The notes under the pieces were generated by a model. It saw nothing but the letters and a program-made list of their open reading frames with translations, ran no database searches and was not told the origin of the DNA. A stretch of 64,000 bases of DNA, taken from Escherichia coli (GTDB lineage Bacteria > Pseudomonadota > Gammaproteobacteria > Enterobacterales > Enterobacteriaceae). The number at the start of each line of letters is the position of its first letter. Positions within the stretch are counted from its first letter, which is position 1. The position numbers and the translations under genes were made by a program. The DNA is taken from NCBI RefSeq assembly GCF_016903815.1, contig NZ_CP069973.1; one strand, 5' to 3'. Below are positions 1-64,000 of this stretch, in pieces.

Positions 1-2
1 GC

Positions 3-641
3 ACTCGCACCTTTTCGCTGGGCCTGGCGGGGAGCTTTGCCGGACGTATTGGCAGTGGTATGTTGCCCTTTATGACGCCGGTTTTCCTGCAAATTGGCCT
101 TGGCTTCTCACCGTTTCATGCCGGACTGATGATGATCCCGATGGTGCTTGGCAGCATGGGGATGAAGCGGATTGTTGTACAGGTGGTGAATCGCTTTGGT
201 TATCGTCGGGTACTGATAGCGACCACGCTGGGTCTGTCGCTGGTCACCCTGTTGTTTATGACTACCGCTCTGTTGGGCTGGTACTACGTTTTGCCGTTCG
301 TCCTGTTTTTACAAGGGATGGTCAACTCGACCCGTTTCTCCTCCATGAACACCCTGACGCTGAAAGATCTCCCGGACAATCTGGCGAGCAGCGGCAATAG
401 TCTGCTGTCGATGATTATGCAATTGTCGATGAGTATCGGCGTCACCATCGCCGGGCTGTTGCTGGGACTTTTTGGTTCGCAGCATGTCAGCGTCGACAGC
501 GGCACCACACAAACCGTCTTTATGTACACCTGGCTTAGCATGGCGTTTATCATCGCCCTTCCGGCGTTCATCTTTGCCAGAGTGCCGAACGATACGCATC
601 AAAATGTAGCTATTTCGCGGCGAAAAAGGAGCGCGCAATGA
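3..641 (+). CDS. mdtD: MFS transporter MdtD, C-terminal part (5' end outside window)
   Basis: Open frame from window edge; hydrophobic multi-TM translation; 4-nt overlap with downstream baeS as in the mdtABCD-baeSR operon. Confidence 0.8.
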
Positions 642-2041
642 AGTTCTGGCGACCCGGTATTACCGGCAAACTGTTTCTGGCGATTTTCGCCACCTGCATT
701 GTCTTGCTGATCAGTATGCACTGGGCGGTGCGTATCAGTTTTGAGCGTGGCTTTATTGATTACATCAAGCATGGTAATGAACAGCGATTACAACTGTTAA
801 GTGATGCGCTTGGCGAGCAGTATGCGCAGCATGGCAACTGGCGCTTCCTGCGCAACAATGATCGCTTTGTCTTTCAGATCTTGCGTTCATTTGAACACGA
901 TAATTCGGAAGATAAACCCGGCCCGGGTATGCCGCCGCACGGCTGGCGTACCCAGTTCTGGGTGGTCGATCAAAACAACAAAGTGCTGGTTGGTCCGCGA
1001 GCGCCGATTCCACCTGACGGTACACGGCGACCCATTCTGGTCAACGGTGCGGAAGTGGGTGCGGTGATTGCCTCCCCTGTTGAGCGACTGACCCGCAATA
1101 CTGATATCAATTTCGATAAACAACAGCGGCAAACCAGCTGGCTGATTGTTGCTCTGGCAACGTTACTCGCGGCACTCGCTACCTTTCTGCTGGCGCGTGG
1201 TTTGCTGGCACCGGTAAAACGGCTGGTGGACGGCACGCACAAACTGGCGGCGGGCGATTTCACTACCCGCGTAACGCCCACCAGTGAAGATGAACTGGGC
1301 AAACTGGCGCAAGACTTCAACCAGCTTGCCAGCACGCTGGAGAAAAACCAGCAAATGCGGCGCGATTTTATGGCCGATATTTCTCACGAACTGCGTACGC
1401 CATTAGCGGTGCTGCGCGGTGAACTGGAAGCCATTCAGGATGGCGTGCGTAAATTCACGCCGGAGACGGTGGCGTCTTTACAGGCGGAGGTCGGTACACT
1501 GACCAAACTGGTTGACGATCTCCATCAGTTGTCGATGTCTGATGAAGGCGCTCTCGCCTATCAAAAAGCACCGGTAGATTTGATCCCACTGCTGGAAGTG
1601 GCGGGCGGCGCATTTCGCGAACGATTCGCCAGCCGTGGCCTGAAACTGCAATTTTCCCTGCCAGACAGTATTACCGTATTTGGCGATCGCGACCGTTTAA
1701 TGCAGTTATTCAATAACTTACTGGAAAACAGCCTGCGCTACACTGACAGCGGCGGTAGCCTGAAAATCTCTGCCGGGCAGCACGACAAAACGGTGCGACT
1801 GACCTTTGCCGACAGCGCGCCGGGCGTCAGTGACGATCAGCTACAAAAATTGTTTGAACGTTTTTATCGCACCGAAGGTTCCCGCAACCGAGCCAGCGGC
1901 GGTTCCGGGCTGGGGCTGGCGATTTGCCTGAACATTGTTGAAGCACATAATGGTCGCATTATTGCTGCCCATTCGCCTTTTGGCGGGGTAAGCATTACAG
2001 TAGAGTTACCGCTGGAACGGGATTTACAGAGAGAAGTATGA
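638..2041 (+). CDS. baeS: Envelope-stress sensor histidine kinase BaeS
   Basis: 467 aa; N-terminal TM segments, HAMP-like region, H-box (ISHELRTPL) and HATPase motifs (GGSGLGLAI). Confidence 0.9.
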
Positions 2042-2760
2042 CCGAGTTACCAATCGACGAAAACACACCGCGTATTTTGATCGTGGAAGATGAACCGAAG
2101 CTGGGACAGTTGCTCATTGATTATCTGCGTGCTGCGAGCTATGCGCCGACGCTTATCAGCCACGGCGATCAGGTACTGCCGTATGTGCGCCAGACACCAC
2201 CGGATCTGATCCTGTTGGATCTGATGCTCCCTGGCACCGATGGCTTGACGCTGTGCCGGGAAATTCGTCGTTTTTCTGACATTCCTATCGTGATGGTGAC
2301 GGCAAAAATAGAAGAGATCGACCGCCTGCTCGGACTGGAGATTGGCGCAGATGATTATATCTGTAAGCCGTACAGCCCACGGGAAGTGGTAGCGCGCGTC
2401 AAAACCATTTTGCGCCGTTGCAAACCGCAGCGTGAGTTGCAGCAACAGGATGCTGAAAGCCCGTTGATTATCGACGAAGGTCGTTTTCAGGCTTCATGGC
2501 GCGGTAAAATGCTTGACCTGACGCCTGCGGAATTTCGTCTGCTGAAAACGCTCTCTCATGAACCAGGAAAAGTGTTCTCCCGCGAGCAATTGCTCAATCA
2601 TCTTTATGACGACTACCGCGTAGTAACCGACCGCACCATCGACAGCCACATTAAAAACCTGCGCCGCAAGCTGGAATCTCTCGACGCCGAACAGTCCTTT
2701 ATCCGTGCCGTTTACGGCGTCGGTTACCGCTGGGAAGCCGACGCCTGCCGCATCGTTTAA
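2038..2760 (+). CDS. baeR: Response regulator BaeR (OmpR family)
   Basis: 240 aa; receiver domain ([17 protein letters not shown]) plus winged-helix C-terminus; translationally coupled to baeS. Confidence 0.9.
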
Positions 2761-2939
2761 CATTTTTACCTGCCGGAGAAGGCATTCACGCCGCATCCGG
2801 CAACATAATCCCACGCATGGTCAGCAAACTGACATTATCTCTCCGCCCTGGCAGGCACCAGAAAATCGCTCATACTTTAATCGGTAAACAGTCCTTTTAG
2901 ATGCTGTTTTCGATACGCAATTTCAATCAAGGAGTCATT

Positions 2940-3272
2940 ATGGCTGGTTGGTTTGAACTCAGTAAAAGCAGTGATAATCAATTTCGGTTTGTGCTAAAAG
3001 CGGGCAATGGTGAGACTATCCTTACCAGCGAGCTGTATACCTCAAAAGCCTCTGCGGAAAAGGGCATCGCGTCGGTGCGTAGCAACAGCCCGCAAGAAGA
3101 ACGCTATGAGAAAAAAACGGCAAGCAACGGCAAATTCTATTTCAATCTGAAAGCCGCTAATCATCAAATTATCGGCTCCAGCCAGATGTACGCCACCGCG
3201 CAATCTCGTGAAACCGGAATTGCCTCCGTTAAAGCCAATGGCACAAGCCAGACGGTGAAAGACAATACGTAA
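2940..3272 (+). CDS. yegP: UPF0339 family protein YegP
   Basis: Start chosen at MAGWFELSK with GGAG RBS; two tandem repeats in the protein; expected position after baeR. Confidence 0.8.
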   Translation: MAGWFELSKSSDNQFRFVLKAGNGETILTSELYTSKASAEKGIASVRSNSPQEERYEKKTASNGKFYFNLKAANHQIIGSSQMYATAQSRETGIASVKANGTSQTVKDNT

Positions 3273-3419
3273 TTACGATGCCGGGCGTGGGTTGTTGGCG
3301 TCCGGCGCTTTACCAGCTCCCCCCTACAGCGCTACAATGCCCGCCCTTAAAGTGGGGGCACTCCCCTGGCCGCTTCATCAGGTGAAGCGGATCTGACCTG
3401 TCATCAGAACGAGAGAATT

Positions 3420-4781
3420 ATGTTTAAACCGGAACTCCTTTCCCCGGCGGGAACGCTGAAAAATATGCGTTACGCTTTCGCTTATGGCGCAGATGCTGTT
3501 TATGCGGGCCAGCCGCGTTACTCCCTGCGTGTGCGCAACAACGAATTTAACCACGAAAATCTTCAGCTCGGCATCAATGAAGCCCACGCGCTGGGGAAAA
3601 AGTTTTATGTCGTGGTCAACATTGCACCGCACAACGCCAAGCTGAAAACCTTTATCCGTGACCTGAAACCGGTGGTGGAAATGGGGCCGGATGCGCTGAT
3701 TATGTCTGATCCAGGGCTGATTATGCTGGTGCGCGAGCACTTCCCTGAAATGCCGATCCATCTCTCAGTACAGGCTAACGCCGTGAACTGGGCGACGGTG
3801 AAATTCTGGCAGCAAATGGGTCTGACCCGCGTGATCCTCTCTCGCGAACTGTCACTGGAAGAGATTGAAGAGATCCGCAATCAGGTGCCAGATATGGAGA
3901 TCGAAATCTTCGTTCACGGCGCGCTGTGCATGGCCTACTCCGGTCGCTGCCTGCTCTCTGGCTATATCAACAAGCGCGACCCGAACCAGGGCACCTGCAC
4001 CAACGCCTGCCGCTGGGAGTATAACGTCCAGGAAGGGAAAGAAGATGACGTCGGCAACATCGTACACAAGTACGAACCGATTCCGGTGCAAAACGTTGAA
4101 CCGACGCTGGGGATCGGCGCACCAACCGACAAAGTGTTTATGATCGAAGAAGCCCAGCGTCCGGGCGAGTATATGACCGCGTTTGAAGATGAGCACGGCA
4201 CTTACATCATGAACTCGAAAGATCTGCGCGCCATCGCCCATGTTGAACGCCTGACCAAAATGGGCGTGCATTCGCTGAAAATCGAAGGCCGTACCAAATC
4301 TTTCTACTATTGCGCACGCACCGCGCAGGTTTACCGTAAAGCTATCGATGACGCAGCTGCGGGAAAACCATTCGATACCAGCCTGCTGGAAACCCTGGAA
4401 GGTCTGGCGCATCGTGGCTATACCGAAGGTTTCCTGCGTCGTCATACTCACGACGATTATCAGAACTACGAATACGGTTATTCAGTTTCTGACCGCCAGC
4501 AGTTTGTTGGTGAGTTTACCAGTGAGCGCAAGGGCGACCTCGCGGCGGTAGCGGTGAAAAATAAATTCTCCGTTGGCGACAGCCTTGAGCTGATGACGCC
4601 GCAAGGGAACATTAACTTTACCCTTGAGCACATGGAAAACGCCAAAGGCGAAGCAATGCCGGTCGCACCGGGCGATGGTTATACTGTGTGGATCCCGGTG
4701 CCGCAGGATCTTGAGCTAAATTACGCGCTGCTGATGCGTAATTTCTCCGGGGAAACCACGCGTAACCCCCACGGTAAGTGA
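3420..4781 (+). CDS. yegQ: Peptidase U32 family protein YegQ (tRNA hydroxylation, TrhP)
   Basis: 453 aa; U32-family features incl. conserved Cys-rich segment; synteny. Confidence 0.85.
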   Translation: MFKPELLSPAGTLKNMRYAFAYGADAVYAGQPRYSLRVRNNEFNHENLQLGINEAHALGKKFYVVVNIAPHNAKLKTFIRDLKPVVEMGPDALIMSDPGLIMLVREHFPEMPIHLSVQANAVNWATVKFWQQMGLTRVILSRELSLEEIEEIRNQVPDMEIEIFVHGALCMAYSGRCLLSGYINKRDPNQGTCTNACRWEYNVQEGKEDDVGNIVHKYEPIPVQNVEPTLGIGAPTDKVFMIEEAQRPGEYMTAFEDEHGTYIMNSKDLRAIAHVERLTKMGVHSLKIEGRTKSFYYCARTAQVYRKAIDDAAAGKPFDTSLLETLEGLAHRGYTEGFLRRHTHDDYQNYEYGYSVSDRQQFVGEFTSERKGDLAAVAVKNKFSVGDSLELMTPQGNINFTLEHMENAKGEAMPVAPGDGYTVWIPVPQDLELNYALLMRNFSGETTRNPHGK

Positions 4782-4865
4782 TTAATTTCGATTATTTTTC
4801 CCGGATGGAAAATTCTTAGAAACCGATCACATACAGCTGCATTTATTAAGGTTATCATCTGTTTC

Positions 4866-4952
4866 GCTGAAAAACATAACCCATAAAATGCTAGCTGTAC
4901 CAGGAACCACCTCCTTAGCCTGTGTAATCTCCCTTACACGGGCTTATTTTTT
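4866..4952 (+). ncRNA. cyaR: CyaR (RyeE) Hfq-dependent sRNA; 3' terminator overlaps the prophage att core
   Basis: Sequence gctgaaaaacataacccataaaatgctagctgtaccaggaaccacctccttagcctgtgtaatctcccttacacgggcttatttttt recognised from memory as CyaR; ends in hairpin plus T-run. Confidence 0.8.
4926..4952. repeat. Prophage attachment-site core, left copy (aatctcccttacacgggcttatttttt)
   Basis: Exact 27-bp repeat also at 38117..38143. Confidence 0.8.
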
Positions 4953-5022
4953 ACGCGTAACACAATGAAATAAAAGGATTTATTTCTGGTCACGTCCACA
5001 CATTGACCACATCGACAAAAAA

Positions 5023-5042
5023 GCCCCTCGACTGAGGGGCTT
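5023..5042 (-). terminator. Rho-independent terminator downstream of ogr
   Basis: GC hairpin gcccctcgactgaggggc followed by a U-run on the minus strand. Confidence 0.6.
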
Positions 5043-5053
5043 CCTGTTTGTAA

Positions 5054-5272
5054 TTACATCCACATAATTTGCTGCCCTGACGGCAACGGGTGCGGTCTTA
5101 CGGCGTGGACTTCTCCCGGCTTCACGATGTATCGCTGTACCGACTCATAAGTGATGAATGTGGCGCTGCAATTCACGTTCTGACACTGGTGATAACGCTC
5201 TTTTGTCGTGTCAGTGATATAGCGGCTTGTACGCGCATGTGCGGCATGCTGGCATAAAGGACAATGAAACAT
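5054..5272 (-). CDS. ogr: Late-gene transcriptional activator Ogr (zinc finger)
   Basis: MFHCPLCQHAAHARTSRYITDTTKERYHQCQNVNC...: Cys4 zinc-finger typical of P2 Ogr / P4 Delta; start chosen at internal Met for ~72 aa. Confidence 0.85.
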   Translation of the reverse strand: MFHCPLCQHAAHARTSRYITDTTKERYHQCQNVNCSATFITYESVQRYIVKPGEVHAVRPHPLPSGQQIMWM

Positions 5273-5353
5273 CGCGAGCACCTCTTCCGGTTTTGTTGAT
5301 GGTGCCATTTTAGTTAATTTATCCTTATAAAACAAACAGATAAATAAATTACA

Positions 5354-6517
5354 TCACTCATCATCTTCTGTTTCGTACTCCACATCAGAAAGCCTGACCT
5401 CAAGCTCTAAGGACGTCGTGAAGCCGCTATTATTCAGAAAATGTGTCACCTTAGTGATTGTCCAGTCCTGCTCGTCTATGACGCGCTTAAAGCCTGATAC
5501 TTTAACCGGTGTTTCCGTGTAAATATCAGCACGACCGGTAGCCAGGCTGATGGAGAACTCCGCAACGCCCCGTTGCAGTTTATCCCACTTCGCCTGAGCG
5601 GCACGCATGGCCTGTGCTTTCGTGGCATATACCGTGGTCAGGGCAAAAACGTTGTCAGCCTCACCGGCCATGTATTCACCTTCGCGCGCTTCCGGTACTT
5701 TTGGCGCTTTCTTCTGCCTGACCGGTTTTGCTTTCGGGTGCTCCAGTGCGCGCAGGTGTTTTTCTTTCTTTTTGCGTTTCAGTTTTACCTTCTGCTTTTG
5801 CGGCTTCGGGTCTTTGGTGTGTAACCACTTTGCCGTTACGCCGGTATAGGCTCCACGGTCAGCAATCGCAAAATGATGGCGGTCGCCGTCGCTGCGGGTG
5901 ATGGTAATCTGCGGGATTTTTTTACCGCTGGCCGTCACCCCCTGCCCCGCTTTGAGAAACAGCAGTTTTCCCATTTTTACCGACACCTCACCGCCGTTGC
6001 GTTCTGCAAGACGGGTCAGGAATTTCGCATCAGACTCCTGCGACTGGTCGATGTGCGGGATTTTAATTCCGGCCAGTGACGGAGCGACACTGGCTTCCAG
6101 CCTGTTACGGGAGGCTATCGCCTCAACAATCGCACCGAGCGTGGTGTCATGCCAGGAGCCTTCCCGGCGGGAATTGAGCGTCCCGCGGAAATCTGCACTC
6201 CGGGCGCGGATGGTGACCACATCCGGCGCGCCCCGGTGTTCAACCTCATCAACGGTGAATTTCCCTTTGCATACCAGGGCAAAACCTTTCCAGCCGATAT
6301 ACACCGTCAGGACAGCGCCACGAACCGGCAGCCCGACCTGCCCGTCGGCATCGTTCAGTTCAATATCAAGCTGGTCAGCTTCAAAGCCCCGGTTATCCGT
6401 CAGAGTCATGCTCATCAGACGGTCGCTGATATTGCCGGTAATATCCCTGCTGTCGAGCATCAGCATGTAATCCGGCGTCAGCGTACTGCCTGCATCAAAT
6501 GTCAGCGCATCCAGCAT
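5354..6517 (-). CDS. D: Tail protein gpD
   Basis: 387 aa; size and position match P2 D; lysine-rich central linker. Confidence 0.85.
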   Translation of the reverse strand: MLDALTFDAGSTLTPDYMLMLDSRDITGNISDRLMSMTLTDNRGFEADQLDIELNDADGQVGLPVRGAVLTVYIGWKGFALVCKGKFTVDEVEHRGAPDVVTIRARSADFRGTLNSRREGSWHDTTLGAIVEAIASRNRLEASVAPSLAGIKIPHIDQSQESDAKFLTRLAERNGGEVSVKMGKLLFLKAGQGVTASGKKIPQITITRSDGDRHHFAIADRGAYTGVTAKWLHTKDPKPQKQKVKLKRKKKEKHLRALEHPKAKPVRQKKAPKVPEAREGEYMAGEADNVFALTTVYATKAQAMRAAQAKWDKLQRGVAEFSISLATGRADIYTETPVKVSGFKRVIDEQDWTITKVTHFLNNSGFTTSLELEVRLSDVEYETEDDE

Positions 6518-6996
6518 TATCCCGCCCCCATCATACCTGTGAATCTGGTCGCCAGACTGCCGGCCTTACCGATGAGCGACTCCGCCTGTTTACCGATATC
6601 GCCATAAAGCGCGGCCAGTGATTCATCAACGCGGGTGAGCGACAGCGTAAAATCAATTTTCCGGGGTGTGCCGTCTGCAAAGAAAATACTCCCTGTTTCA
6701 CTCACCTTGCTGATGACATACATACCGTAAATCATGCCGGTGCCATCCAGCAACGGCCACGCCCGGCCTTCCTCTGCCATCAGTCTGAGCGTGGTCATCG
6801 TCAGCTTGCCGCCGGTCAGTTCGGGATAAAGCACACCGGCAAGCGTGATGTTTTCCTCGCCCACACCGAGAAACTGAAAGGCATCCCGTTTACCGATACG
6901 GGAATTTGACGGCCAGCGATAATCTGATTCACGCTGCATGGTCTGGTGTGGCAGCGTCTGGCGCATAAAAACAAACATACCTAACGCGAGCATCAT
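6517..6996 (-). CDS. U: Tail protein gpU
   Basis: 159 aa; position between T and D. Confidence 0.85.
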   Translation of the reverse strand: MMLALGMFVFMRQTLPHQTMQRESDYRWPSNSRIGKRDAFQFLGVGEENITLAGVLYPELTGGKLTMTTLRLMAEEGRAWPLLDGTGMIYGMYVISKVSETGSIFFADGTPRKIDFTLSLTRVDESLAALYGDIGKQAESLIGKAGSLATRFTGMMGAG

Positions 6997-7010
6997 TTTT
7001 CGTCACCTCC

Positions 7011-9458
7011 TTAACCGTCATGCATCATGCTGGCACGGGCGCGCGCACGTTTATCCCGCTCGTATTTTTCGAGCGCATCCTGTAACTGGCGGTCGAGCTG
7101 AGTCCCCGGCGCAGTACCGCCCGTCAGACTGATGTGATATTCGTTTTTACTCTGGTCCACATAAGAGCGGCCAGCCGGTGCCGTAACCGGCTGATAAGCC
7201 TGATAGCCTGCATAAGAGCTGGTCGCCGGAATATAACCACCGGTGCCATACGTGGCGGCATGAGTTCTGGCGGCGGTCTGGTCAAGCGTGCCTGACTCTT
7301 TGTTGATAACACCGAGTTTTTCCAGTACCCAGTCAATACCGCTGCGCAGTTTGTTGAACGCATTAAGCGGCAGCATCAACGCGTCAGCCAGTGCCTGCCC
7401 GAACATGACGCCCGTATCACGGCAACGGTTCAGGGTGTCCCGGGTGGCTTTGACCGGGGCAATCAGGTTTTTAAACCACTGCCACGCGGCCTGTAACTTT
7501 TCGCCCAGCCAGTCAAACACCGGCTTAAGTGGCGTGAACAGTTCCCCCACCGGCGCAAATGCCGCTTTCAGCCCTTCAACCACACCGCCAAAGAATGCGC
7601 TGACAGGCTCCCAGTATTTACGGATAAGTAACGCCCCGGCGACAATGGCGGCCACCACGGCCACAACCGGCCAGCTAATCGCCCCGATGGCCGTCATAAC
7701 AGCACTGCCAACCGTCGTGAAGATTGCTCCCATTGCGCCTGCTGCCGCGATGATGGCATTGATGCCGGTGATAACCGGCCAGGCTACGAGGCCAATGGCA
7801 CCGATGACACCAATCAGTGCCAGTGCACCACCGACAATGATGCCGATGGTTAACGCCAGTGATTTGTTTTTCTGTATCCAGCCGTCGAGTTTTAACACAT
7901 ACTTTGTGGCCGTCTGCGTGAGCTTACGCAGTGCGCCTTCCTGCTGGTCAAACAGGTCAGTCCCCACCGCCTCATAAGCGGACTGAAACTCCTTAAAGTC
8001 ACCGCCGAGGTTGTCCTGCATGATATTTACCAGCTCGGCGGTCTTCCCGTCTGAGGCTTTAAACGCAGCGGTCAGTTTGTCCAGCTTTCCAGTTGAGGCG
8101 GCAGTCATCAGCACGGCGGCGGCTGAGCTGGCCTCCTCCCCGAAAATAGTTTTCATGTATTCAGCCTGCTGGGCAGTACCGAGCCGGTTTTTCTCAAAAC
8201 TGGCCTGCATTTCTTTCAGAATGGTAAATACTGGTCGAGTATTCCCTTTACTGTCTGAGGTTTTCACGCCAAGCTCTTTCAGTGCATCCCATGCTTTTCC
8301 CGTCGGTGCCTGCAGGCGGCTTAACACGGCACGGCTTCCCGTCCCCGCCATTGAACCGGTAATTTTTGCATCATGCAGCGCCCCGACCATTGCGGCGGTT
8401 TCTTCAATGCTGACACCAGCATTTTTTGCCACAGGTGCGGCATAGGTCAGCGCATCGCTCATGCCATCAAAATCGGCGGCGGTTTTGTTCATCGTCATGG
8501 AGAGAACATCCCCGATATGAGCGACCTTATCGTTTGAAAGCTGAAAGGCGGATTTCATCCCCATCAGCAGGGCGGCGTTTTCTTCCATCGTGCGACGGTT
8601 CGCCAGCGCCATATTCAGCGTGACCGGCGTTGCCGCCTGAATGGCATCAACATCCCCACCGGCTTTCGCAATAATAATCTGCGCACCGGCTGCATCATCT
8701 GCCGAGGCTGCGGTATTGTTGCCGAGCTGGCGCGCCTGCTTGCGTAGTGCAGCCATTTCGGCGGAGTCTTTTGCCACACCGAGCACAGCCTGCAATTCTG
8801 AGTTTTTCTGCGCAAACTCATAACCGGGCATCAGCAACTTAACTCCGGCCATCGTTCCCGCAGCAGCAATCCCCACACCGGCAGCGCCCACCGAGGCCAT
8901 ATTTCCGGCCAGTTCCTTTCCGGCCTGATAACGCTGTTTTACTGCGTTAAGTTTTGCCTGTTGTGCACTGACACGCGCCAGCGCGTCACGCTGACGGTTA
9001 AGCTGTGCGGTGGTTTCACTGATACGGTTTTTCAGTCCCTGCTCATCATGTGCAAGATTGCGGGTATTAATTCCCACAGCGGCCAGTTCCCGCTGCTGGC
9101 GTTTAATGGAATCTGTCAGGCGGTTATATTTCGCCTGTAAGTCCTCCGCCGCACGCTTTGCGGATTCCAGCACTTTCGCCTGAGCACGGGTCGGACGTTC
9201 GGTATTTTTAAACTGTGTGGCAAGGGCTTCGGCCTCCTGCCGAGCCTTTTCAAGTGCATGACCAGTCACGGCGAGCTGTGCACTGGTCTTGCGGAATCCC
9301 TCAATACGGGATGCCTGACCGTTCAGCTCGCGCAGTGATTTTTGTGTTTCCCGGATATCCCCCGACAGCGATTTGCTCGCTGTGCGGATGGATTTAAACG
9401 GGCGGGATGCCTGGTCAACAGCCCTGAGCAATACCTGTAATTTTACATTGTTACTCAT
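7011..9458 (-). CDS. T: Tail tape measure protein gpT
   Basis: 815 aa; long coiled-coil N-terminus, Gly/Ala-rich hydrophobic central region. Confidence 0.9.
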   Translation of the reverse strand: MSNNVKLQVLLRAVDQASRPFKSIRTASKSLSGDIRETQKSLRELNGQASRIEGFRKTSAQLAVTGHALEKARQEAEALATQFKNTERPTRAQAKVLESAKRAAEDLQAKYNRLTDSIKRQQRELAAVGINTRNLAHDEQGLKNRISETTAQLNRQRDALARVSAQQAKLNAVKQRYQAGKELAGNMASVGAAGVGIAAAGTMAGVKLLMPGYEFAQKNSELQAVLGVAKDSAEMAALRKQARQLGNNTAASADDAAGAQIIIAKAGGDVDAIQAATPVTLNMALANRRTMEENAALLMGMKSAFQLSNDKVAHIGDVLSMTMNKTAADFDGMSDALTYAAPVAKNAGVSIEETAAMVGALHDAKITGSMAGTGSRAVLSRLQAPTGKAWDALKELGVKTSDSKGNTRPVFTILKEMQASFEKNRLGTAQQAEYMKTIFGEEASSAAAVLMTAASTGKLDKLTAAFKASDGKTAELVNIMQDNLGGDFKEFQSAYEAVGTDLFDQQEGALRKLTQTATKYVLKLDGWIQKNKSLALTIGIIVGGALALIGVIGAIGLVAWPVITGINAIIAAAGAMGAIFTTVGSAVMTAIGAISWPVVAVVAAIVAGALLIRKYWEPVSAFFGGVVEGLKAAFAPVGELFTPLKPVFDWLGEKLQAAWQWFKNLIAPVKATRDTLNRCRDTGVMFGQALADALMLPLNAFNKLRSGIDWVLEKLGVINKESGTLDQTAARTHAATYGTGGYIPATSSYAGYQAYQPVTAPAGRSYVDQSKNEYHISLTGGTAPGTQLDRQLQDALEKYERDKRARARASMMHDG

Positions 9459-9878
9459 TCGTGTTTCCGCTTCGCCGGAGCGCCTTTTCGCGCCATGTGA
9501 TGAGTTCGGTCAGGCTCATGGGATACAGTTCTGATGGCGGCCAGTGAAATATCACTGCCACATCCGCCATCAGGTCATCGACCGACAGATTTTTTGGAAA
9601 CGTCACTGCACCGAGTTCGGCGACAAAAAACCGACCACCTTACCGGCCAGCGCCACAAGGTCAGGCAGTTCCAGCGCGGCGACTTCCTGCTCGGTCAGCA
9701 TCGGTGCCGTCATGCGCGGCAGCACCTTAATCAGTGCATCGACTTCAGAGTTCGCGACCGCTGCCAGACTGACACCGCGCAGCGTCCCGGCATTGGGTTT
9801 CATCAGCGTGACCTGTTCGATAACCTGCTCACCACGCTTGACCGGATTGTCCAGGGTAATCACATTTTCTTTGTTCAT
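9451..9878 (-). CDS. Tail assembly chaperone E+E' (programmed -1 frameshift product)
   Basis: Slippery T_TTT_TTG on minus strand (plus coords 9624..9630) with E codons TTT/TTG in the zero frame; -1 frame traced by hand to a TAA at 9451..9453, overlapping the gpT start. Confidence 0.65.
9603..9878 (-). CDS. E: Tail assembly chaperone gpE
   Basis: 91 aa; position between FII and T; slippery heptamer near 3' end. Confidence 0.85.
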   Translation of the reverse strand: MNKENVITLDNPVKRGEQVIEQVTLMKPNAGTLRGVSLAAVANSEVDALIKVLPRMTAPMLTEQEVAALELPDLVALAGKVVGFLSPNSVQ

Positions 9879-9934
9879 GGTTTTCTCACTTCTGAATCGG
9901 GGTTAACCGGTCAGCCAGGCTGACCGGATGAAAA

Positions 9935-10453
9935 TCACAGGCCGATATTGCGGCGGTGTTGCTCCAGCCGGTCGACGCCGTTCACCTTCTCAATCATGTT
10001 GATGGTGTCGATTTCGACCAGCTCCTTACCGTCCATCGTCAGCCGGAAATAGGTGCAGACCACGGAGATTTTCGACTCGGTATCTTCTCCCTGTTTGCCC
10101 TCGCCGGTGTCGATTTCTTTCTGACGTCCACGCATGACCACCTCGACGGCCACCGTTTCGCCGGTATCGTCGCGCTGGTAAGAGCCTGCAAAACGAATCG
10201 GTACGGAATCCACACCGGTTGCGGCGTAAAGCTCCCAGATAACCGAATCCGGGAAGCCACCGAGCGACCACTCCATTGACAGCGCATCGTCATCAAGGCC
10301 GAGGTCTACCGGTGCGCTGCCGTTCATCCCCGCACCGCGATAGTTTTCGAGCTTACGGGTCAGTTTTGGTAGCGTGACGGACTTCGCGACGCCCTGATAG
10401 CTGTAGCCGTTCAGAAAGACGTTCATTAACTTGAGTTTGCGCGGCATTGCCAT
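9935..10453 (-). CDS. FII: Tail tube protein gpFII
   Basis: 172 aa; size and position. Confidence 0.85.
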   Translation of the reverse strand: MAMPRKLKLMNVFLNGYSYQGVAKSVTLPKLTRKLENYRGAGMNGSAPVDLGLDDDALSMEWSLGGFPDSVIWELYAATGVDSVPIRFAGSYQRDDTGETVAVEVVMRGRQKEIDTGEGKQGEDTESKISVVCTYFRLTMDGKELVEIDTINMIEKVNGVDRLEQHRRNIGL

Positions 10454-10465
10454 CGGTCAGGCTCC

Positions 10466-11656
10466 TTAATTGCTGTTAACCGAGGTGACCAGATTTGCCA
10501 GGTATTTATCGGTAATACGCTGGCGCAGGGTCAGGTTTTCAAGAGGAGGCACCGGTGTATAGTCGTAGTCGATATACAGTTTTCCGGCCTTGAGGGTTTC
10601 CGCATCGTTGGATTCTTCGCTGAACCAGCAGGTCGCATCCACGATATAGCCGTTTGTTTTCAGCTCACGGAATTTGGCATTGATGCCGTCAACGATGTCG
10701 CGAATCAGCGTTGCGGTGATGGGCTTGTCCACCGCCCACATGTGCGCCTCAGCCATCGTGTCGGCCATCACCTGCGCGGTGCGGGTGTAGTTTTCAAAGA
10801 GGAACAGCGGGTCATCAGAGCAGGTACGGTTACCCCAGAATCGGAAACCGTCGCGGCGAATCAGCGTAGTGACGCCTGACTCGTTAAGCAGGTCAGCATC
10901 GGTGCCGGACTCCTGCAAATCCCAGAATACAGATGCGCTGATGCCGGTAACACCGTTTACCCCGACGTTGGACAGCGTTTTATGCCAGCCCTGCTCCTGG
11001 TCGATTTTAGCGCGCAGACCCAGCGCACGGGCGGTGGCATACGCGGTGGCGGTGGTACTGGTGACCGTATCCCATGCGAGGAAATCCGGCCAGATGACCA
11101 TCAGCTCACGCTGGCTGAAATTCTGGCGGTAGGCTTTCACCTCGGAAATGGTCTTACAGCTCCATGCGCTGATATATCCGAAAGCGCGCAGCTTCTGACA
11201 GACGGATGCCAGTGCAACTGCCACCTCTTTGGTATCCAGTCCCGGCACACCGAGAATACGCGGTTTAACACCGGTTACCGACTCCGCCGCCAGCAGGGCT
11301 TTTAGTCCGGTGTACTGACCGTTTTCGTCGGTGGTGCCGATGATATTGGAAACGGTCTGCGCGAGTTTCGTTTCCTCGTCGTCGCCGGTGCCGTCTTCCA
11401 CACGCACGACTACGGTGACCGGTTTTGACTGGTCAGCGATGGCCTGCAACGACGCCGCCAGCGTGCCTTTTTTACCGGCCTTTGCAATTGCGCTCTGCAC
11501 ATTGGTAATCAGCACCGGTTTATTGAGGGGGAAGATTTCCGCATCCGCATCGCTGGCCGTGCAGACCATGCCGACAATGGCGGTGGATACGGTGGAAATG
11601 ACGCGGGTGCCGTCGTTAATCTCCAGCACCTGCACGCCATGATGATAGTCGCTCAT
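10466..11656 (-). CDS. FI: Tail sheath protein gpFI
   Basis: 396 aa; size and position. Confidence 0.9.
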   Translation of the reverse strand: MSDYHHGVQVLEINDGTRVISTVSTAIVGMVCTASDADAEIFPLNKPVLITNVQSAIAKAGKKGTLAASLQAIADQSKPVTVVVRVEDGTGDDEETKLAQTVSNIIGTTDENGQYTGLKALLAAESVTGVKPRILGVPGLDTKEVAVALASVCQKLRAFGYISAWSCKTISEVKAYRQNFSQRELMVIWPDFLAWDTVTSTTATAYATARALGLRAKIDQEQGWHKTLSNVGVNGVTGISASVFWDLQESGTDADLLNESGVTTLIRRDGFRFWGNRTCSDDPLFLFENYTRTAQVMADTMAEAHMWAVDKPITATLIRDIVDGINAKFRELKTNGYIVDATCWFSEESNDAETLKAGKLYIDYDYTPVPPLENLTLRQRITDKYLANLVTSVNSN

Positions 11657-11985
11657 CCGTTTAACTCCGTGGTTAATGGGTGCAACTATTTTCTGTTGGG
11701 CAGTGCATGAGACGCCATTTGACCTGGCTGGTCAGTGGATGAAACAACAGATAAAGAAAATGCGGGCAATTCGCCCGCCTGTCCTGATTTGCACACACTC
11801 ATTTTCCGACTGACAGTTTACATAGCCCAAAAGTTATCAAATCTGACAGTCTGCTTTGAGCAAGAAGCGGACATTTGCCTGTCAGGGTATATGCCGCTCT
11901 GTGGTTATTATCCAGAATCAATAATTCATCTGAGTTGGATGACATATAAAACATAGTTACTCCATGAATAACCATTAGCAGATTA

Positions 11986-12579
11986 TCAATTATGTAAATC
12001 TTTTGTTTTATGTTCTTTAGCGTATTGTGACAACAAATGGCTATAGCGTTTAAGCAAAATATTAGAAAGATTAAGCTCATTCATGAAGTGTTCTTCTAAT
12101 AAGTAACCATCAATATCAACTTTAATATCATTACCACTTTTCATCTTCTGTAACGTAGATTTCACACGCTCCAGCAGGATGCTTTGCTCATGGTAATAGT
12201 CCATAAGAAGAGTAACATCCTCTTTATCAAGCTTACTTAATTCGCTGAAGTAGGATTTAAACACTTTATCAGTCTGGTTTAATGCAATCTGTAAGCGAGG
12301 CCCCCCTAATGATTTGACATTAATGGCAAAAGGCTCGCCAACAAAATGCTCCGAATTTTCGTCAAAGCCAATATATCTCGTTTTATCAAGAAAAGTGAGA
12401 GCGCGATGGTTATTAGCGATTTCATATGCAAACATTGTTCTGATACTGTCCCTCTCAGCCTCCATGCTTATATCATCACGGTGATTTGTATAAAATATAT
12501 TTCCAACAAAGAGAACCATAGCAAGAATCACTGAACTTGCCTCCCAGTTAATATTTTTAAATCGTCGCTTAGTAAACAT
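11986..12579 (-). CDS. AT-rich cargo gene at the Z/fun locus: membrane-anchored protein of unknown function
   Basis: 197 aa; N-terminal TM helix (SSVILAMVLFVGNIFY) then charged soluble domain; lies between G and FI where P2 carries Z/fun; visibly AT-rich. Confidence 0.6.
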   Translation of the reverse strand: MFTKRRFKNINWEASSVILAMVLFVGNIFYTNHRDDISMEAERDSIRTMFAYEIANNHRALTFLDKTRYIGFDENSEHFVGEPFAINVKSLGGPRLQIALNQTDKVFKSYFSELSKLDKEDVTLLMDYYHEQSILLERVKSTLQKMKSGNDIKVDIDGYLLEEHFMNELNLSNILLKRYSHLLSQYAKEHKTKDLHN

Positions 12580-12800
12580 ACCGCACCTTAATTATCAAAA
12601 ATATTCCTTCAGTGTTATCTGGTTAGCCTAAACCAAGTCATTAAAGTCCGCAGGATATCATATACATAAAATGTATTGATTAGAATTTGCACTAATAAAA
12701 TAATGCTTTACTGAAATCTACTCCAGACATAGAGCGGCCTGTCAGATTAGGCTTTACTCTGTGCCATAGATATGTAATCTCACACCAGAGCTTATACAAC

Positions 12801-13328
12801 TTATTGCGGCATTTCCGGCCATTCAGGATTTACAGGATCCACACGGCTGACCAGAACGCTGTAGCGTTCCCATGACTCCAGTCGTGCACGTTCCTCATCC
12901 GTCGCCATATTCAGCCTGACAGCGCGTTCCAGTGGCTGAATAACGCTTTCCGCTTCGGAAAGTAATGCGGCCTTTTGTGATTCTGCCTGTTGTTGCTGTT
13001 CATCTGCCGTATAAATCCGTTTAACCACAGCACCATCCTTAAACATCCATTTACCTGAGTCGTCAGCACGTCGGTTGGAGGTAATATCAGGAACCTCAAC
13101 AACGCTAAAACCTTCAGGGTTAAGCGTTGAAGCATCTCTGGTGATAGCGACAATAATATTATTTTCATCGTAAACAATCTTTATTGTGTCTGGCTGAAAG
13201 TTCTTCACTTCCTCATACCAGTTTTTTCCATCCTCAGAGTAAAGCCAGATAACTCCGTGTTTCTTTGTTAACTCATACTGTTCCAGTGTTTTAGCGTTAC
13301 CCGCTTTTATGTTCTTTAAGTGCATCAT
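12801..13328 (-). CDS. G: Tail fibre assembly protein gpG
   Basis: 175 aa; immediately downstream of H. Confidence 0.85.
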
Positions 13329-13329
13329 A

Positions 13330-15351
13330 TTAAACGCTCGCTACATTATACCAGGTGCCATTTATATACTTTTGAACGGGTCTGTAATAAACGCCCGCTA
13401 TATTATCGGCAGAGTTGGACCCTGTATCCTGAACATTAATACCAGACAATACATGACCTGACGGGCACTGGAAATTCCATGTTTGCCAGTTGTTCACTCC
13501 ATAATATTGCTGTGAACCAAGTCGAACATCTTTCACATATCTGGAATCAAAATTGCCATAGTTGCCAGGAATAACTTGCGAGCCACAAAGCCAGTTACCG
13601 TTATTATCCATGTACGCCTGACCATCGGTGCCATTGGCTGTCCTTGAGTTATTAATCATGTAGATGCCAAATTGCTTGTTCCCCAGTCCACCTATCATGA
13701 ACTTGCGGTCAGCGTGATTCTGGCGAAGCAACGCCTGAGCGCTATCAGTGTTAACTATATTTTTCCCAAAGATAGCGTTGTTATCGCGCATCTGAATCCA
13801 CATACCATTACTGCTGTTAATAGCAAAACGGTCTGAAAGCGTCTCCCCTGAAACATTAAGGCCACGCCCCATCGAAACAGCGCCAGTAGCGTTATTAATC
13901 CATAATGGCCTTAATCCGTTATAAGTCCCCATGTTGTCACCGGAGTTTGTCAACATGAAGTATGTATTTGAACCATCATTACGAATAAAGAATCCGTAAT
14001 TACCATAAGCAATACGTAGGCCGTTTGCTGATTTTGATATGACTTCGCCATTTACAATGGCATTGACAAGAACATACAAAGCATCCCATTTAAGATTCAT
14101 CAGGTCTTTTGTTGTAGTACTCTGGCGGCTTCTCCATTTGAAATATTCATTGCCGTTATCCCCCGTTTCAAACCACATGAATGAATCAGTGTCACCATCG
14201 GCATCATTTTTAAATCCAATCTTCGCCCAGTCAGTATTTCGAATCCAGGCAAGGATTGAGTCGTTTTCAAAAGTAAGTCCACCGGACAAGGTATCGCCAT
14301 TTTTTTGCACGGCGTTCCCGGCTCGGTTTACCGTTTCCTGTAAACCGAGATATTCGATAACGGCGGCAACGGTCGATTTAGCCAGAATATCCCGCCCGAC
14401 TTTTGTCAGGGTTGCCAGGCTGGCAACATCATTCCCCATAAAATACGGAAACCTGTCTGCCGCAGTAGCAAGCCCCGCCAGTGCCGTCAGGGTGGCATCT
14501 TTCGGTTGCTTCCCCGCAAGCGCATTAGTCATGGTGGTAGCAAAATTCGGGTCATTGCCCAGCGCCGCCGCCAGCTCGTTCAGCGTATTCAGTGCGTCAG
14601 GCGACGAGTCTACAAGGGCGGCAATCGCGGCCATAACGAAAGCCGTGTTTGCGATCTGAGTATTATTCGTTCCCTGTCGCGCAGTTGGCGTCGTTGGCGT
14701 TCCGGTCAGTGCAGGGCTGTTTAATGGCGCTTTCTTGTTCGTTTCATCCATTACCGTCTTAACGGCTTTCGGCGTTGCAGCCAGTGTTTCAGACGTGCTG
14801 TTGGTCGCACTGCTTAACTGAGTAAAACCTTTTGCGGTCAGCGAGGCGTCAGGGTGACGTCGTGACTGTTCATGTTCTGCAATTTTGTCATCAACGTAAT
14901 CCTGCGTCGCCATCACCGTTGTGGTGTCGATGGTCAGATCCACTGAGGCCACACTGCTGACGATAATGACCATGCGGCAGGTCTGCGAACGTCCTGAGCC
15001 TTCGGCAAGGGCTGGCTTATAACTTTCGGCCATGTTCGCCACGGCAATTAACGTTCCTGCATCATCGTACAGGCCAAGCTCACGCATCCAGAAACCGCCC
15101 ACCTCCGGCGGAATAACCAGCTCTGCGATAATATAATTACTGTTTCGTTTGTCCTGGCTGATTTTGTTCAGCGCATGTCGCCAGACTTCGTGGATAAGCC
15201 CGGTCTGTCCGGCATCCGGGACAGGCAATTTACCACCGCCATCCCCGACGGCCATCGTGGTAATGTTGACCTTCCGCCCTCCCGGCGCGGTTGCCGCTGC
15301 CAGCTTTGCTGCACCGGCAGTGGTGATAACGGTTTTGAATTTTGTGCTCAT
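13330..15351 (-). CDS. H: Tail fibre protein gpH
   Basis: 673 aa; conserved N-terminus ([21 protein letters not shown]), Ser/Thr/Asn-rich distal domain. Confidence 0.9.
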
Positions 15352-15361
15352 TATTCCTCAC

Positions 15362-15892
15362 TTATCCGGGGTAAACCGTAATTACATCGCCGTCATAAGC
15401 CACACCACCGGCAAACAGGTAGCCGGGAATGTCCCGGGTAATGTTCAGACCAATAAGGTGGCGGCTTGCAGGTTTGGCATCAGCAATCAGCCGTTCCATT
15501 TCCTGATACATTGCCTCTGTGATGCCGCTTTCCAGTACACCAATATCAAGCCGGAAGGTGCCGGGCGGGTCACTGTTTTCCCACCACTCCGTCACGTTGA
15601 TGAGATAGCCGAGCGGCTCCACCACACGCCGGATTGCACCTATTGTGCCTTTATGACAGTGGATGAAATACGCATCGCGGATAACGGCGCGTTTTGTCGC
15701 TTCCGGCCACTTTTCATCCCACCTGTCGACCGAAAACGCCCACGCCAGCCACGGCAGCAGATTTGCCGGACAGGTGTCCGGGTTCCACAGCTCACGAATA
15801 CTGACCGGCGTTTTTTCAATTTCCGCACAGGCTTTTGCGGCGGCGACCTCAAGCGGTGATGAGCCGGTCGGCAGCAGTCGCGAATCACTCAT
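15362..15892 (-). CDS. I: Baseplate protein gpI
   Basis: 176 aa; position. Confidence 0.85.
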   Translation of the reverse strand: MSDSRLLPTGSSPLEVAAAKACAEIEKTPVSIRELWNPDTCPANLLPWLAWAFSVDRWDEKWPEATKRAVIRDAYFIHCHKGTIGAIRRVVEPLGYLINVTEWWENSDPPGTFRLDIGVLESGITEAMYQEMERLIADAKPASRHLIGLNITRDIPGYLFAGGVAYDGDVITVYPG

Positions 15893-16793
15893 CCGAGCCT
15901 CCGGTCACGACGCGGTATTCGGTACAGAAAGACGCCTGCGTACTGTTGAGCACGATGTCGGCCAGTGGTGCAGCCAGTTCGACACGCTGCACACCTTCCA
16001 CATGCAAAGCGGCATAAATGGCAGACAGACGGATGTCGCGCCCCAGCCGGTGCTGTGCCGTGATATACGCTTCCAGCTTTTTCACAGCGGCAGCGCGGAT
16101 GGGTTCGCTTTCGGGACCAGGGTAAAGGTAAAGCGTGGCGTTTATCTGGTATTCAACGATGGCGGCAGACTGCACGGTCACGCGGTCGGCCACCGGCCTG
16201 ACGTCCTCGCCATTAAGGGCGTTACGCACCACAGCCAGCAGGTCTTCGGATGCGACGCCGTTATTTTCACGTGACAGCACAGAGATGGTGACACAGGCAG
16301 GAGACGGACTGGTGACAGAAATATCCGCGACACGCCCGTCAGCACTGCGACCATGATACTGATAGGCTCCCACTGACCCGGCGACGCTTAAGCCCTCAAA
16401 AGCCTGCTGAATACGCAGACGATAATCGGTGTCAGATTCCATCACTGCCGGTGTCGGTGGAATGGTCGAATCATCTGCCGGGGTGATAGTCAGGCGCGTG
16501 GTGTTGTAATTGGCACCAATCACATCAAGGTCATTACCGGCGGCACAGGCCAGCATCACCGCCCGTGCGGCCTCATTCACACGCTGACGCCAGATAAGCT
16601 CACGATAAGCATTTTCTTCCAGCAGTTTGACGAGAGGCTCAGATTCCAGTGTCAGGGTACGGGCGACCGCCTCCTGCTGATCTTCCGGGTAAAGGGAAAT
16701 CAGTGTCGCCTTGCGTTCAGCGAGAATGCTTTCAAAGTCCAGCTCCTCGACCACATCTGGTGCGGGTAGCTGGTTCAGGTCGATAATCGGCAT
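15885..16793 (-). CDS. J: Baseplate protein gpJ
   Basis: 302 aa; position. Confidence 0.85.
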   Translation of the reverse strand: MPIIDLNQLPAPDVVEELDFESILAERKATLISLYPEDQQEAVARTLTLESEPLVKLLEENAYRELIWRQRVNEAARAVMLACAAGNDLDVIGANYNTTRLTITPADDSTIPPTPAVMESDTDYRLRIQQAFEGLSVAGSVGAYQYHGRSADGRVADISVTSPSPACVTISVLSRENNGVASEDLLAVVRNALNGEDVRPVADRVTVQSAAIVEYQINATLYLYPGPESEPIRAAAVKKLEAYITAQHRLGRDIRLSAIYAALHVEGVQRVELAAPLADIVLNSTQASFCTEYRVVTGGSDE

Positions 16794-16797
16794 GGTT

Positions 16798-17145
16798 TCA
16801 ACTCACAGGGATGGTTAATGAAAGTGGCTGGCCGGTGTCGTTGTGCTGGCCGGTTAACGTGACCGTCATTCGCCCGTCAAAACTGCGCTCAGTGGTGACG
16901 GATGACAGGGTGACGCGGGGTTCCCATTTCAGCACCGCCATGTAACAGGCGACCTTAATCTGCAACTCAAGCGCCGGGGTCTGCGGCTGGTCAATCATTG
17001 ATGCCAGCAACGAGCCGTAATCACGACGCATCACCCGTGAGCCGACCGGTGTGCGCAGGATATCGCCGATACTCTGGCTGATATGCTCAAGGTCAGTGAC
17101 AGTCAGGCCATCACTGCGATTCATTCCGAGATAACGCGCTGTCAT
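16798..17145 (-). CDS. W: Baseplate protein gpW
   Basis: 115 aa; position. Confidence 0.85.
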   Translation of the reverse strand: MTARYLGMNRSDGLTVTDLEHISQSIGDILRTPVGSRVMRRDYGSLLASMIDQPQTPALELQIKVACYMAVLKWEPRVTLSSVTTERSFDGRMTVTLTGQHNDTGQPLSLTIPVS

Positions 17146-17771
17146 AAAGGACTCCCGGTTGTGCCGCCGCTGTCGCCGGGGTGTTTGTGGGTATGCAGTA
17201 CCTTACCGTTTGATGAGAGTTCACCGCCGGTGTGTTCAATGTTGCCGCGCATCGTCCCGCCCTTCTGCACTTCCAGCGTGCCGGTAGTCAGTTTGTTAGT
17301 GCAGACCACTTCTGGTGTGTCCAGGGTGACGCGGGTTGATGCTTTCACCGTGACCACTGGTACCGTGGCAGTAACAGAATCAGAAGCCGTCACGCTGGCC
17401 GTTTTAATTCCGCTTACCGTGAGTGCACTGGTTTCAGGTTCATACTCAATCACCGCCCCGTCAGGGAAACGGATATGCAGGGCATCCGCCGACGCAGACG
17501 GCGCAGGGTTATCGCCGGAATAAATCCCCGGCAGAACGAACGCCGTGTCGAGTTCACCGCCCACGGCCAGAATCAGCACCTGTTCCCCCACGGAAGGTGC
17601 CCACCATGTGCGCGAACGCCCAGCGCGATGGGTCAGCCACTGAAGCCAGTCGGTGCACATGCCGCCAGTCTGCACACGGCAGCGACCGGCATTAAGGTCG
17701 GTTTCGACGATAATGCCAGTGCGAATCATATTGCGTATAAAGCGAAGAATTTCATTGTATTGTGCATTCAT
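17142..17771 (-). CDS. V: Baseplate spike/assembly protein gpV
   Basis: Start chosen at MNAQYNEILRF for a P2 V-like length; the upstream ATG at 17849 is an alternative. Confidence 0.8.
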   Translation of the reverse strand: MNAQYNEILRFIRNMIRTGIIVETDLNAGRCRVQTGGMCTDWLQWLTHRAGRSRTWWAPSVGEQVLILAVGGELDTAFVLPGIYSGDNPAPSASADALHIRFPDGAVIEYEPETSALTVSGIKTASVTASDSVTATVPVVTVKASTRVTLDTPEVVCTNKLTTGTLEVQKGGTMRGNIEHTGGELSSNGKVLHTHKHPGDSGGTTGSPL

Positions 17772-17857
17772 TCGATAATAATGATTCTGTACAATCTCGA
17801 AGTAAATCACACCACGATTTCTGGTGCACAGAACAACAAGGGACAACAAAATCCATT

Positions 17858-18931
17858 ATGAGTACTTACTTTTTCTCGTCAGAAACAATGAAAGAATTGT
17901 TCAAAGATTATCTGGTCTTTTTGAACACGCTGACTCCCAGCACAAACTTTGAATCAAACAGAAACAAAATAATTGCTCAAGCAATAAACTTCATTTCCGA
18001 AAACCCTGAAGATTGGGACAAAAAATCCCAGTACAACATTGCTATGATTGGCGACACCTTTAAAAGTTTCTTAAGAGAAAAGGGGGAAGATAACAACAGC
18101 ATCAACCTTATATTCACTTGCTTTTTTAGATTTATCATTGAACCAAGCATTCTCTCTCCGGAAATAGAGTCTCACTTTTCACCACTAAGAACCATCAAGG
18201 ATTTTGCTCTGTATAACTATAATGAATTCGATGAGCGGAGCAGAGCACAGATAGACTTTTCTCTTAGAGAACTGCCATTAGCAATGGTTAAAGAAGTTTT
18301 AAGCTCCAGCAATGTTGACACATATAAAAAATACATTGATAGTTTAAACGAAGGGCGTCAATTTTTCGAAAAGTGCGACTCCTTCTTAAAGGAGCAACAT
18401 GCCAAAATAGAGTCAATTAAAGAGTCATTAAAAGGGTATGAGGTCGCATTTAATTTTGTTGGATTGTTTGATGGCTTTAATTCACTTGGCAAAAAGAAAG
18501 AAAGTGAAATCATGCTATCAAGAATAATTCTTATCATCTTGGCTATAATCATTCCCTCCCCGCTGATATACTATGGAATGCATAAATTACCAACTCTCGA
18601 AACGACAAATGCTGCCACATATTTTATGTCAGCACTACCTTTTGCATCAGTTACATTGATTTTCATGTATTACTTTAGAGTTGTACTGATAAATCATATA
18701 TCGTTACGAACTCAGATTATGCAAATAGAACTCAGAAAGAGCCTTTGTCAGTTCATTCAGAGTTATAGCGACTATTCCTCAGAGATAAGGAAAAACAATC
18801 CGGAAGCGCTTTCAAAATTCGAAGACGTAGTATTTTCAAACATCATGCTATCCGATGATAAGATACCATCTACATTTGATGGCATTGAGCAAATAGCATC
18901 GTTAATCAATTCATTAAAAAATGGAAAGTAA
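17858..18931 (+). CDS. AT-rich cargo gene at the orf30 locus: protein with two C-terminal TM helices, unknown function
   Basis: About 357 aa from MSTYFFSSETMKELF; soluble N-terminal domain, two hydrophobic helices (IMLSRIILIILAIIIPSPLIYYG; AATYFMSALPFASVTLIFMYYF); opposite strand to flanking tail genes; own terminator. Confidence 0.65.
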   Translation: MSTYFFSSETMKELFKDYLVFLNTLTPSTNFESNRNKIIAQAINFISENPEDWDKKSQYNIAMIGDTFKSFLREKGEDNNSINLIFTCFFRFIIEPSILSPEIESHFSPLRTIKDFALYNYNEFDERSRAQIDFSLRELPLAMVKEVLSSSNVDTYKKYIDSLNEGRQFFEKCDSFLKEQHAKIESIKESLKGYEVAFNFVGLFDGFNSLGKKKESEIMLSRIILIILAIIIPSPLIYYGMHKLPTLETTNAATYFMSALPFASVTLIFMYYFRVVLINHISLRTQIMQIELRKSLCQFIQSYSDYSSEIRKNNPEALSKFEDVVFSNIMLSDDKIPSTFDGIEQIASLINSLKNGK

Positions 18932-18936
18932 TGATA

Positions 18937-18959
18937 AAAGGCCAATAACTGGCCTTTTA
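18937..18959 (+). terminator. Rho-independent terminator after the orf30-locus cargo gene
   Basis: Hairpin aaggccaataactggcctt followed by T-rich run. Confidence 0.6.
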
Positions 18960-19033
18960 TTTATTAACATGAAAATTCAAAATAAATTATGCTAATCAAT
19001 TGATTTCTATCTTATATTCTCAGATGATTAAAT

Positions 19034-19486
19034 CTAACGATTCAGGTGAGCCAGGATAATCTCTTCAATCATCTGCACATCCTCACCGGTAAAGCCAAGC
19101 AGAGGACGCGCCGGATAATCAATTTTCTTACCGTCTTTCCGGGTTTCTTCCGACAGACCGAACTGATGCACACTGGCGATTTTCGGTGACTTCCCGCCGT
19201 AAAACTCCATTGATGCCTGTTCAGGGCTGGCGCGGATATGCAAAAAACGACTGGTGATAAGTTTCGCAAACATTTTTCGCTTAACGCGACCGGTCTTTTT
19301 TCTGGCGCTCTGCTGCTGGCGTGGTGCGTAGGGTGTGCCGTCCGGGGCTTTCTGTGCCATCACCCGACGCTGCTGACTCTGCCGCAGACGTTTCGCCAGT
19401 TCTGCACTCAGTCGCCGACGCCCAGACGGTGACAGCGATTCAATCAGTCCGGTCAGCCGGTCTTCAAAACGCTTAAACTCATTCAT
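19034..19486 (-). CDS. S: Tail completion protein gpS
   Basis: 150 aa; position. Confidence 0.85.
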   Translation of the reverse strand: MNEFKRFEDRLTGLIESLSPSGRRRLSAELAKRLRQSQQRRVMAQKAPDGTPYAPRQQQSARKKTGRVKRKMFAKLITSRFLHIRASPEQASMEFYGGKSPKIASVHQFGLSEETRKDGKKIDYPARPLLGFTGEDVQMIEEIILAHLNR

Positions 19487-19946
19487 CCCACTTGCTCACC
19501 AGTTCACCATTGATATAAAGCTCCATCGGGCGATTGACTGGCTCCGGCGGCGGAGGTTCCGGGATATTCTTCACATGCAGCGCACCGTCAACCTCACTGA
19601 CCAGCGTTCGCTCGGTCAGCATCAGGCTGATGCTGATATCAAAGCTGCTGTCATTGTTGATGTCTGCATAAAACGTGAAACCTTTTTTCTGACCTTCGTC
19701 GGTGGTCATGATGTCGGGCTGATTTTCCCGCAGCCACGCCAGCACCGGCACGATGAGCAGGTCAAAATCACCGGTAAAGTCGGTCACAATCACATTGAGC
19801 GTGTAACGCTTTTCGAACGACAGCGACGTCGCCAGCGTGGAGGCAATACTCCCGTTATCCACGAATATCCGCAGCATCTCTGGACTGGTTTTCAGCACCG
19901 TGACGGCATCAGTCAGCGCCCTGCGCAGGCTGTCGGGTTTGAGCAT
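19479..19946 (-). CDS. R: Tail completion protein gpR
   Basis: 155 aa; position. Confidence 0.85.
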   Translation of the reverse strand: MLKPDSLRRALTDAVTVLKTSPEMLRIFVDNGSIASTLATSLSFEKRYTLNVIVTDFTGDFDLLIVPVLAWLRENQPDIMTTDEGQKKGFTFYADINNDSSFDISISLMLTERTLVSEVDGALHVKNIPEPPPPEPVNRPMELYINGELVSKWDE

Positions 19947-20199
19947 CGTTTTCGTCCTGACAGTGTTTAATCATTTTTACCTGGCTGGCACAACGTGCCA
20001 GCGCGTTCTCAAGCTGCCGGATATCGGCACTTAAATCGCCGTTCGTCTCCGGGTCACTGCCCGGCATCGGGCAAAGGCTCACTTTCGGGCAGGCGTTGGC
20101 GACAATCACTGGCGTCGGTGCAGGCGGGGCGCTGGTGCAACCGGCGCACAGCATCAGGCAGGTCAGCACCATACCAGCGGCGAAAATCTTCGTTTTCAT
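19909..20199 (-). CDS. lysC: Lysis lipoprotein LysC (Rz1-like outer-membrane spanin)
   Basis: MKTKIFAAGMVLTCLMLCAGC lipobox signal, Pro-rich; embedded out of frame within lysB. Confidence 0.7.
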   Translation of the reverse strand: MKTKIFAAGMVLTCLMLCAGCTSAPPAPTPVIVANACPKVSLCPMPGSDPETNGDLSADIRQLENALARCASQVKMIKHCQDENDAQTRQPAQGAD

Positions 20200-20479
20200 T
20201 AAGTAACCTCGTGATGGTTTTCTCGCGCTGTGCTTCACGCTTCGCGGCGTTCTCCAGTTCCTGACGCAGTGCCACCTGCGCCAGCTCGTTTTTGTCTGCC
20301 CTGGTGATGGCAACATGAAGCTGATTTTTCAGCATGGTGATGGTCGTCTGCTGTTCACTGGCGACGTTATTCGCCCTGTCCAGCGAGGCGCGCAGGCTGG
20401 CATTTTTGTGTTTCACCAGAAACAGACCGGTCACCGCCAGCGATAACAACACGACCAGCACAATCATCAGCTTTGACAT
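20054..20479 (-). CDS. lysB: Lysis protein LysB (Rz-like inner-membrane spanin)
   Basis: 141 aa; N-terminal TM anchor then coiled-coil. Confidence 0.8.
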   Translation of the reverse strand: MSKLMIVLVVLLSLAVTGLFLVKHKNASLRASLDRANNVASEQQTTITMLKNQLHVAITRADKNELAQVALRQELENAAKREAQREKTITRLLNENEDFRRWYGADLPDAVRRLHQRPACTDASDCRQRLPESEPLPDAGQ

Positions 20480-20892
20480 AGTTCCCGCCCCTCAAAACGC
20501 TGACGGCAGGCCGTACGTATCAGCCGGAAGAACACCGATACCACGAGATAAATCAGCGCGGTAAAAATCCACCCGGCAGCGACCAGCGAGATAAACGTCG
20601 CCACCATCACCACCAGAGCCGCCGCCCGTCTGCGCCACGGCACCGGCTGCAAAAACAGCGACGTGACGATCTTCACGGCCAGCGATTCCGGCGGCAGCTC
20701 CCGCCCGTAGCGTTCCAGCACATACTCCGTGGCATACACGCCGACACCACCGGCAACCACACAGATAACCGTCGCCAGAATCGCCCATGCAGCGACAAAA
20801 CTGACGGCCACGCTCTGCGGGTAAATCAGGGACAGTGCCAGCATCAGCGCCAGCGACACGTTCAGCATCAGTGAAAGGGATAATTTCTTCAT
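20467..20892 (-). CDS. lysA: Lysis-timing membrane protein LysA
   Basis: 141 aa; multiple TM helices; between K and lysB. Confidence 0.75.
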   Translation of the reverse strand: MKKLSLSLMLNVSLALMLALSLIYPQSVAVSFVAAWAILATVICVVAGGVGVYATEYVLERYGRELPPESLAVKIVTSLFLQPVPWRRRAAALVVMVATFISLVAAGWIFTALIYLVVSVFFRLIRTACRQRFEGRELCQS

Positions 20893-20906
20893 GGTGTTTA
20901 CTCCGT

Positions 20907-21404
20907 TTAAGCCGGTACGCCGCCAGCGGTACGCCAGACGGTGACCAGTTTTTCCAGTGAATGCTCACGCTGACCGTAACCGGCACCCGGCAGGGACGCC
21001 CAGATATTGCGACAGCGTAAAATGGCGCGCTCAATGCGTCCCGCCCGGATGTCATCCAGTGCACCGCGTTCGCGGATCAACTGAATGGCGAGCCTGTCCT
21101 GTGACAACGGACTGAAATCCGGCAGGGCAAGCTGTTTGCGGTAGTGCGGCCAGAACAGGTAAAGCTGCTGATAGCGACCGGAGGCCGTGGATTTTTCACC
21201 GCGACGGTTAAACACCTTCGCCGGTCGGCCATGCGCGAACGGGTGGTCACTGTAGTCGGTGAAAATTTCCGGCTTCCCGTCCAGTCCGGTGACTATCACG
21301 TCATAGCCCCGGTTTTTCGTCAGCGGATGATTCGCCGTCCCTTCGGACACCGCCAGCATGTCGAGAAAGGCAGCGATATTCTGATGCGTGTTAATTACCG
21401 GCAT
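20907..21404 (-). CDS. K: Endolysin gpK (lysozyme family)
   Basis: 165 aa; position after holin. Confidence 0.85.
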   Translation of the reverse strand: MPVINTHQNIAAFLDMLAVSEGTANHPLTKNRGYDVIVTGLDGKPEIFTDYSDHPFAHGRPAKVFNRRGEKSTASGRYQQLYLFWPHYRKQLALPDFSPLSQDRLAIQLIRERGALDDIRAGRIERAILRCRNIWASLPGAGYGQREHSLEKLVTVWRTAGGVPA

Positions 21405-21685
21405 TACGGTTTCCCCCTGCCCTTAAAGCGGCGCTGAATGGCAATCTCAATCACCTGATAACCGGCGATACCCAGCATGGAGCCGATGCCGCACACCGCA
21501 GGCAGTGACAGGTCAGGAAACTGCACCAGAACAACACCGGCAACCATCGAGACAAAACCACCGAGCAACATGCGCCCGATAAACAGACGCGGGGTGATGG
21601 GTTCACCACCGGCAAGCACCTTGCCGACAACAATCAGCACCCCAATCATGAAAAGCGACAGGACGCTTTTTTCTTCTGCTGTCAT
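21404..21685 (-). CDS. Y: Holin gpY
   Basis: 93 aa; TM helices, charged C-terminus. Confidence 0.85.
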   Translation of the reverse strand: MTAEEKSVLSLFMIGVLIVVGKVLAGGEPITPRLFIGRMLLGGFVSMVAGVVLVQFPDLSLPAVCGIGSMLGIAGYQVIEIAIQRRFKGRGKP

Positions 21686-21688
21686 GCG

Positions 21689-21889
21689 TTACTCCCACAG
21701 ATTGACAGTTTCAGCCACGGGCGCGGTCTGAACGTCGGGCAGTTCGACGGCGGTGCCGTGTGGCAGCACCGCACCCAGTTCAGCCAGTCCCGGATTTGCG
21801 GCGAGCACGGTCTCAACCACGCCCTCAGTGCGCCCGTAATACCGGACACAAATGGCGTCGAGCGTGTCGCCCTGTAGCGCAAAGGTCTT
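21689..21889 (-). CDS. X: Tail protein gpX
   Basis: About 66 aa from MKTFALQGDTLDAICVRYYG; upstream of Y. Confidence 0.8.
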   Translation of the reverse strand, partial: KTFALQGDTLDAICVRYYGRTEGVVETVLAANPGLAELGAVLPHGTAVELPDVQTAPVAETVNLWE

Positions 21890-21891
21890 CA

Positions 21892-22398
21892 TCAGATTTG
21901 ACTCACGATGCAGCGCGGCTTGTCCTGGATGCGCGCCACTGCCCAGCGCATATCCCGCCACAGTTCATCAATGGTGCTGTCAATGCTGTCGGCCTTCTTG
22001 TCGCCTTTCGCACTGGCATCCACGCCGCGATAACGCTCATAAAGCGACGCGGTCGCCATCGCACACACGGCGCGCTCGTAGTAAAAAACTTTGATGCTTT
22101 CACCGTCGATGTCGTCCGCCGGGACGTCAGCCAGACGCGAAAAACCGGCAGCAATTTTCTGTTCGCGGTACTCGTACAGCTCCGCATTCGTCTCCGCCAT
22201 GCCTGACTTGACGGCCTCACGCAGACGGGCGGGGGCGACAGTCTGCTCAAGGCGCATACGTTCCCGGACGCGCTTCGGGTCGATATCGGGAAAAAAGAAC
22301 GTGTTTTTAATCACCGGCTCGTCGCCTGCCGGTTGCGGGATGACCACCGTACCCTCACCGGACACGGGAGCCTCCTTTCGCGGAATAATCAGCGTCAT
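21892..22398 (-). CDS. L: Head completion protein gpL
   Basis: Start chosen at MTLIIPRKEA for a P2 L-like length; position. Confidence 0.8.
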   Translation of the reverse strand: MTLIIPRKEAPVSGEGTVVIPQPAGDEPVIKNTFFFPDIDPKRVRERMRLEQTVAPARLREAVKSGMAETNAELYEYREQKIAAGFSRLADVPADDIDGESIKVFYYERAVCAMATASLYERYRGVDASAKGDKKADSIDSTIDELWRDMRWAVARIQDKPRCIVSQI

Positions 22399-22500
22399 CA
22401 TGACTACCTCTGAAAAGTCGGGCGGTGGACGCCGGTGCAGTGTCAGGTGATTCACCCTCACTGACCGGCGTGCCGCCCTGGCGCGGGGCGCATTCGGTTG

Positions 22501-23244
22501 TTAACTGGCTTTCTTTTTCGGGCGTCCACGTTTTGCCGGTGTCGCACTCCGGGTCTTACGCGGGGCGCGGGTGGCCGCTTTTGGCTGTGGCTCCGGCTTC
22601 GGTTTCAGCTCCCGCTCCAGTCGTTCAATCTCTTTTTTGACGCCTGCCTGACAGTCGAGCTGTGTCGCACGTTGCAGGTGCGCCAGCGCACCGGCGGCAT
22701 CACCAGCGTCACGCAGAAACAGACCGGTGATTTTGTGCAGCTTTGCGCGCACTTCATCAGGCATGTCTGCCGTGGCGGTCAGTTCAAGGGTGTCCGTCAG
22801 CAGGCGGGTATCCACAGACTCACCGGCAGCGTGAGCGCGCATGGCCGCGAGCGCCACCTCCTCGGTGAACATGTACGGCGGGGTGCGGCGGTGTTTACCC
22901 GGCATGGTCAGACCGTACTTCAGGGCATAACGGGCAATCTCCAGCGCACCGGCAATATCGCCGGTATCCAGACGCCACAGCATGACCGTCATCAGAATGT
23001 CATCCTGTGCACCTTTGCCCTGCTCCAGCACGCCGTTCACCCACGGCAACCAGAACGGCAGCAGTTCGCGCTTTTTCGCGGCCTTAAGCTCTTTTGAATA
23101 AATCGCTTTCAGTGTGCGCTGGTCTGCGGCCAGCTTGACCAGCATCTGCTCATAGACAGTTGCATGTCGCAGCGGGGCGGCTTCCCGCTGCGCGGTCATC
23201 GCTGCCGAGACCCGCATCATGTGGCGCTGTGCGGGACTCGTCAT
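22501..23244 (-). CDS. M: Terminase small/endonuclease subunit gpM
   Basis: 247 aa; basic C-terminal tail; position after N. Confidence 0.85.
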   Translation of the reverse strand: MTSPAQRHMMRVSAAMTAQREAAPLRHATVYEQMLVKLAADQRTLKAIYSKELKAAKKRELLPFWLPWVNGVLEQGKGAQDDILMTVMLWRLDTGDIAGALEIARYALKYGLTMPGKHRRTPPYMFTEEVALAAMRAHAAGESVDTRLLTDTLELTATADMPDEVRAKLHKITGLFLRDAGDAAGALAHLQRATQLDCQAGVKKEIERLERELKPKPEPQPKAATRAPRKTRSATPAKRGRPKKKAS

Positions 23245-23247
23245 CGG

Positions 23248-24321
23248 TTACGCTCCCGGCTCTGCGGTCGCCTTAGCCGGTGTGGAGAAATCACCGACCT
23301 TAATTTTTTCCACCAGACAACCGGCGGCGTAGTCCTCCACCACGTAATCAATGTTCATTGACTCGTAGTTCTCCACGCGGTCGAGTTTCGGGTTTTCCTC
23401 AATCACGCGGCGATGGCTGTCATCCATGTAGTAGATGGACAGGTTTTCCAGCTTCGTGATGAGCATTGCATCCGCCGGGAAGTACGGGACGCGTACCGCT
23501 GGCAGGTTGCCGATGCGTTTCTGGCTGATGATGACGTCAGCGGCCAGCGTTTCGCTGTTGTCCTGCTCCTTGTTGACGATGGGAAAATACTTGTCCGCCA
23601 GTAGCTGACGTCCCACAATCACCACAAGGTCAGGGTCTTCCTGATACCACGGCTCAATCAGGTTGTTGGTCGCATCCATCACCAGTGCATCAAGGCTGGC
23701 ATAATCACCGCCCTTACCCACGCGGATAACCTCAGAGGTGGTGCGGCCTTCCTCGTCAGTGACCTTGCTCATCACGCGCGCCGGGGCTTCATTGCGGTAT
23801 TTCTGCAGCCAGCCGACCGCCACATCCTGCAGCATCGGATTACTGTTGCGGTCAGAGGTTTCGGCACGCTTCACGCCGTTAAAACCGGCCATGATGAAAT
23901 CAAGGGACTGGCGTTTGATAATGGCGTTACGGACACGGAGCTGGAAATCCTGATAACGCGCCCACAGGTCCAGCGTTTTGTAGCGGATATAAAAATCGAA
24001 GTTAATCTGGTCGCATTCGTACTTGTTTGACGCCAGCTTCGAGAAGTCCTTCGGCTGACGCTCGGTGCCACCGGCGGTATCGGTGGTGCTGGCGATGGAG
24101 CCGGTGACACCGATGCCAATTTTTTCCCCTTTCATTTCGCTGACCGGCACAATGTTGATGCGGGTCAGGAAATCAGAGGACTCCTGCATGGTGTTCATCA
24201 GGGTCTGGGTGACCGAAGGTTCAACGGTGAATTTTTTCGACACATCACCGGCGTCGATGCCGTTCAGTTCGGCAACACGGGACAGGTAGGCATTAAATTT
24301 AAAGCGGGTTTCCTGGCGCAT
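23248..24321 (-). CDS. N: Major capsid protein gpN
   Basis: 357 aa; size and position. Confidence 0.9.
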   Translation of the reverse strand: MRQETRFKFNAYLSRVAELNGIDAGDVSKKFTVEPSVTQTLMNTMQESSDFLTRINIVPVSEMKGEKIGIGVTGSIASTTDTAGGTERQPKDFSKLASNKYECDQINFDFYIRYKTLDLWARYQDFQLRVRNAIIKRQSLDFIMAGFNGVKRAETSDRNSNPMLQDVAVGWLQKYRNEAPARVMSKVTDEEGRTTSEVIRVGKGGDYASLDALVMDATNNLIEPWYQEDPDLVVIVGRQLLADKYFPIVNKEQDNSETLAADVIISQKRIGNLPAVRVPYFPADAMLITKLENLSIYYMDDSHRRVIEENPKLDRVENYESMNIDYVVEDYAAGCLVEKIKVGDFSTPAKATAEPGA

Positions 24322-24375
24322 AGTTATTCCTGAAATTAAGGGTTAATCGTGAAGGTTTTCCCGGACTGCCCCCGG

Positions 24376-25230
24376 TCAGCAGTTCGTCATCAGGGCGTCA
24401 CCGCCACCGCCGGTGGCCTTGCTGCGGCGCTGCTGGGTCAGACTTTCGGTGTGGTCGAGACTGTTTTTCAGGCGGCTGAATGCCTGACTGGTTTCATCCG
24501 CCCTGTCAGTCACCTCCTGCTTAAGAGCGGAAAAGGCAGTTTCCATCTCAGCGAGGCGCTGCTCAGTGGCGCTCAGTTTTTCCTGCACATGTTCAGCAAC
24601 AGCGGTCACCGCTTCATGCACGTCATTCAGACGGGCGTCATCGCTGGCCTGTTTGCGGCCAAAAATGGATTTCACCTTTTCGGTCAGGGCGGTAAACACG
24701 GTTTCAGGCAGGTCTTCAAATTCCAGCTCAACAGGCGTTGCCACTGAAATCAGGTTTTCAGGGCTTAATTTGAAGCGGTTCAGGGGGTTGTGTTTTGCCG
24801 TGCGGCAGAATTCCAGGTATTCCGTGCCGAGGCTTGCCGGGTCATCGGTGACGGCCAGACCCACCAGATAACATTTGCCGGTGTTGGCAAAGTTCGGCTG
24901 AATTTCCATTGAGGTATAGACCTTCTGCGCGGCCTTGTTCATCGCGATAAGGTCATCGGTCGGGGTGATTTTCGCAAACAGCGCCCATTTGCCTTTCAGC
25001 GCCGAATCATCGTCAATCTTTTCGGCCTTCAGTTCGGCCACATCGCCATAACGTTTAAAAATACCGTCAGGCAGGATGCCGCGCAGATGTTCCAGGTTAA
25101 TGCGGCAACCATAGACACGCGGGTCAAAGGTTTCGGCCATTTCCTGAATATCCTGCGCACTGATGACACGCCCGTCACAGGTGTCACCCTCAACGCCGAT
25201 ACGAAAGAATTTTGAGACTTTTTTTGCCAT
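24376..25230 (-). CDS. O: Capsid scaffolding protein gpO
   Basis: Start chosen at MAKKVSKFF; divergent from P. Confidence 0.85.
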   Translation of the reverse strand: MAKKVSKFFRIGVEGDTCDGRVISAQDIQEMAETFDPRVYGCRINLEHLRGILPDGIFKRYGDVAELKAEKIDDDSALKGKWALFAKITPTDDLIAMNKAAQKVYTSMEIQPNFANTGKCYLVGLAVTDDPASLGTEYLEFCRTAKHNPLNRFKLSPENLISVATPVELEFEDLPETVFTALTEKVKSIFGRKQASDDARLNDVHEAVTAVAEHVQEKLSATEQRLAEMETAFSALKQEVTDRADETSQAFSRLKNSLDHTESLTQQRRSKATGGGGDALMTNC

Positions 25231-25403
25231 TGTCAGGAGTCCTGAATAGTGATTAGAGGAGTCACATGTCGGCATCAGTTTCCCGACGATGCGCATCCTC
25301 CGCCATCAGTCCCGGATGGCTTATCACTGACACAACAGCACCTTAGCGAATCGCGGGGCGCGACTCAGTAGCCTTGCCGTGTATTCATCACGGCGAGGTA
25401 TTC

Positions 25404-27176
25404 ATGACCATCACCACAGACACCACTCTTTTACACGACCCGCGTCGTCAGGCGGCGCTGCTGTACTGGCAGGGGTTTTCCGTGCCGCAGATTGCCGCCA
25501 TGTTGCAGATGAAACGCCCGACGGTGCAGAGCTGGAAACAGCGCGACGGCTGGGACAGCGTTGCCCCCATCAGCCGTGTCGAAATGAGTCTGGAAGCGCG
25601 GCTGACCCAGCTCATCATCAAACCGCAGAAAACCGGCGGTGACTTCAAGGAAATTGACCTGCTGGGACGCCAGATTGAACGACTGGCACGGGTCAACCGT
25701 TACAGCCAGACCGGCAACGAGGCAGACCTTAATCCGAACGTCGCTAACCGCAACAAAGGCGGGCGGCGCAAACCGAAAAAGAATTTTTTCAGTGACGAGG
25801 CCATCGAAAAGCTGGAGCAGATTTTCTTTGAGCAGTCTTTCGACTATCAGTTGCACTGGTATCGCGCCGGGCTTGAGCACCGCATCCGCGATATCCTGAA
25901 ATCCCGCCAGATTGGCGCAACGTTTTATTTTTCCCGCGAGGCGCTGCTGCGCGCCCTGAAAACCGGTCATAACCAGATTTTTCTGTCGGCCAGTAAAACG
26001 CAGGCGTATGTGTTCCGCGAATACATCATCGCCTTTGCCCGGCTGGTTGACGTTGACCTGACCGGTGACCCGATTGTCCTGGGCAATAACGGCGCAAAAC
26101 TGATTTTTCTCGGCACCAACTCCAACACCGCACAGAGCCATAACGGCGACCTGTACGTCGACGAGATTTTCTGGATCCCGAATTTTCAGGTACTGCGTAA
26201 GGTGGCATCAGGTATGGCCTCACAGAGTCACCTGCGCTCGACCTATTTCTCCACCCCGTCCACGCTGGCGCACGACGCCTACCCGTTCTGGTCGGGTGAA
26301 CTGTTCAACCGGGGACGCGCCAGCGCCGCCGAACGCGTGGAAATCGACGTCAGTCATAACGCCCTTGCCGGTGGGCTTCTCTGTGCGGACGGCCAGTGGC
26401 GACAGATTGTCACCATTGAGGACGCCCTGAAAGGCGGCTGCACGCTGTTCGACATTGAGCAGCTCAAACGCGAAAACAGCGCCGACGATTTTAAAAACCT
26501 GTTCATGTGTGAATTTGTTGACGACAAGGCATCGGTGTTCCCGTTCGAGGAGCTGCAACGCTGCATGGTCGACACGCTGGAAGAATGGGAAGACTATGCA
26601 CCGTTTGCCGCCAATCCGTTCGGCTCCCGCCCGGTATGGATTGGTTACGACCCGTCACACCGTGGCGACAGCGCCGGATGCGTGGTGCTGGCACCGCCGG
26701 TGGTGGCCGGTGGCAAATTCAGAATACTTGAGCGTCACCAGTGGAAAGGCATGGACTTTGCCACCCAGGCTGAATCCATCCGCAAACTCACCGAAAAATA
26801 CAACGTCGAATACATCGGAATTGATGCCACCGGCCTCGGTGTCGGCGTGTTCCAGCTCGTGCGCTCGTTCTATCCCGCCGCGCGCGACATCCGCTACACG
26901 CCGGAAATGAAAACCGCAATGGTGCTCAAGGCCAAAGACGTTATCCGCCGTGGCTGTCTGGAATATGACGTCAGCGCCACCGACATCACCAGCTCGTTTA
27001 TGGCTATCCGCAAGACCATGACCAGCAGCGGACGCAGTGCCACCTATGAAGCCAGCCGCAGCGAGGAAGCCAGCCACGCCGACCTCGCCTGGGCGACCAT
27101 GCACGCCCTGTTAAATGAGCCACTCACCGCCGGTATCAGCACCCCGCTGACATCCACCATTCTGGAGTTTTACTGA
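25404..27176 (+). CDS. P: Terminase large (ATPase) subunit gpP
   Basis: Start at MTITTDTTLL; about 590 aa; position. Confidence 0.9.
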   Translation: MTITTDTTLLHDPRRQAALLYWQGFSVPQIAAMLQMKRPTVQSWKQRDGWDSVAPISRVEMSLEARLTQLIIKPQKTGGDFKEIDLLGRQIERLARVNRYSQTGNEADLNPNVANRNKGGRRKPKKNFFSDEAIEKLEQIFFEQSFDYQLHWYRAGLEHRIRDILKSRQIGATFYFSREALLRALKTGHNQIFLSASKTQAYVFREYIIAFARLVDVDLTGDPIVLGNNGAKLIFLGTNSNTAQSHNGDLYVDEIFWIPNFQVLRKVASGMASQSHLRSTYFSTPSTLAHDAYPFWSGELFNRGRASAAERVEIDVSHNALAGGLLCADGQWRQIVTIEDALKGGCTLFDIEQLKRENSADDFKNLFMCEFVDDKASVFPFEELQRCMVDTLEEWEDYAPFAANPFGSRPVWIGYDPSHRGDSAGCVVLAPPVVAGGKFRILERHQWKGMDFATQAESIRKLTEKYNVEYIGIDATGLGVGVFQLVRSFYPAARDIRYTPEMKTAMVLKAKDVIRRGCLEYDVSATDITSSFMAIRKTMTSSGRSATYEASRSEEASHADLAWATMHALLNEPLTAGISTPLTSTILEFY

Positions 27177-28210
27177 TGAGCAAGAAAAAAGGGAAAACAC
27201 CGCAACCTGCGGCAAAAACAATGACCGCCAGCGCCCCGAAAATGGAGGCATTCACCTTTGGTGAGCCGGTGCCGGTACTCGACCGCCGTGACATTCTGGA
27301 TTACGTTGAGTGCATCAGTAACGGCAGATGGTATGAGCCACCGGTCAGCTTTACCGGTCTGGCAAAAAGCCTGCGTGCTGCCGTGCATCACAGCTCACCG
27401 ATTTACGTCAAACGTAATATTCTGGCCTCGACATTTATCCCGCATCCGTGGCTTTCCCAGCAGGATTTCAGCCGCTTTGTGCTGGATTTTCTGGTGTTCG
27501 GTAATGCATTTCTGGAAAAGCGTTACAGCACCACCGGTAAGGTCATCAGACTGGAAATCTCACCGGCAAAATATACCCGCCGTGGCGTGGAGGAGGATGT
27601 TTACTGGTGGGTGCCGTCCTTCAACGAGCCGACAGCCTTCGCGCCCGGTTCCGTGTTTCACCTGCTGGAGCCGGATATTAATCAGGAGCTGTACGGCCTG
27701 CCGGAATATCTCAGCGCCCTTAACTCTGCCTGGCTGAATGAGTCGGCCACGCTGTTCCGCCGCAAGTATTACGAAAACGGCGCTCATGCCGGATACATCA
27801 TGTACGTCACTGATGCCGTGCAGGATCGCAACGATATCGAAATGCTTCGCGAAAACATGGTTAAGTCGAAAGGCCGCAATAACTTTAAAAATCTGTTTCT
27901 CTATGCCCCGCAGGGGAAAGCCGACGGCATTAAAATTATCCCGCTCAGTGAAGTGGCGACGAAGGACGATTTTTTTAATATCAAAAAAGCCAGCGCCGCA
28001 GACCTGCTGGACGCGCACCGCATCCCCTTTCAGTTGATGGGCGGCAAGCCGGAGAACGTCGGGTCGCTGGGTGATATTGAGAAAGTGGCAAAGGTCTTTG
28101 TCCGCAATGAGCTTATCCCGCTACAGGACAGGATCCGCGAGATAAACGGCTGGCTCGGTCAGGAGGTCATCCGCTTTAAAAACTACTCACTGGACACTGA
28201 CAACGACTGA
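27176..28210 (+). CDS. Q: Portal protein gpQ
   Basis: 344 aa; coupled to P. Confidence 0.9.
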   Translation: MSKKKGKTPQPAAKTMTASAPKMEAFTFGEPVPVLDRRDILDYVECISNGRWYEPPVSFTGLAKSLRAAVHHSSPIYVKRNILASTFIPHPWLSQQDFSRFVLDFLVFGNAFLEKRYSTTGKVIRLEISPAKYTRRGVEEDVYWWVPSFNEPTAFAPGSVFHLLEPDINQELYGLPEYLSALNSAWLNESATLFRRKYYENGAHAGYIMYVTDAVQDRNDIEMLRENMVKSKGRNNFKNLFLYAPQGKADGIKIIPLSEVATKDDFFNIKKASAADLLDAHRIPFQLMGGKPENVGSLGDIEKVAKVFVRNELIPLQDRIREINGWLGQEVIRFKNYSLDTDND

Positions 28211-28596
28211 ACATCGCCGCCTGCGGGCGGCTTTTTTACATCCCGTCATCACGCCCTCACACGCTCACCACCGCACAAAACACCCCTTAGACACACCAAC
28301 GCCCCGACGCACAATCTAAACGCCATCACGACGCGCTCAGACGCTGAAAAAATAAAATCAGCACCACCGCCAGCGCGCAGTGCTTTCCCCGCCTCGCCCG
28401 CCCGCTTCATGAGACGGTTTTGATGCAGTCGCATTTGTCTTGAAAACCAAGTAACTAGACGGCTATCAGTCATAGACAGGCAGCTTTTTTTTTCATACAT
28501 TTTGTATGCAAAATCATGCACGCCTAATCAAGACGAATCTTCGTTCACAGCCATTATGCATGAATGCGAAAATTACTGTTCGAAAAAGGATAATTT
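28211..28596. other. cos / packaging region (by position after Q); also holds the promoter and RBS of the GHKL gene
   Basis: Non-coding stretch after the portal gene where P2 carries cos; exact cos ends not identified. Confidence 0.35.
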
Positions 28597-30021
28597 ATGG
28601 TTTCGTCAAACGTCAAAATAGCAGCATTTCCAGCAAAAAGATTCTTTGTTGAGATGCTCACCCGAGATATTGAGTTGTCTGACTCAATTCTAGATTTACT
28701 AGATAACTGCCTAGATGGTGTATTAAGAAAAAACAATTTCACTCCAGAGCAAACCTTCGGTAAATCAGACGTTTACAAGGGTTACTATGCTCATATTGAA
28801 TTTGATGAGAATAGTTTCAGAATAACTGATAATTGCGGAGGTATTCCAGCAAAACTTGCGGAAAGCTATGCGTTTAGGTTGGGTAGACCTGCAGAACGTG
28901 AGGCGGATGATCTCCCGACAATTGGTGTATATGGTATCGGAATGAAACGAGCGATTTTCAAAATGGGGACATCTGCTCAGATTTTAAGCAAAACTGAAAA
29001 CGAACAATTTTCAGTTACCATTTCTCCTGAATGGATGGCTGATGATGAAAACTGGTCTTTGGAGTTAGAGCGAAATAATGTTGACTTAAACGAAACAGGC
29101 GTCAGCATCCAAATTAACAATTTAAGGAAAGATATTAAAGCATCCCTATCAAAGGATCGTGGCTTTGAAGAAGTTTTGATTAATATCATAGCAAATCATT
29201 ATAGTTTAATCATTAAAAAAGGGTTTGAGGTTAAAGTAAATGGATGTATTGTTAAGCCAAATAGCACCAATTTAATATTTGATGAAGAAGCCATTAAAGG
29301 CAATACCGACGGCATTGCTCCTTATGTATATAAAAATAATTCAAATGGAGTTTCAATTAAAGTTGCAGTTGGATTTTATCGTAACTTGCCTAGTGAGGAA
29401 GAAGAAGAGAATTTATTATCAGGCCGTTCCACAACAGAAAAAGCTGGTTGGACAATTATATGCAATGATCGTGTAGTCCTACATGCGGATAAAACCAAGC
29501 TTACAGGTTGGGGAGAAGCTGGAGTTCCACAATATCATACTCAATTCATCGGAATTTCTGGTGTTGTTATTTTCACATCATCAAATGCTGAATTACTACC
29601 TATCACTACAACTAAACGAGGTGTTGATGGTAACTCTGAGCTATATCTTTCTACTAAAGATTTTATGCGCGAGGGTTTAAAATTCTTCACGGACTTTACC
29701 AACAAATGGAAAAGTAACGCAGAGGAAAGAAAGCAAATTATTAATACTGCATCCAATATGGTTTCAACAACTGAGGTCGACTTTACTAAATCAATTCCTA
29801 GAGAAAACTGGTCGAACGTTCGACGTTCAATAGGAGGAGAAGTTTTCAAACCGAAGCTACCAATGCCTCGGGATTCGGATCCATTACGTCAGATAAAATT
29901 TAGCCGTAGACATAGTGAAATAAAACTGGTGTCAGAGTTTCTCTTTGATGATGCAACTCAACCACCAACAGAGGTTGGTCAATATTGTTTTGATGAATTT
30001 CTAAAAAAGGCTAAACAATGA
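28597..30021 (+). CDS. GHKL-superfamily (MORC/MutL/Hsp90-like) ATPase, cargo gene at the tin/old locus
   Basis: 474 aa; Bergerat-fold motifs read directly: N-box DLLDNCLDG, G1 box DNCGGIP, G2 box GVYGIGMK; AAGGA RBS; AT-rich. Confidence 0.75.
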   Translation: MVSSNVKIAAFPAKRFFVEMLTRDIELSDSILDLLDNCLDGVLRKNNFTPEQTFGKSDVYKGYYAHIEFDENSFRITDNCGGIPAKLAESYAFRLGRPAEREADDLPTIGVYGIGMKRAIFKMGTSAQILSKTENEQFSVTISPEWMADDENWSLELERNNVDLNETGVSIQINNLRKDIKASLSKDRGFEEVLINIIANHYSLIIKKGFEVKVNGCIVKPNSTNLIFDEEAIKGNTDGIAPYVYKNNSNGVSIKVAVGFYRNLPSEEEEENLLSGRSTTEKAGWTIICNDRVVLHADKTKLTGWGEAGVPQYHTQFIGISGVVIFTSSNAELLPITTTKRGVDGNSELYLSTKDFMREGLKFFTDFTNKWKSNAEERKQIINTASNMVSTTEVDFTKSIPRENWSNVRRSIGGEVFKPKLPMPRDSDPLRQIKFSRRHSEIKLVSEFLFDDATQPPTEVGQYCFDEFLKKAKQ

Positions 30022-31010
30022 GTACTGGCGGAAGCATCCCATATCATTTGCGGCAAAACAAAGCCATTGAAAGGAATCTATTTATAGAATCCCTAAGAAG
30101 GTTAAACAATTATACAAACATATCCGAATATGTATATATAGGATTCGGGGGGCCTTTCCTCGAAGATTTCAAACAAATTCATAATTTGTTAAAAGTGACT
30201 AAAATGATATCTATCGAAGGAGATAAAAATGTCCATTGCCGACAACAGTTTAACAAACCATTATCTTGCATAAATTTGGGTGATACCCCAGAAATGAGCG
30301 GAGACTTCATCAATCGCTATAACTTTGACGATAAAACGATCATATGGTTAGATTATGCAACGCCTTCAGACTTAAATGCTCAGTTAAATGAAATAGTTAA
30401 TTTGGTTACAAAGCTAAAACCCAAAGACATTTTTAAGATCACTTTAAATGCAAACCCTGAAGCCTTGGGAAAAAACCCGAGCGAACGAGATCCAAGAGCA
30501 TATAGATTTCAAAAGATAAACGATATTTTGACTCAAGATTTTTTACCACCGAATGCAGTAGTCGAAGATGTCGGATTTAAAAAATACCCTATGCTCCTAG
30601 TTAATGCTATGAGACGCGCAATAGGGCATGGATTAAAAGGTCGAAATGACATAAGAATACATCCATTAACTTCTTTCGTTTATAAAGATGGCCAACAGAT
30701 GGTTACTTTAACAGCTATCGTTCTTGAAAACACTGATACAGAAGAAGCTAAATTTATTGATAATTCCAGAATCAAGAATTGGCCATTTTATGATGGGAAG
30801 TGGAGTAATCCTAAAAATATAAACGTCCCTGCTATGTCTTTAAAAGAAAGGATACATATTGAATCTTTATTACCCGAAGCTTCAGTAGAAAACATCCATG
30901 AAACTCTAGGGTTTTACATTGGCTCCACTCCTTCTGGAGCCAACTCCGATCTAAGTAATTTTATCGAATACTACAAGGTCGTTCCATGGTATTCAAAGAT
31001 TCTTTTTTAA
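30018..31010 (+). CDS. Uncharacterised 330-aa protein, translationally coupled to the GHKL ATPase
   Basis: Start overlaps the GHKL stop by 4 nt; no motif recognisable by eye; AT-rich. Confidence 0.65.
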   Translation: MSTGGSIPYHLRQNKAIERNLFIESLRRLNNYTNISEYVYIGFGGPFLEDFKQIHNLLKVTKMISIEGDKNVHCRQQFNKPLSCINLGDTPEMSGDFINRYNFDDKTIIWLDYATPSDLNAQLNEIVNLVTKLKPKDIFKITLNANPEALGKNPSERDPRAYRFQKINDILTQDFLPPNAVVEDVGFKKYPMLLVNAMRRAIGHGLKGRNDIRIHPLTSFVYKDGQQMVTLTAIVLENTDTEEAKFIDNSRIKNWPFYDGKWSNPKNINVPAMSLKERIHIESLLPEASVENIHETLGFYIGSTPSGANSDLSNFIEYYKVVPWYSKILF

Positions 31011-32118
31011 CTTTTAAACAGTAATCGTATAAAGGTAATAGCATAGCCTCAGCCACAAGCGGACTAACGCTATTACCTATCTGTCTAAAACTGTGCCACT
31101 TTGTAGGATGAAAACGGAACCAATCAGGAAACCCTTGTAACCTAGCTGCTTCACGAGGAGTTATCACCCTAGCTTGAGTAGGGTGAATTGGCCTAACGGC
31201 CTGATAACTCCCCTTGTCACTTCCTGTACCTGCTCTCAAAGTTGGACAAAAACCGTTAGGATTGAGTCGTTGTGATCTCGAAATCTTATCAGTTTCACCG
31301 AATGAAAGTTGTCTATATCTCCTGAGCACTTCCTCCGAATGAGCTGTACCTAAAAAGCCAGATACCAATCCTTTCTTTAAATTTTGAATGGATTCTGCAT
31401 CACCTACACCATTTGGTATATGTCCCCAAAGTCGCTCATAATAGTAACCATCTTTATCCATTTTTACTGAACGCCAGCCTTGCTCCTCTGTCTGCCACTC
31501 TTTTCTTATAGTTCGCGGTAATCCGTAGAGTGCATCTTTGACAAGAGTCTGCTCTATTATATTTTTAGGAAAAAAATCAGATTCTTTTAACTGATTAATA
31601 AAACCTCTTTTAAAACCCATGAAAAATATTCGTGTCCGTGTCGTAGGTGCTCCATAATTTGAAGCATTAACCCTTATTGGATGTAATAAACAATAGCCAT
31701 CTCTAACTAAAGAAAATGCTTCTTCTCTTACTGGATTATATTTCTCACCCATAATTCCTGGAACATTCTCTGCCAAAAAACAAATTGGAGATAACTCACT
31801 TACCAACCTAAAAAAATGAATATACAATTCATTTCTTGTATCATTGGCATTCCTTTTTCCAATGGTGCTAAATCCTTGGCAAGGTGGACCACCAATAACG
31901 CAATCAATGTCCTTTACAGCACATGCAGACAAAATATCTTTTGCTGTAAGCGAGCAGACATCCCGATGCAAATGTGTTGATTTTGGGAAGTTTAACTCAT
32001 GTGAAAAAATAGCATGTTTATCCAGTTCAACAGCTCCAACCAAGTTGAAACCGGCTCGAGTTGCCCCTAAGCTTAAACCGCCAACTCCAGAGAATAAATC
32101 AACTACATTCATATTCAA
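30961..32118 (-). CDS. DNA (cytosine-5)-methyltransferase
   Basis: 385 aa; motif I DLFSGVGG, motif IV GGPPCQGFS, motif VI ENVPG, C-terminal QIGNSVSP; 3' end overlaps the partner gene by 50 bp convergently. Confidence 0.85.
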   Translation of the reverse strand: MNMNVVDLFSGVGGLSLGATRAGFNLVGAVELDKHAIFSHELNFPKSTHLHRDVCSLTAKDILSACAVKDIDCVIGGPPCQGFSTIGKRNANDTRNELYIHFFRLVSELSPICFLAENVPGIMGEKYNPVREEAFSLVRDGYCLLHPIRVNASNYGAPTTRTRIFFMGFKRGFINQLKESDFFPKNIIEQTLVKDALYGLPRTIRKEWQTEEQGWRSVKMDKDGYYYERLWGHIPNGVGDAESIQNLKKGLVSGFLGTAHSEEVLRRYRQLSFGETDKISRSQRLNPNGFCPTLRAGTGSDKGSYQAVRPIHPTQARVITPREAARLQGFPDWFRFHPTKWHSFRQIGNSVSPLVAEAMLLPLYDYCLKVKKESLNTMERPCSIR

Positions 32119-32394
32119 ATAACCATGCTAAAGATTCAACTAACGATCATGTATTCTATCATGACATCAGTCATTGTCTAAAGCCATAGTTGCTTTAAAA
32201 GTTGAATCAAACTAACAATCCCTTAATGTGAGAAAGTGATTTTTCGGATGATTAATAGCCACGCTCCAGCCCCCTGAAGTTCCCAATTTGCTGCTGATGG
32301 TCATTTTGAAAAACTCAAAGCAAGTGAACGACAGTTACTCTCTCCAAGCTCCGACCATCCAAACGAACAATGTAATCCTATGCAATTATATCAG

Positions 32395-34500
32395 CTAGCC
32401 ACTTATCTTCTCTTGCCGAGTAAACATTGGCAAATAATGCTTTAATGTGTTTCTAAACACTCTGACGACCTCTGGGTCACTCCATTCGATAACACCGTCA
32501 TCAACCAGATTAAGCACTGCTGCGGCGTGCTCAGAAGGTGTGGGAGCCGGTAACGAAGTATCACCACCAGTGAGCTTTCCACAGTTATTGACAGGACTCC
32601 GAGGCGCGGCGATGCCGCTTTTTAAAGTCAAAGGCTCAACGACCGGAACTTTCGGCACAATGCGCCAGTCCGTCGTTCTGGTGATATGAATATGACGCGC
32701 GCCGAGATGCGGCGCGTAAATGCCGACCACTCTCTCGACTTCTTCCTCGTACTCGTTAACGTCATCCGACGGGCTACGGGCAACCCTGACAGTCTGACAA
32801 TCGCGCGGGACATTTGCCCCACCCTGCGCGCTGATATACAACGCAAAATCACCACTGTCTGCGGCAGCGCGAGCAGCCTCGACGCGTTCGTCAAACTCAT
32901 CAGCAATACTGACGCCGCGAGGCAATTTGCGTAGTTCACGGTAAGCCCCCATTGTCGGCAGTCCAACCGTTTTAAATTGCGGGATGCGCCACGTTGACGC
33001 CCATGCAGTAACAGCCGCGGCAGTATCTTTCAGAGGTCTGCCGGTATCGTTATCGAGCTGACCATCCAGTGCATAGCCGTCGATGTTTTTTGAGATGTAT
33101 TTCGCGATATACCCCGCAGCACCGCCCCGGTTAAGGTGTTTTGCCTGAAAACGGTTTCGCGCGGCTCCTCTTTCGTCGCCATCCTCTTTGAGCGCATAGC
33201 GACGCATGATTTCGATAATCTGGTTACGCTGGCGCGGATTACAAAAAAGCATCATATGCCAGTGCGGCGTTCCGTCGTGGTGTGGCTCGACGACACGCAA
33301 ACCGTAGACCTGTAAATCATTATCCTTGAATGCCGTGCGCATCAGGCTCCAGATACGGCAGAGATAACGCTGCGCATCCTTTGGATTAAATGCCTCATCG
33401 TTCCAGCCGTGATTTAGCTGGACGGTTTTACTTTCGCCTTTTCTGACCTGACGTGTCGGGTGATACTTTGACGGCGCGGTCAGCGTGATAAACATCCCCA
33501 CATCACCCTCTGCTGCGGCGTAACGCTCAATACCGGCAATGGTGTTCATCAGCTCCATCCGGCGAATTTCAGGATTAGAAATACTGCCCATCACCTTACT
33601 GATAAGGTCGATGCGCTCGCCGGTTTCCCTGTTTTCGAGATCACACGATTTAAGAAATTCCAGATTTGCCTGGCGGCGTGCACGCACATCACGAATGGCA
33701 TGTTTACTGGCATAAGGAGAACGGTCTTTATTGACCTCCCCGACAGCAATCAGTAACGCCTCATGCCAGCGCATACGCTGGCCTTTAAGCTGATGAGTCC
33801 ACCACTCATCGTTAAACAGACGGGCAATGGCAGAATATGCCTGCCTCGTGGTCATCTGCCCTTTACGGTATTTTTTCCAGTAGAGAGGGGATATATTGAA
33901 AGCACGTGCAGCGCCAGCAACATGACCATAGAGGTGAGCCTGCGCCTCATCCGTAAACAGCGATTCTTTTTCGCCATGCGCATCCACCCAGGCATCGCTG
34001 AGTTCCTCATACATCATGAAAAGCTGCGATGAGATACGGGCAGCAAACTTTTTCAGCTCCTTGTCATTCATTCCCGGCAGGCGCGCATAGTGGTCACGCT
34101 CTGCCAGAAACAGTAACGACGCGTCGGTGTTCATTTCATGGCGCTGATTCACACGCTCAATGCGCGGCCATAAACGGCGCTGAAAAGTGGATGTGAGGAA
34201 ATAAAACCCGTGCACCGGGCTTTTATTGCGCCGGATGTAGTCATAGCGTGAAGTAAACAGCGAACGCAAAAAGTAAGGCAGGCGGTTAATCGTGGATAAA
34301 ACACCTTGCACCTGACGCATCTCGTCACGTGTAAGGGGTCTTTCGCGCCCGACAGCCTCGCGTGGCGCGCTCCATGCATAAGCACCGGTAAACGTCTTAC
34401 CGGTGCCTGCAGCAAATGCTGACGGAGGGACAAAACGCCCGGAGGCTTTAATGGCCATATGAGCCAAAAGCCTCTGAACAACGCTTGCTGAGTTGCTCAA
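32395..34500 (-). CDS. A: Replication initiation endonuclease gpA
   Basis: 701 aa in-frame ORF; position at end of early operon; true start may be upstream. Confidence 0.8.
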   Translation of the reverse strand: MSNSASVVQRLLAHMAIKASGRFVPPSAFAAGTGKTFTGAYAWSAPREAVGRERPLTRDEMRQVQGVLSTINRLPYFLRSLFTSRYDYIRRNKSPVHGFYFLTSTFQRRLWPRIERVNQRHEMNTDASLLFLAERDHYARLPGMNDKELKKFAARISSQLFMMYEELSDAWVDAHGEKESLFTDEAQAHLYGHVAGAARAFNISPLYWKKYRKGQMTTRQAYSAIARLFNDEWWTHQLKGQRMRWHEALLIAVGEVNKDRSPYASKHAIRDVRARRQANLEFLKSCDLENRETGERIDLISKVMGSISNPEIRRMELMNTIAGIERYAAAEGDVGMFITLTAPSKYHPTRQVRKGESKTVQLNHGWNDEAFNPKDAQRYLCRIWSLMRTAFKDNDLQVYGLRVVEPHHDGTPHWHMMLFCNPRQRNQIIEIMRRYALKEDGDERGAARNRFQAKHLNRGGAAGYIAKYISKNIDGYALDGQLDNDTGRPLKDTAAAVTAWASTWRIPQFKTVGLPTMGAYRELRKLPRGVSIADEFDERVEAARAAADSGDFALYISAQGGANVPRDCQTVRVARSPSDDVNEYEEEVERVVGIYAPHLGARHIHITRTTDWRIVPKVPVVEPLTLKSGIAAPRSPVNNCGKLTGGDTSLPAPTPSEHAAAVLNLVDDGVIEWSDPEVVRVFRNTLKHYLPMFTRQEKISG

Positions 34501-34723
34501 CCTGCGCGTTTAAATCAGCAAAAGACTTTGCGCTTCCGGTCAGAATATCGTGATGCATCAGGCCGGAAACGAGCTGGCTTAATTTCGGGTAATAACCAAC
34601 CACCGCCAGCCACTCCTGACCGGCGTTTTTACCGCTTTCCGCTCTCTTTTTCTCATGGAGAATAAACTGAAAGCTGTCACTGGTAACGACATAACGTTCG
34701 CCAATTTCTATACGAATGCTCAT
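34448..34723 (-). CDS. Early-operon small protein (orf83-like)
   Basis: 91 aa; position. Confidence 0.5.
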   Translation of the reverse strand: MSIRIEIGERYVVTSDSFQFILHEKKRAESGKNAGQEWLAVVGYYPKLSQLVSGLMHHDILTGSAKSFADLNAQVEQLSKRCSEAFGSYGH

Positions 34724-34944
34724 GCCATTCTCCGGTAATGTTTGTTTTTTGCTTCAAAGACTGACTGACAGGAAACACAACGCGTGGCTGACGGATAAGC
34801 CGCACGACGGGCAGCAGGTATTGGCACGTCACACTCTTCACAAACCAGCGCAGAAGCACCGCAATGTTTTACCCTTGCCGCGTTAATCTGGCGCTCCAGT
34901 AATTCAGCCTGCTGTTCCTGAATAAAATCCACGTTGTCCGGCAT
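34720..34944 (-). CDS. TraR/DksA-family C4 zinc-finger protein (orf82-like)
   Basis: 74 aa; CxxC...CxxC pattern (CEECDVPIP...RCVSCQ). Confidence 0.65.
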   Translation of the reverse strand: MPDNVDFIQEQQAELLERQINAARVKHCGASALVCEECDVPIPAARRAAYPSATRCVSCQSVFEAKNKHYRRMA

Positions 34945-35249
34945 TACCAGCTCCTTTTGTCGTTCAGCTTCTTAAATTCATCAGCGCAATAGCTGGCGAT
35001 TTCTGTCGTTAATTTCGTCAGTTCATCCACGGAGGAGATTTGCTTATGAAATACAGCGCGTTTAACAAGTAAATTGACCACATCAGACAGGAGGTTTAAT
35101 TCGTTCTGATAAATCGCGATAACAGATTCAGTTATTTCGCGTTTTTCTTTATCAAGACCAAGTTGAATAAGAGACAAATCGCCATTTTTCATAACGGCGA
35201 TTTTTAAGGCATTGTTCAGTAATACAACTGAATGAGAACAGGACATCAA
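34944..35249 (-). CDS. Early-operon small protein (orf81-like)
   Basis: 101 aa; translational coupling. Confidence 0.5.
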
Positions 35250-35503
35250 AGCACCTCCCCGCGAGACAACCCGATATTGTGAAATTTTTCCGACTCCTGA
35301 CTGAGCAGCTCGACTATCTCCACGCGGGATAACTCCGCCTTTGTGATATGGCGAATCATGGCGTCAAGATGAGAAGAAAAGCGCGTCGCTGCGTCGGCCT
35401 GTGCTTCGGTTCTGGCCTGTTGCAGCAGTAATGCGTATTTACCGCACTGATTTTCAGAAACTGTATGCATGACTTTCTCCAGGCAAAAAGAAGCCCCGCA
35501 CAA
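35246..35503 (-). CDS. Early-operon small protein (orf80-like)
   Basis: 85 aa; translational coupling. Confidence 0.5.
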
Positions 35504-35533
35504 TTAAGTGCGTTAAAAACTCTGGTTAATTAC

Positions 35534-36034
35534 TTAATGCAGATATTGCTCTGGTTTTACCGATGTCAGAATTGTCGGTGCATACTCAAACAGACTGAAT
35601 AATTCACGTAATGCACGGAATAAAGCTTCACGCCAGTAACATGATTCTTCATTAATTCGCCAGTATGGCTGGTTAAATTCTTTTTCTGTCAGTCGTGCGT
35701 GCATAAATAAAGTGCGGCGCTGACTGACAGTTAAAAAGCTAATATATGCATACTCACTTGCACCGACCTGACGGCGTTTTGAGAATGCCCCACGCAATTC
35801 ATCAATTGCACAAACCAGCCGTTCACGTTCGACGTCGTTCATTTCTTCAAAACGCATCGTTGCGTGACGTTGTTTTAACTGCGCATGAAAGCAAACTGTT
35901 AGCCGTTCGCGCTCCATCATCTGATTATAATAATCACATGTCTCCTGCCAGCGAGGAACGGCAAGATGCTTACCAATTATCCGGCGCATAGTTGCTGGCT
36001 GTTTTTCAACGAGATTGAGCGTCATCACTGTCAT
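35534..36034 (-). CDS. B: Replication protein gpB
   Basis: 166 aa, matching P2 B length and position. Confidence 0.65.
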   Translation of the reverse strand: MTVMTLNLVEKQPATMRRIIGKHLAVPRWQETCDYYNQMMERERLTVCFHAQLKQRHATMRFEEMNDVERERLVCAIDELRGAFSKRRQVGASEYAYISFLTVSQRRTLFMHARLTEKEFNQPYWRINEESCYWREALFRALRELFSLFEYAPTILTSVKPEQYLH

Positions 36035-36225
36035 TTCCAGCCCCTCCGGCTTTTCAGAAAGGTCAGAGCCTTCTTTAACGGACTCTGTTTTTTGGTGCGG
36101 ATAATGATTCCCTTGCGTCCCTTCCCGTGGGTGATGGTGAAGTCAATCGCCCTGGGGCTTTCGTTACGCAATAACTGAGCAATACAACGAGGCTCATTCA
36201 TACGGTTCTCCTTAACGTGGTTCAC
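36031..36225 (-). CDS. Early-operon small protein (orf78-like)
   Basis: 64 aa between cox and B. Confidence 0.45.
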   Translation of the reverse strand: MNHVKENRMNEPRCIAQLLRNESPRAIDFTITHGKGRKGIIIRTKKQSPLKKALTFLKSRRGWK

Positions 36226-36487
36226 CGAGACCTAACCACATCAACCAGCCGTCACGAATCTCTTTAGGACGGCTTTCATAAGCCAGTTTTAGTCCGTTAT
36301 TCCATGCCGGAATGTATACCCAATATTCACCAGCACGCCCCGATACTGACTGAGGGTCAGTAATCTCAATAACTGGTAATTTCCCTTTCTCAATCATGCC
36401 CCTTACAGCTCTTGGAGTTTTACCAATGAGTTTTGCAAACTCCTGATAAGGCACGGCATCAGTCACGCTTACAAGCTGTCTATTCAT
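36212..36487 (-). CDS. cox: Cox (excisionase / Pc repressor)
   Basis: 91 aa, first gene of early operon, divergent from C. Confidence 0.75.
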   Translation of the reverse strand: MNRQLVSVTDAVPYQEFAKLIGKTPRAVRGMIEKGKLPVIEITDPQSVSGRAGEYWVYIPAWNNGLKLAYESRPKEIRDGWLMWLGLGEPR

Positions 36488-36608
36488 CTGCTACGATTCT
36501 CCCTTAGTGCTTCTAATGGCTCCTAATGGCTAATTATTGCCTAAAAGGATAACTCCAGAAGCACAACATTTCACACCATCAGCAAGAAATTACGCAATCG
36601 GAGTAATT

Positions 36609-36908
36609 ATGTCAATAGACGTTTCGGAGAAGTTGAAGCTAATCCGTGAATCTGAAAGGTTAAACCGTAAAGAATTCAGTGAATTAACTGGTGTAGCCTA
36701 CAGCTCACTTTCGAGCTATGAGAGCCGGTCAAAAAACGCTGGAGTTGAAGCCATAATGAAGGTCTTACAACATCCCAGATTTACTAAATATACTTTGTGG
36801 TTCATGACTGATCAGGTAGCTCCAGAAGCCGGGCAAATTGCGCCCGCTCTCGCACACTTTGGGCAAAACGAAACAACGTCGCCCCACTCCGGTCAAAAGA
36901 CTGGTTAA
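36609..36908 (+). CDS. C: Immunity repressor C
   Basis: About 99 aa from MSIDVSEKLKL; helix-turn-helix-like N-terminus; upstream of int. Confidence 0.7.
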   Translation: MSIDVSEKLKLIRESERLNRKEFSELTGVAYSSLSSYESRSKNAGVEAIMKVLQHPRFTKYTLWFMTDQVAPEAGQIAPALAHFGQNETTSPHSGQKTG

Positions 36909-37023
36909 CAATTTATCGTGAATATATTCATCACAAGTGCCTACTATTGGTGGCTAAATTTCAGCCACCACGAAAAAAGCGATTAGTAGTAGCAAAAAAA
37001 AGTACCACTCGGAGGGTTTTCTG

Positions 37024-38037
37024 ATGGCAATCAAAAAACTCGATGATGGTCGATATGAAGTGGACATTCGCCCTACTGGACGTAACGGAAAACGCATCCG
37101 TAGGAAGTTTGATAAGAAAAGCGAAGCTGTCGCTTTCGAAAAATACACGTTGTACAACCACCACAATAAAGAATGGCTATCAAAACCAACAGACAAACGA
37201 CGTCTGTCGGAACTGACACAGATCTGGTGGGATTTAAAGGGTAAACACGAAGAGCATGGGAAATCTAATCTTGGAAAAATTGAAATCTTCACAAAAATAA
37301 CGAATGACCCATGCGCATTTCAAATCACGAAATCCCTTATCAGCCAGTACTGCGCCACCCGAAGAAGTCAGGGTATTAAACCTTCGAGTATCAATCGTGA
37401 TTTAACATGTATTAGCGGCATGTTTACAGCCCTGATTGAAGCGGAGTTATTCTTTGGTGAGCACCCTATCAGAGGGACAAAGAGGCTTAAGGAGGAAAAA
37501 CCAGAAACAGGCTATCTCACACAGGAAGAAATTGCCTTACTGCTTGCAGCACTTGACGGCGACAATAAAAAGATTGCGATTCTTTGCCTGAGTACAGGAG
37601 CACGTTGGGGAGAAGCAGCTCGTTTGAAAGCAGAAAATATCATCCATAACCGCGTCACGTTTGTTAAAACGAAAACAAACAAACCACGCACCGTCCCGAT
37701 CTCAGAGGCTGTTGCCAAAATGATCGCGGATAACAAACGAGGTTTTTTATTCCCTGATGCTGATTACCCTCGCTTCAGACGAACAATGAAAGCAATAAAA
37801 CCGGATTTGCCAACGGGGCAAGCCACACATGCACTAAGGCACAGCTTTGCCACTCATTTCATGATTAATGGAGGAAGTATTATCACGCTACAACGGATAC
37901 TAGGTCACACGCGGATTGAGCAAACTATGGTTTACGCTCATTTTGCGCCAGAGTACCTTCAGGACGCCATTTCTCTTAATCCGCTAAGAGGTGGTACTGA
38001 AGCCGAGAGTGTCCACACAGTGTCCACAGTAGAGTAA
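37024..38037 (+). CDS. int: Tyrosine integrase
   Basis: 337 aa; C-terminal catalytic motifs (HALRHSFATHF ... LGHTRIEQTMVYAH). Confidence 0.9.
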   Translation: MAIKKLDDGRYEVDIRPTGRNGKRIRRKFDKKSEAVAFEKYTLYNHHNKEWLSKPTDKRRLSELTQIWWDLKGKHEEHGKSNLGKIEIFTKITNDPCAFQITKSLISQYCATRRSQGIKPSSINRDLTCISGMFTALIEAELFFGEHPIRGTKRLKEEKPETGYLTQEEIALLLAALDGDNKKIAILCLSTGARWGEAARLKAENIIHNRVTFVKTKTNKPRTVPISEAVAKMIADNKRGFLFPDADYPRFRRTMKAIKPDLPTGQATHALRHSFATHFMINGGSIITLQRILGHTRIEQTMVYAHFAPEYLQDAISLNPLRGGTEAESVHTVSTVE

Positions 38038-38116
38038 CGTTTAAGGGCTTTCAGTGGTAATTTATGCCGCTCAAACCCGCATTGTACCGTTGAAAGCCCC
38101 TACTGGTGACACCCTA

Positions 38117-38143
38117 AATCTCCCTTACACGGGCTTATTTTTT
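38117..38143. repeat. Prophage attachment-site core, right copy
   Basis: Identical 27 bp to 4926..4952. Confidence 0.8.
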
Positions 38144-38313
38144 GTGCATAAACCATAGAGACGGATTGATCCCAGGTGACCGTCTTCCATTGACCACATC
38201 GATAGAATCTCCCTTCATAGCACGATGCCTTTCACGTAACGGCATCGTGCTCGCACAGGTTCCGGCTAAGCACAACCAGAACGCGCATGTTTGACGCTTA
38301 CCAAAAAATATTC

Positions 38314-38631
38314 TCACTCTCCACATTTGAATGTCAGACGAGCGACGCCATGTAATCCTGCACCTTCTGTCTTCAGGTCAACTATCTGCATTTTTTTGCC
38401 CTGAGTAACACAGAAATGAGCTGCATCATTTTTTACTATATTTTCTGCACCAGATATTCTGCCCCTGGCTAAAGAAGCTTCGGCTTCGGTGTAGTATTGG
38501 TTATCGAGTTTACGCTGAATATTACTTTTATATGCAAGACCAAATTTACCGATACTTGTCTCATCATTATGTACAGCACACCCAGACATAAGAAAAACAC
38601 TAATTAATGATATAGCAGCTATCTTTTTCAT
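38314..38631 (-). CDS. yegR: Lipoprotein YegR
   Basis: MKKIAAISLISVFLMSGC lipobox signal; synteny. Confidence 0.75.
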   Translation of the reverse strand: MKKIAAISLISVFLMSGCAVHNDETSIGKFGLAYKSNIQRKLDNQYYTEAEASLARGRISGAENIVKNDAAHFCVTQGKKMQIVDLKTEGAGLHGVARLTFKCGE

Positions 38632-39045
38632 CTTACCTTCCCCCATTAAATACCAACGACACGCTCTGGTGTTAAAATATAATAATGGCATGATTATTAT
38701 AATTGAATAGGATTATAATAAATGTTCTGTACAACATTTCCTACATAAGTAGGAATTACAAACATGAAGCCCTGCCCAGGTATCCCCATGAGGGCTTTAA
38801 TATATTTAGAATAAGATAGTGAAGATGCCACTGTTTAGTTGAATATTAGGTATATGCTCTTTTTTGAAATTTACCGGTGGCTACCGTTAACATTCACTGT
38901 CCCCATTGCAAGCTCCTGGTGGTAACCACTGAATCCTCCATACTTGAACTGATTTTTTATCCTCCGACTTTCATCCTGTTCTGACTCCACCTTTTCTTTT
39001 CTGCTCTACACTATCTACAGACCAATCATAAAGGCACATACGATC

Positions 39046-39945
39046 ATGGCAGAATTTCCCGCCAGCTTACTGATTCTTAATGGCAAAAGTACTGACAATT
39101 TACCATTGCGCGAAGCAATTATGCTGTTGCGTGAGGAAGGAATGACGATCCATGTGCGGGTCACCTGGGAGAAAGGCGATGCCGCACGATATGTAGAGGA
39201 GGCCCGGAAGTTGGGCGTCGCAACGGTGATTGCCGGTGGTGGCGATGGCACCATTAATGAAGTTTCTACGGCGTTGATTCAGTGTGAGGGGGATGACATA
39301 CCCGCGCTAGGAATTTTGCCATTAGGAACCGCCAATGATTTTGCCACCAGTGTAAGGATTCCTGAGGCACTGGATAAGGCGCTGAAACTGGCAATTGCCG
39401 GTGACGCCATTGCGATAGATATGGCGCAGGTCAACAAACAAACCTGTTTTATTAATATGGCGACAGGCGGATTTGGGACGCGTATTACCACAGAAACGCC
39501 GGAAAAATTAAAAGCCGCGCTGGGTGGCGTCTCTTACATCATTCATGGCTTAATGCGCATGGATACTCTGCAACCGGACCGTTGTGAGATCCGCGGTGAA
39601 AACTTTCACTGGCAAGGTGACGCCCTGGTCATTGGTATTGGTAACGGGCGTCAGGCCGGTGGCGGTCAGCAATTGTGCCCGAACGCGTTAATTAACGATG
39701 GCTTGCTGCAACTGCGCATTTTTACCGGCGATGAAATTCTTCCGGCTCTCGTATCAACATTAAAATCTGACGAAGATAACCCGAATATTATCGAAGGCGC
39801 TTCGTCGTGGTTTGATATACAAGCCCCACACGAAATCACTTTTAATCTTGATGGCGAACCGTTGAGCGGACAAAACTTTCATATTGAAATACTTCCGGCG
39901 GCGTTGCGTTGTCGATTACCACCAGATTGCCCATTGTTGCGTTAA
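39046..39945 (+). CDS. yegS: Lipid kinase YegS
   Basis: 299 aa; diacylglycerol-kinase catalytic motif GGDGT. Confidence 0.9.
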
Positions 39946-39982
39946 TCACACTATTCTCTCTTGAACCAGGGAGAATCCGTAA

Positions 39983-40016
39983 TGCCGGATGCGGTGTAAA
40001 AACTTTATCCGGCATA
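39983..40016. repeat. REP (repetitive extragenic palindromic) element
   Basis: gccggatgcggtgtaaaaactttatccggc imperfect palindrome. Confidence 0.5.
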
Positions 40017-40026
40017 CAGAGCAATA

Positions 40027-40806
40027 CTACACCGTAATTAATTTCACCCGTGTCTTCTGCAATGCCAGTTTATCCACCTCTGACACGGCATCATCGGTAA
40101 TAATAATGTCAATTTTTTCGATTGGCAGTACCTGATTAAAACCGCGACGATTAAATTTCGATGAATCGAGAACGGCAATCACTTTATTTGCGGCTGTAAC
40201 CATCGCCCCGCTAATCGAATAACCTTCATTAAAGGTCGTAATACCATTAACCGCATCAATACCATCAGCACCGACAAACATTAAATCGGCATTAATATCC
40301 TGCAATGAACGCTCGGCAATGGAACCATGCATCGAGCGTGTTTTATGGCGGACGGTCCCACCACAGACGACCAGAGTAATGTCTTTATTTTCGGAAAGGG
40401 CAAATGCTGCCGGGAGACTGTTGGTAATCACCGTGATATTTTTGGCGGTCATTAATCCTTCGGCGATAAGCATTGTCGTACTTCCGCTGTCGAGAATAAC
40501 GGTCATCCCTTCGTGGATCATTTTGACTGCCGCCTGCGCTATTCTGTTTTTTGGCGCGCTGGCGAGCTGAAATCGCTCTTTAAACCCAACTTCCTGGGTC
40601 TCGGTTTCACTATTACCGGACATTATTTTCGCCGCACCGCCATGAAAGCGCGTAACCACGCCTTTTTGTTCGAGAAAGCGCAAATCGGCACGGATTGTCG
40701 CTTCCGAGGCAGCAAATACTCCCGCCAGATCCTGAACAAGCACGGTTCCCTGTTCATTCACTAATTGGATGATCTTATTCCTTCGCTCGAATGAATTCAT
40801 CGTCAT
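40027..40806 (-). CDS. gatR: DeoR-family galactitol operon repressor GatR (intact)
   Basis: 259 aa uninterrupted; HTH N-terminus and DeoR sugar-binding domain. Confidence 0.85.
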   Translation of the reverse strand: MTMNSFERRNKIIQLVNEQGTVLVQDLAGVFAASEATIRADLRFLEQKGVVTRFHGGAAKIMSGNSETETQEVGFKERFQLASAPKNRIAQAAVKMIHEGMTVILDSGSTTMLIAEGLMTAKNITVITNSLPAAFALSENKDITLVVCGGTVRHKTRSMHGSIAERSLQDINADLMFVGADGIDAVNGITTFNEGYSISGAMVTAANKVIAVLDSSKFNRRGFNQVLPIEKIDIIITDDAVSEVDKLALQKTRVKLITV

Positions 40807-40905
40807 TTACCCATATTCAATTGTGGCTAGTGTAAACGAAGGGGGACCATTGGTGAATGATCTGTTTTGCACAATACCGGGCCAGCATCACGCTGGCCCG
40901 CGGTT

Positions 40906-41946
40906 TCAGGGAATGAGCAACACTTTGCCCGGCATAGCATTACGAGCGATGTCACGCACCGCCTGGGCGAAGCTTTCAAAGCTTCCACGGTGAGCGATTA
41001 ATGGCTCCAGGCTTAACTTACGTTCTGTCAGCAACCGGCTCGCCGTTTCCCACTCCTGCCCCGGCCAAGGGCTGGAGTAGTTCATCCAGCTGCCGATAAC
41101 CGTCAGCTCTTTACGTAATATTTTGCCAAACGTTGTCGATGTTAAATGCAGATCCTGATGCAACGTGCCCACCAGCGCCAGCTGGGCATGAGGCCCGGCA
41201 ATCTCTACCGCCAGTTCGACGGTTTTCGGGACACCAGCCGTCTCGAGGATAAGCTGATTAAAGCGCAGCTCGCGTAAAACGCCCTGCATTTGCGGCGCGC
41301 TCATTTCAAGGCTGTTAAATGTTAGCATCGCCCCGAAAGATTTTGCCAGAGCCAGTTTTTCTGAGCTAATGTCGATAGCCGTCACACTCTTTGCTCCCAG
41401 CGCGACAGCGCACTGAATTGCCAGCAGGCCAATGGTTCCGGCACCAATAATAATAACGTTTTTATTCTCACAACCTTGCGCTAAATGAAAAGCATGCAGG
41501 CCAACGGTAATCGGCTCAATAAAAGCCCCATCCTCAATAGACATATCCGTGGGTAGAGCAAAGACATTTTTTCGCTTAACGACAATATATTCAGCAAATC
41601 CACCATCACGCCGCGAGCCAATAAAATCATATTTTGCGCACTGGGAATAAAACCCTTTCAAACACTCTGGACAAGTAAAACAGGGTAATAACGGCACACA
41701 GGCAACCGCATCGCCAGGGTGTAAATCATCAACACCGGATCCCACCGCATCAATATAGCCGCTAAATTCATGGCCTAACGTTATTGGATAATAATGTGCA
41801 CCATTTTTAAATATCCTGGGTAAATCGGAACCACATAAGCCCGAGCTGGCAATTTTTACCCGCACCTGATCCTGATGTTTAATTTCAGGAATGACGCTTT
41901 CTGCAATGCGCACGATACCATCAGTATCATTCACCACTGATTTCAT
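40906..41946 (-). CDS. gatD: Galactitol-1-phosphate 5-dehydrogenase
   Basis: 346 aa; Zn-dependent alcohol dehydrogenase fold (GHEFSG, GAGTIG). Confidence 0.9.
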   Translation of the reverse strand: MKSVVNDTDGIVRIAESVIPEIKHQDQVRVKIASSGLCGSDLPRIFKNGAHYYPITLGHEFSGYIDAVGSGVDDLHPGDAVACVPLLPCFTCPECLKGFYSQCAKYDFIGSRRDGGFAEYIVVKRKNVFALPTDMSIEDGAFIEPITVGLHAFHLAQGCENKNVIIIGAGTIGLLAIQCAVALGAKSVTAIDISSEKLALAKSFGAMLTFNSLEMSAPQMQGVLRELRFNQLILETAGVPKTVELAVEIAGPHAQLALVGTLHQDLHLTSTTFGKILRKELTVIGSWMNYSSPWPGQEWETASRLLTERKLSLEPLIAHRGSFESFAQAVRDIARNAMPGKVLLIP

Positions 41947-41993
41947 AAAAACTCCTGATTGTTAAGGGGGATTACCTCCCCCTCAGGTAAAAA

Positions 41994-43349
41994 TTATTCT
42001 GCGAGAACGGCTTTCTCTTGTTTAATAAAACCACGCGCTCTACGCCAGGTCATGAAAATACCGGTCAGATAAATTGCGCCGATAATAATGAAACCGGGAA
42101 TATTTTGCGGGGAGAAAACCTGAATCAGTAACCAGGTAATGGGAGAACCGCCCTGATCCATTGAAGCCACCATACCTCCGGCTTTTAACGCCCCAGCATT
42201 GGCCGCCAGTTGGGTGTGCAAACCAATAGTTTGCGTCGCGATCCACAGGGTGATGCTCATAATGATGACACCCGAGATTAAGGTGCGGAACAGATTTCCA
42301 CGATGCACGGCGACCGCCATCGCCACGAAGAAGCCGATAGTTGCAAGATCGCCAAACGGCAGCACCTGATTACCCGGCACACAAACAGCAATTAAAATGG
42401 TGAGTGGAATAAAAATCAGGCTTGCCGATACCACCGCCGTATGCCCCAGCAGCAACGCCGGATCAAGGCCAATCAGGAACTCCTGACCGCCGAACTTCGC
42501 CTGTAAACGACTACGGGCCTGCTTAGCGATGGGCGTTAAACCATCCATGATGGGTTTAATCACCCGTGGCATCAGCAGCATAACTGCCGCCGTTTTTACC
42601 GCCAGCTGCAATACACCTTTGACATCGTAACCCGCGAGGATGCCGATAATTAGCCCCATCACAAAACCCACGGTGACAGGCTCGCCAAATGGGCCAAATT
42701 TGCGCTGAATATCGTCGGCGCTAAATTTAATACGGTTAACGCCTGGGATTTTCTCGATGATAGCATCCACCAGCACCGCAATTGGCCCCAGATACGCCGA
42801 CGTACCGTGCGGAATGGCAATGCCTTCCAGCTCAAAGAAATTTCGGGTATCGCGGGCAAACCAGTCGCCGAGCTTATAAACAAACGCCGCGTGAATTACC
42901 ACACCCGCCATCCCTATCATCCATGAACCGGTTGCCAGATGCAGCAATGCGCCGGTGAAGGTCATATGCCAGATATTCCAGATATCAACATTTACCACCC
43001 GCGTCATACGGGTCAGTAGCATCGCCACGTTAACCAGAATCGCAATCGGAATCGCCACCAGCGCAATTTGCGACGCCCAGGTCATTGGTGAAGAGCCCGG
43101 CCAACCGACATCGACCACATGCAGATTCAGGTCGAAATTTTCCGCCATCGCTTTCGCCGCCGGGCCAATGGAATCCAGCATTAAGCCAATCACAAGGCCA
43201 ATGCCAACAAAGCCAATCCCGATATGCAGACCCGCTTTAAAGCAATCGCCTGCCTTCATGCCTAATATTTTAGAAAAAATAATGATGACAATCGGCAGCA
43301 TCACCGTAGGGCCGAGGTCGAGAATATAACGCATGACTTCTGAAAACAT
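41994..43349 (-). CDS. gatC: PTS galactitol-specific EIIC
   Basis: 451 aa polytopic membrane protein. Confidence 0.9.
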   Translation of the reverse strand: MFSEVMRYILDLGPTVMLPIVIIIFSKILGMKAGDCFKAGLHIGIGFVGIGLVIGLMLDSIGPAAKAMAENFDLNLHVVDVGWPGSSPMTWASQIALVAIPIAILVNVAMLLTRMTRVVNVDIWNIWHMTFTGALLHLATGSWMIGMAGVVIHAAFVYKLGDWFARDTRNFFELEGIAIPHGTSAYLGPIAVLVDAIIEKIPGVNRIKFSADDIQRKFGPFGEPVTVGFVMGLIIGILAGYDVKGVLQLAVKTAAVMLLMPRVIKPIMDGLTPIAKQARSRLQAKFGGQEFLIGLDPALLLGHTAVVSASLIFIPLTILIAVCVPGNQVLPFGDLATIGFFVAMAVAVHRGNLFRTLISGVIIMSITLWIATQTIGLHTQLAANAGALKAGGMVASMDQGGSPITWLLIQVFSPQNIPGFIIIGAIYLTGIFMTWRRARGFIKQEKAVLAE

Positions 43350-43352
43350 AGG

Positions 43353-43637
43353 TCACCCCTGTAAGATAGTCAGAATTTTATTTTGTAATGCTTCGATACC
43401 GACACCAGAAACAAAAGGCATGCCGTGAACTAACGGAATATCGCCAAAACTACGGTCAACTTTGGCGGTAGTACATATCAAATGCACGCCATCCATATAG
43501 GTTTCTATTTCATTAACCCGACACTGGATTAATTCAACAGGAATATTATGACTCTGACACAACTCTTTAATTTCTTCCGCCGCCATCGTGGAGGTCGCAA
43601 CCGCGCCTCCGCAAGCGACAATAATCTTGCGTTTCAT
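43353..43637 (-). CDS. gatB: PTS galactitol-specific EIIB
   Basis: 94 aa; [16 protein letters not shown]. Confidence 0.9.
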
Positions 43638-43667
43638 AAATAGTCCTTTTTATTGTTACAGAGGGAT

Positions 43668-44120
43668 TTATTCGTCTGAATCTAAAACATACTTTGTGAA
43701 GTATTCCTTTAACTGGGTTTCAGGAAGAGTGATTAGTGTCTCGACGATCTCGGGCTGTTGTAACTTGCCAAATAAACAGCGTAAAAGTTTCAATTGCTGC
43801 TGCGGATTTTCCACAATTAACGCAATAACCAACGATACCGCCACGTCGTTATCATCATCCGCTTGCTGAAAATGAACTTTATTTGTTGGCCTTAACAGAT
43901 AAATGGCTGACGACTTAGCATGAATCGCCTCACAATGCGGTATTGCAATGGCGTGCTGCTCAAGCATTATCCCGGTAGGGAATTCTGCTTCTCTGGCAAT
44001 TAATGCCTGTGGCCAGGTATCATGAACCACACCTTTCGCGAGCATCTCATTACCGATATGGGTTAAAACTTCGCTACGATCGACAAAAGAAATTCCGCTA
44101 CGAACAAACAGGTTAGTCAT
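43668..44120 (-). CDS. gatA: PTS galactitol-specific EIIA
   Basis: 150 aa; position. Confidence 0.9.
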   Translation of the reverse strand: MTNLFVRSGISFVDRSEVLTHIGNEMLAKGVVHDTWPQALIAREAEFPTGIMLEQHAIAIPHCEAIHAKSSAIYLLRPTNKVHFQQADDDNDVAVSLVIALIVENPQQQLKLLRCLFGKLQQPEIVETLITLPETQLKEYFTKYVLDSDE

Positions 44121-44129
44121 ATACCGTCC

Positions 44130-46324
<2,195 letters not shown>

Positions 46325-46436
46325 TTAAATGTCGAGATAACGATCACAAAAACGACAATATGAAAATTGTTCGAGGAGTGAAAGGCAAAAAAACGGCCTC
46401 CCGATAGGGAAGCCGTAGCAAAGTGCGCGTTATTTT

Positions 46437-46472
46437 ATGCCGGATGCAGTGTAAACGCCTTATCCGTCATAC
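46437..46472. repeat. REP element
   Basis: atgccggatgcagtgtaaacgccttatccgtcatac, REP-like. Confidence 0.45.
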
Positions 46473-46499
46473 GTGGCAGTGCTGGTCGTACAAAGCACA

Positions 46500-47552
46500 T
46501 CAGGCGATAGTAATTTTGCTATCGAGATAAACGTCCTGCACGGCGTTAATCAGTTTCACGCCGTCAGCCATCGATTTCTTGAACGCCTTACGTCCAAGAA
46601 TCAGCCCCATTCCGCCAGCGCGTTTGTTGATGACCGCAGTACGCACTGCATCGCTGAGGTCAGTTTCACCGCCTGCAGCACCGCCGGAGTTTATCAACCC
46701 TGCCCGGCCCATATAGCAGTTAGCTAACTGATAACGCACCAGATCAATCGGGTTTTCGCTGGTTAACTTGCTGTACACGCGATCGTCGGTATAACCGTAA
46801 TTAATCGCTTTATAGCCGCCGTTATTTTCCGCCATTTTTTGTTTAACGATATCTGCACCTATGGTCGCCGCCAGATGGTTTGCCTGACCGGTCAGGTCGG
46901 CGGAAACATGGTAATCAACGCCATCTTTCTTAAAGGCGGAGTTACGCAAATAGGCCCACAGCACTGTCACCATGCCCAGCTCGTGCGCACGTTCAAAAGC
47001 CGCAGAAATTTCTTCAATCTGGCGACGTGACTCTTCCGAACCAAAATAGATAGTCGCACCAACCGCCACCGCGCCCATGTTGAAGGCCTGCTCCACGCTG
47101 GCATACAGCGTTTGATCGTAGGTATTCGGGTAACTTAGCGTCTCGTTGTGATTAAGTTTGACGAGGAATGGAATGCGATGCGCGTAACGCCGCGATACCG
47201 ATGCCAGCACACCGTAAGTTGACGCCACACAGTTACAGCCCGCTTCGATCGCCAGTTCAACAATGTTTTTCGGGTCAAAGTAGAGCGGGTTAGCGGCAAA
47301 TGAAGCTCCGGCAGAGTGCTCAACGCCCTGGTCAACCGGCAGAATAGAAAGATATCCTGTGCCAGCCAGACGCCCAGTGTTGTACAACGTCTGCATATTA
47401 CGTAACACCGCTGGCGGGCGATTATTGTCAATCATCACGCGGTCTACGTAGTCATGCCCGGGGAGATAAAGCTGGTCAGAAGGAATAGTCATACAACGGT
47501 GCTGTAAAAGGTTGTCGGCGTCTTTGCCAAGCAACTGCGCAATATCTGTCAT
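46500..47552 (-). CDS. fbaB: Fructose-bisphosphate aldolase class I
   Basis: Start at [16 protein letters not shown]; DeoC/LacD-type aldolase. Confidence 0.85.
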
Positions 47553-47808
47553 TACTATGCTCCCGTAAATTCCGATTGGATATCGGCTATGGATTGTCCT
47601 GGCCCGCCTTTTGCGGGCAATCATAATCCTGGTCGTTACAGGCGAGTTTTTCCATCTTTTGGATGTTTTTTCAGCGTTTTCTGTTGGCTCGATTCATCAG
47701 AAAAAATGTTACCGCGGTCAAGTTTTCACCGCAAAGGTATTTAAAAGGTATTATTAAATGGTATTGTCATCGCGTACCTTACATTACCTGTCATGAAGGA
47801 ATTAAAAG

Positions 47809-49086
47809 ATGAAAACAACAGCAAAGCTGTCGTTCATGATGTTTGTTGAATGGTTTATCTGGGGCGCGTGGTTTGTGCCATTGTGGTTGTGGTTAAGTAA
47901 AAGCGGTTTTAGTGCCGGAGAAATTGGCTGGTCGTATGCCTGTACCGCCATTGCGGCGATCCTGTCGCCAATTCTGGTTGGCTCCATCACTGACCGCTTT
48001 TTCTCGGCGCAGAAAGTGCTGGCGGTATTGATGTTCGCTGGTGCGGCGCTGATGTATTTCGCTGCGCAACAGACCACTTTTGCCGGGTTCTTCCCGTTAC
48101 TGCTGGCCTACTCGCTAACCTATATGCCGACCATTGCGCTGACTAACAGTATCGCTTTTGCCAACGTGCCGGATGTGGAGCGTGATTTCCCACGCATTCG
48201 TGTGATGGGCACTATCGGCTGGATTGCCTCCGGTCTGGCATGTGGATTTTTGCCGCAAATGCTGGGTTATGCCGATATCTCTCCGACTAACATCCCGCTA
48301 CTGATTACCGCCGGAAGTTCTGCTCTGCTCGGTGTGTTTGCGTTTTTCCTGCCCGACACGCCGCCAAAAAGCACCGGCAAAATGGACATTAAAGTCATGC
48401 TCGGCCTGGATGCGCTGATCCTGCTGCGCGATAAAAACTTCCTCGTCTTTTTCTTCTGTTCATTCCTGTTTGCGATGCCACTGGCGTTCTATTACATCTT
48501 TGCCAACGGTTATCTGACAGAAGTCGGCATGAAAAACGCCACCGGCTGGATGACGCTCGGCCAGTTCTCTGAAATCTTCTTTATGCTGGCATTGCCGTTT
48601 TTTACCAAACGCTTTGGTATCAAAAAGGTATTATTACTTGGTCTGGTCACCGCTGCGATCCGCTATGGCTTCTTTATTTACGGTAGTGCGGATGAATATT
48701 TCACCTACGCGTTACTGTTCCTCGGCATTTTGCTGCATGGAGTAAGTTACGATTTTTACTACGTTACCGCTTACATCTATGTCGATAAAAAAGCCCCCGT
48801 GCATATGCGTACCGCTGCGCAGGGGCTGATCACGCTCTGCTGCCAGGGCTTCGGCAGTTTGCTCGGCTATCGTCTTGGCGGTGTGATGATGGAAAAGATG
48901 TTCGCTTATCAGGAACCGGTAAACGGACTGACTTTCAACTGGTCCGGGATGTGGACTTTCGGCGCGGTGATGATTGCCATTATCGCCGTGCTGTTCATGA
49001 TTTTTTTCCGCGAATCCGACAACGAAATTACGGCTATCAAGGTCGATGATCGCGATATTGCGTTGACACAAGGGGAAGTTAAATGA
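47809..49086 (+). CDS. yegT: MFS nucleoside transporter YegT
   Basis: 425 aa, 12-TM pattern. Confidence 0.85.
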   Translation: MKTTAKLSFMMFVEWFIWGAWFVPLWLWLSKSGFSAGEIGWSYACTAIAAILSPILVGSITDRFFSAQKVLAVLMFAGAALMYFAAQQTTFAGFFPLLLAYSLTYMPTIALTNSIAFANVPDVERDFPRIRVMGTIGWIASGLACGFLPQMLGYADISPTNIPLLITAGSSALLGVFAFFLPDTPPKSTGKMDIKVMLGLDALILLRDKNFLVFFFCSFLFAMPLAFYYIFANGYLTEVGMKNATGWMTLGQFSEIFFMLALPFFTKRFGIKKVLLLGLVTAAIRYGFFIYGSADEYFTYALLFLGILLHGVSYDFYYVTAYIYVDKKAPVHMRTAAQGLITLCCQGFGSLLGYRLGGVMMEKMFAYQEPVNGLTFNWSGMWTFGAVMIAIIAVLFMIFFRESDNEITAIKVDDRDIALTQGEVK

Positions 49087-50087
49087 AAACAGAACGTATT
49101 CTCGGTGCTCTTTATGGGCAGGCGTTAGGGGATGCGATGGGGATGCCCTCCGAGCTTTGGCCACGCAGCCGCGTTAAAGCACACTTTGGCTGGATTGACC
49201 GTTTTCTGCCTGGACCAAAGGAGAATAACGCGGCCTGTTATTTTAACCGCGCCGAATTCACCGACGATACCTCGATGGCGCTGTGTCTGGCGGATGCGTT
49301 ACTGGAACGTAAAGGCAAGATCGATCCGGATCTGATTGGGCGTAATATTCTCGACTGGGCGCTGCGTTTCGACGCCTTTAACAAAAACGTACTAGGTCCG
49401 ACCTCGAAGATTGCTCTCAACGCCATTCGCGACGGTAAACCCGTTGCTGAACTGGAAAACAACGGCGTGACCAACGGCGCAGCGATGCGCGTCTCGCCAT
49501 TAGGTTGTTTGCTTCCGGCGCGTGATGTTGATTCCTTTATTGATGATGTGGCGCTGGCGTCCAGCCCGACCCATAAATCCGATCTGGCGGTTGCAGGTGC
49601 GGTAGTCATCGCATGGGCGATTTCCCGTGCCATTGACGGAGAAAGCTGGTCAGCGATTGTTGATTCACTACCCTCGATTGCGCGACATGCACAGCAAAAA
49701 CGCATCACCACCTTCAGCGCCTCACTGGCGGCGCGCCTGGAGATTGCGCTGAAAATTGTGCGCAATGCCGACGGCACTGAATCCGCCAGCGAACAGCTTT
49801 ACCAGGTCGTTGGCGCAGGTACCAGCACTATTGAGTCCGTTCCGTGCGCCATTGCGCTGGTTGAACTGGCACAAACCGACCCGAACCGTTGCGCCGTCCT
49901 CTGCGCTAACCTTGGCGGCGATACAGACACCATCGGTGCTATGGCGACGGCAATCTGCGGCGCGTTGCATGGCATTAACGCTATCGATCCTGCGTTAAAG
50001 GTGGAGCTGGATGCGGTAAATCAGCTTGATTTCAACCGCTATGCCACAGCGCTGGCGAAATATCGTCAACAACGGGAGGCGGTATGA
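49083..50087 (+). CDS. yegU: ADP-ribosylglycohydrolase family protein YegU
   Basis: 334 aa; coupled to yegT. Confidence 0.85.
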   Translation: MKTERILGALYGQALGDAMGMPSELWPRSRVKAHFGWIDRFLPGPKENNAACYFNRAEFTDDTSMALCLADALLERKGKIDPDLIGRNILDWALRFDAFNKNVLGPTSKIALNAIRDGKPVAELENNGVTNGAAMRVSPLGCLLPARDVDSFIDDVALASSPTHKSDLAVAGAVVIAWAISRAIDGESWSAIVDSLPSIARHAQQKRITTFSASLAARLEIALKIVRNADGTESASEQLYQVVGAGTSTIESVPCAIALVELAQTDPNRCAVLCANLGGDTDTIGAMATAICGALHGINAIDPALKVELDAVNQLDFNRYATALAKYRQQREAV

Positions 50088-51049
50088 GCGGCGCTCGATT
50101 ACACACGCTGCTGCCTGAATTAACCACGCGTCAGTCGGTGATGGTCGTCGGCGCGGCGGTCATTGACGTGATCGCCGACGCTTATGCCCTCCCCTGGCGT
50201 GGGTGCGATATCGAACTGAAACAGCAGAGCGTTAACGTTGGCGGCTGCGCACTGAATATTGCCGTGGCGTTAAAGCGCCTCGGCATCGAAGCGGGTAACG
50301 CCTTGCCGCTCGGTCAGGGCGTGTGGGCGGAGATTATTCGCAACCGGATGGCAAAAGAGGGCTTAATCAGCCTGATCGATAACGCCGAAGGTGATAACGG
50401 CTGGTGTCTGGCGCTGGTTGAGCCGGATGGCGAACGCACTTTTATGTCATTCAGCGGTGTGGAAAATCAGTGGAATCGCCAGTGGCTGGCGCGATTAACC
50501 GTTGCGCCTGGCAGCCTGCTCTATTTTTCCGGTTATCAACTGGCCTCGCCCTGCGGCGAATTATTAGTGGAATGGCTGGAAAAGCTGCAAGACGTGACGC
50601 CGTTTATCGATTTTGGCCCACGTATTGGCGATATCCCGGATGCATTGCTGGCGCGGATCATGGCCTGTCGACCTTTAGTGTCACTCAATCGTCAGGAGGC
50701 TGAGATTGCCGCCGAACGTTTTGCTTTATCCGCAGAGATAACAACACTTGGCAAGCAATGGCAGGAGAAATTTGCCGCGCCGTTGATCATTCGTCTCGAT
50801 AAAGAGGGCGCATGGTATTTCAGCAACGACGCTTCTGGCTGCATTCCGGCATTTCCAACGCAAGTAGTAGACACCATTGGGGCGGGCGACAGTCATGCAG
50901 GTGGCGTACTTGCCGGGCTAGCCTCTGGTCTGCCACTGGCGGATGCCGTATTACTGGGCAATGCAGTGGCGTCGTGGGTTGTCGGGCATCGGGGCGGTGA
51001 TTGTGCGCCAACGCGCGAGGAACTACTCCTCGCACACAAAAACGTATAG
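50084..51049 (+). CDS. yegV: PfkB-family sugar kinase YegV
   Basis: 321 aa; GAGD motif near C-terminus. Confidence 0.85.
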   Translation: MSGARLHTLLPELTTRQSVMVVGAAVIDVIADAYALPWRGCDIELKQQSVNVGGCALNIAVALKRLGIEAGNALPLGQGVWAEIIRNRMAKEGLISLIDNAEGDNGWCLALVEPDGERTFMSFSGVENQWNRQWLARLTVAPGSLLYFSGYQLASPCGELLVEWLEKLQDVTPFIDFGPRIGDIPDALLARIMACRPLVSLNRQEAEIAAERFALSAEITTLGKQWQEKFAAPLIIRLDKEGAWYFSNDASGCIPAFPTQVVDTIGAGDSHAGGVLAGLASGLPLADAVLLGNAVASWVVGHRGGDCAPTREELLLAHKNV

Positions 51050-51769
51050 ATCGCTGCGACAGTGGCTGATGCTGTACTCAATAGGCCGTTGCTGTTGGTC
51101 AAGCGCCACTTGCTTGATCACCAGCACCGGTATTTTGCTATCTAACTGAATATGTGACTGAAACTCGGCATCCGGCATCCGGGCGCTAACGCGGGAACGC
51201 GTACGTTGTGGGTAAATGTGCTGGCTGCGGAAGTAGTCATAAAGAGAAATTCCGATGGCATCAACATCATGAATTAAATGCGCAGGAACCCACGATTCCT
51301 CAATTGATACCGCTTCTTCATCGACATAGCGAATACGCTTAAGCAAAAAGACATTACTTCCTGCTTCGACCGCTAGCTGCTGCGCGACTTCTTCGGGACA
51401 TTTCACGACACGCTTGTTAACCCATAGTGTATCGGGCTTTTTCCCGCGCAATACCACCTGCTGAGAAAAACCTCGCGCTTCTTTCAACGAGTATTCGAAG
51501 ATGTTGTTGATCTGCGTACCGTAACCACGCGAACGCGTCACCACGCCCTCTTCTTCCAGCGCCTGCATCGCCTTGCGCACCGTAATGCGCGAAACGCCGG
51601 TTAACTGACTTAAATCACGCTCACCGGGCAAAATATTGCCATGCTCCAGCACCCCGCTGCGCACGGCATTTTTTACCGTTTCGGCAAACTTAATATAAAG
51701 CGGCGTGTTATCCGCCGCTAAAATACGTTCGTTCAGTTGGGCAATCAGCTGGGTATGCGCTTGTTCCAT
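51023..51769 (-). CDS. yegW: GntR-family transcriptional regulator YegW
   Basis: 248 aa; HTH then UTRA-like domain. Confidence 0.85.
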   Translation of the reverse strand: MEQAHTQLIAQLNERILAADNTPLYIKFAETVKNAVRSGVLEHGNILPGERDLSQLTGVSRITVRKAMQALEEEGVVTRSRGYGTQINNIFEYSLKEARGFSQQVVLRGKKPDTLWVNKRVVKCPEEVAQQLAVEAGSNVFLLKRIRYVDEEAVSIEESWVPAHLIHDVDAIGISLYDYFRSQHIYPQRTRSRVSARMPDAEFQSHIQLDSKIPVLVIKQVALDQQQRPIEYSISHCRSDLYVFVCEE

Positions 51770-51820
51770 TTGTCTTTTTCCTGCCAGGGAGTCTGGTGGG
51801 AGTATATCACTGCTTCTTAT

Positions 51821-52648
51821 TTAAGGCGTTTCTTTAATCCCATCAACGAATGCCTGCAACTCCTCCACCGTGCCATTAAATACATTAAAATCCACCGGAC
51901 CATTGATGCCATCTACCTGTCCACGGTCGGAATGCTGCCAGAAGCGCCAGGCCATTCCGTCATTGTCCGGACGACGTTGATAGTAATGAGCCACCCACCA
52001 CGGATATTCATTGAAATAGCCCGCCAGATTCGTGTGATAAAAAACGGCTCCTGAGTAAATAATCGGCTTTTTCCCCGTACTTTTTTCGACCATTTTTAGC
52101 CACTGACTTACCCACTTGCGTAATTCTTTTGCCGATAATTTTCCCCGTTCTTCTACGTCCAGCACGGCAGGGAAATCGCCTTGTGAGAAATCCACCGTTT
52201 GCAGAAATAATCTCGCCTGAACTGAAGCGGATACCGACGGGGAAAAATAATGATACGCCCCGCGCAGCAGGCCATTTTCGCGGCTTAGTTGCCAGTTACG
52301 CGAAAAATAGGGGTCCACCAGCTTTTCGCCTTCCGTCGCCTTGATAAAGGCAAATTGCAAGCGAATACCGTTATCGCGCATTTTTGCCACCCGCTGCCAG
52401 TCGATTCGCTCCTGCCAGCGCGAAACATCTATTCCGTGAATGGTGTAACTGGCAGGAATGCGAATAGCGAAAGATTTAACCGGGCGATAACCGTAGAAGT
52501 GGATGTAGTCTTTAATCTGAATTGCTGTCGAATAGAAAAAATTCACCGTCTGACGCGGATGAATCGCAACGATGGAAATTAGCCCAAGAGCGCATAATAA
52601 AGCGGTGAGTTTTTTTCGACTGGTGATTCTTAGCTGCATTGGTTTCAT
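51821..52648 (-). CDS. yegX: Glycoside hydrolase family 25 (lysozyme-like) protein YegX
   Basis: 275 aa; signal peptide; GH25-like motifs. Confidence 0.8.
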   Translation of the reverse strand: MKPMQLRITSRKKLTALLCALGLISIVAIHPRQTVNFFYSTAIQIKDYIHFYGYRPVKSFAIRIPASYTIHGIDVSRWQERIDWQRVAKMRDNGIRLQFAFIKATEGEKLVDPYFSRNWQLSRENGLLRGAYHYFSPSVSASVQARLFLQTVDFSQGDFPAVLDVEERGKLSAKELRKWVSQWLKMVEKSTGKKPIIYSGAVFYHTNLAGYFNEYPWWVAHYYQRRPDNDGMAWRFWQHSDRGQVDGINGPVDFNVFNGTVEELQAFVDGIKETP

Positions 52649-52703
52649 CCCTGAATGTCAGTGCCAAAGGCTGACAATAACCAAAGCAGCTATAGTACGG
52701 TGC

Positions 52704-53504
52704 TCACCACCAGGCGTGGAAGTGGTGAACCGGACCAATACCGTGACCAACTTCCAGCGTGTCGGCCTGGGCTAACGCCGATGAAAGCCAGCTTTTTGCC
52801 TCCTGTACGGTGTCAGCCCAGTTTGTATGGCGCGGGCGTAGTGCAGCCAACGCCGCAGAGAGCGTACAACCAGTGCCGTGGGTGTTTTGGGTCATAATGC
52901 GCGGTGCAGTAAATCGTTGTTCCCCCTCACGAGTAAACAGCCAGTCAGGGCTTTGCTCATCATCCAGATGACCACCTTTCATTAGCACTGCGCCACAGCC
53001 CATCGCCAACAGCGATCGCCCTTGTTCCAGCATTTCCTGTTCGGTGCGCGCGTGTGGCGCGTCGAGCAAGGCAGCAGCTTCGGGCAAGTTTGGCGTTATT
53101 AATGAAACCTGTGGCAATAATCGACTGCGCAGCGTAGCAACCGCCGAAGGTGAAAGCAGCGGGTCGCCGCTTTTTGCCAGCATAACGGTGTCGAGTACCA
53201 CGTTTTGGATCTGATAACGTTGCAACCGTTCTGCCACCGCTTCAACAATATCGGTTTCCGCCAACATACCGATTTTAGTGGTGTCGATTCGCACATCGCT
53301 GAACACCGAATCGAGCTGGGCGGCGACAAAATCAGGCTCAATGCGATACACCGACTGTACGCCACGGGTATTTTGCGCCACCAGTGCAGTAATCACTGAG
53401 CAACCATAAGCGCCAAGTGCCGAGAAGGTTTTAAGATCGGCCTGAATCCCCGCACCACCACTCGGATCAGTACCGGCAATCGTCAGAGCGTTAATTCGTT
53501 TCAT
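52704..53504 (-). CDS. thiD: Hydroxymethylpyrimidine/phosphomethylpyrimidine kinase
   Basis: 266 aa; [20 protein letters not shown]. Confidence 0.9.
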
Positions 53505-54289
53505 GCCTGCACCTCCGGCGTCAATTGCCAGAGCGCATCAAGGAAATGTGGAACAAAACTGCCTGGCCCCTCGCTACTGGCGACTGCGCGTTCTCCGGCT
53601 TGTTTCATCCAGTGACAGGCAGATGCGATATTTTCCAGCGTATCGCCTGGTAGCGCACAACAGGCAGCGACAACCGCCGATAATGCACAGCCAGTTCCTA
53701 CCACTTTGGTCATTAACGGATCGCCACCGTGAATACCAATGATACGATGTCCATCGGTAACATAATCCATCTCGCCAGTGACCACGACGATTGCGCCAGT
53801 TTCCCGTGCCAGTGTTTGTGCAGCGGGTATCGCATTAGCTGCGGCGTCAGTGGTATCCACTCCCCGTCCACCATTAGCAACGCCAGCTAATGCCATGATT
53901 TCCGAAGCATTACCACGTATGGCGGTTGGCTTATGAGACAGAAGTTCCAGACAAAAACGGCGGCGATAATCGAGTGCACCCACCGCTACTGGATCAAGCG
54001 TCCAGGGTGTTTGAGAGCGTTTTGCCTGTTCAATGGCGGCACGCATCGCCTGTGCGCGTGGCTGCGTCAGCGTGCCAACGTTAATCAGCAACGCACTGGC
54101 GATAGCCGCAAACTGACTGGCCTCTTCGGTTTCGATAACCATCGCTGGGGATGCACCGAGCGCCAGCAAGGTATTGGCAGTAAAGGTTTGCACCACATCG
54201 TTGGTCATGCAGTGCACAAGAGGGGAATGTTGGTGAAAAAGATGTAACGCGTGCGCAGATTGCGCGGAACTCAGCAGGTCGACTTGCAT
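53501..54289 (-). CDS. thiM: Hydroxyethylthiazole kinase
   Basis: 262 aa; coupled to thiD. Confidence 0.9.
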
Positions 54290-54300
54290 AGTTTGCTCCT

Positions 54301-54415
54301 GCCATAACGTGAAGAAGCAATGACCTGGTGGTCCGTGACTTCCCTACGCTGGCATTATCCAGATCAGGTGATACGGGTATTTCTCAGCCTTCACGCAGAA
54401 GGGCACCCCGAGTCG
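54301..54415 (-). promoter_or_regulatory. TPP (thi-box) riboswitch in the thiM leader
   Basis: Minus strand reads ...ggctgagaaatacccgtatcacctgatctggataatgccagcgtagggaa... containing the CUGAGA and ACCUGAUCUGGAUAAUGCCAGCG thi-box elements. Confidence 0.85.
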
Positions 54416-54511
54416 TTTGATTGCGATGATAAATCGCAGAGGAGGATGGTAATGTCCAGCGCACGCGTTGTAAACGAGTAAAAACCGCAGTTTTACAATC
54501 GCGTTAATAAA

Positions 54512-54784
54512 TTATTTGATATAAGAATCCAGCACCTTCAGAACGACATCCAGATCTTCTTCACGTTTTAGCTCATCCCCCTGGTGAACGATGTGTTCCG
54601 TCAGATGACCTTTAATCACTTCCCGCATCAGACCGTTTACCGCGCCACGGATAGCAGCAATCTGTTGTAAAACTGCAGCGCATTCGTGCGGCTCGTCGAG
54701 CATTTTCTTGAGCGCCACGACCTGGCCCTGAATCTTACTGGCACGCGCTTTCAGTTTCTGTTTATCACGGATGGTATGAGACAT
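54512..54784 (-). CDS. rcnR: Ni/Co-responsive repressor RcnR
   Basis: 90 aa CsoR/RcnR family; divergent from rcnA. Confidence 0.9.
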
Positions 54785-54832
54785 GGCAACACCTGGTTAA
54801 TAAGAATATGAAAAATCATAGCACTATTAATC

Positions 54833-54867
54833 TACTGGGGGGTAGTATCAGGTACTGGGGGGGAGTA
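54833..54867. promoter_or_regulatory. Tandem RcnR operator motifs (TACT-G6/7-N-AGTA) in the rcnR-rcnA intergenic region
   Basis: tactggggggtagta (54833..54847) and tactgggggggagta (54853..54867). Confidence 0.75.
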
Positions 54868-54904
54868 GAATCAGATTGCCGAATTAATACTAAGAATTAT
54901 TATC

Positions 54905-55729
54905 ATGACCGAATTTACAACTCTTCTTCAGCAAGGAAACGCCTGGTTCTTCATCCCCAGCGCCATCTTACTTGGTGCGCTTCATGGCCTGGAACCAGGG
55001 CACTCAAAAACGATGATGGCGGCGTTTATCATCGCCATCAAAGGCACCATTAAACAGGCGGTGATGCTCGGACTGGCAGCAACCATTTCGCATACCGCAG
55101 TGGTCTGGTTGATTGCCTTTGGCGGGATGGTGATCAGCAAGCGCTTTACTGCTCAATCAGCAGAACCGTGGCTCCAGTTGATTTCCGCAGTGATCATTAT
55201 TGGCACCGCGTTCTGGATGTTCTGGCGTACCTGGCGCGGCGAACGAAACTGGCTGGAGAATATGCACGAGCATGATCATGAGCATCATCACCACGATCAC
55301 GAAGATCACCACGACCATGGACATCATCACCATCACGAACATGGCGAGTATCAGGATGCCCATGCACGAGCCCATGCCAATGACATTAAACGACGCTTTG
55401 ATGGTAGAGAGGTCACCAACTGGCAAATTTTGCTATTTGGCTTAACCGGTGGCCTTATCCCCTGCCCGGCAGCAATTACCGTGCTGTTGATATGCATTCA
55501 GTTGAAAGCCCTGACACTGGGCGCAACACTGGTCGTCAGTTTCAGCATTGGCCTGGCGTTAACGCTTGTCACCGTAGGCGTTGGCGCAGCAATCAGCGTT
55601 CAGCAGGTCGCAAAACGCTGGAGCGGATTTAACACTCTCGCTAAACGCGCCCCCTATTTTTCCAGTCTGTTGATTGGCTTAGTTGGTGTGTATATGGGCG
55701 TACATGGCTTCATGGGCATAATGCGATAA
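54905..55729 (+). CDS. rcnA: Nickel/cobalt efflux protein RcnA
   Basis: 274 aa; TM helices with His/Asp/Glu-rich loop (HEHDHEHHHHDHEDHHDHGHHHHHEHG). Confidence 0.9.
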   Translation: MTEFTTLLQQGNAWFFIPSAILLGALHGLEPGHSKTMMAAFIIAIKGTIKQAVMLGLAATISHTAVVWLIAFGGMVISKRFTAQSAEPWLQLISAVIIIGTAFWMFWRTWRGERNWLENMHEHDHEHHHHDHEDHHDHGHHHHHEHGEYQDAHARAHANDIKRRFDGREVTNWQILLFGLTGGLIPCPAAITVLLICIQLKALTLGATLVVSFSIGLALTLVTVGVGAAISVQQVAKRWSGFNTLAKRAPYFSSLLIGLVGVYMGVHGFMGIMR

Positions 55730-55947
55730 CTCAATCCTTTAGGCTTGCATGTTATCTTCAGCCCAGGATGATTCTTAAATCAGCTATTTCCGCTGACTCT
55801 CTGCTCGCTAAGGATGCTTTTAGGGCATCCTTTCATTTACACTTTTTACGAAATCATGGGATCACTAACAAAATATCGCTTGCCAGTTATATTGTATGGC
55901 AGGAAAGATATGCGACTGATATTACAGATCCCCAAAGTGGAGAGTTT

Positions 55948-56286
55948 ATGACCATTAAAAATAAGATGTTGCTGGGTGCGCTTTTGCTGGTTACCAGTGC
56001 CGCCTGGGCCGCACCAGCCACCGCGGGTTCGACCAATACCTCGGGAATTTCTAAGTATGAGTTAAGCAGTTTCATTGCTGACTTTAAGCATTTCAAACCA
56101 GGCGATACCGTCCCAGAGATGTACCGCACCGATGAGTACAACATTAAGCAGTGGCAGTTACGTAACCTGCCCGCGCCTGATGCCGGGACGCACTGGACCT
56201 ATATGGGTGGCGCGTACGTGTTGATCAGCGACACCGACGGTAAAATCATTAAAGCCTACGACGGTGAGATTTTTTATCATCGCTAA
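55948..56286 (+). CDS. rcnB: Periplasmic Ni/Co homeostasis protein RcnB (YohN)
   Basis: Start at MTIKNKMLLGALLLVTSAAWA signal peptide; about 112 aa. Confidence 0.8.
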   Translation: MTIKNKMLLGALLLVTSAAWAAPATAGSTNTSGISKYELSSFIADFKHFKPGDTVPEMYRTDEYNIKQWQLRNLPAPDAGTHWTYMGGAYVLISDTDGKIIKAYDGEIFYHR

Positions 56287-56291
56287 AAAAA

Positions 56292-56311
56292 GCCCCCTCA
56301 TCATGAGGGGG
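56292..56311. terminator. Hairpin terminator between rcnB and yehA (stronger for the minus-strand transcript)
   Basis: gccccctcatcatgaggggg with A-run on plus side (U-run for the minus transcript). Confidence 0.6.
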
Positions 56312-56367
56312 AAATGCAGACACCTTGTTATTTTTTATTATTAGCCACTTGCTCGTCTTGCTTGTTA

Positions 56368-57402
56368 TTAGTCGTATTTCACGTTGATTAATGCGGTTGC
56401 CTCCAGTGCGCCAGATTTAACTTTGTTTGTATCGTAGACGTAGTAACTGGCAGTTATCGGAATTGAAACCGTTGTATCTGTAAGTTTTGACTTCGCAGCA
56501 ACTTCCTTTAAATTTGTATATCCTTTACTGCTGTTAGTGATATTTAAAAGTGTGACTGGCGAACCATTACTTTCAAGAATAAACCCTACGCCATTATCTT
56601 CCGCACCTTTCAGGATCGTGTTACTACTGCCCCACAAATCAGAACTTGATAAATACACCTGCATTTTTCGTGATGTTTGATTTTGTTGACCTAATAAATT
56701 TTTACAACGCAGAATAATATCTCCTTTTTTACTATTTATTGTTGCTTTGTTACCTGTGGCTGGTAATTGTGAAACGGGAGTACTCTCTAAAGTAATTAAT
56801 AAATCGTCCGGTTTGCAGGTCGTTGTTATCGGGTTATATGACAATGCCAGATTAAAGGAATAGACACCTGCATTTTGTGCCAATGCATTTCTGTAGCTAT
56901 TTACACATGCATCCCATGACTTGCCACCTAATAAACACAGTAGAAATTGTACTGCGGCACTCCCGCGTGTCGATGATGAAGCACTGGATAATGTCGCAAC
57001 TCCATTAATCATCACTGAACCGCCGCCCCCCGCAGAAACATTCACTTTTGCATTACTGGCTGCAGGTGTCACCGTTACCGAATAACCATTGGTGAAACTG
57101 GTCTGATTATTTGACAACGTGATGTTATTTTTATTGGTCCATTCAAAATGTAAATTTAATTTAATGGTATCGTTATAAAGTCCAACAATAATATCCGACG
57201 GGCTCATAGGGGTGATAGTATTTGTACTCACGCATGACGAATCATTAAAATTATGCTCATAGGTCGCCATTTGTGTTTGAGTAAGTGCAAAATCCCCCTG
57301 AACAACCAAATTGTGCTGAACAGATAACTCACTATAACATGCTGCATAGCTCACTGGCATAACCATCATCATTAATATAAATAGCATTATGCGAATTTTC
57401 AT
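56368..57402 (-). CDS. yehA: Fimbrial adhesin-like protein YehA
   Basis: 344 aa; signal peptide; last gene of chaperone-usher operon. Confidence 0.8.
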   Translation of the reverse strand: MKIRIMLFILMMMVMPVSYAACYSELSVQHNLVVQGDFALTQTQMATYEHNFNDSSCVSTNTITPMSPSDIIVGLYNDTIKLNLHFEWTNKNNITLSNNQTSFTNGYSVTVTPAASNAKVNVSAGGGGSVMINGVATLSSASSSTRGSAAVQFLLCLLGGKSWDACVNSYRNALAQNAGVYSFNLALSYNPITTTCKPDDLLITLESTPVSQLPATGNKATINSKKGDIILRCKNLLGQQNQTSRKMQVYLSSSDLWGSSNTILKGAEDNGVGFILESNGSPVTLLNITNSSKGYTNLKEVAAKSKLTDTTVSIPITASYYVYDTNKVKSGALEATALINVKYD

Positions 57403-57417
57403 AGAACCACCTGACTA

Positions 57418-59913
57418 TTACTGGCAAATATAATTTCTACTTTCATCAATCTCTTTACCGAAGGTGATTGTGCATGAAAGTCCTTGTTGCTTATTAATTG
57501 CCACATTAACCGACGGCGGTACTTCATTGGTGCGAATAAATAACTGGCTTCCCTGGCCGACAACGCCAATATTATGACCATGGATATCATTGACTTCATA
57601 ACCAAACGTTAATGGTTGCCCATCCGTTCTTAACGCTTTTATAAACCAGGGCTTGCGCTGATCGGTATCAAAATTAACCAGTACAACCGCGCCGCGATAA
57701 GGTGCGGCAATTTTCCGGTTACCGCGCAATTCTGCTTCGCTATCGCTTTGCGACACATCCAGCATCAGGTGATTTTCCCGATAAGGTGTCATTCCGTCGT
57801 ATACCACCACTCCATTACGGTTTGTTGTGCGATATTTTTGCCCATTGACATAAGCATCTTTAATTCCTGGCGCATTCATCACTGCAAACGTTTCGGAAAG
57901 ACGGTTCGCCAGATTAACGCCCTCCGACCAGGCGACAATGCCCCCTGAAACACTGGCTCCAGCCTGTAGATAAGTACTCGACTGACTATAACTGCCATTC
58001 ACTGTCGCAACCGGCGCGTTCCAGGTTAAATTCGCTCCAGCTGTCGTTTCATTTCCCTGATGCTGATGACTCAGGTTGACCCCATAGTTAAATTGATCCC
58101 GGCTTCCAACGGTTCCCGATAATCCCGTATTATTTGAGGCAAAACCCTGATCATCAAACGTCGTTGAGTTAGACATATATATTTGCCGACGAGGCGTCGT
58201 AACGTCATCACCCCAATCAAAGGGAATCGATATAAAAATATTAAAACGTTTCTCTTCATGATGATTCTCGTCATAAGCCTGGCTTGCCGCGAGGGTATAG
58301 CTTATCCGTCGCAGGTTGTTGGAATAACTCAACTGATAATCCTTACTGCTGCCGCTACGCCCCCAGTAATCTCGCCATAACGTACTTAAGGACACAGAAC
58401 CCCAGCCTTCTGGCAATGACTGGCTCATATTGGCAGAAAAGCTATTTTTACGGCCAAAATCGTTCTGGTAATAATCGGCAATGTCATAGATATCGTTTTC
58501 ATCACGGCGATAATTATCTTTATTGTTTGCCCAAACATGATCGTTAAATGTCCGGTAATCACGCGACGAATAACGCCAGGCCGCCAGACCAAAACGCGTC
58601 GACGTTTGGCTCACAAATTTGTTGTAGGCAATTTGATAACTTTGCCCGTCAAACACATCGCCGTTGTCTTGTTTACTATGCGACTTCGTGGCATCGACGG
58701 AAATGGCACCAATGCGTGTATTCCAGCCAGTCCCCAAAGTGAACGCGTAATAATTATTCGCGACCATCGATCCGCCATACAGCGTCAATAAGTTATTAAA
58801 ACCATACTGATAACCCGCCTGGACAAAATCACTTTGTTTGCTCGCCCCTTCAATATGGCTACGACCCGCCGCAAAATCATATTTCGACACGCCAGGTTGC
58901 AGCATATTCGGCACCGCTGCATAAGGCACCAGATAGGTGGTTACCGAACCGTCCGCCTCTTTCACGCTGACATCAAGATCTGCTCCACCACCGGCCAACT
59001 GCAAATCTGTAATCGCAAACGGGCCAGGAGGAACCTCTTTCTGATAAACCACAAAACCGTTCTGTTCAATAGTTACCAGCGCGTTACTCTGAGCAATCCC
59101 CTGCACCCGTGGAGTAAAATTCTGTTTCGAGTTAGGCAACATCTGCATATCACGAAACAACCGCACACCGCTGAAGCGAACAGAATCAAAAATATCGCTT
59201 GATGTGTACATATCACCCACGCGAAGCGTGCCGAGAAGTTGGGCAAATCCACGTTCCAGATACAGGGTATTGCTTTTCCACCCCCCTGGATTGCTATTTG
59301 TTTTACTGAAACTGGCATCAGAATGCAGTTGCCACCCCAGTAAGTTTAACCCGCTGTTAAAACGTACATATGTACTCTTGCTATTACCCGACGCTTTATA
59401 GTCGCTGTAATACTGACTCACATAATAAGAGGTATAAAACGCATTAATACCCCGCTCCCAGTTTTCCGGTGGAACATAGCCACTTTCCAGTTCTTCCACC
59501 CACGCCTGCGGGACACTGAAATCGAGACGAAAAACTCCGATATCCCAGGTATAGCTCCCACCCTGAACAAGTTGCTCAAATGTTAAACATTGCTTACCGC
59601 TGGCAAAGTTATCGGTATTAATGCCTAACCGCTTGATAATTTCCCTTGATATACATGTTTCTTGCGGGTTGTCTTTAACAATGATCTCATATTTCCCGCG
59701 CCATTGCTTATTGACATAAATATCGATGTCATACTGCCCCGGCAAGGGTTGATTATCATCAAGACGAATATTTGCAACCTGCTGGTCTTTCATTCCACCT
59801 ATCATAAAATGGGTATCAAAGGTTTCTTCAGCTGCATAAGCTTCAATGCCGAGCAATAACGCTACGATTGCTGATGCAAGTGGGGTCATTCTCAACATAG
59901 GCAGCTCCTGCAA
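57418..59913 (-). CDS. yehB: Fimbrial outer-membrane usher YehB
   Basis: 831 aa; usher size, signal peptide. Confidence 0.9.
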   Translation of the reverse strand: MQELPMLRMTPLASAIVALLLGIEAYAAEETFDTHFMIGGMKDQQVANIRLDDNQPLPGQYDIDIYVNKQWRGKYEIIVKDNPQETCISREIIKRLGINTDNFASGKQCLTFEQLVQGGSYTWDIGVFRLDFSVPQAWVEELESGYVPPENWERGINAFYTSYYVSQYYSDYKASGNSKSTYVRFNSGLNLLGWQLHSDASFSKTNSNPGGWKSNTLYLERGFAQLLGTLRVGDMYTSSDIFDSVRFSGVRLFRDMQMLPNSKQNFTPRVQGIAQSNALVTIEQNGFVVYQKEVPPGPFAITDLQLAGGGADLDVSVKEADGSVTTYLVPYAAVPNMLQPGVSKYDFAAGRSHIEGASKQSDFVQAGYQYGFNNLLTLYGGSMVANNYYAFTLGTGWNTRIGAISVDATKSHSKQDNGDVFDGQSYQIAYNKFVSQTSTRFGLAAWRYSSRDYRTFNDHVWANNKDNYRRDENDIYDIADYYQNDFGRKNSFSANMSQSLPEGWGSVSLSTLWRDYWGRSGSSKDYQLSYSNNLRRISYTLAASQAYDENHHEEKRFNIFISIPFDWGDDVTTPRRQIYMSNSTTFDDQGFASNNTGLSGTVGSRDQFNYGVNLSHQHQGNETTAGANLTWNAPVATVNGSYSQSSTYLQAGASVSGGIVAWSEGVNLANRLSETFAVMNAPGIKDAYVNGQKYRTTNRNGVVVYDGMTPYRENHLMLDVSQSDSEAELRGNRKIAAPYRGAVVLVNFDTDQRKPWFIKALRTDGQPLTFGYEVNDIHGHNIGVVGQGSQLFIRTNEVPPSVNVAINKQQGLSCTITFGKEIDESRNYICQ

Positions 59914-60588
59914 TTAAATTTTGTCACTAATATAGTTGCCATGGTCATCGATAATGGTCAGATACCAGTTATTCGCATTATTACTTTTGACATTAATACT
60001 CTGACTTTCTAAGGGGGCAATCATAATAGTTTCATAATTGACTTTGACATTATTAGCTTTGACATCCGAAATCGTTACCCAATTTGCTGAGTCATTTTTT
60101 ATCACCAATCCATTGCCACTGCGATTTACCAGTAACTTTTTAAATGTCGCTTTATTTACTGGCGCAATACCCGCAGGCCGGTAAAACAATTTAATTCTGT
60201 TTTGCATTGCAAATTTCAGTGCATTCTTGCCCTCTTGCTCTGGACTATTTGGTGGAATATCCAGAACATTCAGATAAAAAATGCTCTCTTTATTAGTGGG
60301 CAGTTTATTCGGCATAATTTTGATTTTTACTTGCTGCCCGGAATTTGCCCCTATTTTTGCCACTGGTGGCGTTAACATGAAAGGAACCTGAATTTTTTCT
60401 GGTGGTAACGACGTATCGCCATCATCAATCCACGCCTGCAGCAGCGAAGAACGGTTTCCCTGATTCATCAACTGCACCATCACTTCTTTATTTTCTGCCG
60501 GGTAAATAATACGCGTCCCGTAGATAACAATACCGGCATGTGCAGGAAGGACCATAGAAGAAATGAGTAAAGCTAATAATCCTTTCAT
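59914..60588 (-). CDS. yehC: Periplasmic fimbrial chaperone YehC
   Basis: 224 aa; signal peptide; PapD-like. Confidence 0.85.
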   Translation of the reverse strand: MKGLLALLISSMVLPAHAGIVIYGTRIIYPAENKEVMVQLMNQGNRSSLLQAWIDDGDTSLPPEKIQVPFMLTPPVAKIGANSGQQVKIKIMPNKLPTNKESIFYLNVLDIPPNSPEQEGKNALKFAMQNRIKLFYRPAGIAPVNKATFKKLLVNRSGNGLVIKNDSANWVTISDVKANNVKVNYETIMIAPLESQSINVKSNNANNWYLTIIDDHGNYISDKI

Positions 60589-60668
60589 CTTAATGCCTCT
60601 TAAATTAAAAGGCCGCCATGGGGATAGCGGCCATGTTTATTACCTGGAGAAACTTGAAGTTTTATTTA

Positions 60669-61211
60669 TTAATCCTGCGCCACACGCATAACCAGAGAAG
60701 ATAACACATCACCTGATTGCACTGAATTATCTGTCAGCTTCAGGTATTTTGCTTTAAACGGAATAGCATATTGACCTTCCGCTGTTTTATAACTCTCAAT
60801 GTTAAAAGGTGCAGAAACATCCAGGACATCGCTGTTATCACCTAAATAGAGATAGTACCCCACGGTATCGTTGCTACTGGCTATCGCCTTATCGTTTCCG
60901 GTTATTTTATCGTTGGTAATCAACGAGAGTTTTACACCAGCAACTTCTTTCGGACAGCTAATTTTTAACATGCTGCTGGTTACACCGACTGCATCATCAT
61001 AGGTCGAGTATTTAGCTTTACCTTCAAAGACAGTGGTTGGTACAGTTGGCATATTAATACTTACTGAATCGCCACCCGCTTCGAATTTACACGGAGATTC
61101 TGCAATATTCCCTTTAATGGTTAATGTTCCGGTATCAACGTCTGCGGCAAATACCCCAGCGCTCATAAAAAAAGAAGAAAAGACAGCGGCAGCAATAATT
61201 GAACGTTTCAT
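60669..61211 (-). CDS. yehD: Fimbrial major subunit-like protein YehD
   Basis: 180 aa; signal peptide, Cys pair. Confidence 0.85.
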   Translation of the reverse strand: MKRSIIAAAVFSSFFMSAGVFAADVDTGTLTIKGNIAESPCKFEAGGDSVSINMPTVPTTVFEGKAKYSTYDDAVGVTSSMLKISCPKEVAGVKLSLITNDKITGNDKAIASSNDTVGYYLYLGDNSDVLDVSAPFNIESYKTAEGQYAIPFKAKYLKLTDNSVQSGDVLSSLVMRVAQD

Positions 61212-61506
61212 AATATGTTCCTTAATAAAATTTATTTTTTGGTTGTTAAGAGTCTGTATCTCTTGGAAACAAATTTCTCACATCAAAAAAGTTGCCGAAA
61301 TGTAAACATATTGTTTTATTGATTTAAAACAAATTAACTATTGCAATATAAACACAACAAATACTTAAGCATATTAAATATTTATCACATCTATTAATTA
61401 ATGCAGATTTTTGTAAGTGGTATTATTGATATAAATAAAAAAGCTGAAATCATTCACACGAATGATTTCAGCTTTCTAAATCCGATTAAAAAACCAGGGT
61501 GGCAAA

Positions 61507-61788
61507 TTAATCGTAGCGATTTAACACGATTCGACGTTTGCTATCGCTACCTGCAACAACCACTTCTGTCGTTACACCTTTGACTGGCGAAGAAACCTGA
61601 TGACGGGTATCAACATCATACGTTAACTGACCACAATACTGTTGAGGTTGACCATTAACCATAGCCATACTGCATGTTGGGGGACTGATCCTGCCATTAA
61701 TCGTTAATGTGGCAGTCTGTGAAGAGAACGCGGGAGAAGCCATTCCATAGGCAAGAAAAATAATTCCTGACAGCCAGTACTTATTCAT
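61507..61788 (-). CDS. yehE: Small secreted protein YehE
   Basis: 93 aa with signal peptide; synteny. Confidence 0.7.
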   Translation of the reverse strand: MNKYWLSGIIFLAYGMASPAFSSQTATLTINGRISPPTCSMAMVNGQPQQYCGQLTYDVDTRHQVSSPVKGVTTEVVVAGSDSKRRIVLNRYD

Positions 61789-62050
61789 TGAACGTTATCC
61801 CTGTAGTAAAGGTTATGCCTGGATAGAATGAGTGCATAACAAACTATAGCTGTACATCCACTACACAGCCACGAAGGATGATAATGAAGCATTGCCTGTA
61901 CGATCAATCGACTTTATAGAGTTTCGGACGAAGGTCCGCAGAATATTTGCAGCATTAAATAAGTGTTCATTAATGCGGCAAAAACAAATACACCGCATCA
62001 ATGTAACATCTCTGCGGTGTATGAAAAACAACCAAAAAGGTTAATACGCG

Positions 62051-63160
62051 TTAGACCGCGCGGAAGGAAATCTCGCCAGGAATGACTTCTCCCTGCCAAT
62101 AAAGCTGGGCTGCAACGCGGTCAGCCAGCTGGCGGTAGATAGCGGTAAATTCGCTCTCCGGACGGCTGATAACCGTTGGCGTGCCTTTATCGAGATCTTC
62201 ACGTAAGGAGATGTGTAACGGCATCTGCCCCAGCAACTGCGTGTGATATTTCTCGGCCAGTTTCTCTGCACCACCGGTACCGAAAATCGGTTCATGGTGA
62301 CCACAGTTACTGCAAATATGCACACTCATGTTCTCGACAATACCGAGCACCGGAACCTCGACTTTCTCGAACATCACAATGCCTTTTTTCGCATCGATCA
62401 ACGCAATGTCCTGCGGAGTGGTGACCACTACCGCGCCAGTTACTGGTATGTTTTGTGCCAGTGTCAATTGAATGTCACCGGTGCCTGGCGGCATATCAAG
62501 CACCAGATAGTCGAGATCCGGCCACAAGGTTTCCTGCAACATCTGCATTAACGCCTTGCTCGCCATCGGACCACGCCACACCATCGCATTGTCGTCAGTG
62601 ACCAGATAACCAATTGAATTGGTTGCCAGTCCATGAGACATAATCGGTGCCATATGGGTACCGTCCGGCGAAGTTGGACGCTGATTTTCTGCACCCAGCA
62701 TGGTGGGTATTGATGGGCCGTAGATATCGGCGTCCAGAATGCCGACTTTCGCCCCTTCCGCCGCCAGTGCCAGCGCCAGGTTTACCGCCGTGGAGGATTT
62801 ACCCACGCCGCCTTTACCGGAGCTGACCGCAATGATGTTCTTCACGCCGTTAATTCCCGGCTGATTCTTCACGCGTTTTAAGGTGGCGATATTGTGCGAC
62901 AGTTTCCAGTCGATAGCTTTCGCCCCGGTGATGCGCAGCAGTTCGGCGCTACATTGCTCTTTTAACTCTTCGAACGCGCTATGCCAGACGAATGGCATAA
63001 CCAGTTCCACATGCAACGTGTCGTCCATCCAGGCGACATGGTGCAACGCTTTCAGCGTGGTGAGGTTATGCTTCAGGGTTGGGTGCTGAAAATTGGCCAG
63101 TGTCCCGGCGACCATTGCGCGCAAGGCTTCTGGTGATTTGGCCTGGGATTGTTCGTTCAT
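62051..63160 (-). CDS. mrp: Fe-S cluster carrier ATPase Mrp/ApbC
   Basis: Start at MNEQSQAKSPE; P-loop GKGGVGKSS and CxxC motif. Confidence 0.9.
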   Translation of the reverse strand: MNEQSQAKSPEALRAMVAGTLANFQHPTLKHNLTTLKALHHVAWMDDTLHVELVMPFVWHSAFEELKEQCSAELLRITGAKAIDWKLSHNIATLKRVKNQPGINGVKNIIAVSSGKGGVGKSSTAVNLALALAAEGAKVGILDADIYGPSIPTMLGAENQRPTSPDGTHMAPIMSHGLATNSIGYLVTDDNAMVWRGPMASKALMQMLQETLWPDLDYLVLDMPPGTGDIQLTLAQNIPVTGAVVVTTPQDIALIDAKKGIVMFEKVEVPVLGIVENMSVHICSNCGHHEPIFGTGGAEKLAEKYHTQLLGQMPLHISLREDLDKGTPTVISRPESEFTAIYRQLADRVAAQLYWQGEVIPGEISFRAV

Positions 63161-63291
63161 CCCGACTCCTTTTTTGTATAGATAAACCATCAGCTGATAG
63201 TTTACCTGAAGAATATAGAGAAGTACTTACTTAACATTTTTCCATTTGGTACTATCTAACCCCTTTTCACTATTAAGAAGTAATGCCTACT

Positions 63292-64000
63292 ATGACTCAA
63301 GTCGCGAAGAAAATTCTGGTGACGTGCGCACTGCCGTACGCTAACGGCTCAATCCACCTCGGCCATATGCTGGAGCACATCCAGGCTGATGTCTGGGTCC
63401 GTTACCAGCGAATGCGCGGCCACGAGGTCAACTTCATCTGCGCCGACGATGCCCACGGCACACCGATCATGCTGAAAGCTCAGCAGCTCGGTATCACCCC
63501 GGAGCAGATGATTGGCGAAATGAGTCAGGAGCATCAGACTGATTTCGCAGGCTTTAACATCAGCTATGACAACTATCACTCGACGCACAGCGAAGAGAAC
63601 CGCCAGTTGTCAGAACTTATCTACTCTCGCCTGAAAGAAAACGGTTTTATTAAAAACCGCACCATCTCTCAGCTTTACGATCCGGAAAAAGGCATGTTCC
63701 TGCCGGACCGTTTTGTAAAAGGCACCTGCCCGAAATGTAAATCCCCGGATCAATACGGCGATAACTGCGAAGTCTGCGGTGCGACCTACAGCCCGACTGA
63801 ACTGATCGAGCCGAAATCGGTGGTTTCTGGCGCTACCCCGGTAATGCGTGATTCTGAACACTTCTTCTTTGATCTGCCCTCTTTCAGCGAAATGTTGCAG
63901 GCATGGACCCGCAGCGGTGCGTTGCAGGAGCAGGTGGCAAACAAAATGCAGGAGTGGTTTGAATCCGGCCTGCAACAGTGGGATATCTCCCGCGACGCCC
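63292..64000 (+). CDS. metG: Methionyl-tRNA synthetase, N-terminal part (3' end outside window)
   Basis: [35 protein letters not shown] (HIGH-type motif) and zinc knuckle [18 protein letters not shown]; open to window end. Confidence 0.9.

Follow-up and report, generated by a model that had tools for sequence, protein, structure and literature searches.

A three-gene cassette in the P2 gpQ-gpA hotspot

The window analysed here is a 64,000-nucleotide stretch of the Escherichia coli contig NZ_CP069973.1, in which three genes totalling only ~3.5 kb sit in the gpQ-gpA defence hotspot of a P2 prophage (Table 1). The first two encode a MORC-like GHKL ATPase and a 330-aa protein matching Pfam family PF20553, and the third, which converges on them, encodes a Dcm-type DNA (cytosine-5) methyltransferase whose 3' end overlaps that of the PF20553 gene by 50 nt (30961-31010). 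The initial annotation had noted that the start codon of the 330-aa gene overlaps the GHKL stop codon in an ATGA-type junction and had proposed an ATPase paired with a possible effector. The overlap is read directly from the sequence and recurs as a 4-nt overlap in 48 of 62 related loci, with all other junctions at 13 nt or less, and it is predicted to couple the translation of the two genes. The coupled pair thus stands, but the convergent methylase had been missed, and its presence turns the proposed ATPase and effector pair into a methylation-linked three-gene module. Position 30018 is the true start of the PF20553 gene, since the alignment with homologues of other genera begins at M1 ('MSxGGSIPYHLR'). 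All three cassette genes are under strong purifying selection, the PF20553 gene having a dN/dS of ~0.06 relative to its Enterobacter orthologue, a comparison in which dS is saturated.

Table 1. Features of the cassette and its edges, with positions given in the window.
Feature	Position	Strand	Description
Terminator-like hairpin after portal gene Q	28216-28231	+	Left edge of the low-GC cassette
GHKL ATPase gene, MORC-like	28597-30021	+	474 aa; RefSeq WP_029401227.1, 'ATP-binding protein'
ATGA junction	30018-30021	+	PF20553 ATG overlapping GHKL TGA
PF20553 gene	30018-31010	+	330 aa; RefSeq WP_029401228.1, 'O-methyltransferase'
Dcm-type DNA (cytosine-5) methyltransferase gene	30961-32112	-	383 aa; WP_029401229.1; convergent with the PF20553 gene
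Promoter-like site upstream of the Dcm gene	32153-32180	-	TAGACA-16-TAGAAT, TG before the -10; consensus match only

The cassette has a GC content of 0.38, versus 0.53 in the rest of the prophage. Promoter-like sites are not enriched in the region (17 versus 12.3 ± 3.5 expected from shuffles).

The ATPase consists of a GHKL domain, an S5-type transducer and a helical C-terminal region, and with its ATP-binding motifs intact it has the GHKL-S5 arrangement of MORC and paraMORC proteins. Its closest solved structures are MORC3, SMCHD1 and MORC2, over 285-319 aligned residues, and no nuclease fold was matched by its C-terminal region. The window protein shares with eukaryotic MORC proteins and SMCHD1 a similar ATPase structure and a functional association with cytosine methylation, but it lacks their CW, coiled-coil and hinge domains and occurs in a bacterial context. 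The Dcm protein matches TIGR00675 dcm (E=2.5e-51) and the PADLOC MTase_II profile (E=5e-100), the latter more strongly than DrmMII-type profiles, carries the motifs DLFSGVGG, GGPPCQGFS, ENVPG, RTR and GNSVSP, and shares 63% identity with PDB 3g7u, the solved structure of the O157:H7 prophage methylase. Compared with type II restriction-modification systems, the cassette contains what looks like an active methylase, while a recognisable endonuclease is absent, and neither a helicase nor an endonuclease, separate or fused, was found between gpQ and gpA in the window.

Fold and conserved residues of the PF20553 protein

By its profile match, the 330-aa protein belongs over its full length to PF20553 (Methyltransf_35; E=5.4e-85, score 285.9, residues 3-328 on model positions 2-307 of 309), an assignment common to all of its homologues, close and distant. 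Its AF2 model (pLDDT 96) has a seven-stranded Rossmann-like sheet with the canonical b1-b7 strand order and an antiparallel b6-b7 hairpin, the fold of class-I SAM methyltransferases. The initial annotation had recognised no catalytic motif and had suggested a new effector domain. Instead, mapping of the motifs onto the secondary structure of the model placed the class-I hallmarks where they would be expected: a G42-F43-G44-G45-P46 loop, E67 and D112 follow strands 1, 2 and 4, respectively. In an alignment of 94 PF20553 sequences at 30-50% identity, G44 and E67 are each kept in at least 90% of sequences and D112 is invariant. The positions of the G42-P46 loop and E67 suggest that they form a SAM pocket, and D112, Y/F113, N144, Y222 and D224 make up a cluster resembling an active site. 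Y9, R12, K15, R19, R75, Q76, N79 and E277 are likewise invariant and go beyond what SAM binding would need.

The best structural matches of the PF20553 protein are nucleic-acid methyltransferases, with RNA-base N- and C5-methyltransferases first. Like RsmD, Trm1 and RlmJ, it has a Rossmann-type seven-stranded core in which strand 1 leads into a glycine loop, strand 2 into an acidic residue and strand 4 into an Asp plus an aromatic residue. It differs from them in a conserved N-terminal helix (PYHLRxNKAxxR), an insertion at residues 145-211 and a C-terminal helical domain, and its motif IV reads D-[YF]-x-x-P rather than (D/N)PP(Y/F). Identity to these enzymes is ~10% over 150-215 of the 330 residues, with no detectable sequence homology; hhalign of PF20553 against E. 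coli RsmD returned a probability of 0.2%, no other Pfam methyltransferase family matched at E<=10, and a profile search of PDB sequences gave no match. The kinship with methyltransferases thus appears, from the model, to lie at the level of the fold, with no sequence link to a characterised methyltransferase. The name 'O-methyltransferase' is an unsupported functional label for the family, and structure comparison does not back the 'O-'. A literature search for PF20553 or Methyltransf_35 found no paper and no characterised member. Some distant structural relatives in AFDB bear the name TcmP (three-Cys-motif partner). This identity was rejected for the PF20553 protein, which had no NCBIfam match even at E<=10.

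The partner had also been proposed to be a nuclease or another killing activity switched on by the ATPase. It is the sole protein of the cassette that is neither an ATPase nor Dcm, it has many more invariant polar residues than SAM binding calls for, and toxicity could in theory arise from methylation of a Watson-Crick face of DNA or RNA. The predicted fold, however, is that of a methyltransferase and not of any known nuclease, PLD, TIR or HEPN protein, and no effector family was matched; Pfam, PADLOC and NCBIfam searches for HNH, PD-(D/E)xK, PLD, TIR, HEPN and Toprim domains were all negative. As genomes that carry the pair with no linked antidote also tolerate it (see below), we consider a toxic effector quite improbable. 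No homology to a housekeeping or phage morphogenesis protein was found for the 330-aa protein.

Conservation and genomic setting of the GHKL-PF20553 pair

Related loci were collected by a search run on a 23-sequence PF20553 alignment. This revealed that a GHKL gene lies directly upstream of the PF20553 gene in all loci with upstream sequence, with independent metagenome loci in agreement, and that the pair is conserved as a unit in organisms ranging from E. coli to Planctomycetes, and in one archaeon. Pairwise identities of the two proteins correlate with r=0.81, versus 0.30-0.44 for correlations with Dcm, showing that the GHKL and PF20553 proteins co-evolve. These results bear out the earlier view of the 330-aa protein as a partner of the ATPase: PF20553 is its obligate partner, probably co-translated and in complex with it.

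Dcm is present in the flanks of 46 of 59 loci, adjoining the pair in 39 of them in three different arrangements, and Vsr is found in 17 of the 59, which gives PF20553 loci the MORC/paraMORC-type neighbourhood of a DNA methylase with or without Vsr. The Dcm proteins of the cassettes form a coherent lineage (mean 47% identity) and are better conserved than the pair, as comparison of the two E. coli triads gives 63% identity for Dcm, versus 35% for PF20553 and 43% for GHKL. Hypervariability of the Dcm TRD was considered as a sign of changing specificity, but conservation of the TRD is similar to that of other regions outside the motifs, which makes the comparison uninformative on specificity. The database name could be taken at face value, making PF20553 an O-methyltransferase of small molecules or proteins that has no relation to DNA and lies in a coincidental neighbourhood. 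The nucleic-acid methyltransferases among its best structural matches, its absolute linkage to a MORC-like ATPase and frequent linkage to Dcm and Vsr across phyla, and the finding that no metabolic genes are conserved near PF20553 loci make this highly improbable.

In filamentous cyanobacteria, where it lies between ndhF and ndhD, and in Parabeggiatoa, the pair occurs with neither a linked Dcm nor a linked defence gene. The Dcm-less loci are flanked by ndh genes, a protease gene and genes for TPR and unknown proteins, and no other methylase or defence gene was found there. One homologous pair is located inside a class-1 DISARM operon, and there an MmeI-like N6-adenine methylase is linked to it instead of a Dcm. 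Around 11 of the 59 loci encode another GHKL protein in addition, whose C-terminal effector domain is HEPN-like or of another type and which lies beside Dcm in 10 of them. These additional GHKL proteins, together with the conserved SAM-pocket motifs and the attachment of the pair to methylation systems as chemically distinct as the Dcm cassettes and a DISARM operon of m6A type, would fit a guard of SAM-dependent immunity, in which PF20553 would sense phage factors that disturb methylation (SAM lyases or methylase inhibitors, for instance) and pass the signal on through the GHKL ATPase. This idea is speculative and has no precedent. Moreover, the window cassette contains no effector, and the invariant, catalytic-type D112 and the accompanying aromatics argue for substrate chemistry over mere ligand sensing, making such a guard improbable.

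The setting of the cassette also agrees with the defence context originally suggested, as the window locus lies in a phage-defence hotspot. Table S5A of Rousset et al. (2022; PMC9122126) includes precisely this cassette, with the PF20553 protein entered as 'hypothetical'; the accession appears there only in the locus catalogue and is absent from the tables of tested systems. Elsewhere, a divergent copy is found on a lambdoid prophage of O157:H7 strains (checked in EDL933) and a variant on the Pf phage PfAC20, and related cassettes are cargo of Tn7 elements or lie beside a NotI restriction-modification system. The cassette is thus widespread, being carried by prophages (P2-like, lambdoid and Pf), Tn7-like transposons and genomic islands. 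No family of PADLOC-DB v2.0.0 matches the GHKL or PF20553 protein, with only Dcm matching the generic MTase_II, DruM and DrmMII, and NCBIfam profiles returned nothing for the two proteins. A literature search on GHKL, O-methyltransferase and Dcm in defence found no paper and no experiment on the cassette.

Carriage by three types of temperate phage would also suit a pure modification module, in which PF20553 would be a second, ATPase-assisted DNA (or RNA) methyltransferase that acts with Dcm to decorate element and host DNA. The marks would shield that DNA from foreign restriction systems or serve in epigenetic control, and the module itself would restrict nothing. The conserved SAM-type motifs and the D112, Y/F113, N144, Y222 and D224 cluster suggest a working enzyme, a nuclease is absent from the cassette, and solo pairs are tolerated in cyanobacteria. 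Yet a methylase has no need of a MORC-type clamp ATPase, to which PF20553 is always coupled. Tn7 cargo, restriction-modification neighbours and the DISARM embedding are defence contexts, and the pair diverges more rapidly than Dcm, a behaviour it shares with immune sensors and effectors. We therefore regard this as possible, if unlikely; were it correct, the cassette would be an ATP-dependent methylation machine carried by temperate phages.

A candidate methylation-based defence and its relation to known systems

Judging from gene content and context, the three-gene cassette is probably a new kind of methylation-based phage defence. The specific reading we favour, at a probability of roughly 0.5, is a restriction-modification-type immune module in which PF20553 is the SAM-binding, nucleic-acid-engaging subunit and the ATPase is a DNA clamp; the physical GHKL-PF20553 complex, SAM binding, DNA as the substrate and the anti-phage role that it entails are all things we infer. 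In such a module, Dcm would mark resident DNA and the ATPase/PF20553 complex would be the discriminating or executing half. PF20553 may act either as a base-flipping reader of the target or its methylation state or as a methyl donor on nucleic acid, and the MORC-like ATPase would supply ATP-driven DNA clamping. Counting against this reading, no recognisable nuclease or other executing domain was found in the three window proteins by Pfam, PADLOC, NCBIfam or fold comparison. The solo pairs of cyanobacteria and Parabeggiatoa are unexpected for a toxic restriction half, and the N6-adenine enzyme of the DISARM-embedded pair counts against a scheme based on Dcm.

Immunity that needs no nuclease is conceivable, in which a methyltransferase-fold reader would load the MORC clamp onto DNA lacking the Dcm mark, with the clamp compacting or blocking that DNA. 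Such a cassette would be a prokaryotic counterpart, and possibly an ancestor, of MORC/SMCHD1 silencing coupled to cytosine methylation. A silencing or compaction role for the window ATPase would be drawn by analogy with these proteins, and we hold this proposal to be rather doubtful.

Bacterial MORC-type ATPases beside cytosine methylases were predicted in 2008 to be components of restriction-modification systems and the source of eukaryotic MORCs, the prediction extending to GHKL paraMORCs with Dcm and Vsr (Iyer, Abhiman & Aravind 2008, PMC2292703). The operons described there share with the present cassettes a GHKL-S5 ATPase, a neighbouring cytosine methylase, often Vsr, and a location on mobile DNA. 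They have in addition SF-II helicases together with RE-fold, HNH or other nucleases, or a nuclease or TIR domain fused to the ATPase, whereas the constant partner in the present cassettes is a methyltransferase-fold protein, and the window cassette lacks a nuclease. A PF20553-type partner is not described in that study. [quoted passage not shown] 2021, PMC8011034) are similar in combining an uncharacterised paraMORC-like GHKL protein, a small partner and an upstream Dcm, but their partner is receiver-like and their ATPase has an additional histidine-kinase-like module. The proposed module is also reminiscent of DISARM and BREX, in which a methylase marks self, ATPases are needed and a nuclease is dispensable or absent; no drmA/B/C/D/E or BREX genes were found in the window cassette.

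The cassette is a minimal three-gene version that is native to E. coli and easily cloned, and it occupies an experimentally validated defence hotspot of P2 prophages, with related copies in many phyla. If anti-phage, its two methyltransferase-type proteins and DNA-clamp ATPase, with no visible nuclease, would represent a new logic for methylation-based immunity and offer a tractable system in which to study the reading of DNA methylation by MORC ATPases. The GHKL protein of the Vibrio WASA paper was also considered as a relative; it is a Shedu-type paraMORC3 and belongs to a different family from the window ATPase.

Family, fold and conserved residues of the PF20553 protein

The initial annotation had placed an ORF of 330 codons with an ATG start here, overlapping the stop codon of the GHKL gene, and both features hold: at the junction aaacaATGAgt, the PF20553 start codon overlaps the TGA of the 474-codon ATPase ORF. 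As homologues from other genera align from residue 1 (MSxGGSIPYHLR...), the annotated start is the real one. In E. coli strain 7/2, which carries identical DNA, RefSeq names the three products of the cassette "ATP-binding protein", "O-methyltransferase" and "DNA cytosine methyltransferase". Comparison with Enterobacter orthologues gave dN/dS values, rough because dS is saturated, of ~0.06 (PF20553), 0.02 (ATPase) and 0.03 (methylase), and the PF20553 gene is constrained.

The same annotation had seen no recognisable motif in the protein and suspected a toxic effector. Over its full length, the sequence proved to belong to Pfam PF20553 (Methyltransf_35, "putative O-methyltransferase"; E=5.4e-85), and a toxic role now appears highly improbable. 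A further match is to PHROG 19983, a family of function not known; PADLOC and NCBIfam gave none, and the PDB yielded no relative by sequence, profile search included. Nuclease and toxin families, TcmP and all PADLOC systems were considered for the protein and rejected.

A highly confident AlphaFold2 model from an alignment of 94 diverse homologues (pLDDT 96.1, pTM 0.92) predicted a canonical class-I SAM-methyltransferase topology, to whose core an N-terminal helix, an insertion at residues 145-211 and a C-terminal helical domain are added. Structure comparison matched 150-215 residues at ~10% identity, with O-methyltransferases further down the list at comparable scores (ChlM 12th, a COMT-derived chain 34th), so that the "O-" of the family name is neither backed nor contradicted; we consider it extremely unlikely that PF20553 is a true O-methyltransferase of small molecules or proteins. 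Comparing its profile with that of E. coli RsmD returned nothing, placing the kinship to known methyltransferases at the level of fold only.

Residue conservation was measured across the 94 sequences, which share just 30-50% identity. This revealed that conservation reaches at least 90% at G44, within the G42-F-G44-G45-P46 loop that follows strand 1, and at E67, which follows strand 2, and that K15, R19, R75, W110, D112, Y222 and E277 are invariant, D112 lying at the end of strand 4 and being followed by Y/F113. In the model, the conserved residues fall at the SAM pocket and catalytic motif IV positions of the class-I fold, a placement that suggests a working SAM-binding active site. By predicted fold and motifs, the protein is a class-I methyltransferase. 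That it serves as a SAM-sensing guard of methylation-based immunity seems very unlikely. Taken jointly, its identity, fold and coupling to the ATPase are very nearly certain.

Coupling to the MORC-like ATPase and linkage to Dcm

The PF20553 family comprises 1,674 cluster representatives at 50% identity (E<=1e-3). One genome per species was scanned with two peptide patterns of the query family, a procedure that samples motif-keeping members, and 57 loci emerged in Proteobacteria, Cyanobacteria, Verrucomicrobia, Latescibacteria, Acidobacteria, Chloroflexi, Planctomycetes and Firmicutes, together with one archaeal member from a Methanoregulaceae archaeon. Gene linkage was then determined by searching the ORFs of every locus iteratively with HMMs; the co-occurrence counts refer to ~60 loci picked by the motif-based scan, some on truncated contigs. 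Wherever upstream sequence exists, a GHKL gene of ~460-480 codons lies directly 5' of the PF20553 gene, with a 4-nt stop/start overlap in 48/62 loci and a spacing within 13 nt in the remainder, and pairwise identities of the two proteins correlate at r=0.81 (phylogeny ignored). The ATP-binding motifs of the partner are invariant in 43 homologues (N37, DxGxG at 78-82, the G110/G113/G115 lid and the T339-K340-R341 transducer), and its final ~125 residues are helical and gave no nuclease match. These results establish a methyltransferase-fold protein obligately coupled to a MORC-type DNA ATPase.

A Dcm-type C5 methylase was found in the flanks of 46 of the 59 non-redundant loci and was adjacent in 39. 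Of these, 18 have it upstream and 9 downstream on the same strand, and 12 have it downstream and convergent. Such variable methylase placement is typical of R-M gene pairs. The Dcm of the window has the full set of C5-methylase motifs and matches TIGR00675, and all Dcm partners belong to one coherent lineage (mean identity 47%). Their identities correlate more weakly with those of the pair (r=0.30-0.44, phylogeny ignored), and swaps occur now and then: in Massilia, for instance, the pair is neighbour to a Dcm-Vsr-NotI system. Vsr homologues occur in 17/59 loci, which argues that the linked Dcm enzymes truly methylate cytosines in the genome. Distant homologues, looked up independently, again showed the triad in Tn7-like elements of V. 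cholerae and Aeromonas, in P. syringae and Burkholderia, and on three metagenome contigs. It is thereby established that a dedicated m5C methylase, in some loci along with Vsr, usually accompanies the pair.

Mobile carriers and variant loci

The window holds E. coli chromosome and a P2-like prophage, in which the cassette (GC 0.38 versus 0.53 in the remaining prophage) occupies the cos-proximal gpQ-gpA locus, bordered by the portal gene Q and the replication gene A. The cargo of P2 itself at this locus is old and tin. The whole cassette occurs in 45/5,426 complete E. coli genomes. Rousset et al. (PMC9122126) showed gpQ-gpA to be a hotspot of anti-phage systems; the cassette accessions appear there in the locus catalogue only and in none of the tables that cover tested systems. 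The identical RefSeq record marks gene A as a pseudogene whose C-terminus is missing; insertion of the cassette may have caused this truncation, and the prophage may be replication-defective. Two further low-GC inserts lie among the P2 tail and baseplate genes, and may be cargo of other P2 variable loci; neither has a PADLOC match, and a near-identical genome calls both just "hypothetical protein". Relative to strain 7/2 (NZ_CP023820.1), in which the cassette is 100% identical, coordinates shift by ~312 nt in the tail-gene region (~9000-19000), and the window therefore represents a different, closely related lysogen.

Features of the window and of related loci (L numbers denote loci with GHKL and PF20553 genes outside the window)
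Feature	Coordinates	Strand	Remark
Low-GC insert	11986-12579	-	phrog_3829, function not known
Low-GC insert	17762-18931	+	phrog_9373, function not known
Portal gene Q	27176-28210		one border of cassette
GHKL ATPase gene	28597-30021	+	474 codons
PF20553 gene	30018-31010	+	330 codons
Shared 3' ends of PF20553 and Dcm genes	30961-31010		50 nt, convergent
Replication gene A	32395-34500	-	other border of cassette
EDL933 triad	L075:3547-7046		GHKL (463 aa), then PF20553 (329 aa), convergent Dcm
PfAC20 ORF1-3	L070:280-3711		GHKL, PF20553, cytosine methylase
pR24_2 DISARM operon	L071:449-12831		drmD, MmeI-like methylase, GHKL, PF20553, drmA, DUF1998, drmC; overlapping or abutting
Second GHKL gene	L002:10256-12088
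Second GHKL gene	L017:3846-5486
Second GHKL gene	L032:195-1892		not Dcm-adjacent
Rhodoferax MAG locus	L022:5613-12706		two pairs, one Dcm gene
Locus listed with the cyanobacterial solo pairs	L025:22-1059

A divergent triad with the same architecture is found in a lambdoid prophage of E. coli O157:H7 EDL933, and its Dcm is identical to the PDB 3g7u protein. Identities to the window are 35% for PF20553, 43% for GHKL and 63% for Dcm, marking Dcm as the slow-evolving and the ATPase/PF20553 pair as the fast-evolving part. The window Dcm is matched at just 60-80% DNA identity in ~179 E. coli genomes, among the matches listed mostly O157:H7 and O111, the neighbouring genes having been checked in EDL933 alone. 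The Pseudomonas filamentous phage PfAC20, an inovirus and the sole match among 50,697 phage records, encodes the triad with a PF20553 protein of 26.6% identity, and on the Microvirga terrae plasmid pR24_2 the pair (31% identity) lies inside a class-1 DISARM operon. The carriers established are thus three kinds of temperate phage, Tn7 elements and islands, with the pair wired into DISARM once.

In eleven loci, three of them in the table, an additional GHKL protein of greater length (530-610 aa) is encoded, next to Dcm in ten. The three C-termini tested gave HEPN-type (Aga_HEPN 2e-18, PD-Lambda-3_B) or PD-Lambda-5_A profile matches, making this protein a possible effector arm absent from the window. 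A Rhodoferax MAG has one Dcm gene flanked by two paralogous, converging pairs of GHKL and PF20553 genes. The filamentous cyanobacteria Nostoc, Scytonema and Kastovskya (L023, L024, L028) carry a solo pair between or beside the NAD(P)H-quinone oxidoreductase genes ndhF/ndhD with no linked methylase; an MTA/SAH-nucleosidase-like (PNP-fold) gene stops 20 nt 5' of the GHKL gene of Scytonema UIC 10036. The Parabeggiatoa pair has neither a linked methylase nor a known defence gene.

A possible methylation-linked immune module

Given the obligate coupling, the methylase link, the mobile carriers and the DISARM case, the evidence is most simply read as a methylation-linked immune module, to which we assign a probability of roughly 0.5, because no executing nuclease is recognisable in the window proteins and the solo pairs and the m6A-type DISARM methylase misfit a simple "Dcm antidote" model. 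In such a module, Dcm would mark resident DNA, and a complex of the ATPase and PF20553 would discriminate and then act, the MORC-like dimer supplying ATP-driven clamping. On the strength of its fold neighbours and conserved Asp/aromatic active-site-like residues, PF20553 is proposed to be a SAM-binding subunit engaging nucleic acid, possibly as a base-flipping reader or methyl donor.

Execution is the weak point of the immune-module reading, as profile and fold searches found no recognisable nuclease in the three window proteins. By analogy, the complex might act without cutting, in a BREX-like manner or as MORCs compact DNA; it might borrow a nuclease, be it the second GHKL protein of some loci, Vsr or a host enzyme; or it might have no restrictive activity at all. 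A pure modification or epigenetic module, with PF20553 as an ATP-assisted second methylase, we regard as unlikely.

Iyer, Abhiman and Aravind had predicted modules of this general sort for GHKL paraMORCs (PMC2292703). The cassette would resemble paraMORC-type R-M operons in its working but lacks their helicase/nuclease feature, and differs from type II R-M in having no endonuclease. Nor is the cassette a DISARM system. Bioinformatic work has described a sister theme in which HATPase_c_3/HEF_HK is combined with Response_reg_2 and Dcm (PMC8011034). Our literature search found no paper on PF20553 or on the triad. The protein fold and the general association of GHKL proteins with methylases are already known; the triad of MORC-like, methyltransferase-fold and Dcm proteins, its breadth and its absence of a nuclease are not yet described.

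The convergent PF20553 and Dcm genes share their 3' ends, which may produce transcriptional interference between the two arms; end-to-end convergent overlaps also occur elsewhere, for example in a Burkholderia locus (L009) and in EDL933 (33 nt).

Follow-up and report, generated by a model that had tools for sequence, protein, structure and literature searches.

A prophage-borne C5-cytosine methyltransferase gene as a candidate modification arm of a conserved cassette with a MORC-like ATPase and a putative methyltransferase

A C5-cytosine methyltransferase (MTase) gene whose 3' end runs into that of an oppositely oriented GHKL ATPase operon raises two questions: do these genes form one system, and does the overlap between them matter to it? 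The window, that is, the whole stretch of DNA that was analysed (64 kb), holds them in a low-GC cargo island (28430..32400) of an E. coli P2-like prophage, recognised from a composition profile (GC about 32-43%) and from the way in which E. coli 7/2, where the region is identical, has been annotated. According to that annotation the island is flanked by cos and the portal gene on one side and by gene A on the other. The portal-side boundary, read from the sequence, is marked by a cos-like 19-mer, GTGCTTTCCCCGCCTCGCC (28380..28398), which we take to be the P2 cohesive end. At the opposite junction the P2 replication gene A (32395..34500, minus strand; PF05840, E=1e-122) is truncated at its 3' end: PGAP flags the product as missing its C-terminus, and it aligns only to residues 1-698 of the 759-residue gpA of phage D8. 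Exactly three genes were found between these borders in the ORF listing, forming a cassette of 3.6 kb with promoter-like elements of its own. A position between the replication endonuclease gene A and portal/cos is what defines P2 defence hotspot #1, a published phage-defence hotspot in which the tested cargo was mostly defensive (PMC9519451). The island gave no megablast match among 50,697 phage records, and methyltransferase or HATPase cargo is not mentioned in the Rousset 2022 main text or in a 2026 P2/P4 preprint.

The MTase gene (30961..32112, minus strand) encodes a Dcm-family enzyme of 383 amino acids from the ATG at 32112 that is used by PGAP; the open reading frame as a whole (30961..32118) begins at a TTG in the same frame. 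Translation and alignment show complete catalytic motifs (DLFSGVGG, GGPPCQGFS, ENVPG, the QxRxR-like TRTRIFF, RVITPREAARLQGFPD and GNSVSP), which cover motif I (FxGxG), motif IV (PCQ with the catalytic Cys), motif VI (ENV), motif VIII (QxRxR), and motifs IX and X, so the earlier note had named the enzyme correctly from motifs I, IV and VI. With matches to PF00145 (E=1.7e-59) and TIGR00675 (E=2.5e-51, above the family cut-off) this identity is far beyond chance. PADLOC scored it best with Type II MTase models (E=5e-100), all its matches being to generic models (MTase_II, DruM and DrmMII). The target-recognition region is conserved throughout the family in an alignment of 39 cassette MTases, and it is included in a nearly full-length match to PDB 3G7U (E=2e-154, residues 1-364). 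This entry, named "cytosine-specific methyltransferase", comes from structural genomics and presumably represents the lambdoid-prophage version of the MTase seen in O157:H7; no function, target motif or partner was described for it in the literature searched. We infer from these features that the MTase puts 5-methylcytosine (5mC) on DNA, and genuine DNA 5mC is also argued for by Vsr, which adjoins the triad in about 16 related loci. The window itself has no Vsr homologue anywhere by tblastn with six Vsr queries, in line with the statement in the earlier note that no vsr-like gene is adjacent.

The first gene of the opposing pair (28597..30021, plus strand) encodes a GHKL+S5 ATPase of 474 amino acids in which the N-terminal ATP-binding motifs DxxxN, DNCGG, GxYGIGMK and TTTKRG are intact and precede an S5-fold domain that contains a conserved Lys, as in MORC and paraMORC proteins. 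The catalytic-base position of GHKL proteins is occupied by Asp, not Glu. A fold search with the predicted structure returned MORC3, MORC2 and SMCHD1 as neighbours, and the PDB match to MORC3 at sequence level is weak (E=0.03). Scans with PADLOC 2023 (PADLOC-DB v2) and NCBIfam gave no family. The gene neighbourhood expected of MORC/paraMORC proteins, with DNA methylases and Vsr, is found across the cassette loci. The ATPase thus resembles MORC proteins in motifs and predicted fold.

The second gene (30018..31010, plus strand; 330 amino acids) starts with an ATG that overlaps the GHKL stop codon (ATGA). Its product matches PF20553 (Methyltransf_35) over profile positions 2-307 of 309 (E=4.6e-85), as do all 50 homologues examined, and none of these cross-matches another methyltransferase family in Pfam, weak scores included. 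The model adopts the class I SAM methyltransferase fold, with Trm1 as its nearest neighbour, and the homologues keep a Gly-rich loop (G44, G45), E67 at the end of strand 2 and D112 at the end of strand 4, which suggests a putative SAM-dependent methyltransferase. PF20553 carries the family name "putative O-methyltransferase"; the closest structural matches are RNA enzymes that methylate N or C atoms (Trm1, RsmD and RlmI) and not specifically O-methyltransferases. A profile search against PDB sequences gave only noise, and PADLOC 2023 (PADLOC-DB v2) and NCBIfam scans gave no family. Pfam, PADLOC, NCBIfam and fold searches detected no nuclease domain in any of the three proteins, so "restriction" would be without an obvious executor. 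A PD-(D/E)xK nuclease hidden in the C-terminal part of the ATPase or the partner was considered and rejected, on weak grounds, because these regions are helical in the models and have no conserved D...(D/E)xK pattern.

For comparison, 53 loci from more than ten phyla, one archaeon included, were collected through the PF20553 protein. The GHKL gene lies immediately upstream of the PF20553 gene in all of them. Of the 53 loci, 42 have a C5 MTase, which in 40 cases belongs to the same subfamily, with 39-63% identity (83% in locus L002). The MTase-bearing loci include a Methanoregulaceae archaeon, Planctomycetes, Dehalococcoidia, Nitrospirota, Verrucomicrobia and Latescibacterota. The commonest order, MTase, GHKL and PF20553 on one strand, occurs in 20 loci, and in three the MTase lies downstream on the same strand; the MTase stop and the GHKL start are separated by -14 to +15 bp in co-directional loci (16 loci). 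In eight loci one MTase is common to two GHKL modules, the second GHKL having swappable C-terminal domains that are either similar to the C-terminus of PD-Lambda-5_A (E=1.7e-23) or HEPN, and in one locus (L014) a single MTase is flanked by two GHKL-PF20553 pairs. Pairwise identity matrices correlate with r=0.76 for GHKL and PF20553, r=0.46 for MTase and GHKL and r=0.37 for MTase and PF20553, and none of 2000 permutations reached the observed r in either MTase comparison. This combination of synteny in many phyla, translational coupling in co-directional loci and partial co-evolution links the MTase to the GHKL pair and indicates that it is rightly viewed as a modification arm paired with an ATPase module. 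The pair also occurs, with ample flanks and no adjacent C5 MTase, in six cyanobacterial/Parabeggiatoa loci and in one acidobacterial locus, so it may not strictly need the MTase.

Most copies of the triad are chromosomal operons that lie, in many phyla, outside recognisable prophages; Vsr often accompanies them, as do adjacent restriction-modification (R-M) genes such as those of a NotI-like system. The triad is also carried as cargo by lambdoid prophages of O157:H7 and Enterobacter and by a Pf inovirus; the only phage that a protein search returned was the Pf inovirus PfAC20, whose triad is divergent. In Dyadobacter it lies among small unannotated co-oriented ORFs that are possibly a prophage. 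The cassette was found in 225 of 5426 complete E. coli genomes (about 4%), O157:H7 included.

The reading that we prefer, with roughly an even chance of being right, is that MTase, MORC-like ATPase and PF20553 protein form an R-M-like cassette that is gated by methylation, tells self from non-self, belongs to the paraMORC kind and has an unusual effector. It would be lysogenic-conversion cargo in the P2 hotspot, with the MTase as its DNA-modification arm. In a first step the MTase would mark resident DNA with 5mC at one conserved motif, a step suggested by catalytic motifs that are all intact, by a target-recognition region that the family conserves and by a Vsr gene that recurs beside the triad. 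A dimer of the MORC-like ATPase might then engage DNA and read whether the mark is present or absent, by analogy with MORC- and MutL-type clamps. Finally, the ATPase could control its obligate partner, which as effector would modify nucleic acid in a SAM-dependent reaction instead of cleaving it; this is the weakest step, suggested by the predicted fold and the conserved motif positions. In prophages the convergent layout has the MTase reading with the early transcription of the phage and the ATPase pair reading the other way, which could tilt the balance toward modification in lytic growth. The idea that modification is balanced against a restriction or effector module is supported as far as the pairing of MTase and ATPase goes; its restriction half is not, as there is no recognisable nuclease and the partner has a SAM-methyltransferase fold. 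A bolder and rather improbable extension would make the cassette a nuclease-free epigenetic immunity or conflict system, in which a MORC-type clamp reads 5mC and drives a methyltransferase-fold effector against unmarked nucleic acid. Such a system would parallel, in bacteria and archaea, the silencing axis of MORC proteins and DNA methylation in eukaryotes, and the two might be related by descent.

The second question concerns the overlap. The stop codons, TAA at 31008-31010 for the partner and TTA at 30961-30963 on the plus strand (TAA on the minus strand) for the MTase, place the 3'-3' overlap at exactly 30961..31010 (50 bp), as both the ORF listing and direct reading give it. The ORF coordinates likewise agree that the MTase shares the strand of gene A and that the GHKL pair is on the opposite one. 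The scan found no terminator between gene A and the MTase. The further claim that the MTase is transcribed with the early operon is borne out for the strand; dependence on that operon is not required, because the gene has a promoter-like element of its own, TAGACA-16-TGaTAGAAT with a TG-extended TAGAAT (32153..32180, minus strand), about 40 bp upstream of the ATG. Its extended -10 is kept in three loci (L002, L003 and L062) whose upstream regions are otherwise unalignable, and homology to the Enterobacter cassette stops at 32165.

On one view the system could not do without the overlap, which would be a purpose-built device that uses antisense RNA or transcriptional interference to fix how much modification there is relative to effector. 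No terminator, bidirectional ones included, and no unusually stable hairpin were found at the junction, so convergent transcripts should collide or overlap, and antisense interference between the MTase and the GHKL operon is plausible from the sequence. Some other mode of control would also be needed, since neither a C-protein in the ORF listing nor an N-terminal HTH on the MTase in the alignment was found. Overlaps of 4 to 92 bp occur in 10 of the 16 directly convergent loci, and the O157:H7 version of the cassette overlaps by 33 bp. The MTase is co-oriented with its flank and the GHKL pair antisense in four mobile-element-like contexts, namely the P2-like prophage, two lambdoid prophages and the Dyadobacter locus, the last only possibly a prophage. 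However, the 3' distance in the 16 directly convergent loci ranges from -92 to +578 bp, with gaps of 0-578 bp in six of them, and co-orientation with flanking genes is found in only 6 of 13 other convergent loci. The 20 co-directional loci with the MTase upstream and the three with it downstream, the Pf inovirus type being among the co-directional arrangements, also argue against such a device. Within the overlap the MTase residues form an unconserved tail, whereas the C-terminus of the partner is conserved. The overlap is on this comparison of sequences a local packing variant and not a conserved element, and an essential antisense device is unlikely.

Another explanation is that the cassette is not a defence system but a module for DNA or RNA modification or for counter-defence, in which the ATPase and two methyltransferases would jointly modify nucleic acid of phage and host and which for instance evades host restriction or reprogrammes the lysogen epigenetically. 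Both proteins other than the ATPase have methyltransferase folds with no nuclease, the MTase points the same way as the phage early genes, which is common among orphan MTases of phages, and the cyanobacterial pair exists without an MTase. We consider this explanation improbable, because most triads are chromosomal, outside recognisable prophages, and often accompanied by Vsr and R-M genes, because GHKL paralogues that share the MTase bear domains of the HEPN or PD-Lambda-5_A-like type, which are characteristic of defence effectors, and because tested cargo of the P2 hotspot is mostly defensive (PMC9519451). It is highly improbable that the MTase is an orphan or belongs to another system and stands beside an unrelated GHKL module through hotspot clustering: unrelated genes do accumulate in hotspots, the C5 MTase near one locus (L004) is part of a separate NotI-like R-M system with Vsr, and the MTase tree, with clades swapped relative to the GHKL-PF20553 pair, is only partly congruent with it, but 40 of the 53 loci, which span domains of life, have an MTase of the same subfamily next to the pair, in many cases with the stop codon of one gene overlapping the start codon of the next, and reverse look-up from three MTase homologues led to GHKL partners in all three (the GHKL-PF20553 pair in two, a longer GHKL paralogue in one).

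If the methylation-gated cassette is indeed a defence system, it would add a system whose effector has a methyltransferase fold and is not a nuclease, and two PHROG families of unknown function would be accounted for. If it is not, it would be a conserved epigenetic module with two methyltransferases that at least three kinds of temperate phage have spread. The cassette occurs in tractable hosts, O157:H7 included, and its methylase arm has a structural template in the crystal structure of the close homologue 3G7U. DNA with 5mC from carrier strains would be a target of McrBC and Mrr in K-12 cloning hosts. This can be set beside the mrr deletion that was needed for PD-Lambda-5. The cassette is widely conserved, and in the literature searched (on PF20553/Methyltransf_35, 3G7U and bacterial MORC) we found no paper describing the triad and no experimentally characterised prokaryotic MORC-type ATPase linked to cytosine methylation. 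The WASA paper on V. cholerae describes a GHKL-Shedu fusion, a different system.

Compared with classical Type II R-M, the cassette has in common the best PADLOC match of its MTase and the convergent tail-to-tail layout. Such a layout is known for several R-M pairs. In contrast to Type II systems, the three-gene island holds no cognate restriction endonuclease beside the MTase, whose companions are an ATPase and a protein with a methyltransferase fold. The components other than the MTase match none of the anti-phage systems in PADLOC-DB v2, including Mza, DISARM, Druantia and PD-Lambda-5. PD-Lambda-5 is prophage-borne, and Vassallo et al. 2022 (PMC9519451) described it as a compacted RM+Abi system for which the host needed to have mrr deleted. 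PD-Lambda-5_A ends in a C-terminal domain similar to those of the longer GHKL paralogues sharing the MTase subfamily at other loci. The link is one to paralogues from other genomes; in the window neither the GHKL nor the PF20553 protein has a PADLOC match.

Operons with a C5 MTase and paraMORC-type proteins have also been predicted to be R-M-like by Bellieny-Rabelo et al. 2021 (PMC8011034). Their triads (HATPase_c_3/HEF_HK + Response_reg_2) similarly begin with a C5 MTase, followed by a paraMORC-type GHKL protein and a small obligate partner, but that partner is receiver-like and the GHKL C-terminus is histidine-kinase-like, neither of which is seen in the cassette of the window. MORC/paraMORC operons with a C5 MTase and Vsr were earlier predicted to be R-M systems (Iyer, Abhiman & Aravind 2008, PMC2292703), and their ATPases have been proposed as the origin of the MORCs of eukaryotes. 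Those operons carry SFII helicases and/or endonucleases (RE-fold, HNH or TIR), whereas PF20553 is the sole partner in the window, with neither helicase nor nuclease. They resemble the cassette in combining a GHKL+S5 ATPase with a C5 methylase and often Vsr, in their sporadic distribution across bacteria and archaea, in their mobility, and in having MORC3, MORC2 and SMCHD1 as fold neighbours.

The low-GC island of the P2-like prophage (about 28430 to 32400) contains three genes and no other plausible ORF of at least 50 amino acids: a MORC-like GHKL+S5 ATPase (28597-30021, plus strand), a 330-amino acid PF20553 protein whose ATG overlaps the ATPase stop codon (30018-31010, plus strand) and a C5-cytosine methyltransferase (MTase; 30961-32118, minus strand) for which the ATG at 32112 is the likelier start. 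The earlier note described this arrangement correctly: all the MTase motifs it cited are present (PF00145, E=1.7e-59), the strands are as assigned, stop codons at 31008-31010 and 30961-30963 delimit the 50-bp overlap, and there is no vsr-like neighbour, nor any Vsr homologue in the whole 64-kb window. No nuclease domain was detected in the three proteins. PADLOC has a model for neither the ATPase nor its PF20553 partner, and PHROGs places both in the category of unknown function. The PF20553 protein has a class I SAM-methyltransferase fold. Its conserved positions, a Gly-rich loop (G44/G45), E67 where strand 2 ends and D112 where strand 4 ends, would fit an active enzyme, and it has an invariant N-terminal motif, Y9-R12-N14-K15-R19. 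The ATPase has a nearly invariant Asp (D33) at the catalytic-base position, where MutL, GyrB, Hsp90 and MORC3 have Glu.

Relatives of the PF20553 protein, sought in one genome per species, were found in 56 loci; the scorable set of 53 includes three loci reached from MTase homologues. The GHKL gene is directly upstream of the PF20553 gene in all 53. A C5 MTase accompanies them in 42, and 40 of these MTases fall into the subfamily of the window's enzyme, with 39-63% full-length identity and 83% in a closely related Enterobacter cassette. Loci with all three genes span a Methanoregulaceae archaeon, Planctomycetes, Dehalococcoidia, Nitrospirota, Verrucomicrobia, Kiritimatiellae, Latescibacterota, Poribacteria, Bacteroidota and many Proteobacteria. 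In a reverse look-up, the three MTase homologues picked from a protein search all adjoin a GHKL gene, two of them in a PF20553 pair and one as a longer GHKL paralogue. The identity matrices are correlated for GHKL and PF20553 (r=0.76), MTase and GHKL (0.46) and MTase and PF20553 (0.37), and for either comparison with the MTase all 2000 permutations fell short of the observed correlation. The three genes very probably constitute a functional triad.

The earlier note proposed that antisense transcription across the overlap could balance modification against the opposing pair. The most common layout is a one-strand operon in the order MTase, GHKL, PF20553 (20 loci, 16 of them with an MTase-GHKL spacing of -14 to +15 bp), and the MTase is downstream on the same strand in three further loci. 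The convergent layout is found in 18 loci, including that of the window, and 3' distances in the 16 that abut directly are -92, -92, -50, -50, -40, -33, -6, -4, -4, -4, 0, 6, 11, 33, 86 and 578 bp. The PF20553 C-terminus within the overlap (…PWYSK…) is kept throughout the family while the MTase residues there form a variable tail beyond the last conserved motif, so the overlap is the MTase frame running on into its neighbour. As a conserved element the overlap was rejected. Neither a terminator-like site nor an unusually stable structure was found at the window junction (z-scores -0.4 and -1.4), and colliding transcription is therefore possible. The MTase is also co-oriented with the flanking genes, with the pair opposed, in four contexts resembling mobile elements: the P2-like element of the window, lambdoid prophages of Enterobacter and O157:H7, and a possible prophage in Dyadobacter where small unannotated co-oriented ORFs flank the triad. 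Lytic read-through would favour modification in this orientation, which speaks for the proposal, but only 6 of the 13 other convergent loci have it. It is unlikely that the overlap is a required regulatory device.

The MTase has a promoter-like site of its own (32180-32153, minus strand), in which the TG-extended -10 is the sole upstream feature conserved across four cassettes; homology to the Enterobacter cassette stops just beyond the site. The spacer contains an inverted repeat, ATGAC-TGAT-GTCAT, and a repeated CATGAT, and the inverted repeat, unlike the TG-extended -10, is not conserved in the other cassettes.

A Vsr gene adjoins the triad in approximately 16 loci (L033, L039, L041, L046, L049, L009 and about ten more) and is missing from the enterobacterial prophage versions. 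Its recurrence is as expected if the MTase has its predicted activity and makes 5mC in DNA. Conserved synteny, the reverse look-up, the correlated matrices and Vsr together make it very unlikely that the MTase is an orphan beside an unrelated pair. On the other hand, a pair without a C5 MTase within the several kb checked occurs in six cyanobacterial or Parabeggiatoa loci and one acidobacterial locus (L015, L016, L017, L020, L022, L027, L035), among housekeeping genes such as those for NADH dehydrogenase subunits, NRPS and ALAD, which counts against strict dependence of the pair on the MTase.

The triad is also modular. The target-recognition region of the MTase is kept across the whole set of aligned homologues. 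This is uncommon among R-M methylases and hints that the cassette MTases write one common methyl mark. In eight loci (L005, L006, L009-L012, L021, L024) a second, longer GHKL paralogue of 546-610 amino acids adjoins the MTase, which apparently serves both ATPase modules; in L060 a 623-amino acid paralogue and the MTase stand alone. The longer paralogues share the GHKL+S5 core and have swapped C-terminal domains, one of which is a HEPN/Hypoth_Ymh domain; several others are similar to the C-terminal part of PD-Lambda-5_A (E down to 1.7e-23). PD-Lambda-5, a validated system from a prophage, has been characterised as compacted RM and Abi, and its cloning needed an mrr-deleted host (PMC9519451). 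Locus L014 has a second, divergent GHKL-PF20553 pair (11397-13706, minus strand; 26-29% identity) on the other side of its single MTase. One mark combined with exchangeable ATPase-effector modules is the pattern expected of methylation-gated conflict systems.

The island has a GC content of approximately 32-43% compared with 50-60% in its flanks and lies in the P2 defence hotspot. A cos-like 19-mer at 28380-28398 presumably corresponds to the P2 cos. The E. coli strain 7/2 chromosome is 100% identical over the 4-kb region; according to its record, this segment is part of a P2-like prophage and has the portal gene on one side and the replication endonuclease gene A on the other. Copies with at least 99% identity are found in 45 of 5426 complete E. 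coli genomes, and a more sensitive DNA search found the cassette in 225, among them O157:H7 and O111; it is not rare. For gene A of the window (32395-34500, minus strand), the alignment with the 759-amino acid gpA of the isolated P2-like phage D8 covers only residues 1-698, the last three residues of the window protein are unrelated to gpA, and PGAP flags a missing C-terminus. The junction between island and phage is thus inside a 3'-truncated gene A, and the prophage may be unable to replicate, which is relevant to any induction experiment. A 261-amino acid hypothetical gene (18146-18931, plus strand), on the opposite strand among tail and baseplate genes between V and a virion morphogenesis gene, has no PADLOC match and may be the cargo carried at a second variable spot of P2. 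A 27-bp indel distinguishes the window from strain 7/2 and lies in the stretch between this gene and the terminase.

Other phages carry versions of the cassette. The Enterobacter sp. MGH 24 cassette (L002; 4976-10149, 10221-10757) has 76% nucleotide identity and the identical 50-bp overlap. The P2-family prophage that carries it encodes a gpA of only 37% identity and has a DinI-like gene between the MTase and gene A. Together these features suggest that distantly related P2-like phages have exchanged the cassette at a shared hotspot. In E. coli O157:H7 strain 8368 (L062; 6200-9699) and Enterobacter cloacae (L058) lambdoid prophages carry the triad as cargo, with the replication genes on one side and the nin/Q region on the other, and the O157:H7 version is convergent with a 33-bp overlap. 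Its MTase is probably that of PDB 3G7U. A divergent triad is found at the left end (280-3711) of the filamentous Pf inovirus PfAC20 of Pseudomonas (L064; PP058144), fully co-directional in the order GHKL, PF20553, C5 MTase (36%, 27% and 41% identity) and with an extra short cytosine methylase gene.

The analysis shows the gene content, motifs, folds, synteny and hotspot position of the cassette and its lack of a nuclease, and the mechanism is inferred from these. A role in defence or conflict is somewhat favoured for the cassette. The MTase would mark resident DNA, the MORC-like dimer would sense DNA without the mark, and, as the least secure step, would control the PF20553 protein, which would act on nucleic acid by a SAM-dependent reaction. 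The chances that this whole chain holds are about even.

No paper on PF20553 or this triad was found in the literature search. The MTase is an ordinary member of the Dcm family, and the structure of a close homologue has been solved (PDB 3G7U, E 2e-154). Without an endonuclease the cassette falls outside the definition of Type II R-M, and no PADLOC system model matches its components other than the MTase. The ATPase resembles paraMORCs in structure and gene context, and the modularity of the cassette agrees with older predictions for MORC/paraMORC operons (PMC2292703) and with that for a related triad of C5 MTase, GHKL and receiver-like proteins (PMC8011034). The cassette therefore belongs with a known kind, the paraMORC-linked, methylation-based systems, as a new variant.

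Follow-up and report, generated by a model that had tools for sequence, protein, structure and literature searches.

The chromosomal DNA bordering the right attachment site (attR) of a P2-like prophage in Escherichia coli is most probably the left end of a fossil P2-type element, which entered the terminator of the small RNA gene cyaR in an ancestor of E. coli and decayed in place. The window, by which we mean the whole 64,000-nucleotide stretch of DNA analysed here, is E. coli chromosome, and the flank beside its attR is identical (100%) in strain 7/2. This flank opens a block whose two ends are both homologous to the ends of P2-type elements, which is an insertion relative to outgroup genomes and which is present species-wide. 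We further infer that a single event made the whole block, that the gene yegR arrived in it as cargo and that recombination no longer involves the relic.

Coordinates refer to the window, and features lie on its plus strand unless the minus strand is named. The sRNA gene cyaR (ryeE) occupies 4864-4952; Rfam family RF00112 matches it at 4864-4949 with 100.7 bits, and the sequence runs on into the T-run at 4952. The 3' half of the cyaR terminator is the P2 attachment core, and its 27-bp copy at attL (AATCTCCCTTACACGGGCTTATTTTTT, 4926-4952) is identical to the copy at attR (38117-38143) and to the annotated attP core of P2 (AF063097). In empty-site genomes, cyaR is joined directly to the sequence from 38144 onward. 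The core at 38117-38143 is therefore, in the unoccupied chromosome, the terminator of cyaR and the attB, and it is also the attL core of the fossil element.

Between the two core copies lies a modern P2-like (Peduovirus) prophage (4953-38116, no strand assigned), with its ogr/D end adjoining cyaR and its int end at the right (int ORF, 37024-38037). The ogr/D end is 96–98% identical to P2 and related Peduovirus records, and the P' side is near-identical to that of P2. The GenBank annotation of P2, mapped onto the window, places the IHF region at 4951-4984 and the ogr terminator at 5020-5043. Mapped in the same way at a constant offset, the site annotated "protein_bind Int, P arm" (1563-1590 of P2 locus L001) corresponds to 4988-5015, and the P'-arm integrase-binding site (L001 1387-1413), with two copies of GTGTCCACA, corresponds to 38003-38029. 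The modern P arm has two arm-type repeats, which read as reverse complements TGTGGACG and TGTGGTCA; the consensus of the arm-type Int repeats of P2-type phages is tgTGGaCa (PMC3448106).

The host flank at 38144-38204 aligns collinearly with the P arms of P2 and P2-type elements, and we read it as a relic of the P-side attP arm of the fossil element. One arm-type repeat of this arm is intact (TGACCACA, 38191-38198) and the second is decayed. On the opposite strand the intact repeat reads TGTGGTCA, identical to one of the two P-arm repeats of P2, and it fits the consensus tgTGGaCa. The flank also aligns with the P arms of P2-type elements located at cyaR in Citrobacter, Enterobacter and E. albertii.

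The preliminary description of this region had noticed a 30-mer shared beyond each core copy. Both are present, ctggtcacgtccacacattgaccacatcga beside attL and caggtgaccgtcttccattgaccacatcga beside attR (38173-38202), although the first lies at 4986-5015, one base from where it had been placed. The two have in common an exact 15-mer, CATTGACCACATCGA, which begins 49 nt past the core at attL and 45 nt past it at attR, and a weaker collinear similarity of the two flanks runs from the core edge over approximately 75 bp. Because exact 14–17-mers arise by chance elsewhere in the 34-kb span, the evidence from the flanks is the collinear position together with the extended alignment, not the 15-mer alone. 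Local alignment of one flank against the other, with the cores left out, gives a score of 20, while shuffled sequences average 6.7 (s.d. 1.2) and none of 5000 reaches 20.

Comparison with relatives defines how far the inserted DNA extends. The outgroups come from one scan of species-representative genomes seeded with cyaR, which yielded 96 loci (E. fergusonii, Salmonella and Shigella are not in this sample). Directly after the cyaR terminator, E69, Escherichia sp. E1V33 and E. whittamii have only a spacer of approximately 85 nt and then yegS; "E. coli" E69 is 89–95% identical and therefore represents a separate lineage. The adjacency of cyaR and yegS is also seen in Klebsiella, Enterobacter, Kosakonia, Atlantibacter and others. 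BLAST alignments of the outgroups to the window break at 4952 and at 38949-38953, so that E. coli carries, besides the modern prophage, an extra block of approximately 815 bp (38144-38958), whose insertion point, judged against unoccupied relatives, is precisely the att core.

The block is followed by the ancestral cyaR-yegS spacer (38959-39045), which comes directly after the cyaR terminator in E69, E1V33 and E. whittamii. Beyond it lies yegS (39046-39945), a lipid kinase ORF annotated in K-12, Nissle and O157, which adjoins cyaR in many genera and is its ancestral right-hand neighbour. The scar suspected earlier beside attR is thus P2-related, as had been thought, but it is not a piece of some 70 bp: it is the left end of the 815-bp block that includes yegR. 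The outgroup pattern could in principle also reflect precise loss of the block in these lineages instead of its gain in E. coli.

The right end of the block carries a degenerate att core (AATCCTCCATACTTGAACTGATTTTTT, 38932-38958), which matches the intact core at 19 of 27 positions without gaps, a match equalled by 7 of 5000 shuffles; the breaks in the outgroup alignments at 38949-38953 fall within it. The core is accordingly found as a direct repeat at both ends of the block, perfect at the left (38117-38143) and decayed at the right, where it abuts the ancestral spacer at exactly the point at which the outgroups join cyaR to the spacer before yegS. To its left lies P'-side-like sequence (38894-38931), which can be aligned with the modern P' side without any shift relative to the core: these approximately 38 bp resemble the P' (Cox-site) region (35 of 5000 shuffles as good) and bear no likeness to the 5' part of cyaR (4551 of 5000 shuffles as good). 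Since the sequence preceding the degenerate core is P'-like and not cyaR-like, this end looks like an attR. The P'-arm repeat pair was not found at the expected position approximately 100 bp upstream of the degenerate core. Conservation of the degenerate core, together with its flank, extends across E. coli phylogroups (K-12, Nissle, O157 and DG351), and the attR of E. albertii forms a bridge, in that it aligns both to the modern attR and to the E. coli relic.

We assessed the distribution of the block in complete E. coli genomes. The segment 38146-38700 is matched in 5417 of 5426 (with at least 80% coverage in 5390), and an artificial empty site composed of cyaR, core and flank is matched as a single place in 4562. 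In these approximately 4560 genomes the flank is contiguous with cyaR, the site being empty or holding a small remnant only; in O157, 042, NCTC9087, EC444 and YDC107, for example, cyaR runs straight into ...ACCGTCTTCCATTGACCACATCGATAGAATC.... The alignment with empty-site strains that had been proposed as a check thus shows that the flank is not strain-specific, and the alignment with K-12 places the same flank behind the ogrK-D' remnant.

It had been allowed that the flank could prove to be ordinary conserved host sequence unrelated to P2 ends. Ordinary it is, being the normal cyaR-yegR flank of nearly all E. coli, but it is related to P2 ends. The earlier suggestion that the phage integrated into an att site already carrying a decayed P2-like remnant is supported by the homology at both ends, by the insertion relative to outgroups and by the empty-site genomes, which bear the remnant.

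The first approximately 35 bp of the relic (38144-38178) exist as two sharply different alleles that are a 12-bp indel apart. The long allele, present in the window and in YDC107, is the more P2-like of the two and is carried by a small minority of strains, at occupied and at empty sites; the short allele is found in most strains. As YDC107 has the long allele at an empty site, the modern prophage did not create it. The arm repeat stands 47 nt from the core in the long allele and 35 nt in the common short allele, versus 51 nt in P2, and the IHF region of the relic is poorly kept in E. coli. A functional attP-like site would hold two arm repeats at native spacing and an IHF site; here a single repeat survives and the spacing is shortened.

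At the other side of the block, the segment 38690-39045 (the yegR-yegS intergenic region) is present in 5288 of the 5426 genomes. It is only 90–95% identical between the lineage of the window and 5238 E. coli genomes, a divergence far above that usual for core DNA. E. coli 042 (608-777 of its locus) and Nissle possess an extra AT-rich segment of approximately 170 bp just downstream of yegR, with a possible ORF of 42 codons, which is absent from the window, K-12 and O157; its absence from some lineages suggests that deletion inside the block may be ongoing.

Inside the block the GC content falls to 33–38%. The only gene is yegR (38314-38631, minus strand), which encodes a lipoprotein of 105 amino acids with the lipobox LMSGC in its translation; the protein is named YegR in RefSeq genomes, carries the precomputed Pfam tag PF27694 and has been detected as a lipoprotein in the O157 proteome (PMC3210124). 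A local copy of Pfam gave nothing above the cut-off for YegR. The region upstream of yegR is AT-rich. Outside E. coli and Shigella the gene is essentially absent; divergent homologues are rare and occur in unrelated contexts. For these (Enterobacter sp. BIDMC 29 and metagenome contigs) a link to P2 was considered and rejected, as their surroundings are IS-flanked or ordinary chromosomal. The homologue in Enterobacter sp. BIDMC 29 (6001-6318), 51% identical to YegR, lies among IS elements beside genes for an omptin and an MFS transporter, a context which suggests that the yegR family may move horizontally by routes other than P2.

No P2 genes (int, ogr, D and others) were recovered inside the block by tblastn of all prophage ORFs, which returned noise only; we therefore class the block as an att-bounded relic of a P2-type integrative element and not as a recognisable prophage. 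Nor was any extant phage found with a yegR homologue, except where prophage boundaries were over-extended. The only phage records that resemble the block or YegR are ON470606, which is prophage-derived and runs into host DNA, and "Phage TP", which has a K-12-like junction; neither was retained. A scan of IMG/VR for YegR kept 80 loci, all at least 95% identical, and in most of the predicted prophage contigs yegR is terminal or nearly so. This pattern looks like over-extension of boundaries and not like independent carriage of yegR by phages. The PHROG family phrog_21109 matches YegR over its full length (E = 2e-72). As P2-like IMG/VR contigs very often end on yegR and a PHROG family matches its product, prophage callers appear to over-extend routinely into the relic.

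Two hairpins accompany yegR. The first (38219-38251, minus strand; −24.6 kcal/mol, z = −4.3) has a perfect 11-bp stem without a T tract and lies approximately 60 nt downstream of the yegR stop codon. A scan for intrinsic terminators called none in the block, this hairpin included, and Rfam returned no RNA family for 37500-39500. The second (38754-38800, minus strand) resembles the terminator of the P2 ogr/F operon and the bases that follow it, with an 18/19-nt match to 5037-5055. It is inverted relative to the P-arm relic, and the match reaches this level in the window allele only, other E. coli alleles being less similar, so it counts as weak evidence. The hairpin at 38760-38800, upstream of yegR, is unusually variable: both arms of its stem differ among the window, K-12, Nissle, O157 and DG351, and the allele of the window is the closest to the ogr terminator of P2.

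These observations are consistent with the following history. An ancestor of E. coli would have acquired a P2-type integrative element in the P2 att core, within the terminator of cyaR, and the element would later have decayed in situ to the att-bounded fossil of approximately 815 bp (38144-38958) that retains yegR. From left to right, the survivors would be approximately 60 bp of P-side arm, a hairpin, yegR with its AT-rich upstream region, approximately 40 bp of P' side and the degenerate core. The left core would have been kept perfect because it is the working terminator of cyaR, and, being intact, it is still usable as attB by modern P2-like phages, the one in the window included. Modern phages would thus integrate at the left core of the fossil, which explains why their attR abuts its P arm and gives rise to the resemblance noticed earlier. 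K-12 would represent the same process one generation later, with ogrK-D' lying between cyaR and the flank. Read in this way, the sequence comparisons support the view that the P2 attachment site of E. coli is probably the attL of a fossil P2-type element. Weighing against this history are the failure to find P2 genes in the block or yegR in extant phages, the non-phage settings of divergent YegR homologues, the missing P'-arm repeats, the poorly kept IHF region and the altered distance between arm repeat and core.

A history of two or more events deserves consideration, although we regard it as improbable. Only the left piece of approximately 60 bp (38144-38204) would then be a P2 scar, produced by a later integration and imprecise loss, and yegR with the rest would be an older or unrelated insertion. 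Several observations are compatible with it: the left approximately 35 bp occur in two very different alleles, a piece resembling the P2 terminator is inverted at 38754-38800, and K-12 proves that remnants can stack at the cyaR site. Moreover, in a divergent Escherichia (L029, labelled E. coli SCPM-O-B-8794) the left relic is a different one, while the sequence downstream of it is the same: after cyaR, at 3495-3660, this genome carries P2-like IHF-region sequence without the arm repeat, followed by approximately 95 nt of unique sequence and then by the E. coli block again from the equivalent of 38251.

A possible partial core right after the P-arm relic points in the same direction. The preliminary description had reported a third copy of the core start at 38205-38216; the 10-mer AATCTCCCTT (38206-38215) is indeed identical to the core start, but the two bases that follow it are "ca" where the core has "ac". 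It may be a relic of another core copy or a product of chance: 46 of 5000 shuffles (approximately 1%) contain a core match of this length, and one other, unrelated match of 10 nt to the core lies in the window. The 10-mer varies among E. coli alleles as well, with AATCCTCCTT in K-12 and Nissle and AATCCCCCTT in DG351. A second degenerate attL following it was tried and rejected, the alignment of 38203-38300 with core plus P arm not being significant (265 of 5000 shuffles). Against a history of several events stand a 10-mer that is variable and only marginally above chance and the attL-like and attR-like ends of the whole block, which are most simply explained by one element.

A different question is whether the fossil still takes part in P2 biology. 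The preferred P2 site could be a fossil attL whose Int repeat still matters; the modern attR would then be a near-attP, made up of P' arm, core and pseudo-P arm, that could bias Int binding, site preference or the directionality of excision, perhaps depending on the flank allele, and yegR would be domesticated cargo kept by selection. We find this doubtful. That the surviving Int repeat plays a part today seems unlikely: its distance from the core is 47 or 35 nt, not 51 nt, and degradation has affected both the second repeat and the IHF region.

The similarity could in principle have arisen in the opposite direction, with the P arm of P2 descending from the downstream flank of E. coli cyaR through aberrant excision. 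It is true that 3' gene ends of host origin occur in phages integrating into RNA genes, and here the similarity lies on one side only and runs collinearly with the order in the host. Such a capture is nevertheless very unlikely, because sister Escherichia lineages and other genera, where cyaR abuts yegS, lack the flank; because P2-type elements from Citrobacter, Enterobacter, Huaxiibacter and E. albertii share this P arm and have cores that fit their hosts; and because the arm repeats fit a family-wide consensus that is also present in the P' arm. The block has, in addition, an attR-like right end. Least credible of all is an origin without phage ancestry, by chance or by local duplication of the cyaR/att region, both raised in the preliminary description: exact 14–17-mers do occur by chance in the 34-kb span and the third "core copy" is near chance level, but no shuffle of 5000 reaches the flank score, the match is collinear with the core, and what precedes the degenerate core resembles the P' side and not the 5' part of cyaR (4551 of 5000 shuffles as good), a comparison that speaks against duplication of cyaR.

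Our preferred reading, decay in place of one P2-type element, makes the scar beside cyaR an evolutionary relic and implies no new mechanism. It accounts for the likeness to a phage end of the chromosome beside the main E. coli attachment site for P2, corrects the host boundary of modern P2-like prophages at cyaR, and places yegR, an orphan lipoprotein gene restricted to E. coli, inside an att-bounded fossil island. The ends of the relic can mislead att-site finders. The region is also a clear example of repeated integration and decay at one att site in an sRNA gene, in Escherichia, Citrobacter and Enterobacter.

Prophage remnants at att sites are well known, that of K-12 at this very site among them. 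PMC3032704 names cyaR among the sites of P2-type integration for E. coli W, K-12 and B, and lists the K-12 remnant there as "ogr-D'". In the literature on yegR, cyaR and P2 that we covered, we found no description of an older species-wide relic or of yegR within one. The cryptic K-12 remnant ogrK-yegZ (D') at cyaR was reportedly described by Barreiro and Haggard-Ljungquist in 1992, an article outside that coverage. Like the relic reported here, ogrK-D' is a decayed P2-type prophage with the same att core and orientation and with its P arm beside cyaR. It differs in being young (about 96–97% identical to P2), in keeping ogr and part of D, in occurring in some strains only, and in having a right junction that cuts into the attR core, whereas the older relic lies behind it, is far more decayed, has no phage genes and is found in nearly all E. 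coli.

Another parallel is seen in E. albertii NBRC 107761 (about 4990-8325), where an island of approximately 3.3 kb between cyaR and yegS consists of an interrupted P arm, the cdtA/cdtB/cdtC toxin operon and an attR. As in the E. coli block, the phage genes of a P2-type remnant seated in the cyaR core are gone, and its cargo and both att ends persist. In contrast, the cargo is cdtABC and not yegR, an IS3-family element interrupts the P arm, the core is the variant ACGCAGGC, and the attR is well preserved (84% to modern P2), unlike the degenerate right end in E. coli. The cdtABC remnant appears to be an independent and younger event.

Elsewhere, a P2-type P arm follows cyaR in Citrobacter, Enterobacter and Huaxiibacter genomes; the cores fit the cyaR variants of the respective hosts and the cargo varies. 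These loci show the cyaR site as a probable collecting point for decaying P2-type elements in several genera. In Citrobacter youngae and Enterobacter sp. the P arm after cyaR is followed by non-P2 cargo ORFs and portal-gene fragments, which look like rearranged remnants. A contig in a metagenome-assembled genome labelled Collinsella joins E. coli cyaR to a P2-like prophage end and is almost certainly a binning contaminant.

The attP of P2 itself (AF063097), composed of P' arm, Cox sites, core, IHF site and P arm, provides the reference for what has been retained. The block agrees with it in the order of P' side, core and P side around it and in one arm-type repeat that is identical to that of P2. 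It departs from attP in its second P-arm repeat, its IHF region and its P'-arm repeats, which have decayed or are absent, and in a spacing shorter than that of P2, by 4 bp in the long allele and by 16 bp in the short one.

Follow-up and report, generated by a model that had tools for sequence, protein, structure and literature searches.

In Escherichia coli K-12, expression of the galactitol (gat) operon is constitutive owing to an insertion sequence in gatR (PMC5850726; PMC9189660; bioRxiv 10.64898/2026.01.05.697630). The MG1655 annotation gives gatR (b4498) as two fragments around an IS3E element of 1258 bp that carries insE5 and insF5, so that both the interruption and its effect on expression, which a first-pass annotation of the DNA described here had put forward for K-12, are confirmed. 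Sousa et al. (2017) exchanged the pseudogene of K-12 for the gatR of E. coli HS, carried on a PCR fragment reaching from yegS to gatD, and thereby obtained a regulated gat operon (PMC5850726). Galactitol use is polymorphic among natural isolates (PMC5850726), and in mice strong selection acts on this trait in gut E. coli, where it also influences how they compete with Salmonella (PMC3945185, PMC5850726; also Eberl et al. 2021, cited in PMC11445065). In the mouse gut, silencing of gatR gave a strong benefit in LF82 and CFT073 and none in MG1655, because of IS3E (2026 preprint, bioRxiv 10.64898/2026.01.05.697630). AgaR and SrlR (GutR), which are likewise DeoR-family repressors of E. coli sugar operons, share the two-domain architecture of GatR.

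We analyzed a 64,000-nucleotide stretch of E. coli DNA (here called the window) that contains a gat locus. Our main reading, to which we assign a probability of about 0.9, is that the region starting at position 40027 is wild-type gatR, encoding a DeoR/GlpR-family repressor of the gatYZABCD operon that lies immediately upstream on the same strand. The features of the locus are as follows.

40027..40800, minus strand: gatR coding sequence according to RefSeq, 774 nt, 257 aa, WP_001295426.1, starting at the third codon of the open reading frame
40502..40504, minus strand: GAC triplet, the IS3E target in K-12, single copy and uninterrupted in the window
40807..40905, minus strand: gatD-gatR intergenic region, presumed gatR promoter (by inference), identical to K-12
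40906..41946, minus strand: gatD, galactitol-1-phosphate 5-dehydrogenase, full length, 346 aa (open reading frame and annotation of strain 7/2)
41994..43349, minus strand: gatC, PTS galactitol IIC, full length, 451 aa
43353..43637, minus strand: gatB, PTS galactitol IIB, 94 aa
43668..44120, minus strand: gatA, PTS galactitol IIA, 150 aa
44130..45387, minus strand: gatZ pseudogene, 1258 nt instead of 1263
45416..46270, minus strand: gatY, tagatose-bisphosphate aldolase catalytic subunit, full length, 284 aa as annotated
46270..46366, minus strand: gatY promoter region with candidate GatR operators (promoter scan and repeat search)

According to the open reading frame list and its translation, 40027..40806 (minus strand) is one continuous frame of 780 nt, corresponding to 259 codons and a stop, whose product begins MTMNSFERRNKIIQ. 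The first-pass annotation had claimed a continuous 259-codon gene and had named an IS element or a premature stop within 40027..40806 as the finding that would speak against it; re-inspection and alignment to the MG1655 fragments revealed neither in this interval. The claim stands, with 259 codons being the maximal open reading frame, extended by two codons up to the ATG at 40806, and 257 aa the size of the annotated protein. The shorter start is annotated by RefSeq/PGAP in M217, 7/2, HS, and O55:H7 DEC5B, and the two MG1655 b4498 fragments (299 and 475 nt) add up to 774 nt, the same length as the RefSeq gatR. A Shine-Dalgarno-like element, GGGT, is located 8 nt before the ATG at 40800 and 2 nt before the upstream ATG, and we prefer the 257-aa start because of this better spacing; the gatR product is thus most likely a protein of 257 aa.

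Residues 8 to 60 of GatR match the helix-turn-helix family HTH_DeoR (Pfam PF08220; E 1.3e-16, 60.5 bits, cut-off 21), and residues 85 to 238 match DeoRC (PF00455; E 2.5e-51, 174.2 bits, cut-off 31.8). GatR therefore combines the two hallmarks of the DeoR/GlpR family, an N-terminal helix-turn-helix and a C-terminal DeoRC sugar-phosphate sensor and oligomerisation domain, in line with the generic PGAP name for the gene, "DeoR/GlpR family DNA-binding transcription regulator." The top NCBIfam matches were AgaR (232.9 bits, cut-off 260) and SrlR (226.3 bits, cut-off 350). As both scores lie below the curated equivalog cut-offs, GatR is a paralogue and not an orthologue of AgaR or SrlR, and, unlike the genes for these two repressors, it sits in a gat and not in an aga or srl operon context. 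The open reading frame map and the annotations of 7/2, MG1655, HS, and M217 place gatR at the far end of the gatYZABCD cluster, flanked by gatD and yegS, and the gene order yegS / gatR-gatD-gatC-gatB-gatA-gatZ-gatY / fbaB is the same in MG1655, HS, and M217. At the nucleotide level, gatR of the window is 100% identical to the intact annotated coding sequences of M217 and 7/2. Chance is not at issue, since identity and synteny both identify the gene as a known one.

The alignment with the K-12 gatR region, suggested in the first-pass annotation as a check, runs from end to end and is uninterrupted at the IS3E site. In K-12, IS3E follows GAC at codon ~101, and alignment with the window showed that both MG1655 fragments abut GAC, which represents a 3-bp target duplication; the K-12 gatR/IS3E junction is not carried by the window. 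Removing IS3E and one GAC from the MG1655 fragments restores the 780-nt frame, and this reconstituted K-12 gatR differs from that of the window at 16 nucleotides, all of them synonymous, leaving the amino acid sequences identical. The K-12 pseudogene (gatR::IS3E) is thus the same gene as the one described here, with the same upstream region. A further difference between the two loci concerns gatC, which is a pseudogene in MG1655 and intact in the window.

We then determined how common an intact gatR is by searching 5426 complete E. coli genomes with a 1101-nt query spanning the gene (window 39900..41000). The query matched 5109 of the 5426 genomes, 4756 of them with at least 80% in one place, and coverage of the query indicated a split or partial gatR in 353, these counts showing large disruptions while being blind to point frameshifts. 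A 70-nt query for the K-12 gatR/IS3E junction was covered to at least 80% in 346 genomes, so that only about 7 of the 353 would carry another large disruption of gatR. Among the matches listed, carriers of the IS3E junction included ER1709, EC2648-R1 (source: conjugation assay), and TUM24568 (recorded as laboratory developed). An uninterrupted gatR is the wild type of E. coli, with K-12 as the exception, and the finding is ordinary and already known. Its own significance is minor: it documents how a well-known repressor gene normally looks and confirms an origin outside K-12.

In contrast to gatR, gatZ is disrupted. Alignment with M217 and MG1655 showed that one TGCTT unit is gone from the tract TGCTG-TGCTT-TGCTT-TGCTG (in fuller context, GCTGCTG-TGCTT-TGCTT-TGCTGCGG), the deletion junction lying between 44948 and 44949, in the segment 44930..44965. 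The frameshift splits gatZ into open reading frames of 159 and 278 codons, and RefSeq flags the identical gatZ of strain 7/2 as "frameshifted," in agreement with the first-pass annotation, which had called the gene frameshifted; the lesion is a 5-bp deletion. We surveyed the alleles of this tract with a 60-nt junction query, which matched 3832 records, 262 at 99% identity or more and 3527 at 90 to 95%. Sampled records of the latter band align at 92.3%, corresponding to the two-copy wild type. The 262 records comprise the -5 allele, seen as single-piece matches, and a +5 allele with three TGCTT units, seen as two-piece matches spanning 70 nt; the +5 allele accounts for at least 60 records. An asymmetric 68-nt query was used for -5 versus +5, ungapped alignments sliding in the repeat and non-carriers aligning over 87%, and it identified at least 98 genomes as exact carriers of the window-type -5 allele.

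The -5 allele occurs on at least three gatZ backgrounds (window type, O55:H7 DEC5B, and cattle strain 149), which differ from one another by 12 to 22 substitutions in 965 aligned columns. For the +5 allele there are at least three to four backgrounds (K-12 RV308, 2014C-3011/SMN013SH2, DA33133/1283, and ST540), and the gatZ of RV308, a laboratory derivative of K-12, is, apart from the +5, identical to that of MG1655. The presence of both alleles on several backgrounds marks the tract as a recurrent slippage site. The gat locus of K-12 is a measured mutational hotspot, at 1e-5 per generation (PMC5094792), and no paper describing the gatZ TGCTT repeat was found in the literature searched. gatR is annotated as intact in DEC5B and 2014C-3011, the two frameshift strains checked. 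We tentatively propose, as a possibility that we hold to be less probable than its opposite, that the tract acts as a recurrent and perhaps reversible ±5-bp switch, creating a heritable on/off polymorphism of galactitol use in which intact GatR silences the broken operon. If so, a silent broken operon would be cheap to carry under GatR, and the window would represent the "off" state, with one TGCTT unit. The repeat polymorphism of gatZ, and not gatR, is the feature of interest in this locus and deserves an evaluation of its own.

The remainder of the operon showed further variation among strains. Over the 1101-nt gatR region (39900..41000), M217 and the window show 100% identity, yet they differ at 38 of ~1260 gatZ positions, a contrast suggestive of a recombination breakpoint within the gat operon. 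In some relatives in which both gatR and gatZ are identical to those of the window, the distance between these genes is ~15.9 kb rather than 4.2 kb, which implies that ~11.7 kb has been inserted within the operon (NZ_CP033884.1, NZ_CP027134.1, NZ_CP021202.1, and NZ_CP086334.1), and four other relatives carry IS1 in gatZ (NZ_CP173463.1 and three others). Several +5 strains bear lesions in addition to the frameshift, namely, IS1 truncating gatZ, IS1 between gatC and gatD, or a gatA pseudogene.

Such lesions, together with the gatZ pseudogene itself, would be expected if gatR were intact merely for lack of time and the whole gat locus were a relic decaying without selection: relatives with a near-identical gatZ bear either IS1 in that gene (four genomes) or the additional ~11.7 kb separating gatR from gatZ, and the +5 strains have accumulated IS1 insertions and the gatA pseudogene. 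We nevertheless consider this scenario unlikely, since GatR, GatY, GatA, GatB, GatC, and GatD are all full length in the window and GatR shows no amino acid change relative to phylogroup-distant strains. Moreover, only 98 of the 148 genomes with a gatZ at least 99% identical match the 68-nt junction exactly, so that the frameshift appears recent. Decay of this kind would in any case bear on future selection and not on the present function of gatR, which we continue to read as the wild-type repressor gene.

The consequence of the frameshift for galactitol use is less certain. Insertions in gatZ make K-12 gat-negative (PMC3945185); the published mutant is an IS insertion, which may have had a polar effect, and a 5-bp frameshift could result in a partial phenotype. 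The operon might therefore still be usable, either because GatY is active enough without GatZ or because KbaZ, which we take to be the GatZ paralogue of the N-acetylgalactosamine system, substitutes for it. Speaking for this, the annotation makes GatZ a non-catalytic aldolase subunit or a chaperone, GatY as the catalytic subunit is intact, and the sole gat-negative gatZ mutant that we found is the IS insertion, perhaps polar on gatABCD. However, RefSeq calls gatZ a frameshifted pseudogene, there is no kbaZ within the window, and the ~780 nt of gatZ left untranslated past the premature stop could, by polarity, reduce the expression of gatABCD, making a usable operon improbable in our view. The most likely state of this strain, as predicted from its sequence, is thus that of a repressible and inducible operon unable to complete galactitol catabolism. 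The operon would be off without galactitol, unlike in K-12, and galactitol would remain unused because gatZ is frameshifted and not because of regulation. We regard this Gat-negative prediction as less certain than the regulatory one, since GatZ is a non-catalytic subunit of the aldolase and the published mutant is possibly polar. As galactitol use matters in the gut, it is of some ecological relevance whether regulation or catabolism is the part that has failed in a widespread clinical lineage.

The regulatory prediction draws on the conservation of GatR. The GatR of the window is the same RefSeq protein as that of E. coli HS (WP_001295426.1), encoded at the same position (yegS-gatD) in an operon of the same order, with the difference that the gatZ of HS does not have the frameshift. 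The gatR genes of HS, DEC5B, and the window differ from each other at 11 to 16 nucleotides and at no amino acid, indicating purifying selection. By sequence identity and location, gatR of the window is the orthologue of the characterized E. coli GatR. The expectation of the first-pass annotation that the operon is repressible was upheld as a good inference, GatR being the HS allele that restored regulation in K-12, the 100 nt upstream of gatR being those of MG1655 (alignment columns 1 to 100), and the gatY promoter region differing from that of K-12 at only two positions; the gat operon of this strain is probably repressible. It is very improbable that the open reading frame is intact while the repressor is unexpressed or non-functional, leading to K-12-like constitutive expression by another route, since the protein has the sequence of an allele whose function has been validated, its upstream region equals that of K-12, and the HS yegS-gatD fragment, comprising gatR and the flanking intergenic regions, sufficed to restore regulation (PMC5850726).

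We then looked for sites through which the repressor could act. A promoter scan identified a promoter-like element, TCGACA-18-CATTAT, at 46335..46306. This element and the gatY start are enclosed by two inverted boxes of 21 nt, one at 46346..46366 (TTTTCATATTGTCGTTTTTGT) and the other, its inverted copy, at 46270..46290, and a palindrome, ATTTCA...TGAAAT, at 46296..46315 overlies the -10 element. Judged by their symmetry, these repeats are candidate GatR operators. Several spaced operators permitting looping are typical of DeoR-family repressors. From the fbaB terminator to gatY (~130 nt), the window differs from MG1655 at two positions, one adjoining a candidate operator box and one inside the -35-like hexamer, and M217 shares both. 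A comparison of the regions upstream of gatY and gatR for a common motif gave only trivial 9-mers with one mismatch and nothing convincing. In the fbaB-gatY intergenic region (window 46440..46500), MG1655 has ~78 extra bases, REP-like by eye, that are absent from both the window and M217.

Taken together, these features would fit a model in which, without galactitol, GatR occupies operators around the gatY promoter by means of its N-terminal helix-turn-helix and silences the operon. Galactitol would be imported and phosphorylated by the GatABC phosphotransferase system, and a pathway intermediate would then bind the C-terminal DeoRC sensor, leading to release of the repressor. DeoR, GlpR, UlaR, and LacR respond to phosphorylated sugars, and by analogy the inducer of GatR is probably galactitol-1-phosphate or tagatose-6-phosphate. 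In the strain studied here, the regulatory half of this system would be intact and the catabolic half broken by the 5-bp frameshift in gatZ.

Looking at the wider window, positions 27812..57420 are identical to E. coli 7/2 (NZ_CP023820.1, human feces, Sweden), which bears out the statement of the first-pass annotation that the source is not a standard K-12 derivative. Many matches at 100% identity are clinical isolates, presumably of the ST410 type. We rejected the view that the window represents strain 7/2 throughout, as the match is exact only over 27812..57420 and the prophage part upstream of 27812 is 99.0 to 99.5% identical, with one non-homologous segment. The prophage is P2-like, occupies ~5050..38040 between yegQ and yegR, and carries ogrK, tail, baseplate, lysis, capsid, terminase, portal, and cox genes and an integrase gene at 37024..38037. 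It is missing from the yegQ-yegR site in M217 and HS, and the stretch of the MG1655 annotation that was inspected reads yegR-yegS and contains no integrase.

The prophage contains two cargo blocks. The first, at 17736..19028, is a variable site lying between baseplate gene V and a virion-morphogenesis gene and is not homologous to 7/2; it holds a 389-aa open reading frame (17762..18931, plus strand) with a hydrophobic C-terminal part, which gave no Pfam or PADLOC match and is a candidate for an uncharacterised moron or defence gene. The second, at ~28597..32112, adjoins a truncated replication endonuclease gene and encodes, on the matching sequence of 7/2, an ATP-binding protein, an O-methyltransferase, and a DNA cytosine methyltransferase. 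Two RNA elements expected at their positions were also detected with Rfam, the small RNA CyaR/RyeE at 4864..4949 (plus strand; 100.7 bits) downstream of yegQ and a TPP riboswitch at 54324..54420 (minus strand; 71.8 bits) upstream of thiM.

Follow-up and report, generated by a model that had tools for sequence, protein, structure and literature searches.

The thiM TPP riboswitch of an Escherichia coli chromosome: aptamer, expression platform and surroundings

Described TPP riboswitches and the thiM locus

Many Firmicutes TPP riboswitches act through an intrinsic terminator in the leader. The terminator-type elements of Bacillus and other Firmicutes share their aptamer family with those of Escherichia coli, whereas the intrinsic terminator is theirs and has no counterpart in the leader described here. 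Within E. coli, the thiC and thiB/tbpA riboswitches belong to the same Rfam family as the thiM element, recognize the same ligand and also control translation initiation; effects at the mRNA level have been reported for them (PMC5234074, PMC11487190, PMC10578472), and a regulatory pause at the start site reportedly serves thiC (PMC5234074). All are paralogous to the one at thiM, lie at other loci (outside the DNA analysed here) and have other expression platforms.

The closest described system is the thiM riboswitch of E. coli K-12 (PMC1920254, PMC2018614, PMC5499598), for which TPP binding and solved structures have been described (PMC1920254, PMC2018614). Chemical probing of the K-12 RNA indicated that in the free form nt 83-86 pair with the anti-Shine-Dalgarno (anti-SD) stretch, and that in the bound form a helix of nt 108-125 sequesters the Shine-Dalgarno (SD) nt 126-129 (PMC1920254; in this older numbering nt 1 corresponds to position 54424 of our sequence). 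Furthermore, translational repression by TPP exposes a rut-like region of K-12 thiM and leads to Rho-dependent termination, for which codons 20-34 are required: TPP represses a translational fusion that has only 6 codons, transcriptional fusions require codons 20-34 as well as Rho, and a TPP-dependent, bicyclomycin-sensitive drop in mRNA has been shown (PMC5499598).

We analysed a stretch of 64 kb (henceforth the window) in which an earlier note, made from the letters alone, had placed an apparently intact thiM TPP riboswitch on the minus strand of 54301-54415. By its sequence the window is E. coli chromosome, with the element at the canonical thiM locus. Its gene order (yegX-thiD-thiM-rcnR-rcnA-rcnB-yehA) is that of K-12 MG1655, in which the riboswitch occupies the same locus (rcnR, leader, thiM, thiD, yegX) with the same strand arrangement and the same length; read 5' to 3', the minus strand of 54100-54600 runs from the end of rcnR through a spacer into ...CAAUCAAACGACUCGGGGUGCCCUUCUGCGUGAAGGCUGAGAAAUACCCGUAUCACCUGAUCUGGAUAAUGCCAGCGUAGGGAAGUCACGGACCACCAGGUCAUUGCUUCUUCACGUUAUGGCAGGAGCAAACUAUG... 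(coordinates of all features in Table 1). We are practically certain that the element at 54439-54287 is the E. coli thiM TPP riboswitch itself, neither a relative nor a variant of it, acting in cis from the 5' leader of the thiM-thiD transcript; none of the observations contradicts this. It is thus an already known element at its expected place, among the best-characterised of riboswitches, and its description as well characterised is borne out by the structural and functional work on the K-12 sequence (PMC1920254, PMC5499598).

Table 1. Positions of the thiM riboswitch, its parts and associated features (window coordinates unless an accession is given)
Feature	Position	Strand	Basis or content
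rcnR	54512-54784	minus, co-oriented upstream of thiM	Pfam PF02583
Promoter-like site of the thiMD operon	54446..54474	minus	-35 TTTACA 54474-54469, 17-nt spacer, -10 TACCAT 54451-54446
TPP-binding aptamer (thi element)	54324..54420	minus	RF00059, 71.8 bits; identical to K-12 except at 54420
P1	54414-54411 with 54340-54337	minus	model pair list
P2	54410-54407 with 54377-54374, plus 54405:54380	minus	model pair list
P3	54404-54400 with 54391-54387	minus	model pair list
P4	54368-54365 with 54346-54343	minus	model pair list
P5	54362-54359 with 54352-54349	minus	model pair list
Linker hairpin GACC-ACCA-GGUC, between aptamer and anti-SD	54322..54333	minus	unconstrained minimum free energy (MFE) fold
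Anti-SD stretch UUGCUUCUUCA	54310..54320	minus	folding; matches probing model (PMC1920254)
SD region AGGAGCAA, core GGAG 54299-54296	54293..54300	minus	direct reading
thiM start codon AUG	54287..54289	minus	ORF list; RefSeq CDS start in identical strain 7/2
thiM, hydroxyethylthiazole kinase, 262 aa	53501..54289	minus	Pfam PF02110 (HK), E 3.1e-107
Putative Rho-target homologue	54188..54239	minus	PMC5499598 coordinates mapped: rut nt 201-210 = 54239-54230, codons 20-34 = 54232-54188
thiD, hydroxymethylpyrimidine/phosphomethylpyrimidine kinase, 266 aa	52704..53504	minus	Pfam PF08543, E 2.3e-95
Island locus of strain AR13438	NZ_CP097170.1 39363-47191		equivalent window segment ~54342-54423

The aptamer and its identity with the K-12 element

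Of all 4227 Rfam families, searched over the entire window with their gathering thresholds, two gave one match each, CyaR and TPP, so that the 64 kb contain a single TPP match. The TPP match (RF00059) runs on the minus strand from 54420 to 54324 with 71.8 bits (gathering score 54.3, E 3.6e-12), covers the model at full length (positions 1-105 of 105, not truncated) and lies on the strand of the regulated gene, so that the proposed minus-strand TPP riboswitch stood up to the covariance search by which it was to be checked. The optional stem of RF00059 (11 positions) is absent from the aptamer, 21 of the 23 base pairs of the model are canonical and P1-P5 can form; the two non-canonical pairs (54415:54336 and 54401:54390) consist of the same bases in K-12. 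Its base identity with the K-12 thiM aptamer suggests that the core at 54414-54337 would bind TPP.

Both strings of the thi-box core, as named in the earlier note, are present exactly: CUGAGA at 54387-54382 (minus) in the P2-P3 junction, and ACCUGAUCUGGAUAAUGCCAGCG at 54369-54347 (minus), where it forms P4/P5. A single copy of the combined motif CTGAGA-N(3-30)-ACCTGATC lies in the 64 kb, and 100 shuffles that preserved the dinucleotides gave no copy at all; together with the RF00059 match this places the thi-box observation far beyond chance. We give virtually no credence to the alternative that the resemblance is accidental or reflects a plus-strand feature such as the 53-aa ORF at 54320-54481, for even though this ORF overlaps the interval, the structure-aware model finds its match (E 3.6e-12) on the minus strand only, and the shuffles are devoid of the motif. 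As a candidate gene the ORF was set aside: the identical RefSeq sequence carries no CDS there, and conservation tracks the RNA helices and not the reading frame.

Numbered from the putative transcription start (nt 1 = 54439, see below), nt 1-168 differ from K-12 MG1655 at a single base, C20U (C->U at 54420), located in the unpaired flank 5' of P1. Everything from nt 21 to nt 168, that is P1-P5, the linker hairpin, the anti-SD, the SD, the AUG and the coding sequence to 18 nt, is identical to K-12. Beyond this segment, two bases differ in the upstream spacer (54486 and 54479) and six in the first 150 nt of the thiM coding sequence; none of these differences (C20U included) is expected to matter. 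At the protein level, 11 of 262 residues differ from K-12 in ThiM and 1 of 266 in ThiD. A megablast of 54250-54520 found matches in 5424 of 5426 complete E. coli genomes, and among the matches listed at least two records (strains 7/2 and CB6837) are 100% identical to the window over all 271 nt. In one of them, strain 7/2, the RefSeq record has a 'riboswitch / TPP riboswitch' feature at the corresponding place, with rcnR and thiM on either side. The description of the element as apparently intact is thereby upheld on two sides, by the K-12 bases retained in P1-P5, linker, anti-SD, SD and AUG (with 21 of 23 model pairs canonical), and by the RefSeq feature at the same position in a genome identical over the region.

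The interval originally given, 54301-54415, needs extension at both ends. It covers 92 of the 97 aptamer positions and reaches 23 nt into the expression platform; it lacks 5 nt in the model's 5' flank, and it ends a single nucleotide ahead of the SD (54300-54293), leaving out the AUG as well. A more fitting extent for the functional unit is from 54439 (the putative transcription start) to 54287.

Expression platform and control of the thiMD operon

We folded the leader both without constraint and with the Rfam helices enforced, the latter fold standing in for the TPP-bound state. With the aptamer enforced, the best fold pairs UUGCUUCU (54320-54313) with AGGAGCAA (54300-54293), and three extra pairs join 54312-54310 to 54302-54304. 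In the unconstrained fold, 54319-54300 is instead paired to the aptamer's 3' half (54354-54336), with GAAG 54342-54339 opposite the anti-SD core CUUC (54317-54314, nt 108-111 in the older thiM numbering), and the SD is partly free. In line with this, GGAG has a mean unpaired probability of 0.66 in the free 150-nt leader and of 0.00 once the aptamer is enforced; for the seven AGGAGCA positions of a 159-nt construct the values drop from 0.12-0.49 to 0.00-0.05. The anti-SD is hence able, in the folding, to pair with either the SD or the 3' strand of the aptamer, as an SD-sequestering platform does. The capacity for both folds comes directly from the computation (as do family membership, K-12 identity and gene context), and the alternative pairings that the model predicts for the window reproduce those published for K-12 (PMC1920254).

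The aptamer-enforced fold lies 5.9 kcal/mol above the unconstrained MFE, a cost that the energy of ligand binding must pay for the switch to occur, as is expected. The fold stability of the 156-nt leader, compared with shuffles, showed no excess (z -0.30); we set this measure aside as a test, since bistable riboswitches need not be unusually stable.

A scan of 54200-54900 called no terminator-like site on either strand, and the lack of an intrinsic terminator in the leader is consistent with translational and not terminator-based control. Given that many Firmicutes TPP riboswitches do work in this way, one might suppose that control is exerted mainly by premature termination in the leader, through a Bacillus-like intrinsic terminator and not through sequestration of the SD. 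We hold this to be extremely unlikely: no hairpin followed by a U-run was found on either strand of 54900-54200, a U tract is missing after the anti-SD:SD helix, and in K-12 the 6-codon translational fusion already responds to TPP, whereas the transcriptional fusions depend on codons 20-34 and Rho (PMC5499598).

SD sequestration as the preferred reading can be put as follows. At low TPP, the anti-SD region 54319-54300 would be engaged by the aptamer's 3' half (~54354-54336), so that GGAG would be left free and thiM translated. Where TPP is bound, P1-P5 would lock and the anti-SD UUGCUUCU, once released, would pair with AGGAGCAA and block ribosome binding. By homology with K-12, the untranslated mRNA would then be exposed to Rho, with termination falling roughly within thiM codons 20-40, and such termination would lower the expression of thiD as well. 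For translational repression and for Rho termination alike, the expectation comes from the literature on the identical K-12 sequence.

The gene directly controlled is thiM. The ORF downstream of the element, which the earlier note had taken to be thiM, matches PF02110 (E 3.1e-107, 262 aa), in agreement with that assignment, and the RF00059 match ends 34 nt upstream of its AUG. The thiM stop and the thiD start overlap by 4 nt (ATGA, 53504-53501, minus), which suggests translational coupling of thiD to thiM; with such coupling, riboswitch control of thiM would propagate to thiD.

The probable transcription start, 54439, was taken from the numbering of PMC5499598, which is anchored in K-12 by the RBS mutant G142C, the start-codon mutant U152A and transcripts initiated with CUGC. 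This numbering fits the window, with CTGC at 54439-54436, a G at nt 142 and ATG at nt 151-153, and it maps the G142C mutation to 54298. A consensus scan found TTTACA-17-TACCAT as the only promoter-like site, ending (54446) 7 nt upstream of the putative start; as shuffles yield ~0.9 sites, the scan alone is weak.

Further upstream, the rcnR-thiM spacer at 54478-54496 (minus; GUAAAACUGCGGUUUUUAC) can form a 7-bp hairpin, on visual reading only, and K-12 differs at 54486 and 54479, both changes weakening the hairpin. The terminator scan (54200-54900) called nothing between the co-oriented rcnR and thiM, and read-through from rcnR into the thiM leader is conceivable.

Within the thiM coding sequence, the homologue of the K-12 Rho target (54188-54239) would play the same role here, by analogy with PMC5499598. 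It is rich in C and poor in G (C 35-40%, G 10%, in 40-nt windows starting at nt 181-201) and departs from K-12 at nt 198, just 5' of the stretch, and at nt 240. Such departures could be taken as a sign that the riboswitch, recognisable as it is, is functionally impaired here, be it by the C->U at 54420 (the one substitution inside the Rfam match) or by the bases that depart from K-12 within or next to the Rho-target/termination region (nt 198, 240 and 261). We consider impairment very unlikely, because position 54420 belongs to the unpaired 5' flank of the model, the same allele occurs at 100% identity in other complete genomes, all helices, the anti-SD, the SD and the AUG are those of K-12, and the Rho-target region keeps its C-rich, G-poor composition.

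Orthologous leaders, neighbouring elements and an integrase island

For the comparison with other genera, a DNA-pattern scan (one genome per species, the pattern fixing P4/P5) retrieved at least 120 loci, among them 50 Enterobacterales loci outside E. coli with thiM directly downstream; 48 of these 50 were aligned with the window by MAFFT (49 sequences). The aptamer core of these leaders is nearly invariant, in part because the pattern fixed P4/P5, the aptamer lies 47-80 nt upstream of thiM, and a pyrimidine-rich stretch of the CUUC type precedes a GGAG SD. P1, P2, P4 and P5 never vary across the 49 leaders (P4/P5 being fixed by the retrieval pattern), and covariation is limited to P3, in which two pairs are changed on both sides (e.g. 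CCCUUC/GAAGG versus CCCCAUCG/GAUGGG). In the linker hairpin, the stem sequence changes among the Enterobacterales orthologues and the hairpin is often kept, in noisy columns with 47% of cells paired.

The architecture of linker and anti-SD varies across genera: Escherichia and some relatives have the UGCUUCU:AGGAGCA helix, and many other genera have in its place a CCGG-containing helix that overlaps the SD. In the alignment columns, 81% of cells are paired for the anti-SD:SD helix and 67% for the free-state helix, values made unreliable by indels, and whole-structure measures that count pairs or pair types did no better than shuffles over this alignment. With the aptamer enforced, a per-sequence thermodynamic model gave an SD unpaired probability below 0.1 in 16 of the 49 leaders; occlusion is clean for the window, E. 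albertii, Kluyvera-like and some other leaders, and over the 49 leaders the occlusion values did not differ from those with shuffled linkers (Wilcoxon p 0.77). Since the occlusion model fits only 16 of 49, the E. coli platform cannot be projected onto all genera with this simple model. For the window the poor fit across genera is without consequence, its platform being, base for base, the K-12 one on which the experiments were done.

For the 72-nt upstream spacer, comparison of the window with E. albertii gives 16 differences, and for the first 150 nt of thiM it gives 21; the 97-nt RF00059 match has only 2 (one in the 5' flank and one in the loop of the linker hairpin, none in a helix), and the 34 nt from the aptamer match to the AUG (linker, anti-SD, SD and spacer) have none. 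In such base comparisons with close relatives, purifying selection is visible.

The second Rfam match of the window is the CyaR/RyeE sRNA gene (RF00112, 4864-4949, plus strand, 100.7 bits, E 6.2e-19). Directly downstream of cyaR lies a P2-like prophage (~5007-28398, plus strand, probably extending further); when 5000-29000 is compared with Peduovirus P2, 88% is covered at 97.7% identity. The distance from cyaR to thiM is ~49.5 kb in the window, against ~18 kb in K-12, and the extra ~31 kb is due to the P2-like prophage.

The rcnR-thiM leader is interrupted in about 700 of the 5424 E. coli genomes that match. Strain AR13438, the one strain in which the island was examined, carries a 7.7-kb island between two direct repeats of ~81 bp that correspond to window ~54423-54342, i.e. 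most of the aptamer. The island encodes a tyrosine integrase (phrog_1), an HNH endonuclease, an HTH regulator and a DNA invertase, as well as a replication-initiator-like protein (weak matches). Each of its two aptamer copies passes the Rfam TPP threshold: the copy on the thiM side (71.2 bits) keeps the native platform and has island DNA upstream, whereas the hybrid copy on the rcnR side (61.3 bits) keeps the native thiM promoter and takes the 3' strand of P1 from island sequence. Between this hybrid aptamer, which follows the native thiM promoter, and the integrase ATG there are 66 nt. Of the 5426 complete E. coli genomes, at least 167 carry the integrase together with its junction to the aptamer (at ≥80% coverage).

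In strain PapRG-06-5 (NZ_CP048605.1 230-2503), ~2 kb are inserted directly 5' of the aptamer, between rcnR and the riboswitch, with the break at ~54423. One gene of this insert is HTH-like and a close relative of the gene that the AR13438 island carries at its thiM-proximal end, so that the insert is probably an island remnant, displacing the native thiM promoter. Some O157 genomes match the leader only from the equivalent of ~54423 onward, or from further in.

We lean towards the view that the aptamer DNA of the window (~54423-54342) is at the same time the unoccupied attachment site of a small tyrosine-integrase island. That expression of the integrase would thereby become responsive to TPP is a speculative and rather improbable extension. 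The window contains neither a tRNA nor a tmRNA gene that could serve as another integration target. Among 50,697 phage records none matched the island integrase. A literature search on an integrase island at thiM found nothing relevant, but it was shallow, and the island may already be known. Its presence at the aptamer DNA of other strains is the only item here with some discovery value; for the riboswitch itself this value is small, its sequence being essentially that of the reference strain.

Taken together, the value of the analysis lies in correct annotation: the thiMD operon of this chromosome would be under normal feedback control by TPP, exerted by a block of translation and, going by homology with K-12, by Rho-dependent termination.

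Follow-up and report, generated by a model that had tools for sequence, protein, structure and literature searches.

Two near-identical G-tract motifs lie between two divergently transcribed genes of an Escherichia coli chromosome, and the question raised by this locus is what the pair does and which protein, if any, recognizes it. With a probability of about 97%, the motifs are the operator that the divergent rcnR and rcnAB promoters of E. coli have in common, a reading in which binding and metal response are taken from the literature. The feature is already known and its regulation is textbook material rather than new, although it is a genuine regulatory element that can be recognized from raw sequence. 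The DNA analysed, called the window here, is a single stretch of 64,000 nucleotides in which direct reading and a pattern search place the following elements:

54833-54847, plus strand: RcnR operator site 1, TACTGGGGGGTAGTA (TACT-G6-T-AGTA), a type 1 site of the CsoR/RcnR family; exact TACTGGGGGGNAGTA match, nearest rcnR, published RcnR site
54848-54852, plus strand: spacer TCAGG, 5 bp; length conserved, sequence not conserved except for its first base
54853-54867, plus strand: RcnR operator site 2, TACTGGGGGGGAGTA (TACT-G7-AGTA, N = G); exact match, nearest rcnA

The initial annotation, made from the letters alone, had reported two near-identical motifs 5 bp apart, and reading, pattern search, and repeat search return its strings and coordinates exactly to the base. 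The sites start 20 bp apart and are scored by the repeat search as a two-copy direct repeat of 15 nt with 93% identity. Each contains TACT, an unbroken G6, one further base, and AGTA, with the 4-bp arms inverted, as in a type 1 operator. The earlier assignment to the TACT-G6-N-AGTA class of RcnR operators is borne out by these two exact matches and by papers that state the same sites. The further description of a tandem G-tract palindrome holds in part: the arrangement is tandem and the TACT/AGTA flanks are inverted repeats, but the G-tract core lacks symmetry, and site 2 repeats site 1 directly rather than in inverted form.

A search of both strands with TACTGGGGGGNAGTA, allowing up to two mismatches, finds sites 1 and 2 as the sole matches in the 64-kb window, and shuffled sequence searched with two mismatches gives a mean of 0.18 matches. 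The base composition of the window predicts 4.9e-4 exact single sites and, for same-strand tandem pairs whose spacer is 3-8 bp long, 1.2e-11 occurrences. Shuffling and base composition together rule out a chance origin of the motifs. G or C runs of six or more occur seven times in the window, and two of these are the G-tracts of sites 1 and 2.

The motifs are located inside a 120-bp gap (54785-54904) between the divergent ORFs rcnR and rcnA. Both gene identities are supported by NCBIfam scores and RefSeq annotation, which confirms that this is a divergent rcnR-rcnA promoter region, as first proposed. The genes of the system are:

54512-54784, minus strand: rcnR, Ni(II)/Co(II)-responsive repressor, 90 aa; full-length match to NCBIfam NF011613, 197 bits (cut-off 138), and Pfam PF02583
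54905-55729, plus strand: rcnA, nickel/cobalt efflux pump, 274 aa; NCBIfam NF007454, 560 bits, Pfam NicO PF03824, and RefSeq annotation
55948-56286, plus strand: rcnB, periplasmic accessory protein; Pfam RcnB PF11776, 67.8 bits, and RefSeq annotation

The ORFs, the family scores, the RefSeq annotation of an identical record, and the 20-bp spacing all describe a tandem pair of sites between divergent rcnR and rcnA. The rcnR DNA is the same as that of RefSeq WP_000019944.1 in a 100% identical E. coli record. RcnR is set apart by its H-C-H-H sensory motif (PMC11672702), and the window translation contains His3, Cys35, His60, and His64. Given the full-length RcnR equivalog match and the presence of these residues, the cognate repressor is intact. 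The product of the rcnA ORF has the His-rich loop typical of RcnA, and rcnAB is one transcription unit (PMC4124493). The order of the locus is yegX-thiD-thiM-(TPP riboswitch)-rcnR/rcnA-rcnB-yehA-yehB.

Two features of the neighboring genes are recorded in passing. The mechanical ORF list starts rcnB at 55768, giving 172 aa (55768-56286, plus strand); the 112-aa product from 55948 is backed by RefSeq and the Pfam RcnB match, and its N-terminus looks like a signal peptide. Searched against the NCBIfam models, rcnB gave no match. The TPP riboswitch of thiMD (54324-54420, minus strand; RF00059, 71.8 bits, full length) is a known, RefSeq-annotated element situated upstream of thiM-thiD; the 3′ end of rcnR is about 90 bp away.

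The window comes from an E. coli chromosome. A 481-bp segment spanning the sites matches several E. coli chromosomes with annotated rcnR and rcnA at 100% identity, and of 5426 complete E. coli genomes, 5367 contain this region. For the 120-bp intergenic region, 3685 of the 5360 genomes that carry it (again out of 5426) are at least 99% identical. The window was also aligned with six other E. coli genomes picked down the similarity ranking, among them the K-12 derivative DH1. Between 54802 and the rcnA start, a segment that takes in the two sites with their spacer and flanks, no base differs between the window and DH1, and the DH1 RcnR has the same accession (WP_000019944.1) as the record identical to the window. 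The sole intergenic difference from DH1 is at 54801, 32 bp outside site 1, with T in the window and C in DH1. The DNA used in the published binding work was presumably that of E. coli K-12. Since sites, spacer, and flanks are identical to K-12, the pair is the RcnR operator of E. coli itself and does not merely resemble it; species, locus, and genes are the same, with no difference within the operator. That the regulation was already known, as the initial annotation stated, follows from this identity to K-12 DH1 and from published descriptions of the same two sites.

Several variants were seen within the aligned strains. C at 54801 is shared by the five other strains sampled, and this position falls in the interval that separates the rcnR start codon from the putative rcnR -10 element described below. 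The site 2 G-tract (window 54857-54863) is G7 in the window and K-12, G8 in E. coli H2 (L085), and G6 in E. coli 3036 (L087); these two lengths may be a real homopolymer polymorphism or an assembly error. E. coli WW2 (L089, NZ_CP081881.1, 1501-1643) contains a 23-bp tandem duplication, GGGGGGGAGTAGAATCAGGTACT, aligned to window 54853-54875, which creates a third TACT-G7-AGTA site 8 bp past the second. The same strain has a tyrosine recombinase gene in place of thiM, beside the TPP riboswitch.

Binding, stoichiometry, and metal response come from published work on the identical E. coli sequence and on its Salmonella equivalent. For E. coli, the sources are papers that cite Iwig and Chivers 2009 (J Mol Biol 393:514) and Blaha et al. 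2011 (Biochimie 93:434). These papers describe two TACT-G6-N-AGTA RcnR sites in the E. coli rcnR-rcnA intergenic region (PMC3902906, PMC7055735, PMC7105576, PMC5146963), each bound 1:1 by one RcnR tetramer through contacts to the TACT/AGTA inverted repeats (PMC3902906, PMC5146963). In the same papers, the A-form character conferred by the unbroken G-tract is part of recognition (Iwig and Chivers 2009, as cited in PMC3902906 and PMC5146963), and possible wrapping of distant or flanking DNA by RcnR is mentioned (PMC5146963). Another paper places both sites between the two transcription start sites and describes RcnR as autoregulatory (PMC4124493). Three reports describe repression at both divergent promoters and release of the repressor by Ni(II) or Co(II) (PMC5146963, PMC4124493, PMC7105576). 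The distance between site centers is given as 19 bp (PMC5146963), compared with 20 bp measured in the window.

The Salmonella study provides the binding constants. A 35-bp rcnRAPro duplex with both sites is bound by two RcnR tetramers, and the KDNA is 1.5e-7 M for apo-RcnR, at least 5.9e-6 M with Ni(II), and at least 1.5e-5 M with Co(II) (PMC5016687).

From these reports, a mechanism for the window operator can be proposed. One metal-free RcnR tetramer would sit on each 15-bp site (TACT, G-tract, AGTA), and recognition would combine contacts to TACT and AGTA with shape readout of an unbroken G-tract that has some A-form character. The bound tetramers would occupy the core of both promoters and thereby repress rcnAB and rcnR. 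Cytoplasmic Ni(II) or Co(II) would bind RcnR and lower its DNA affinity 40- to 100-fold or more, upon which the repressor would leave and the efflux pump RcnA and its partner RcnB would be made. A spacing of 20 bp (or 21 bp) is about two helical turns, which is consistent with same-face binding (PMC5146963).

Related systems show which parts of this arrangement are shared. The Salmonella enterica rcnRA operator-promoter likewise has tandem sites between rcnR and rcnA, two tetramers, and binding weakened by Ni(II) and Co(II) (PMC5016687). In S. enterica subsp. diarizonae (L025), both 15-mers are identical to those of the window while the spacer is TTACA rather than TCAGG; RcnR is 94% and RcnA 73% identical to the window proteins. 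The closest paralogue of RcnR is E. coli FrmR, which acts at the frmRAB promoter (PMC5146963), and against the FrmR model the window RcnR reaches 76 bits, which is under the cut-off of that model. The FrmR operator shares the plan of a G/C tract between short AT-rich inverted repeats, present twice, but its sites have ATAC/GTAT arms, 9-bp G/C-rich tracts, centers 31 bp apart, and a larger inverted repeat, and its effector is formaldehyde, not a metal (PMC5146963). CsoR type 2 operators, such as that of Streptomyces lividans CsoR, are recognized by the same protein family and are also G-tract pseudopalindromes with GTA dyads and A-form character (PMC3902906). They differ from the window sites in having two short, interrupted G/C tracts and arms about 11 bp apart, in binding two tetramers per site, and in responding to Cu(I) (PMC3902906).

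Two core promoter elements can be placed around the sites, and their exact overlap with the operator is predicted rather than taken from the literature:

54866-54871, plus strand: putative rcnA -10 hexamer TAGAAT, overlapping the AGTA arm of site 2; placed from conservation of AGTAGAaTC
54816-54824, minus strand: putative rcnR extended -10, TGCTATGAT on the minus strand; placed by reading the sequence and by the partly conserved ATA.CA (TG.TAT as reverse complement)

With these placements, the right arm of site 1 would fall at the -35 position of the rcnA promoter, and site 1 would lie at roughly -24 to -38 of the rcnR promoter. Both -10 placements agree with the published statement that the sites are between the start sites (PMC4124493) and with the conserved blocks. 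A simple promoter scan of the window called neither the putative rcnA -10 nor the rcnR extended -10. TTGCCG-16-TATTAT (54876-54903) was considered as the rcnA promoter and rejected: a single base pair separates the end of its -10 from the ATG, and its score is no better than that of shuffles (2 found, 1.1 expected).

A Fur-box-like stretch, AATACTAAGAATTATTATC (54886-54904, plus strand), is located directly upstream of the rcnA start codon and matches GATAATGATAATCATTATC at 14 of 19 positions. About 0.7% of random 120-bp pieces of the window contain a Fur-like match that scores this well, and the stretch is not conserved in the cross-species profile.

The distribution of the tandem pair was determined in a scan of one genome per species, covering about 100,000 species, with the pattern TACTGGGGGNNAGTA-N(3-8)-TACTGGGGGNNAGTA, which is blind to neighboring genes. 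The scan returned 82 loci in many Enterobacterales genera and in Vibrio, Shewanella, and Chromobacterium, and these loci were then searched by tblastn with the window RcnR and RcnA. Because the set was picked by the motif itself, invariance of the specified bases holds by construction and is not evidence. The evidence independent of this selection is confined to the co-occurrence with rcnR and rcnA, the N positions, the spacer, and the flanks.

All 79 loci with at least 150 bp of upstream flank contain a divergently oriented RcnR homolog (58-100% identity), its start codon 44-98 bp from site 1. Of the 76 loci whose downstream flank is long enough, 73 have an RcnA start at a distance of 31-41 bp past site 2 (72 under a stricter filter, with L026 added from the tblastn comparison), and the three loci without RcnA are from Shewanella. 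Among 82 loci drawn from about 100,000 species genomes, the tandem pair thus occurs only beside rcnR homologs, which makes for a clean comparative picture.

The conservation is uneven along the operator. Pair polarity is constant in related loci, with the G6-T site toward rcnR and the G7 site toward rcnA. Among 83 sequences, the consensus N is T at site 1 in all 83 (window 54843) and G at site 2 in 82 (window 54863). Of the spacers, 65 are 5 bp long and 18 are 6 bp long, and their sequence takes 38 forms in the 83 sequences, except that the first base after site 1 (window 54848) is T in 82. Outside the pattern, the only conserved block on the rcnA side among 64 unique loci is AGTAGAaTC, just after site 2. 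A weaker block, ATA.CA, is partially conserved about 10 bp before site 1 in the group with 5-bp spacers.

Two other explanations of the motifs have to be weighed against this record. The G6 and G7 runs could be slipped-strand contingency tracts that shift promoter spacing and cause phase variation of rcnA or rcnR, instead of or besides serving as repressor sites. In favor of this are the altered site 2 tracts of H2 (G8) and 3036 (G6) and the 23-bp duplication with a third site in WW2, all found among the six other E. coli genomes sampled. Single-base homopolymer differences between assemblies are, however, a common sequencing artefact, and G6-G7 runs are short for efficient slippage. In addition, 3685 of the 5360 E. 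coli genomes that carry the intergenic region match it at 99% identity or more, and the 82 species-level loci all show this 15-bp frame, though the pattern itself demanded it. The literature searched contains no report of phase variation of rcnA, and this explanation is considered highly improbable.

Alternatively, the motifs could be chance or structural DNA (G-quadruplex or A-form) to which no protein is dedicated, or they could be bound by a different regulator, for example Fur. Against this stand the tandem-pair expectation given above and the presence of an rcnR homolog beside the pair in every one of the 79 loci with upstream flank. G-tracts do confer an unusual DNA shape, which is itself invoked in recognition (PMC3902906, PMC5146963), but the locus has only two long G-runs, and the canonical four-tract G-quadruplex is therefore rejected. 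The nearby Fur-like stretch, which speaks for Fur, lies outside both motifs, and a Fur box was rejected as their explanation, with no support found in the literature searched. Direct RcnR binding to these sites is published (PMC3902906, PMC5146963, PMC5016687), and the published footprints and anisotropy data in effect refute an account without RcnR, which is left with almost no credence. The shared RcnR operator is the reading retained here.

As a published operator for sensing surplus nickel and cobalt and switching on efflux, the pair has little weight as a discovery. Synthetic biology already uses it as a part that makes expression inducible by cobalt and nickel (PMC7105576, PMC4124493), and it serves as a portable cobalt-responsive element (PMC7105576). 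The mildly new point is that the N bases and the polarity of the pair are conserved in a site-specific manner across genera, a sequence pattern that hints that the two sites are not equivalent. The conserved N/T positions might double as promoter elements or set different RcnR affinities, such that rcnR and rcnAB would be de-repressed at different metal levels; this proposal is regarded as doubtful. If the sites were non-equivalent, natural variants (the G6 and G8 forms of site 2, the third site of WW2, and the C-tract site of Enterobacter, Lelliottia, and Klebsiella) would shift the nickel/cobalt set-point.

The C-tract site was seen when the 21 bp before site 1 were compared in 14 sampled loci with a 6-bp spacer and an RcnR about 60-64% identical to E. 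coli RcnR. Thirteen of these 14 have a third, oppositely oriented site, TACTCCCCC(T/G)GAGTA, at a distance of 6 bp upstream of site 1, and RcnR identity in the 13 is about 62-64%. These triple-operator loci (L010, L016, L040, L045-L048, L051, L055, L068, L074, L075, and L083) belong to Enterobacter, Lelliottia, and three Klebsiella species. In that 21-bp stretch, the third C-tract site is absent from K. pneumoniae ATCC 13883 (L060) and from the window.

The three Shewanella loci (L002, L027, and L028) have the RcnR-type operator in tandem together with an RcnR homolog of 67-68% identity, but lack RcnA. The 116-123-aa protein encoded on the site 2 side had no family match above threshold, its sub-threshold Pfam matches being GlpM (E=0.006) and DUF3147 (E=0.12). 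Its gene (L002, 787-1137, plus strand; L027, 8542-8913, minus strand) encodes a multi-pass membrane protein, which may be a different Ni/Co-regulated membrane protein.
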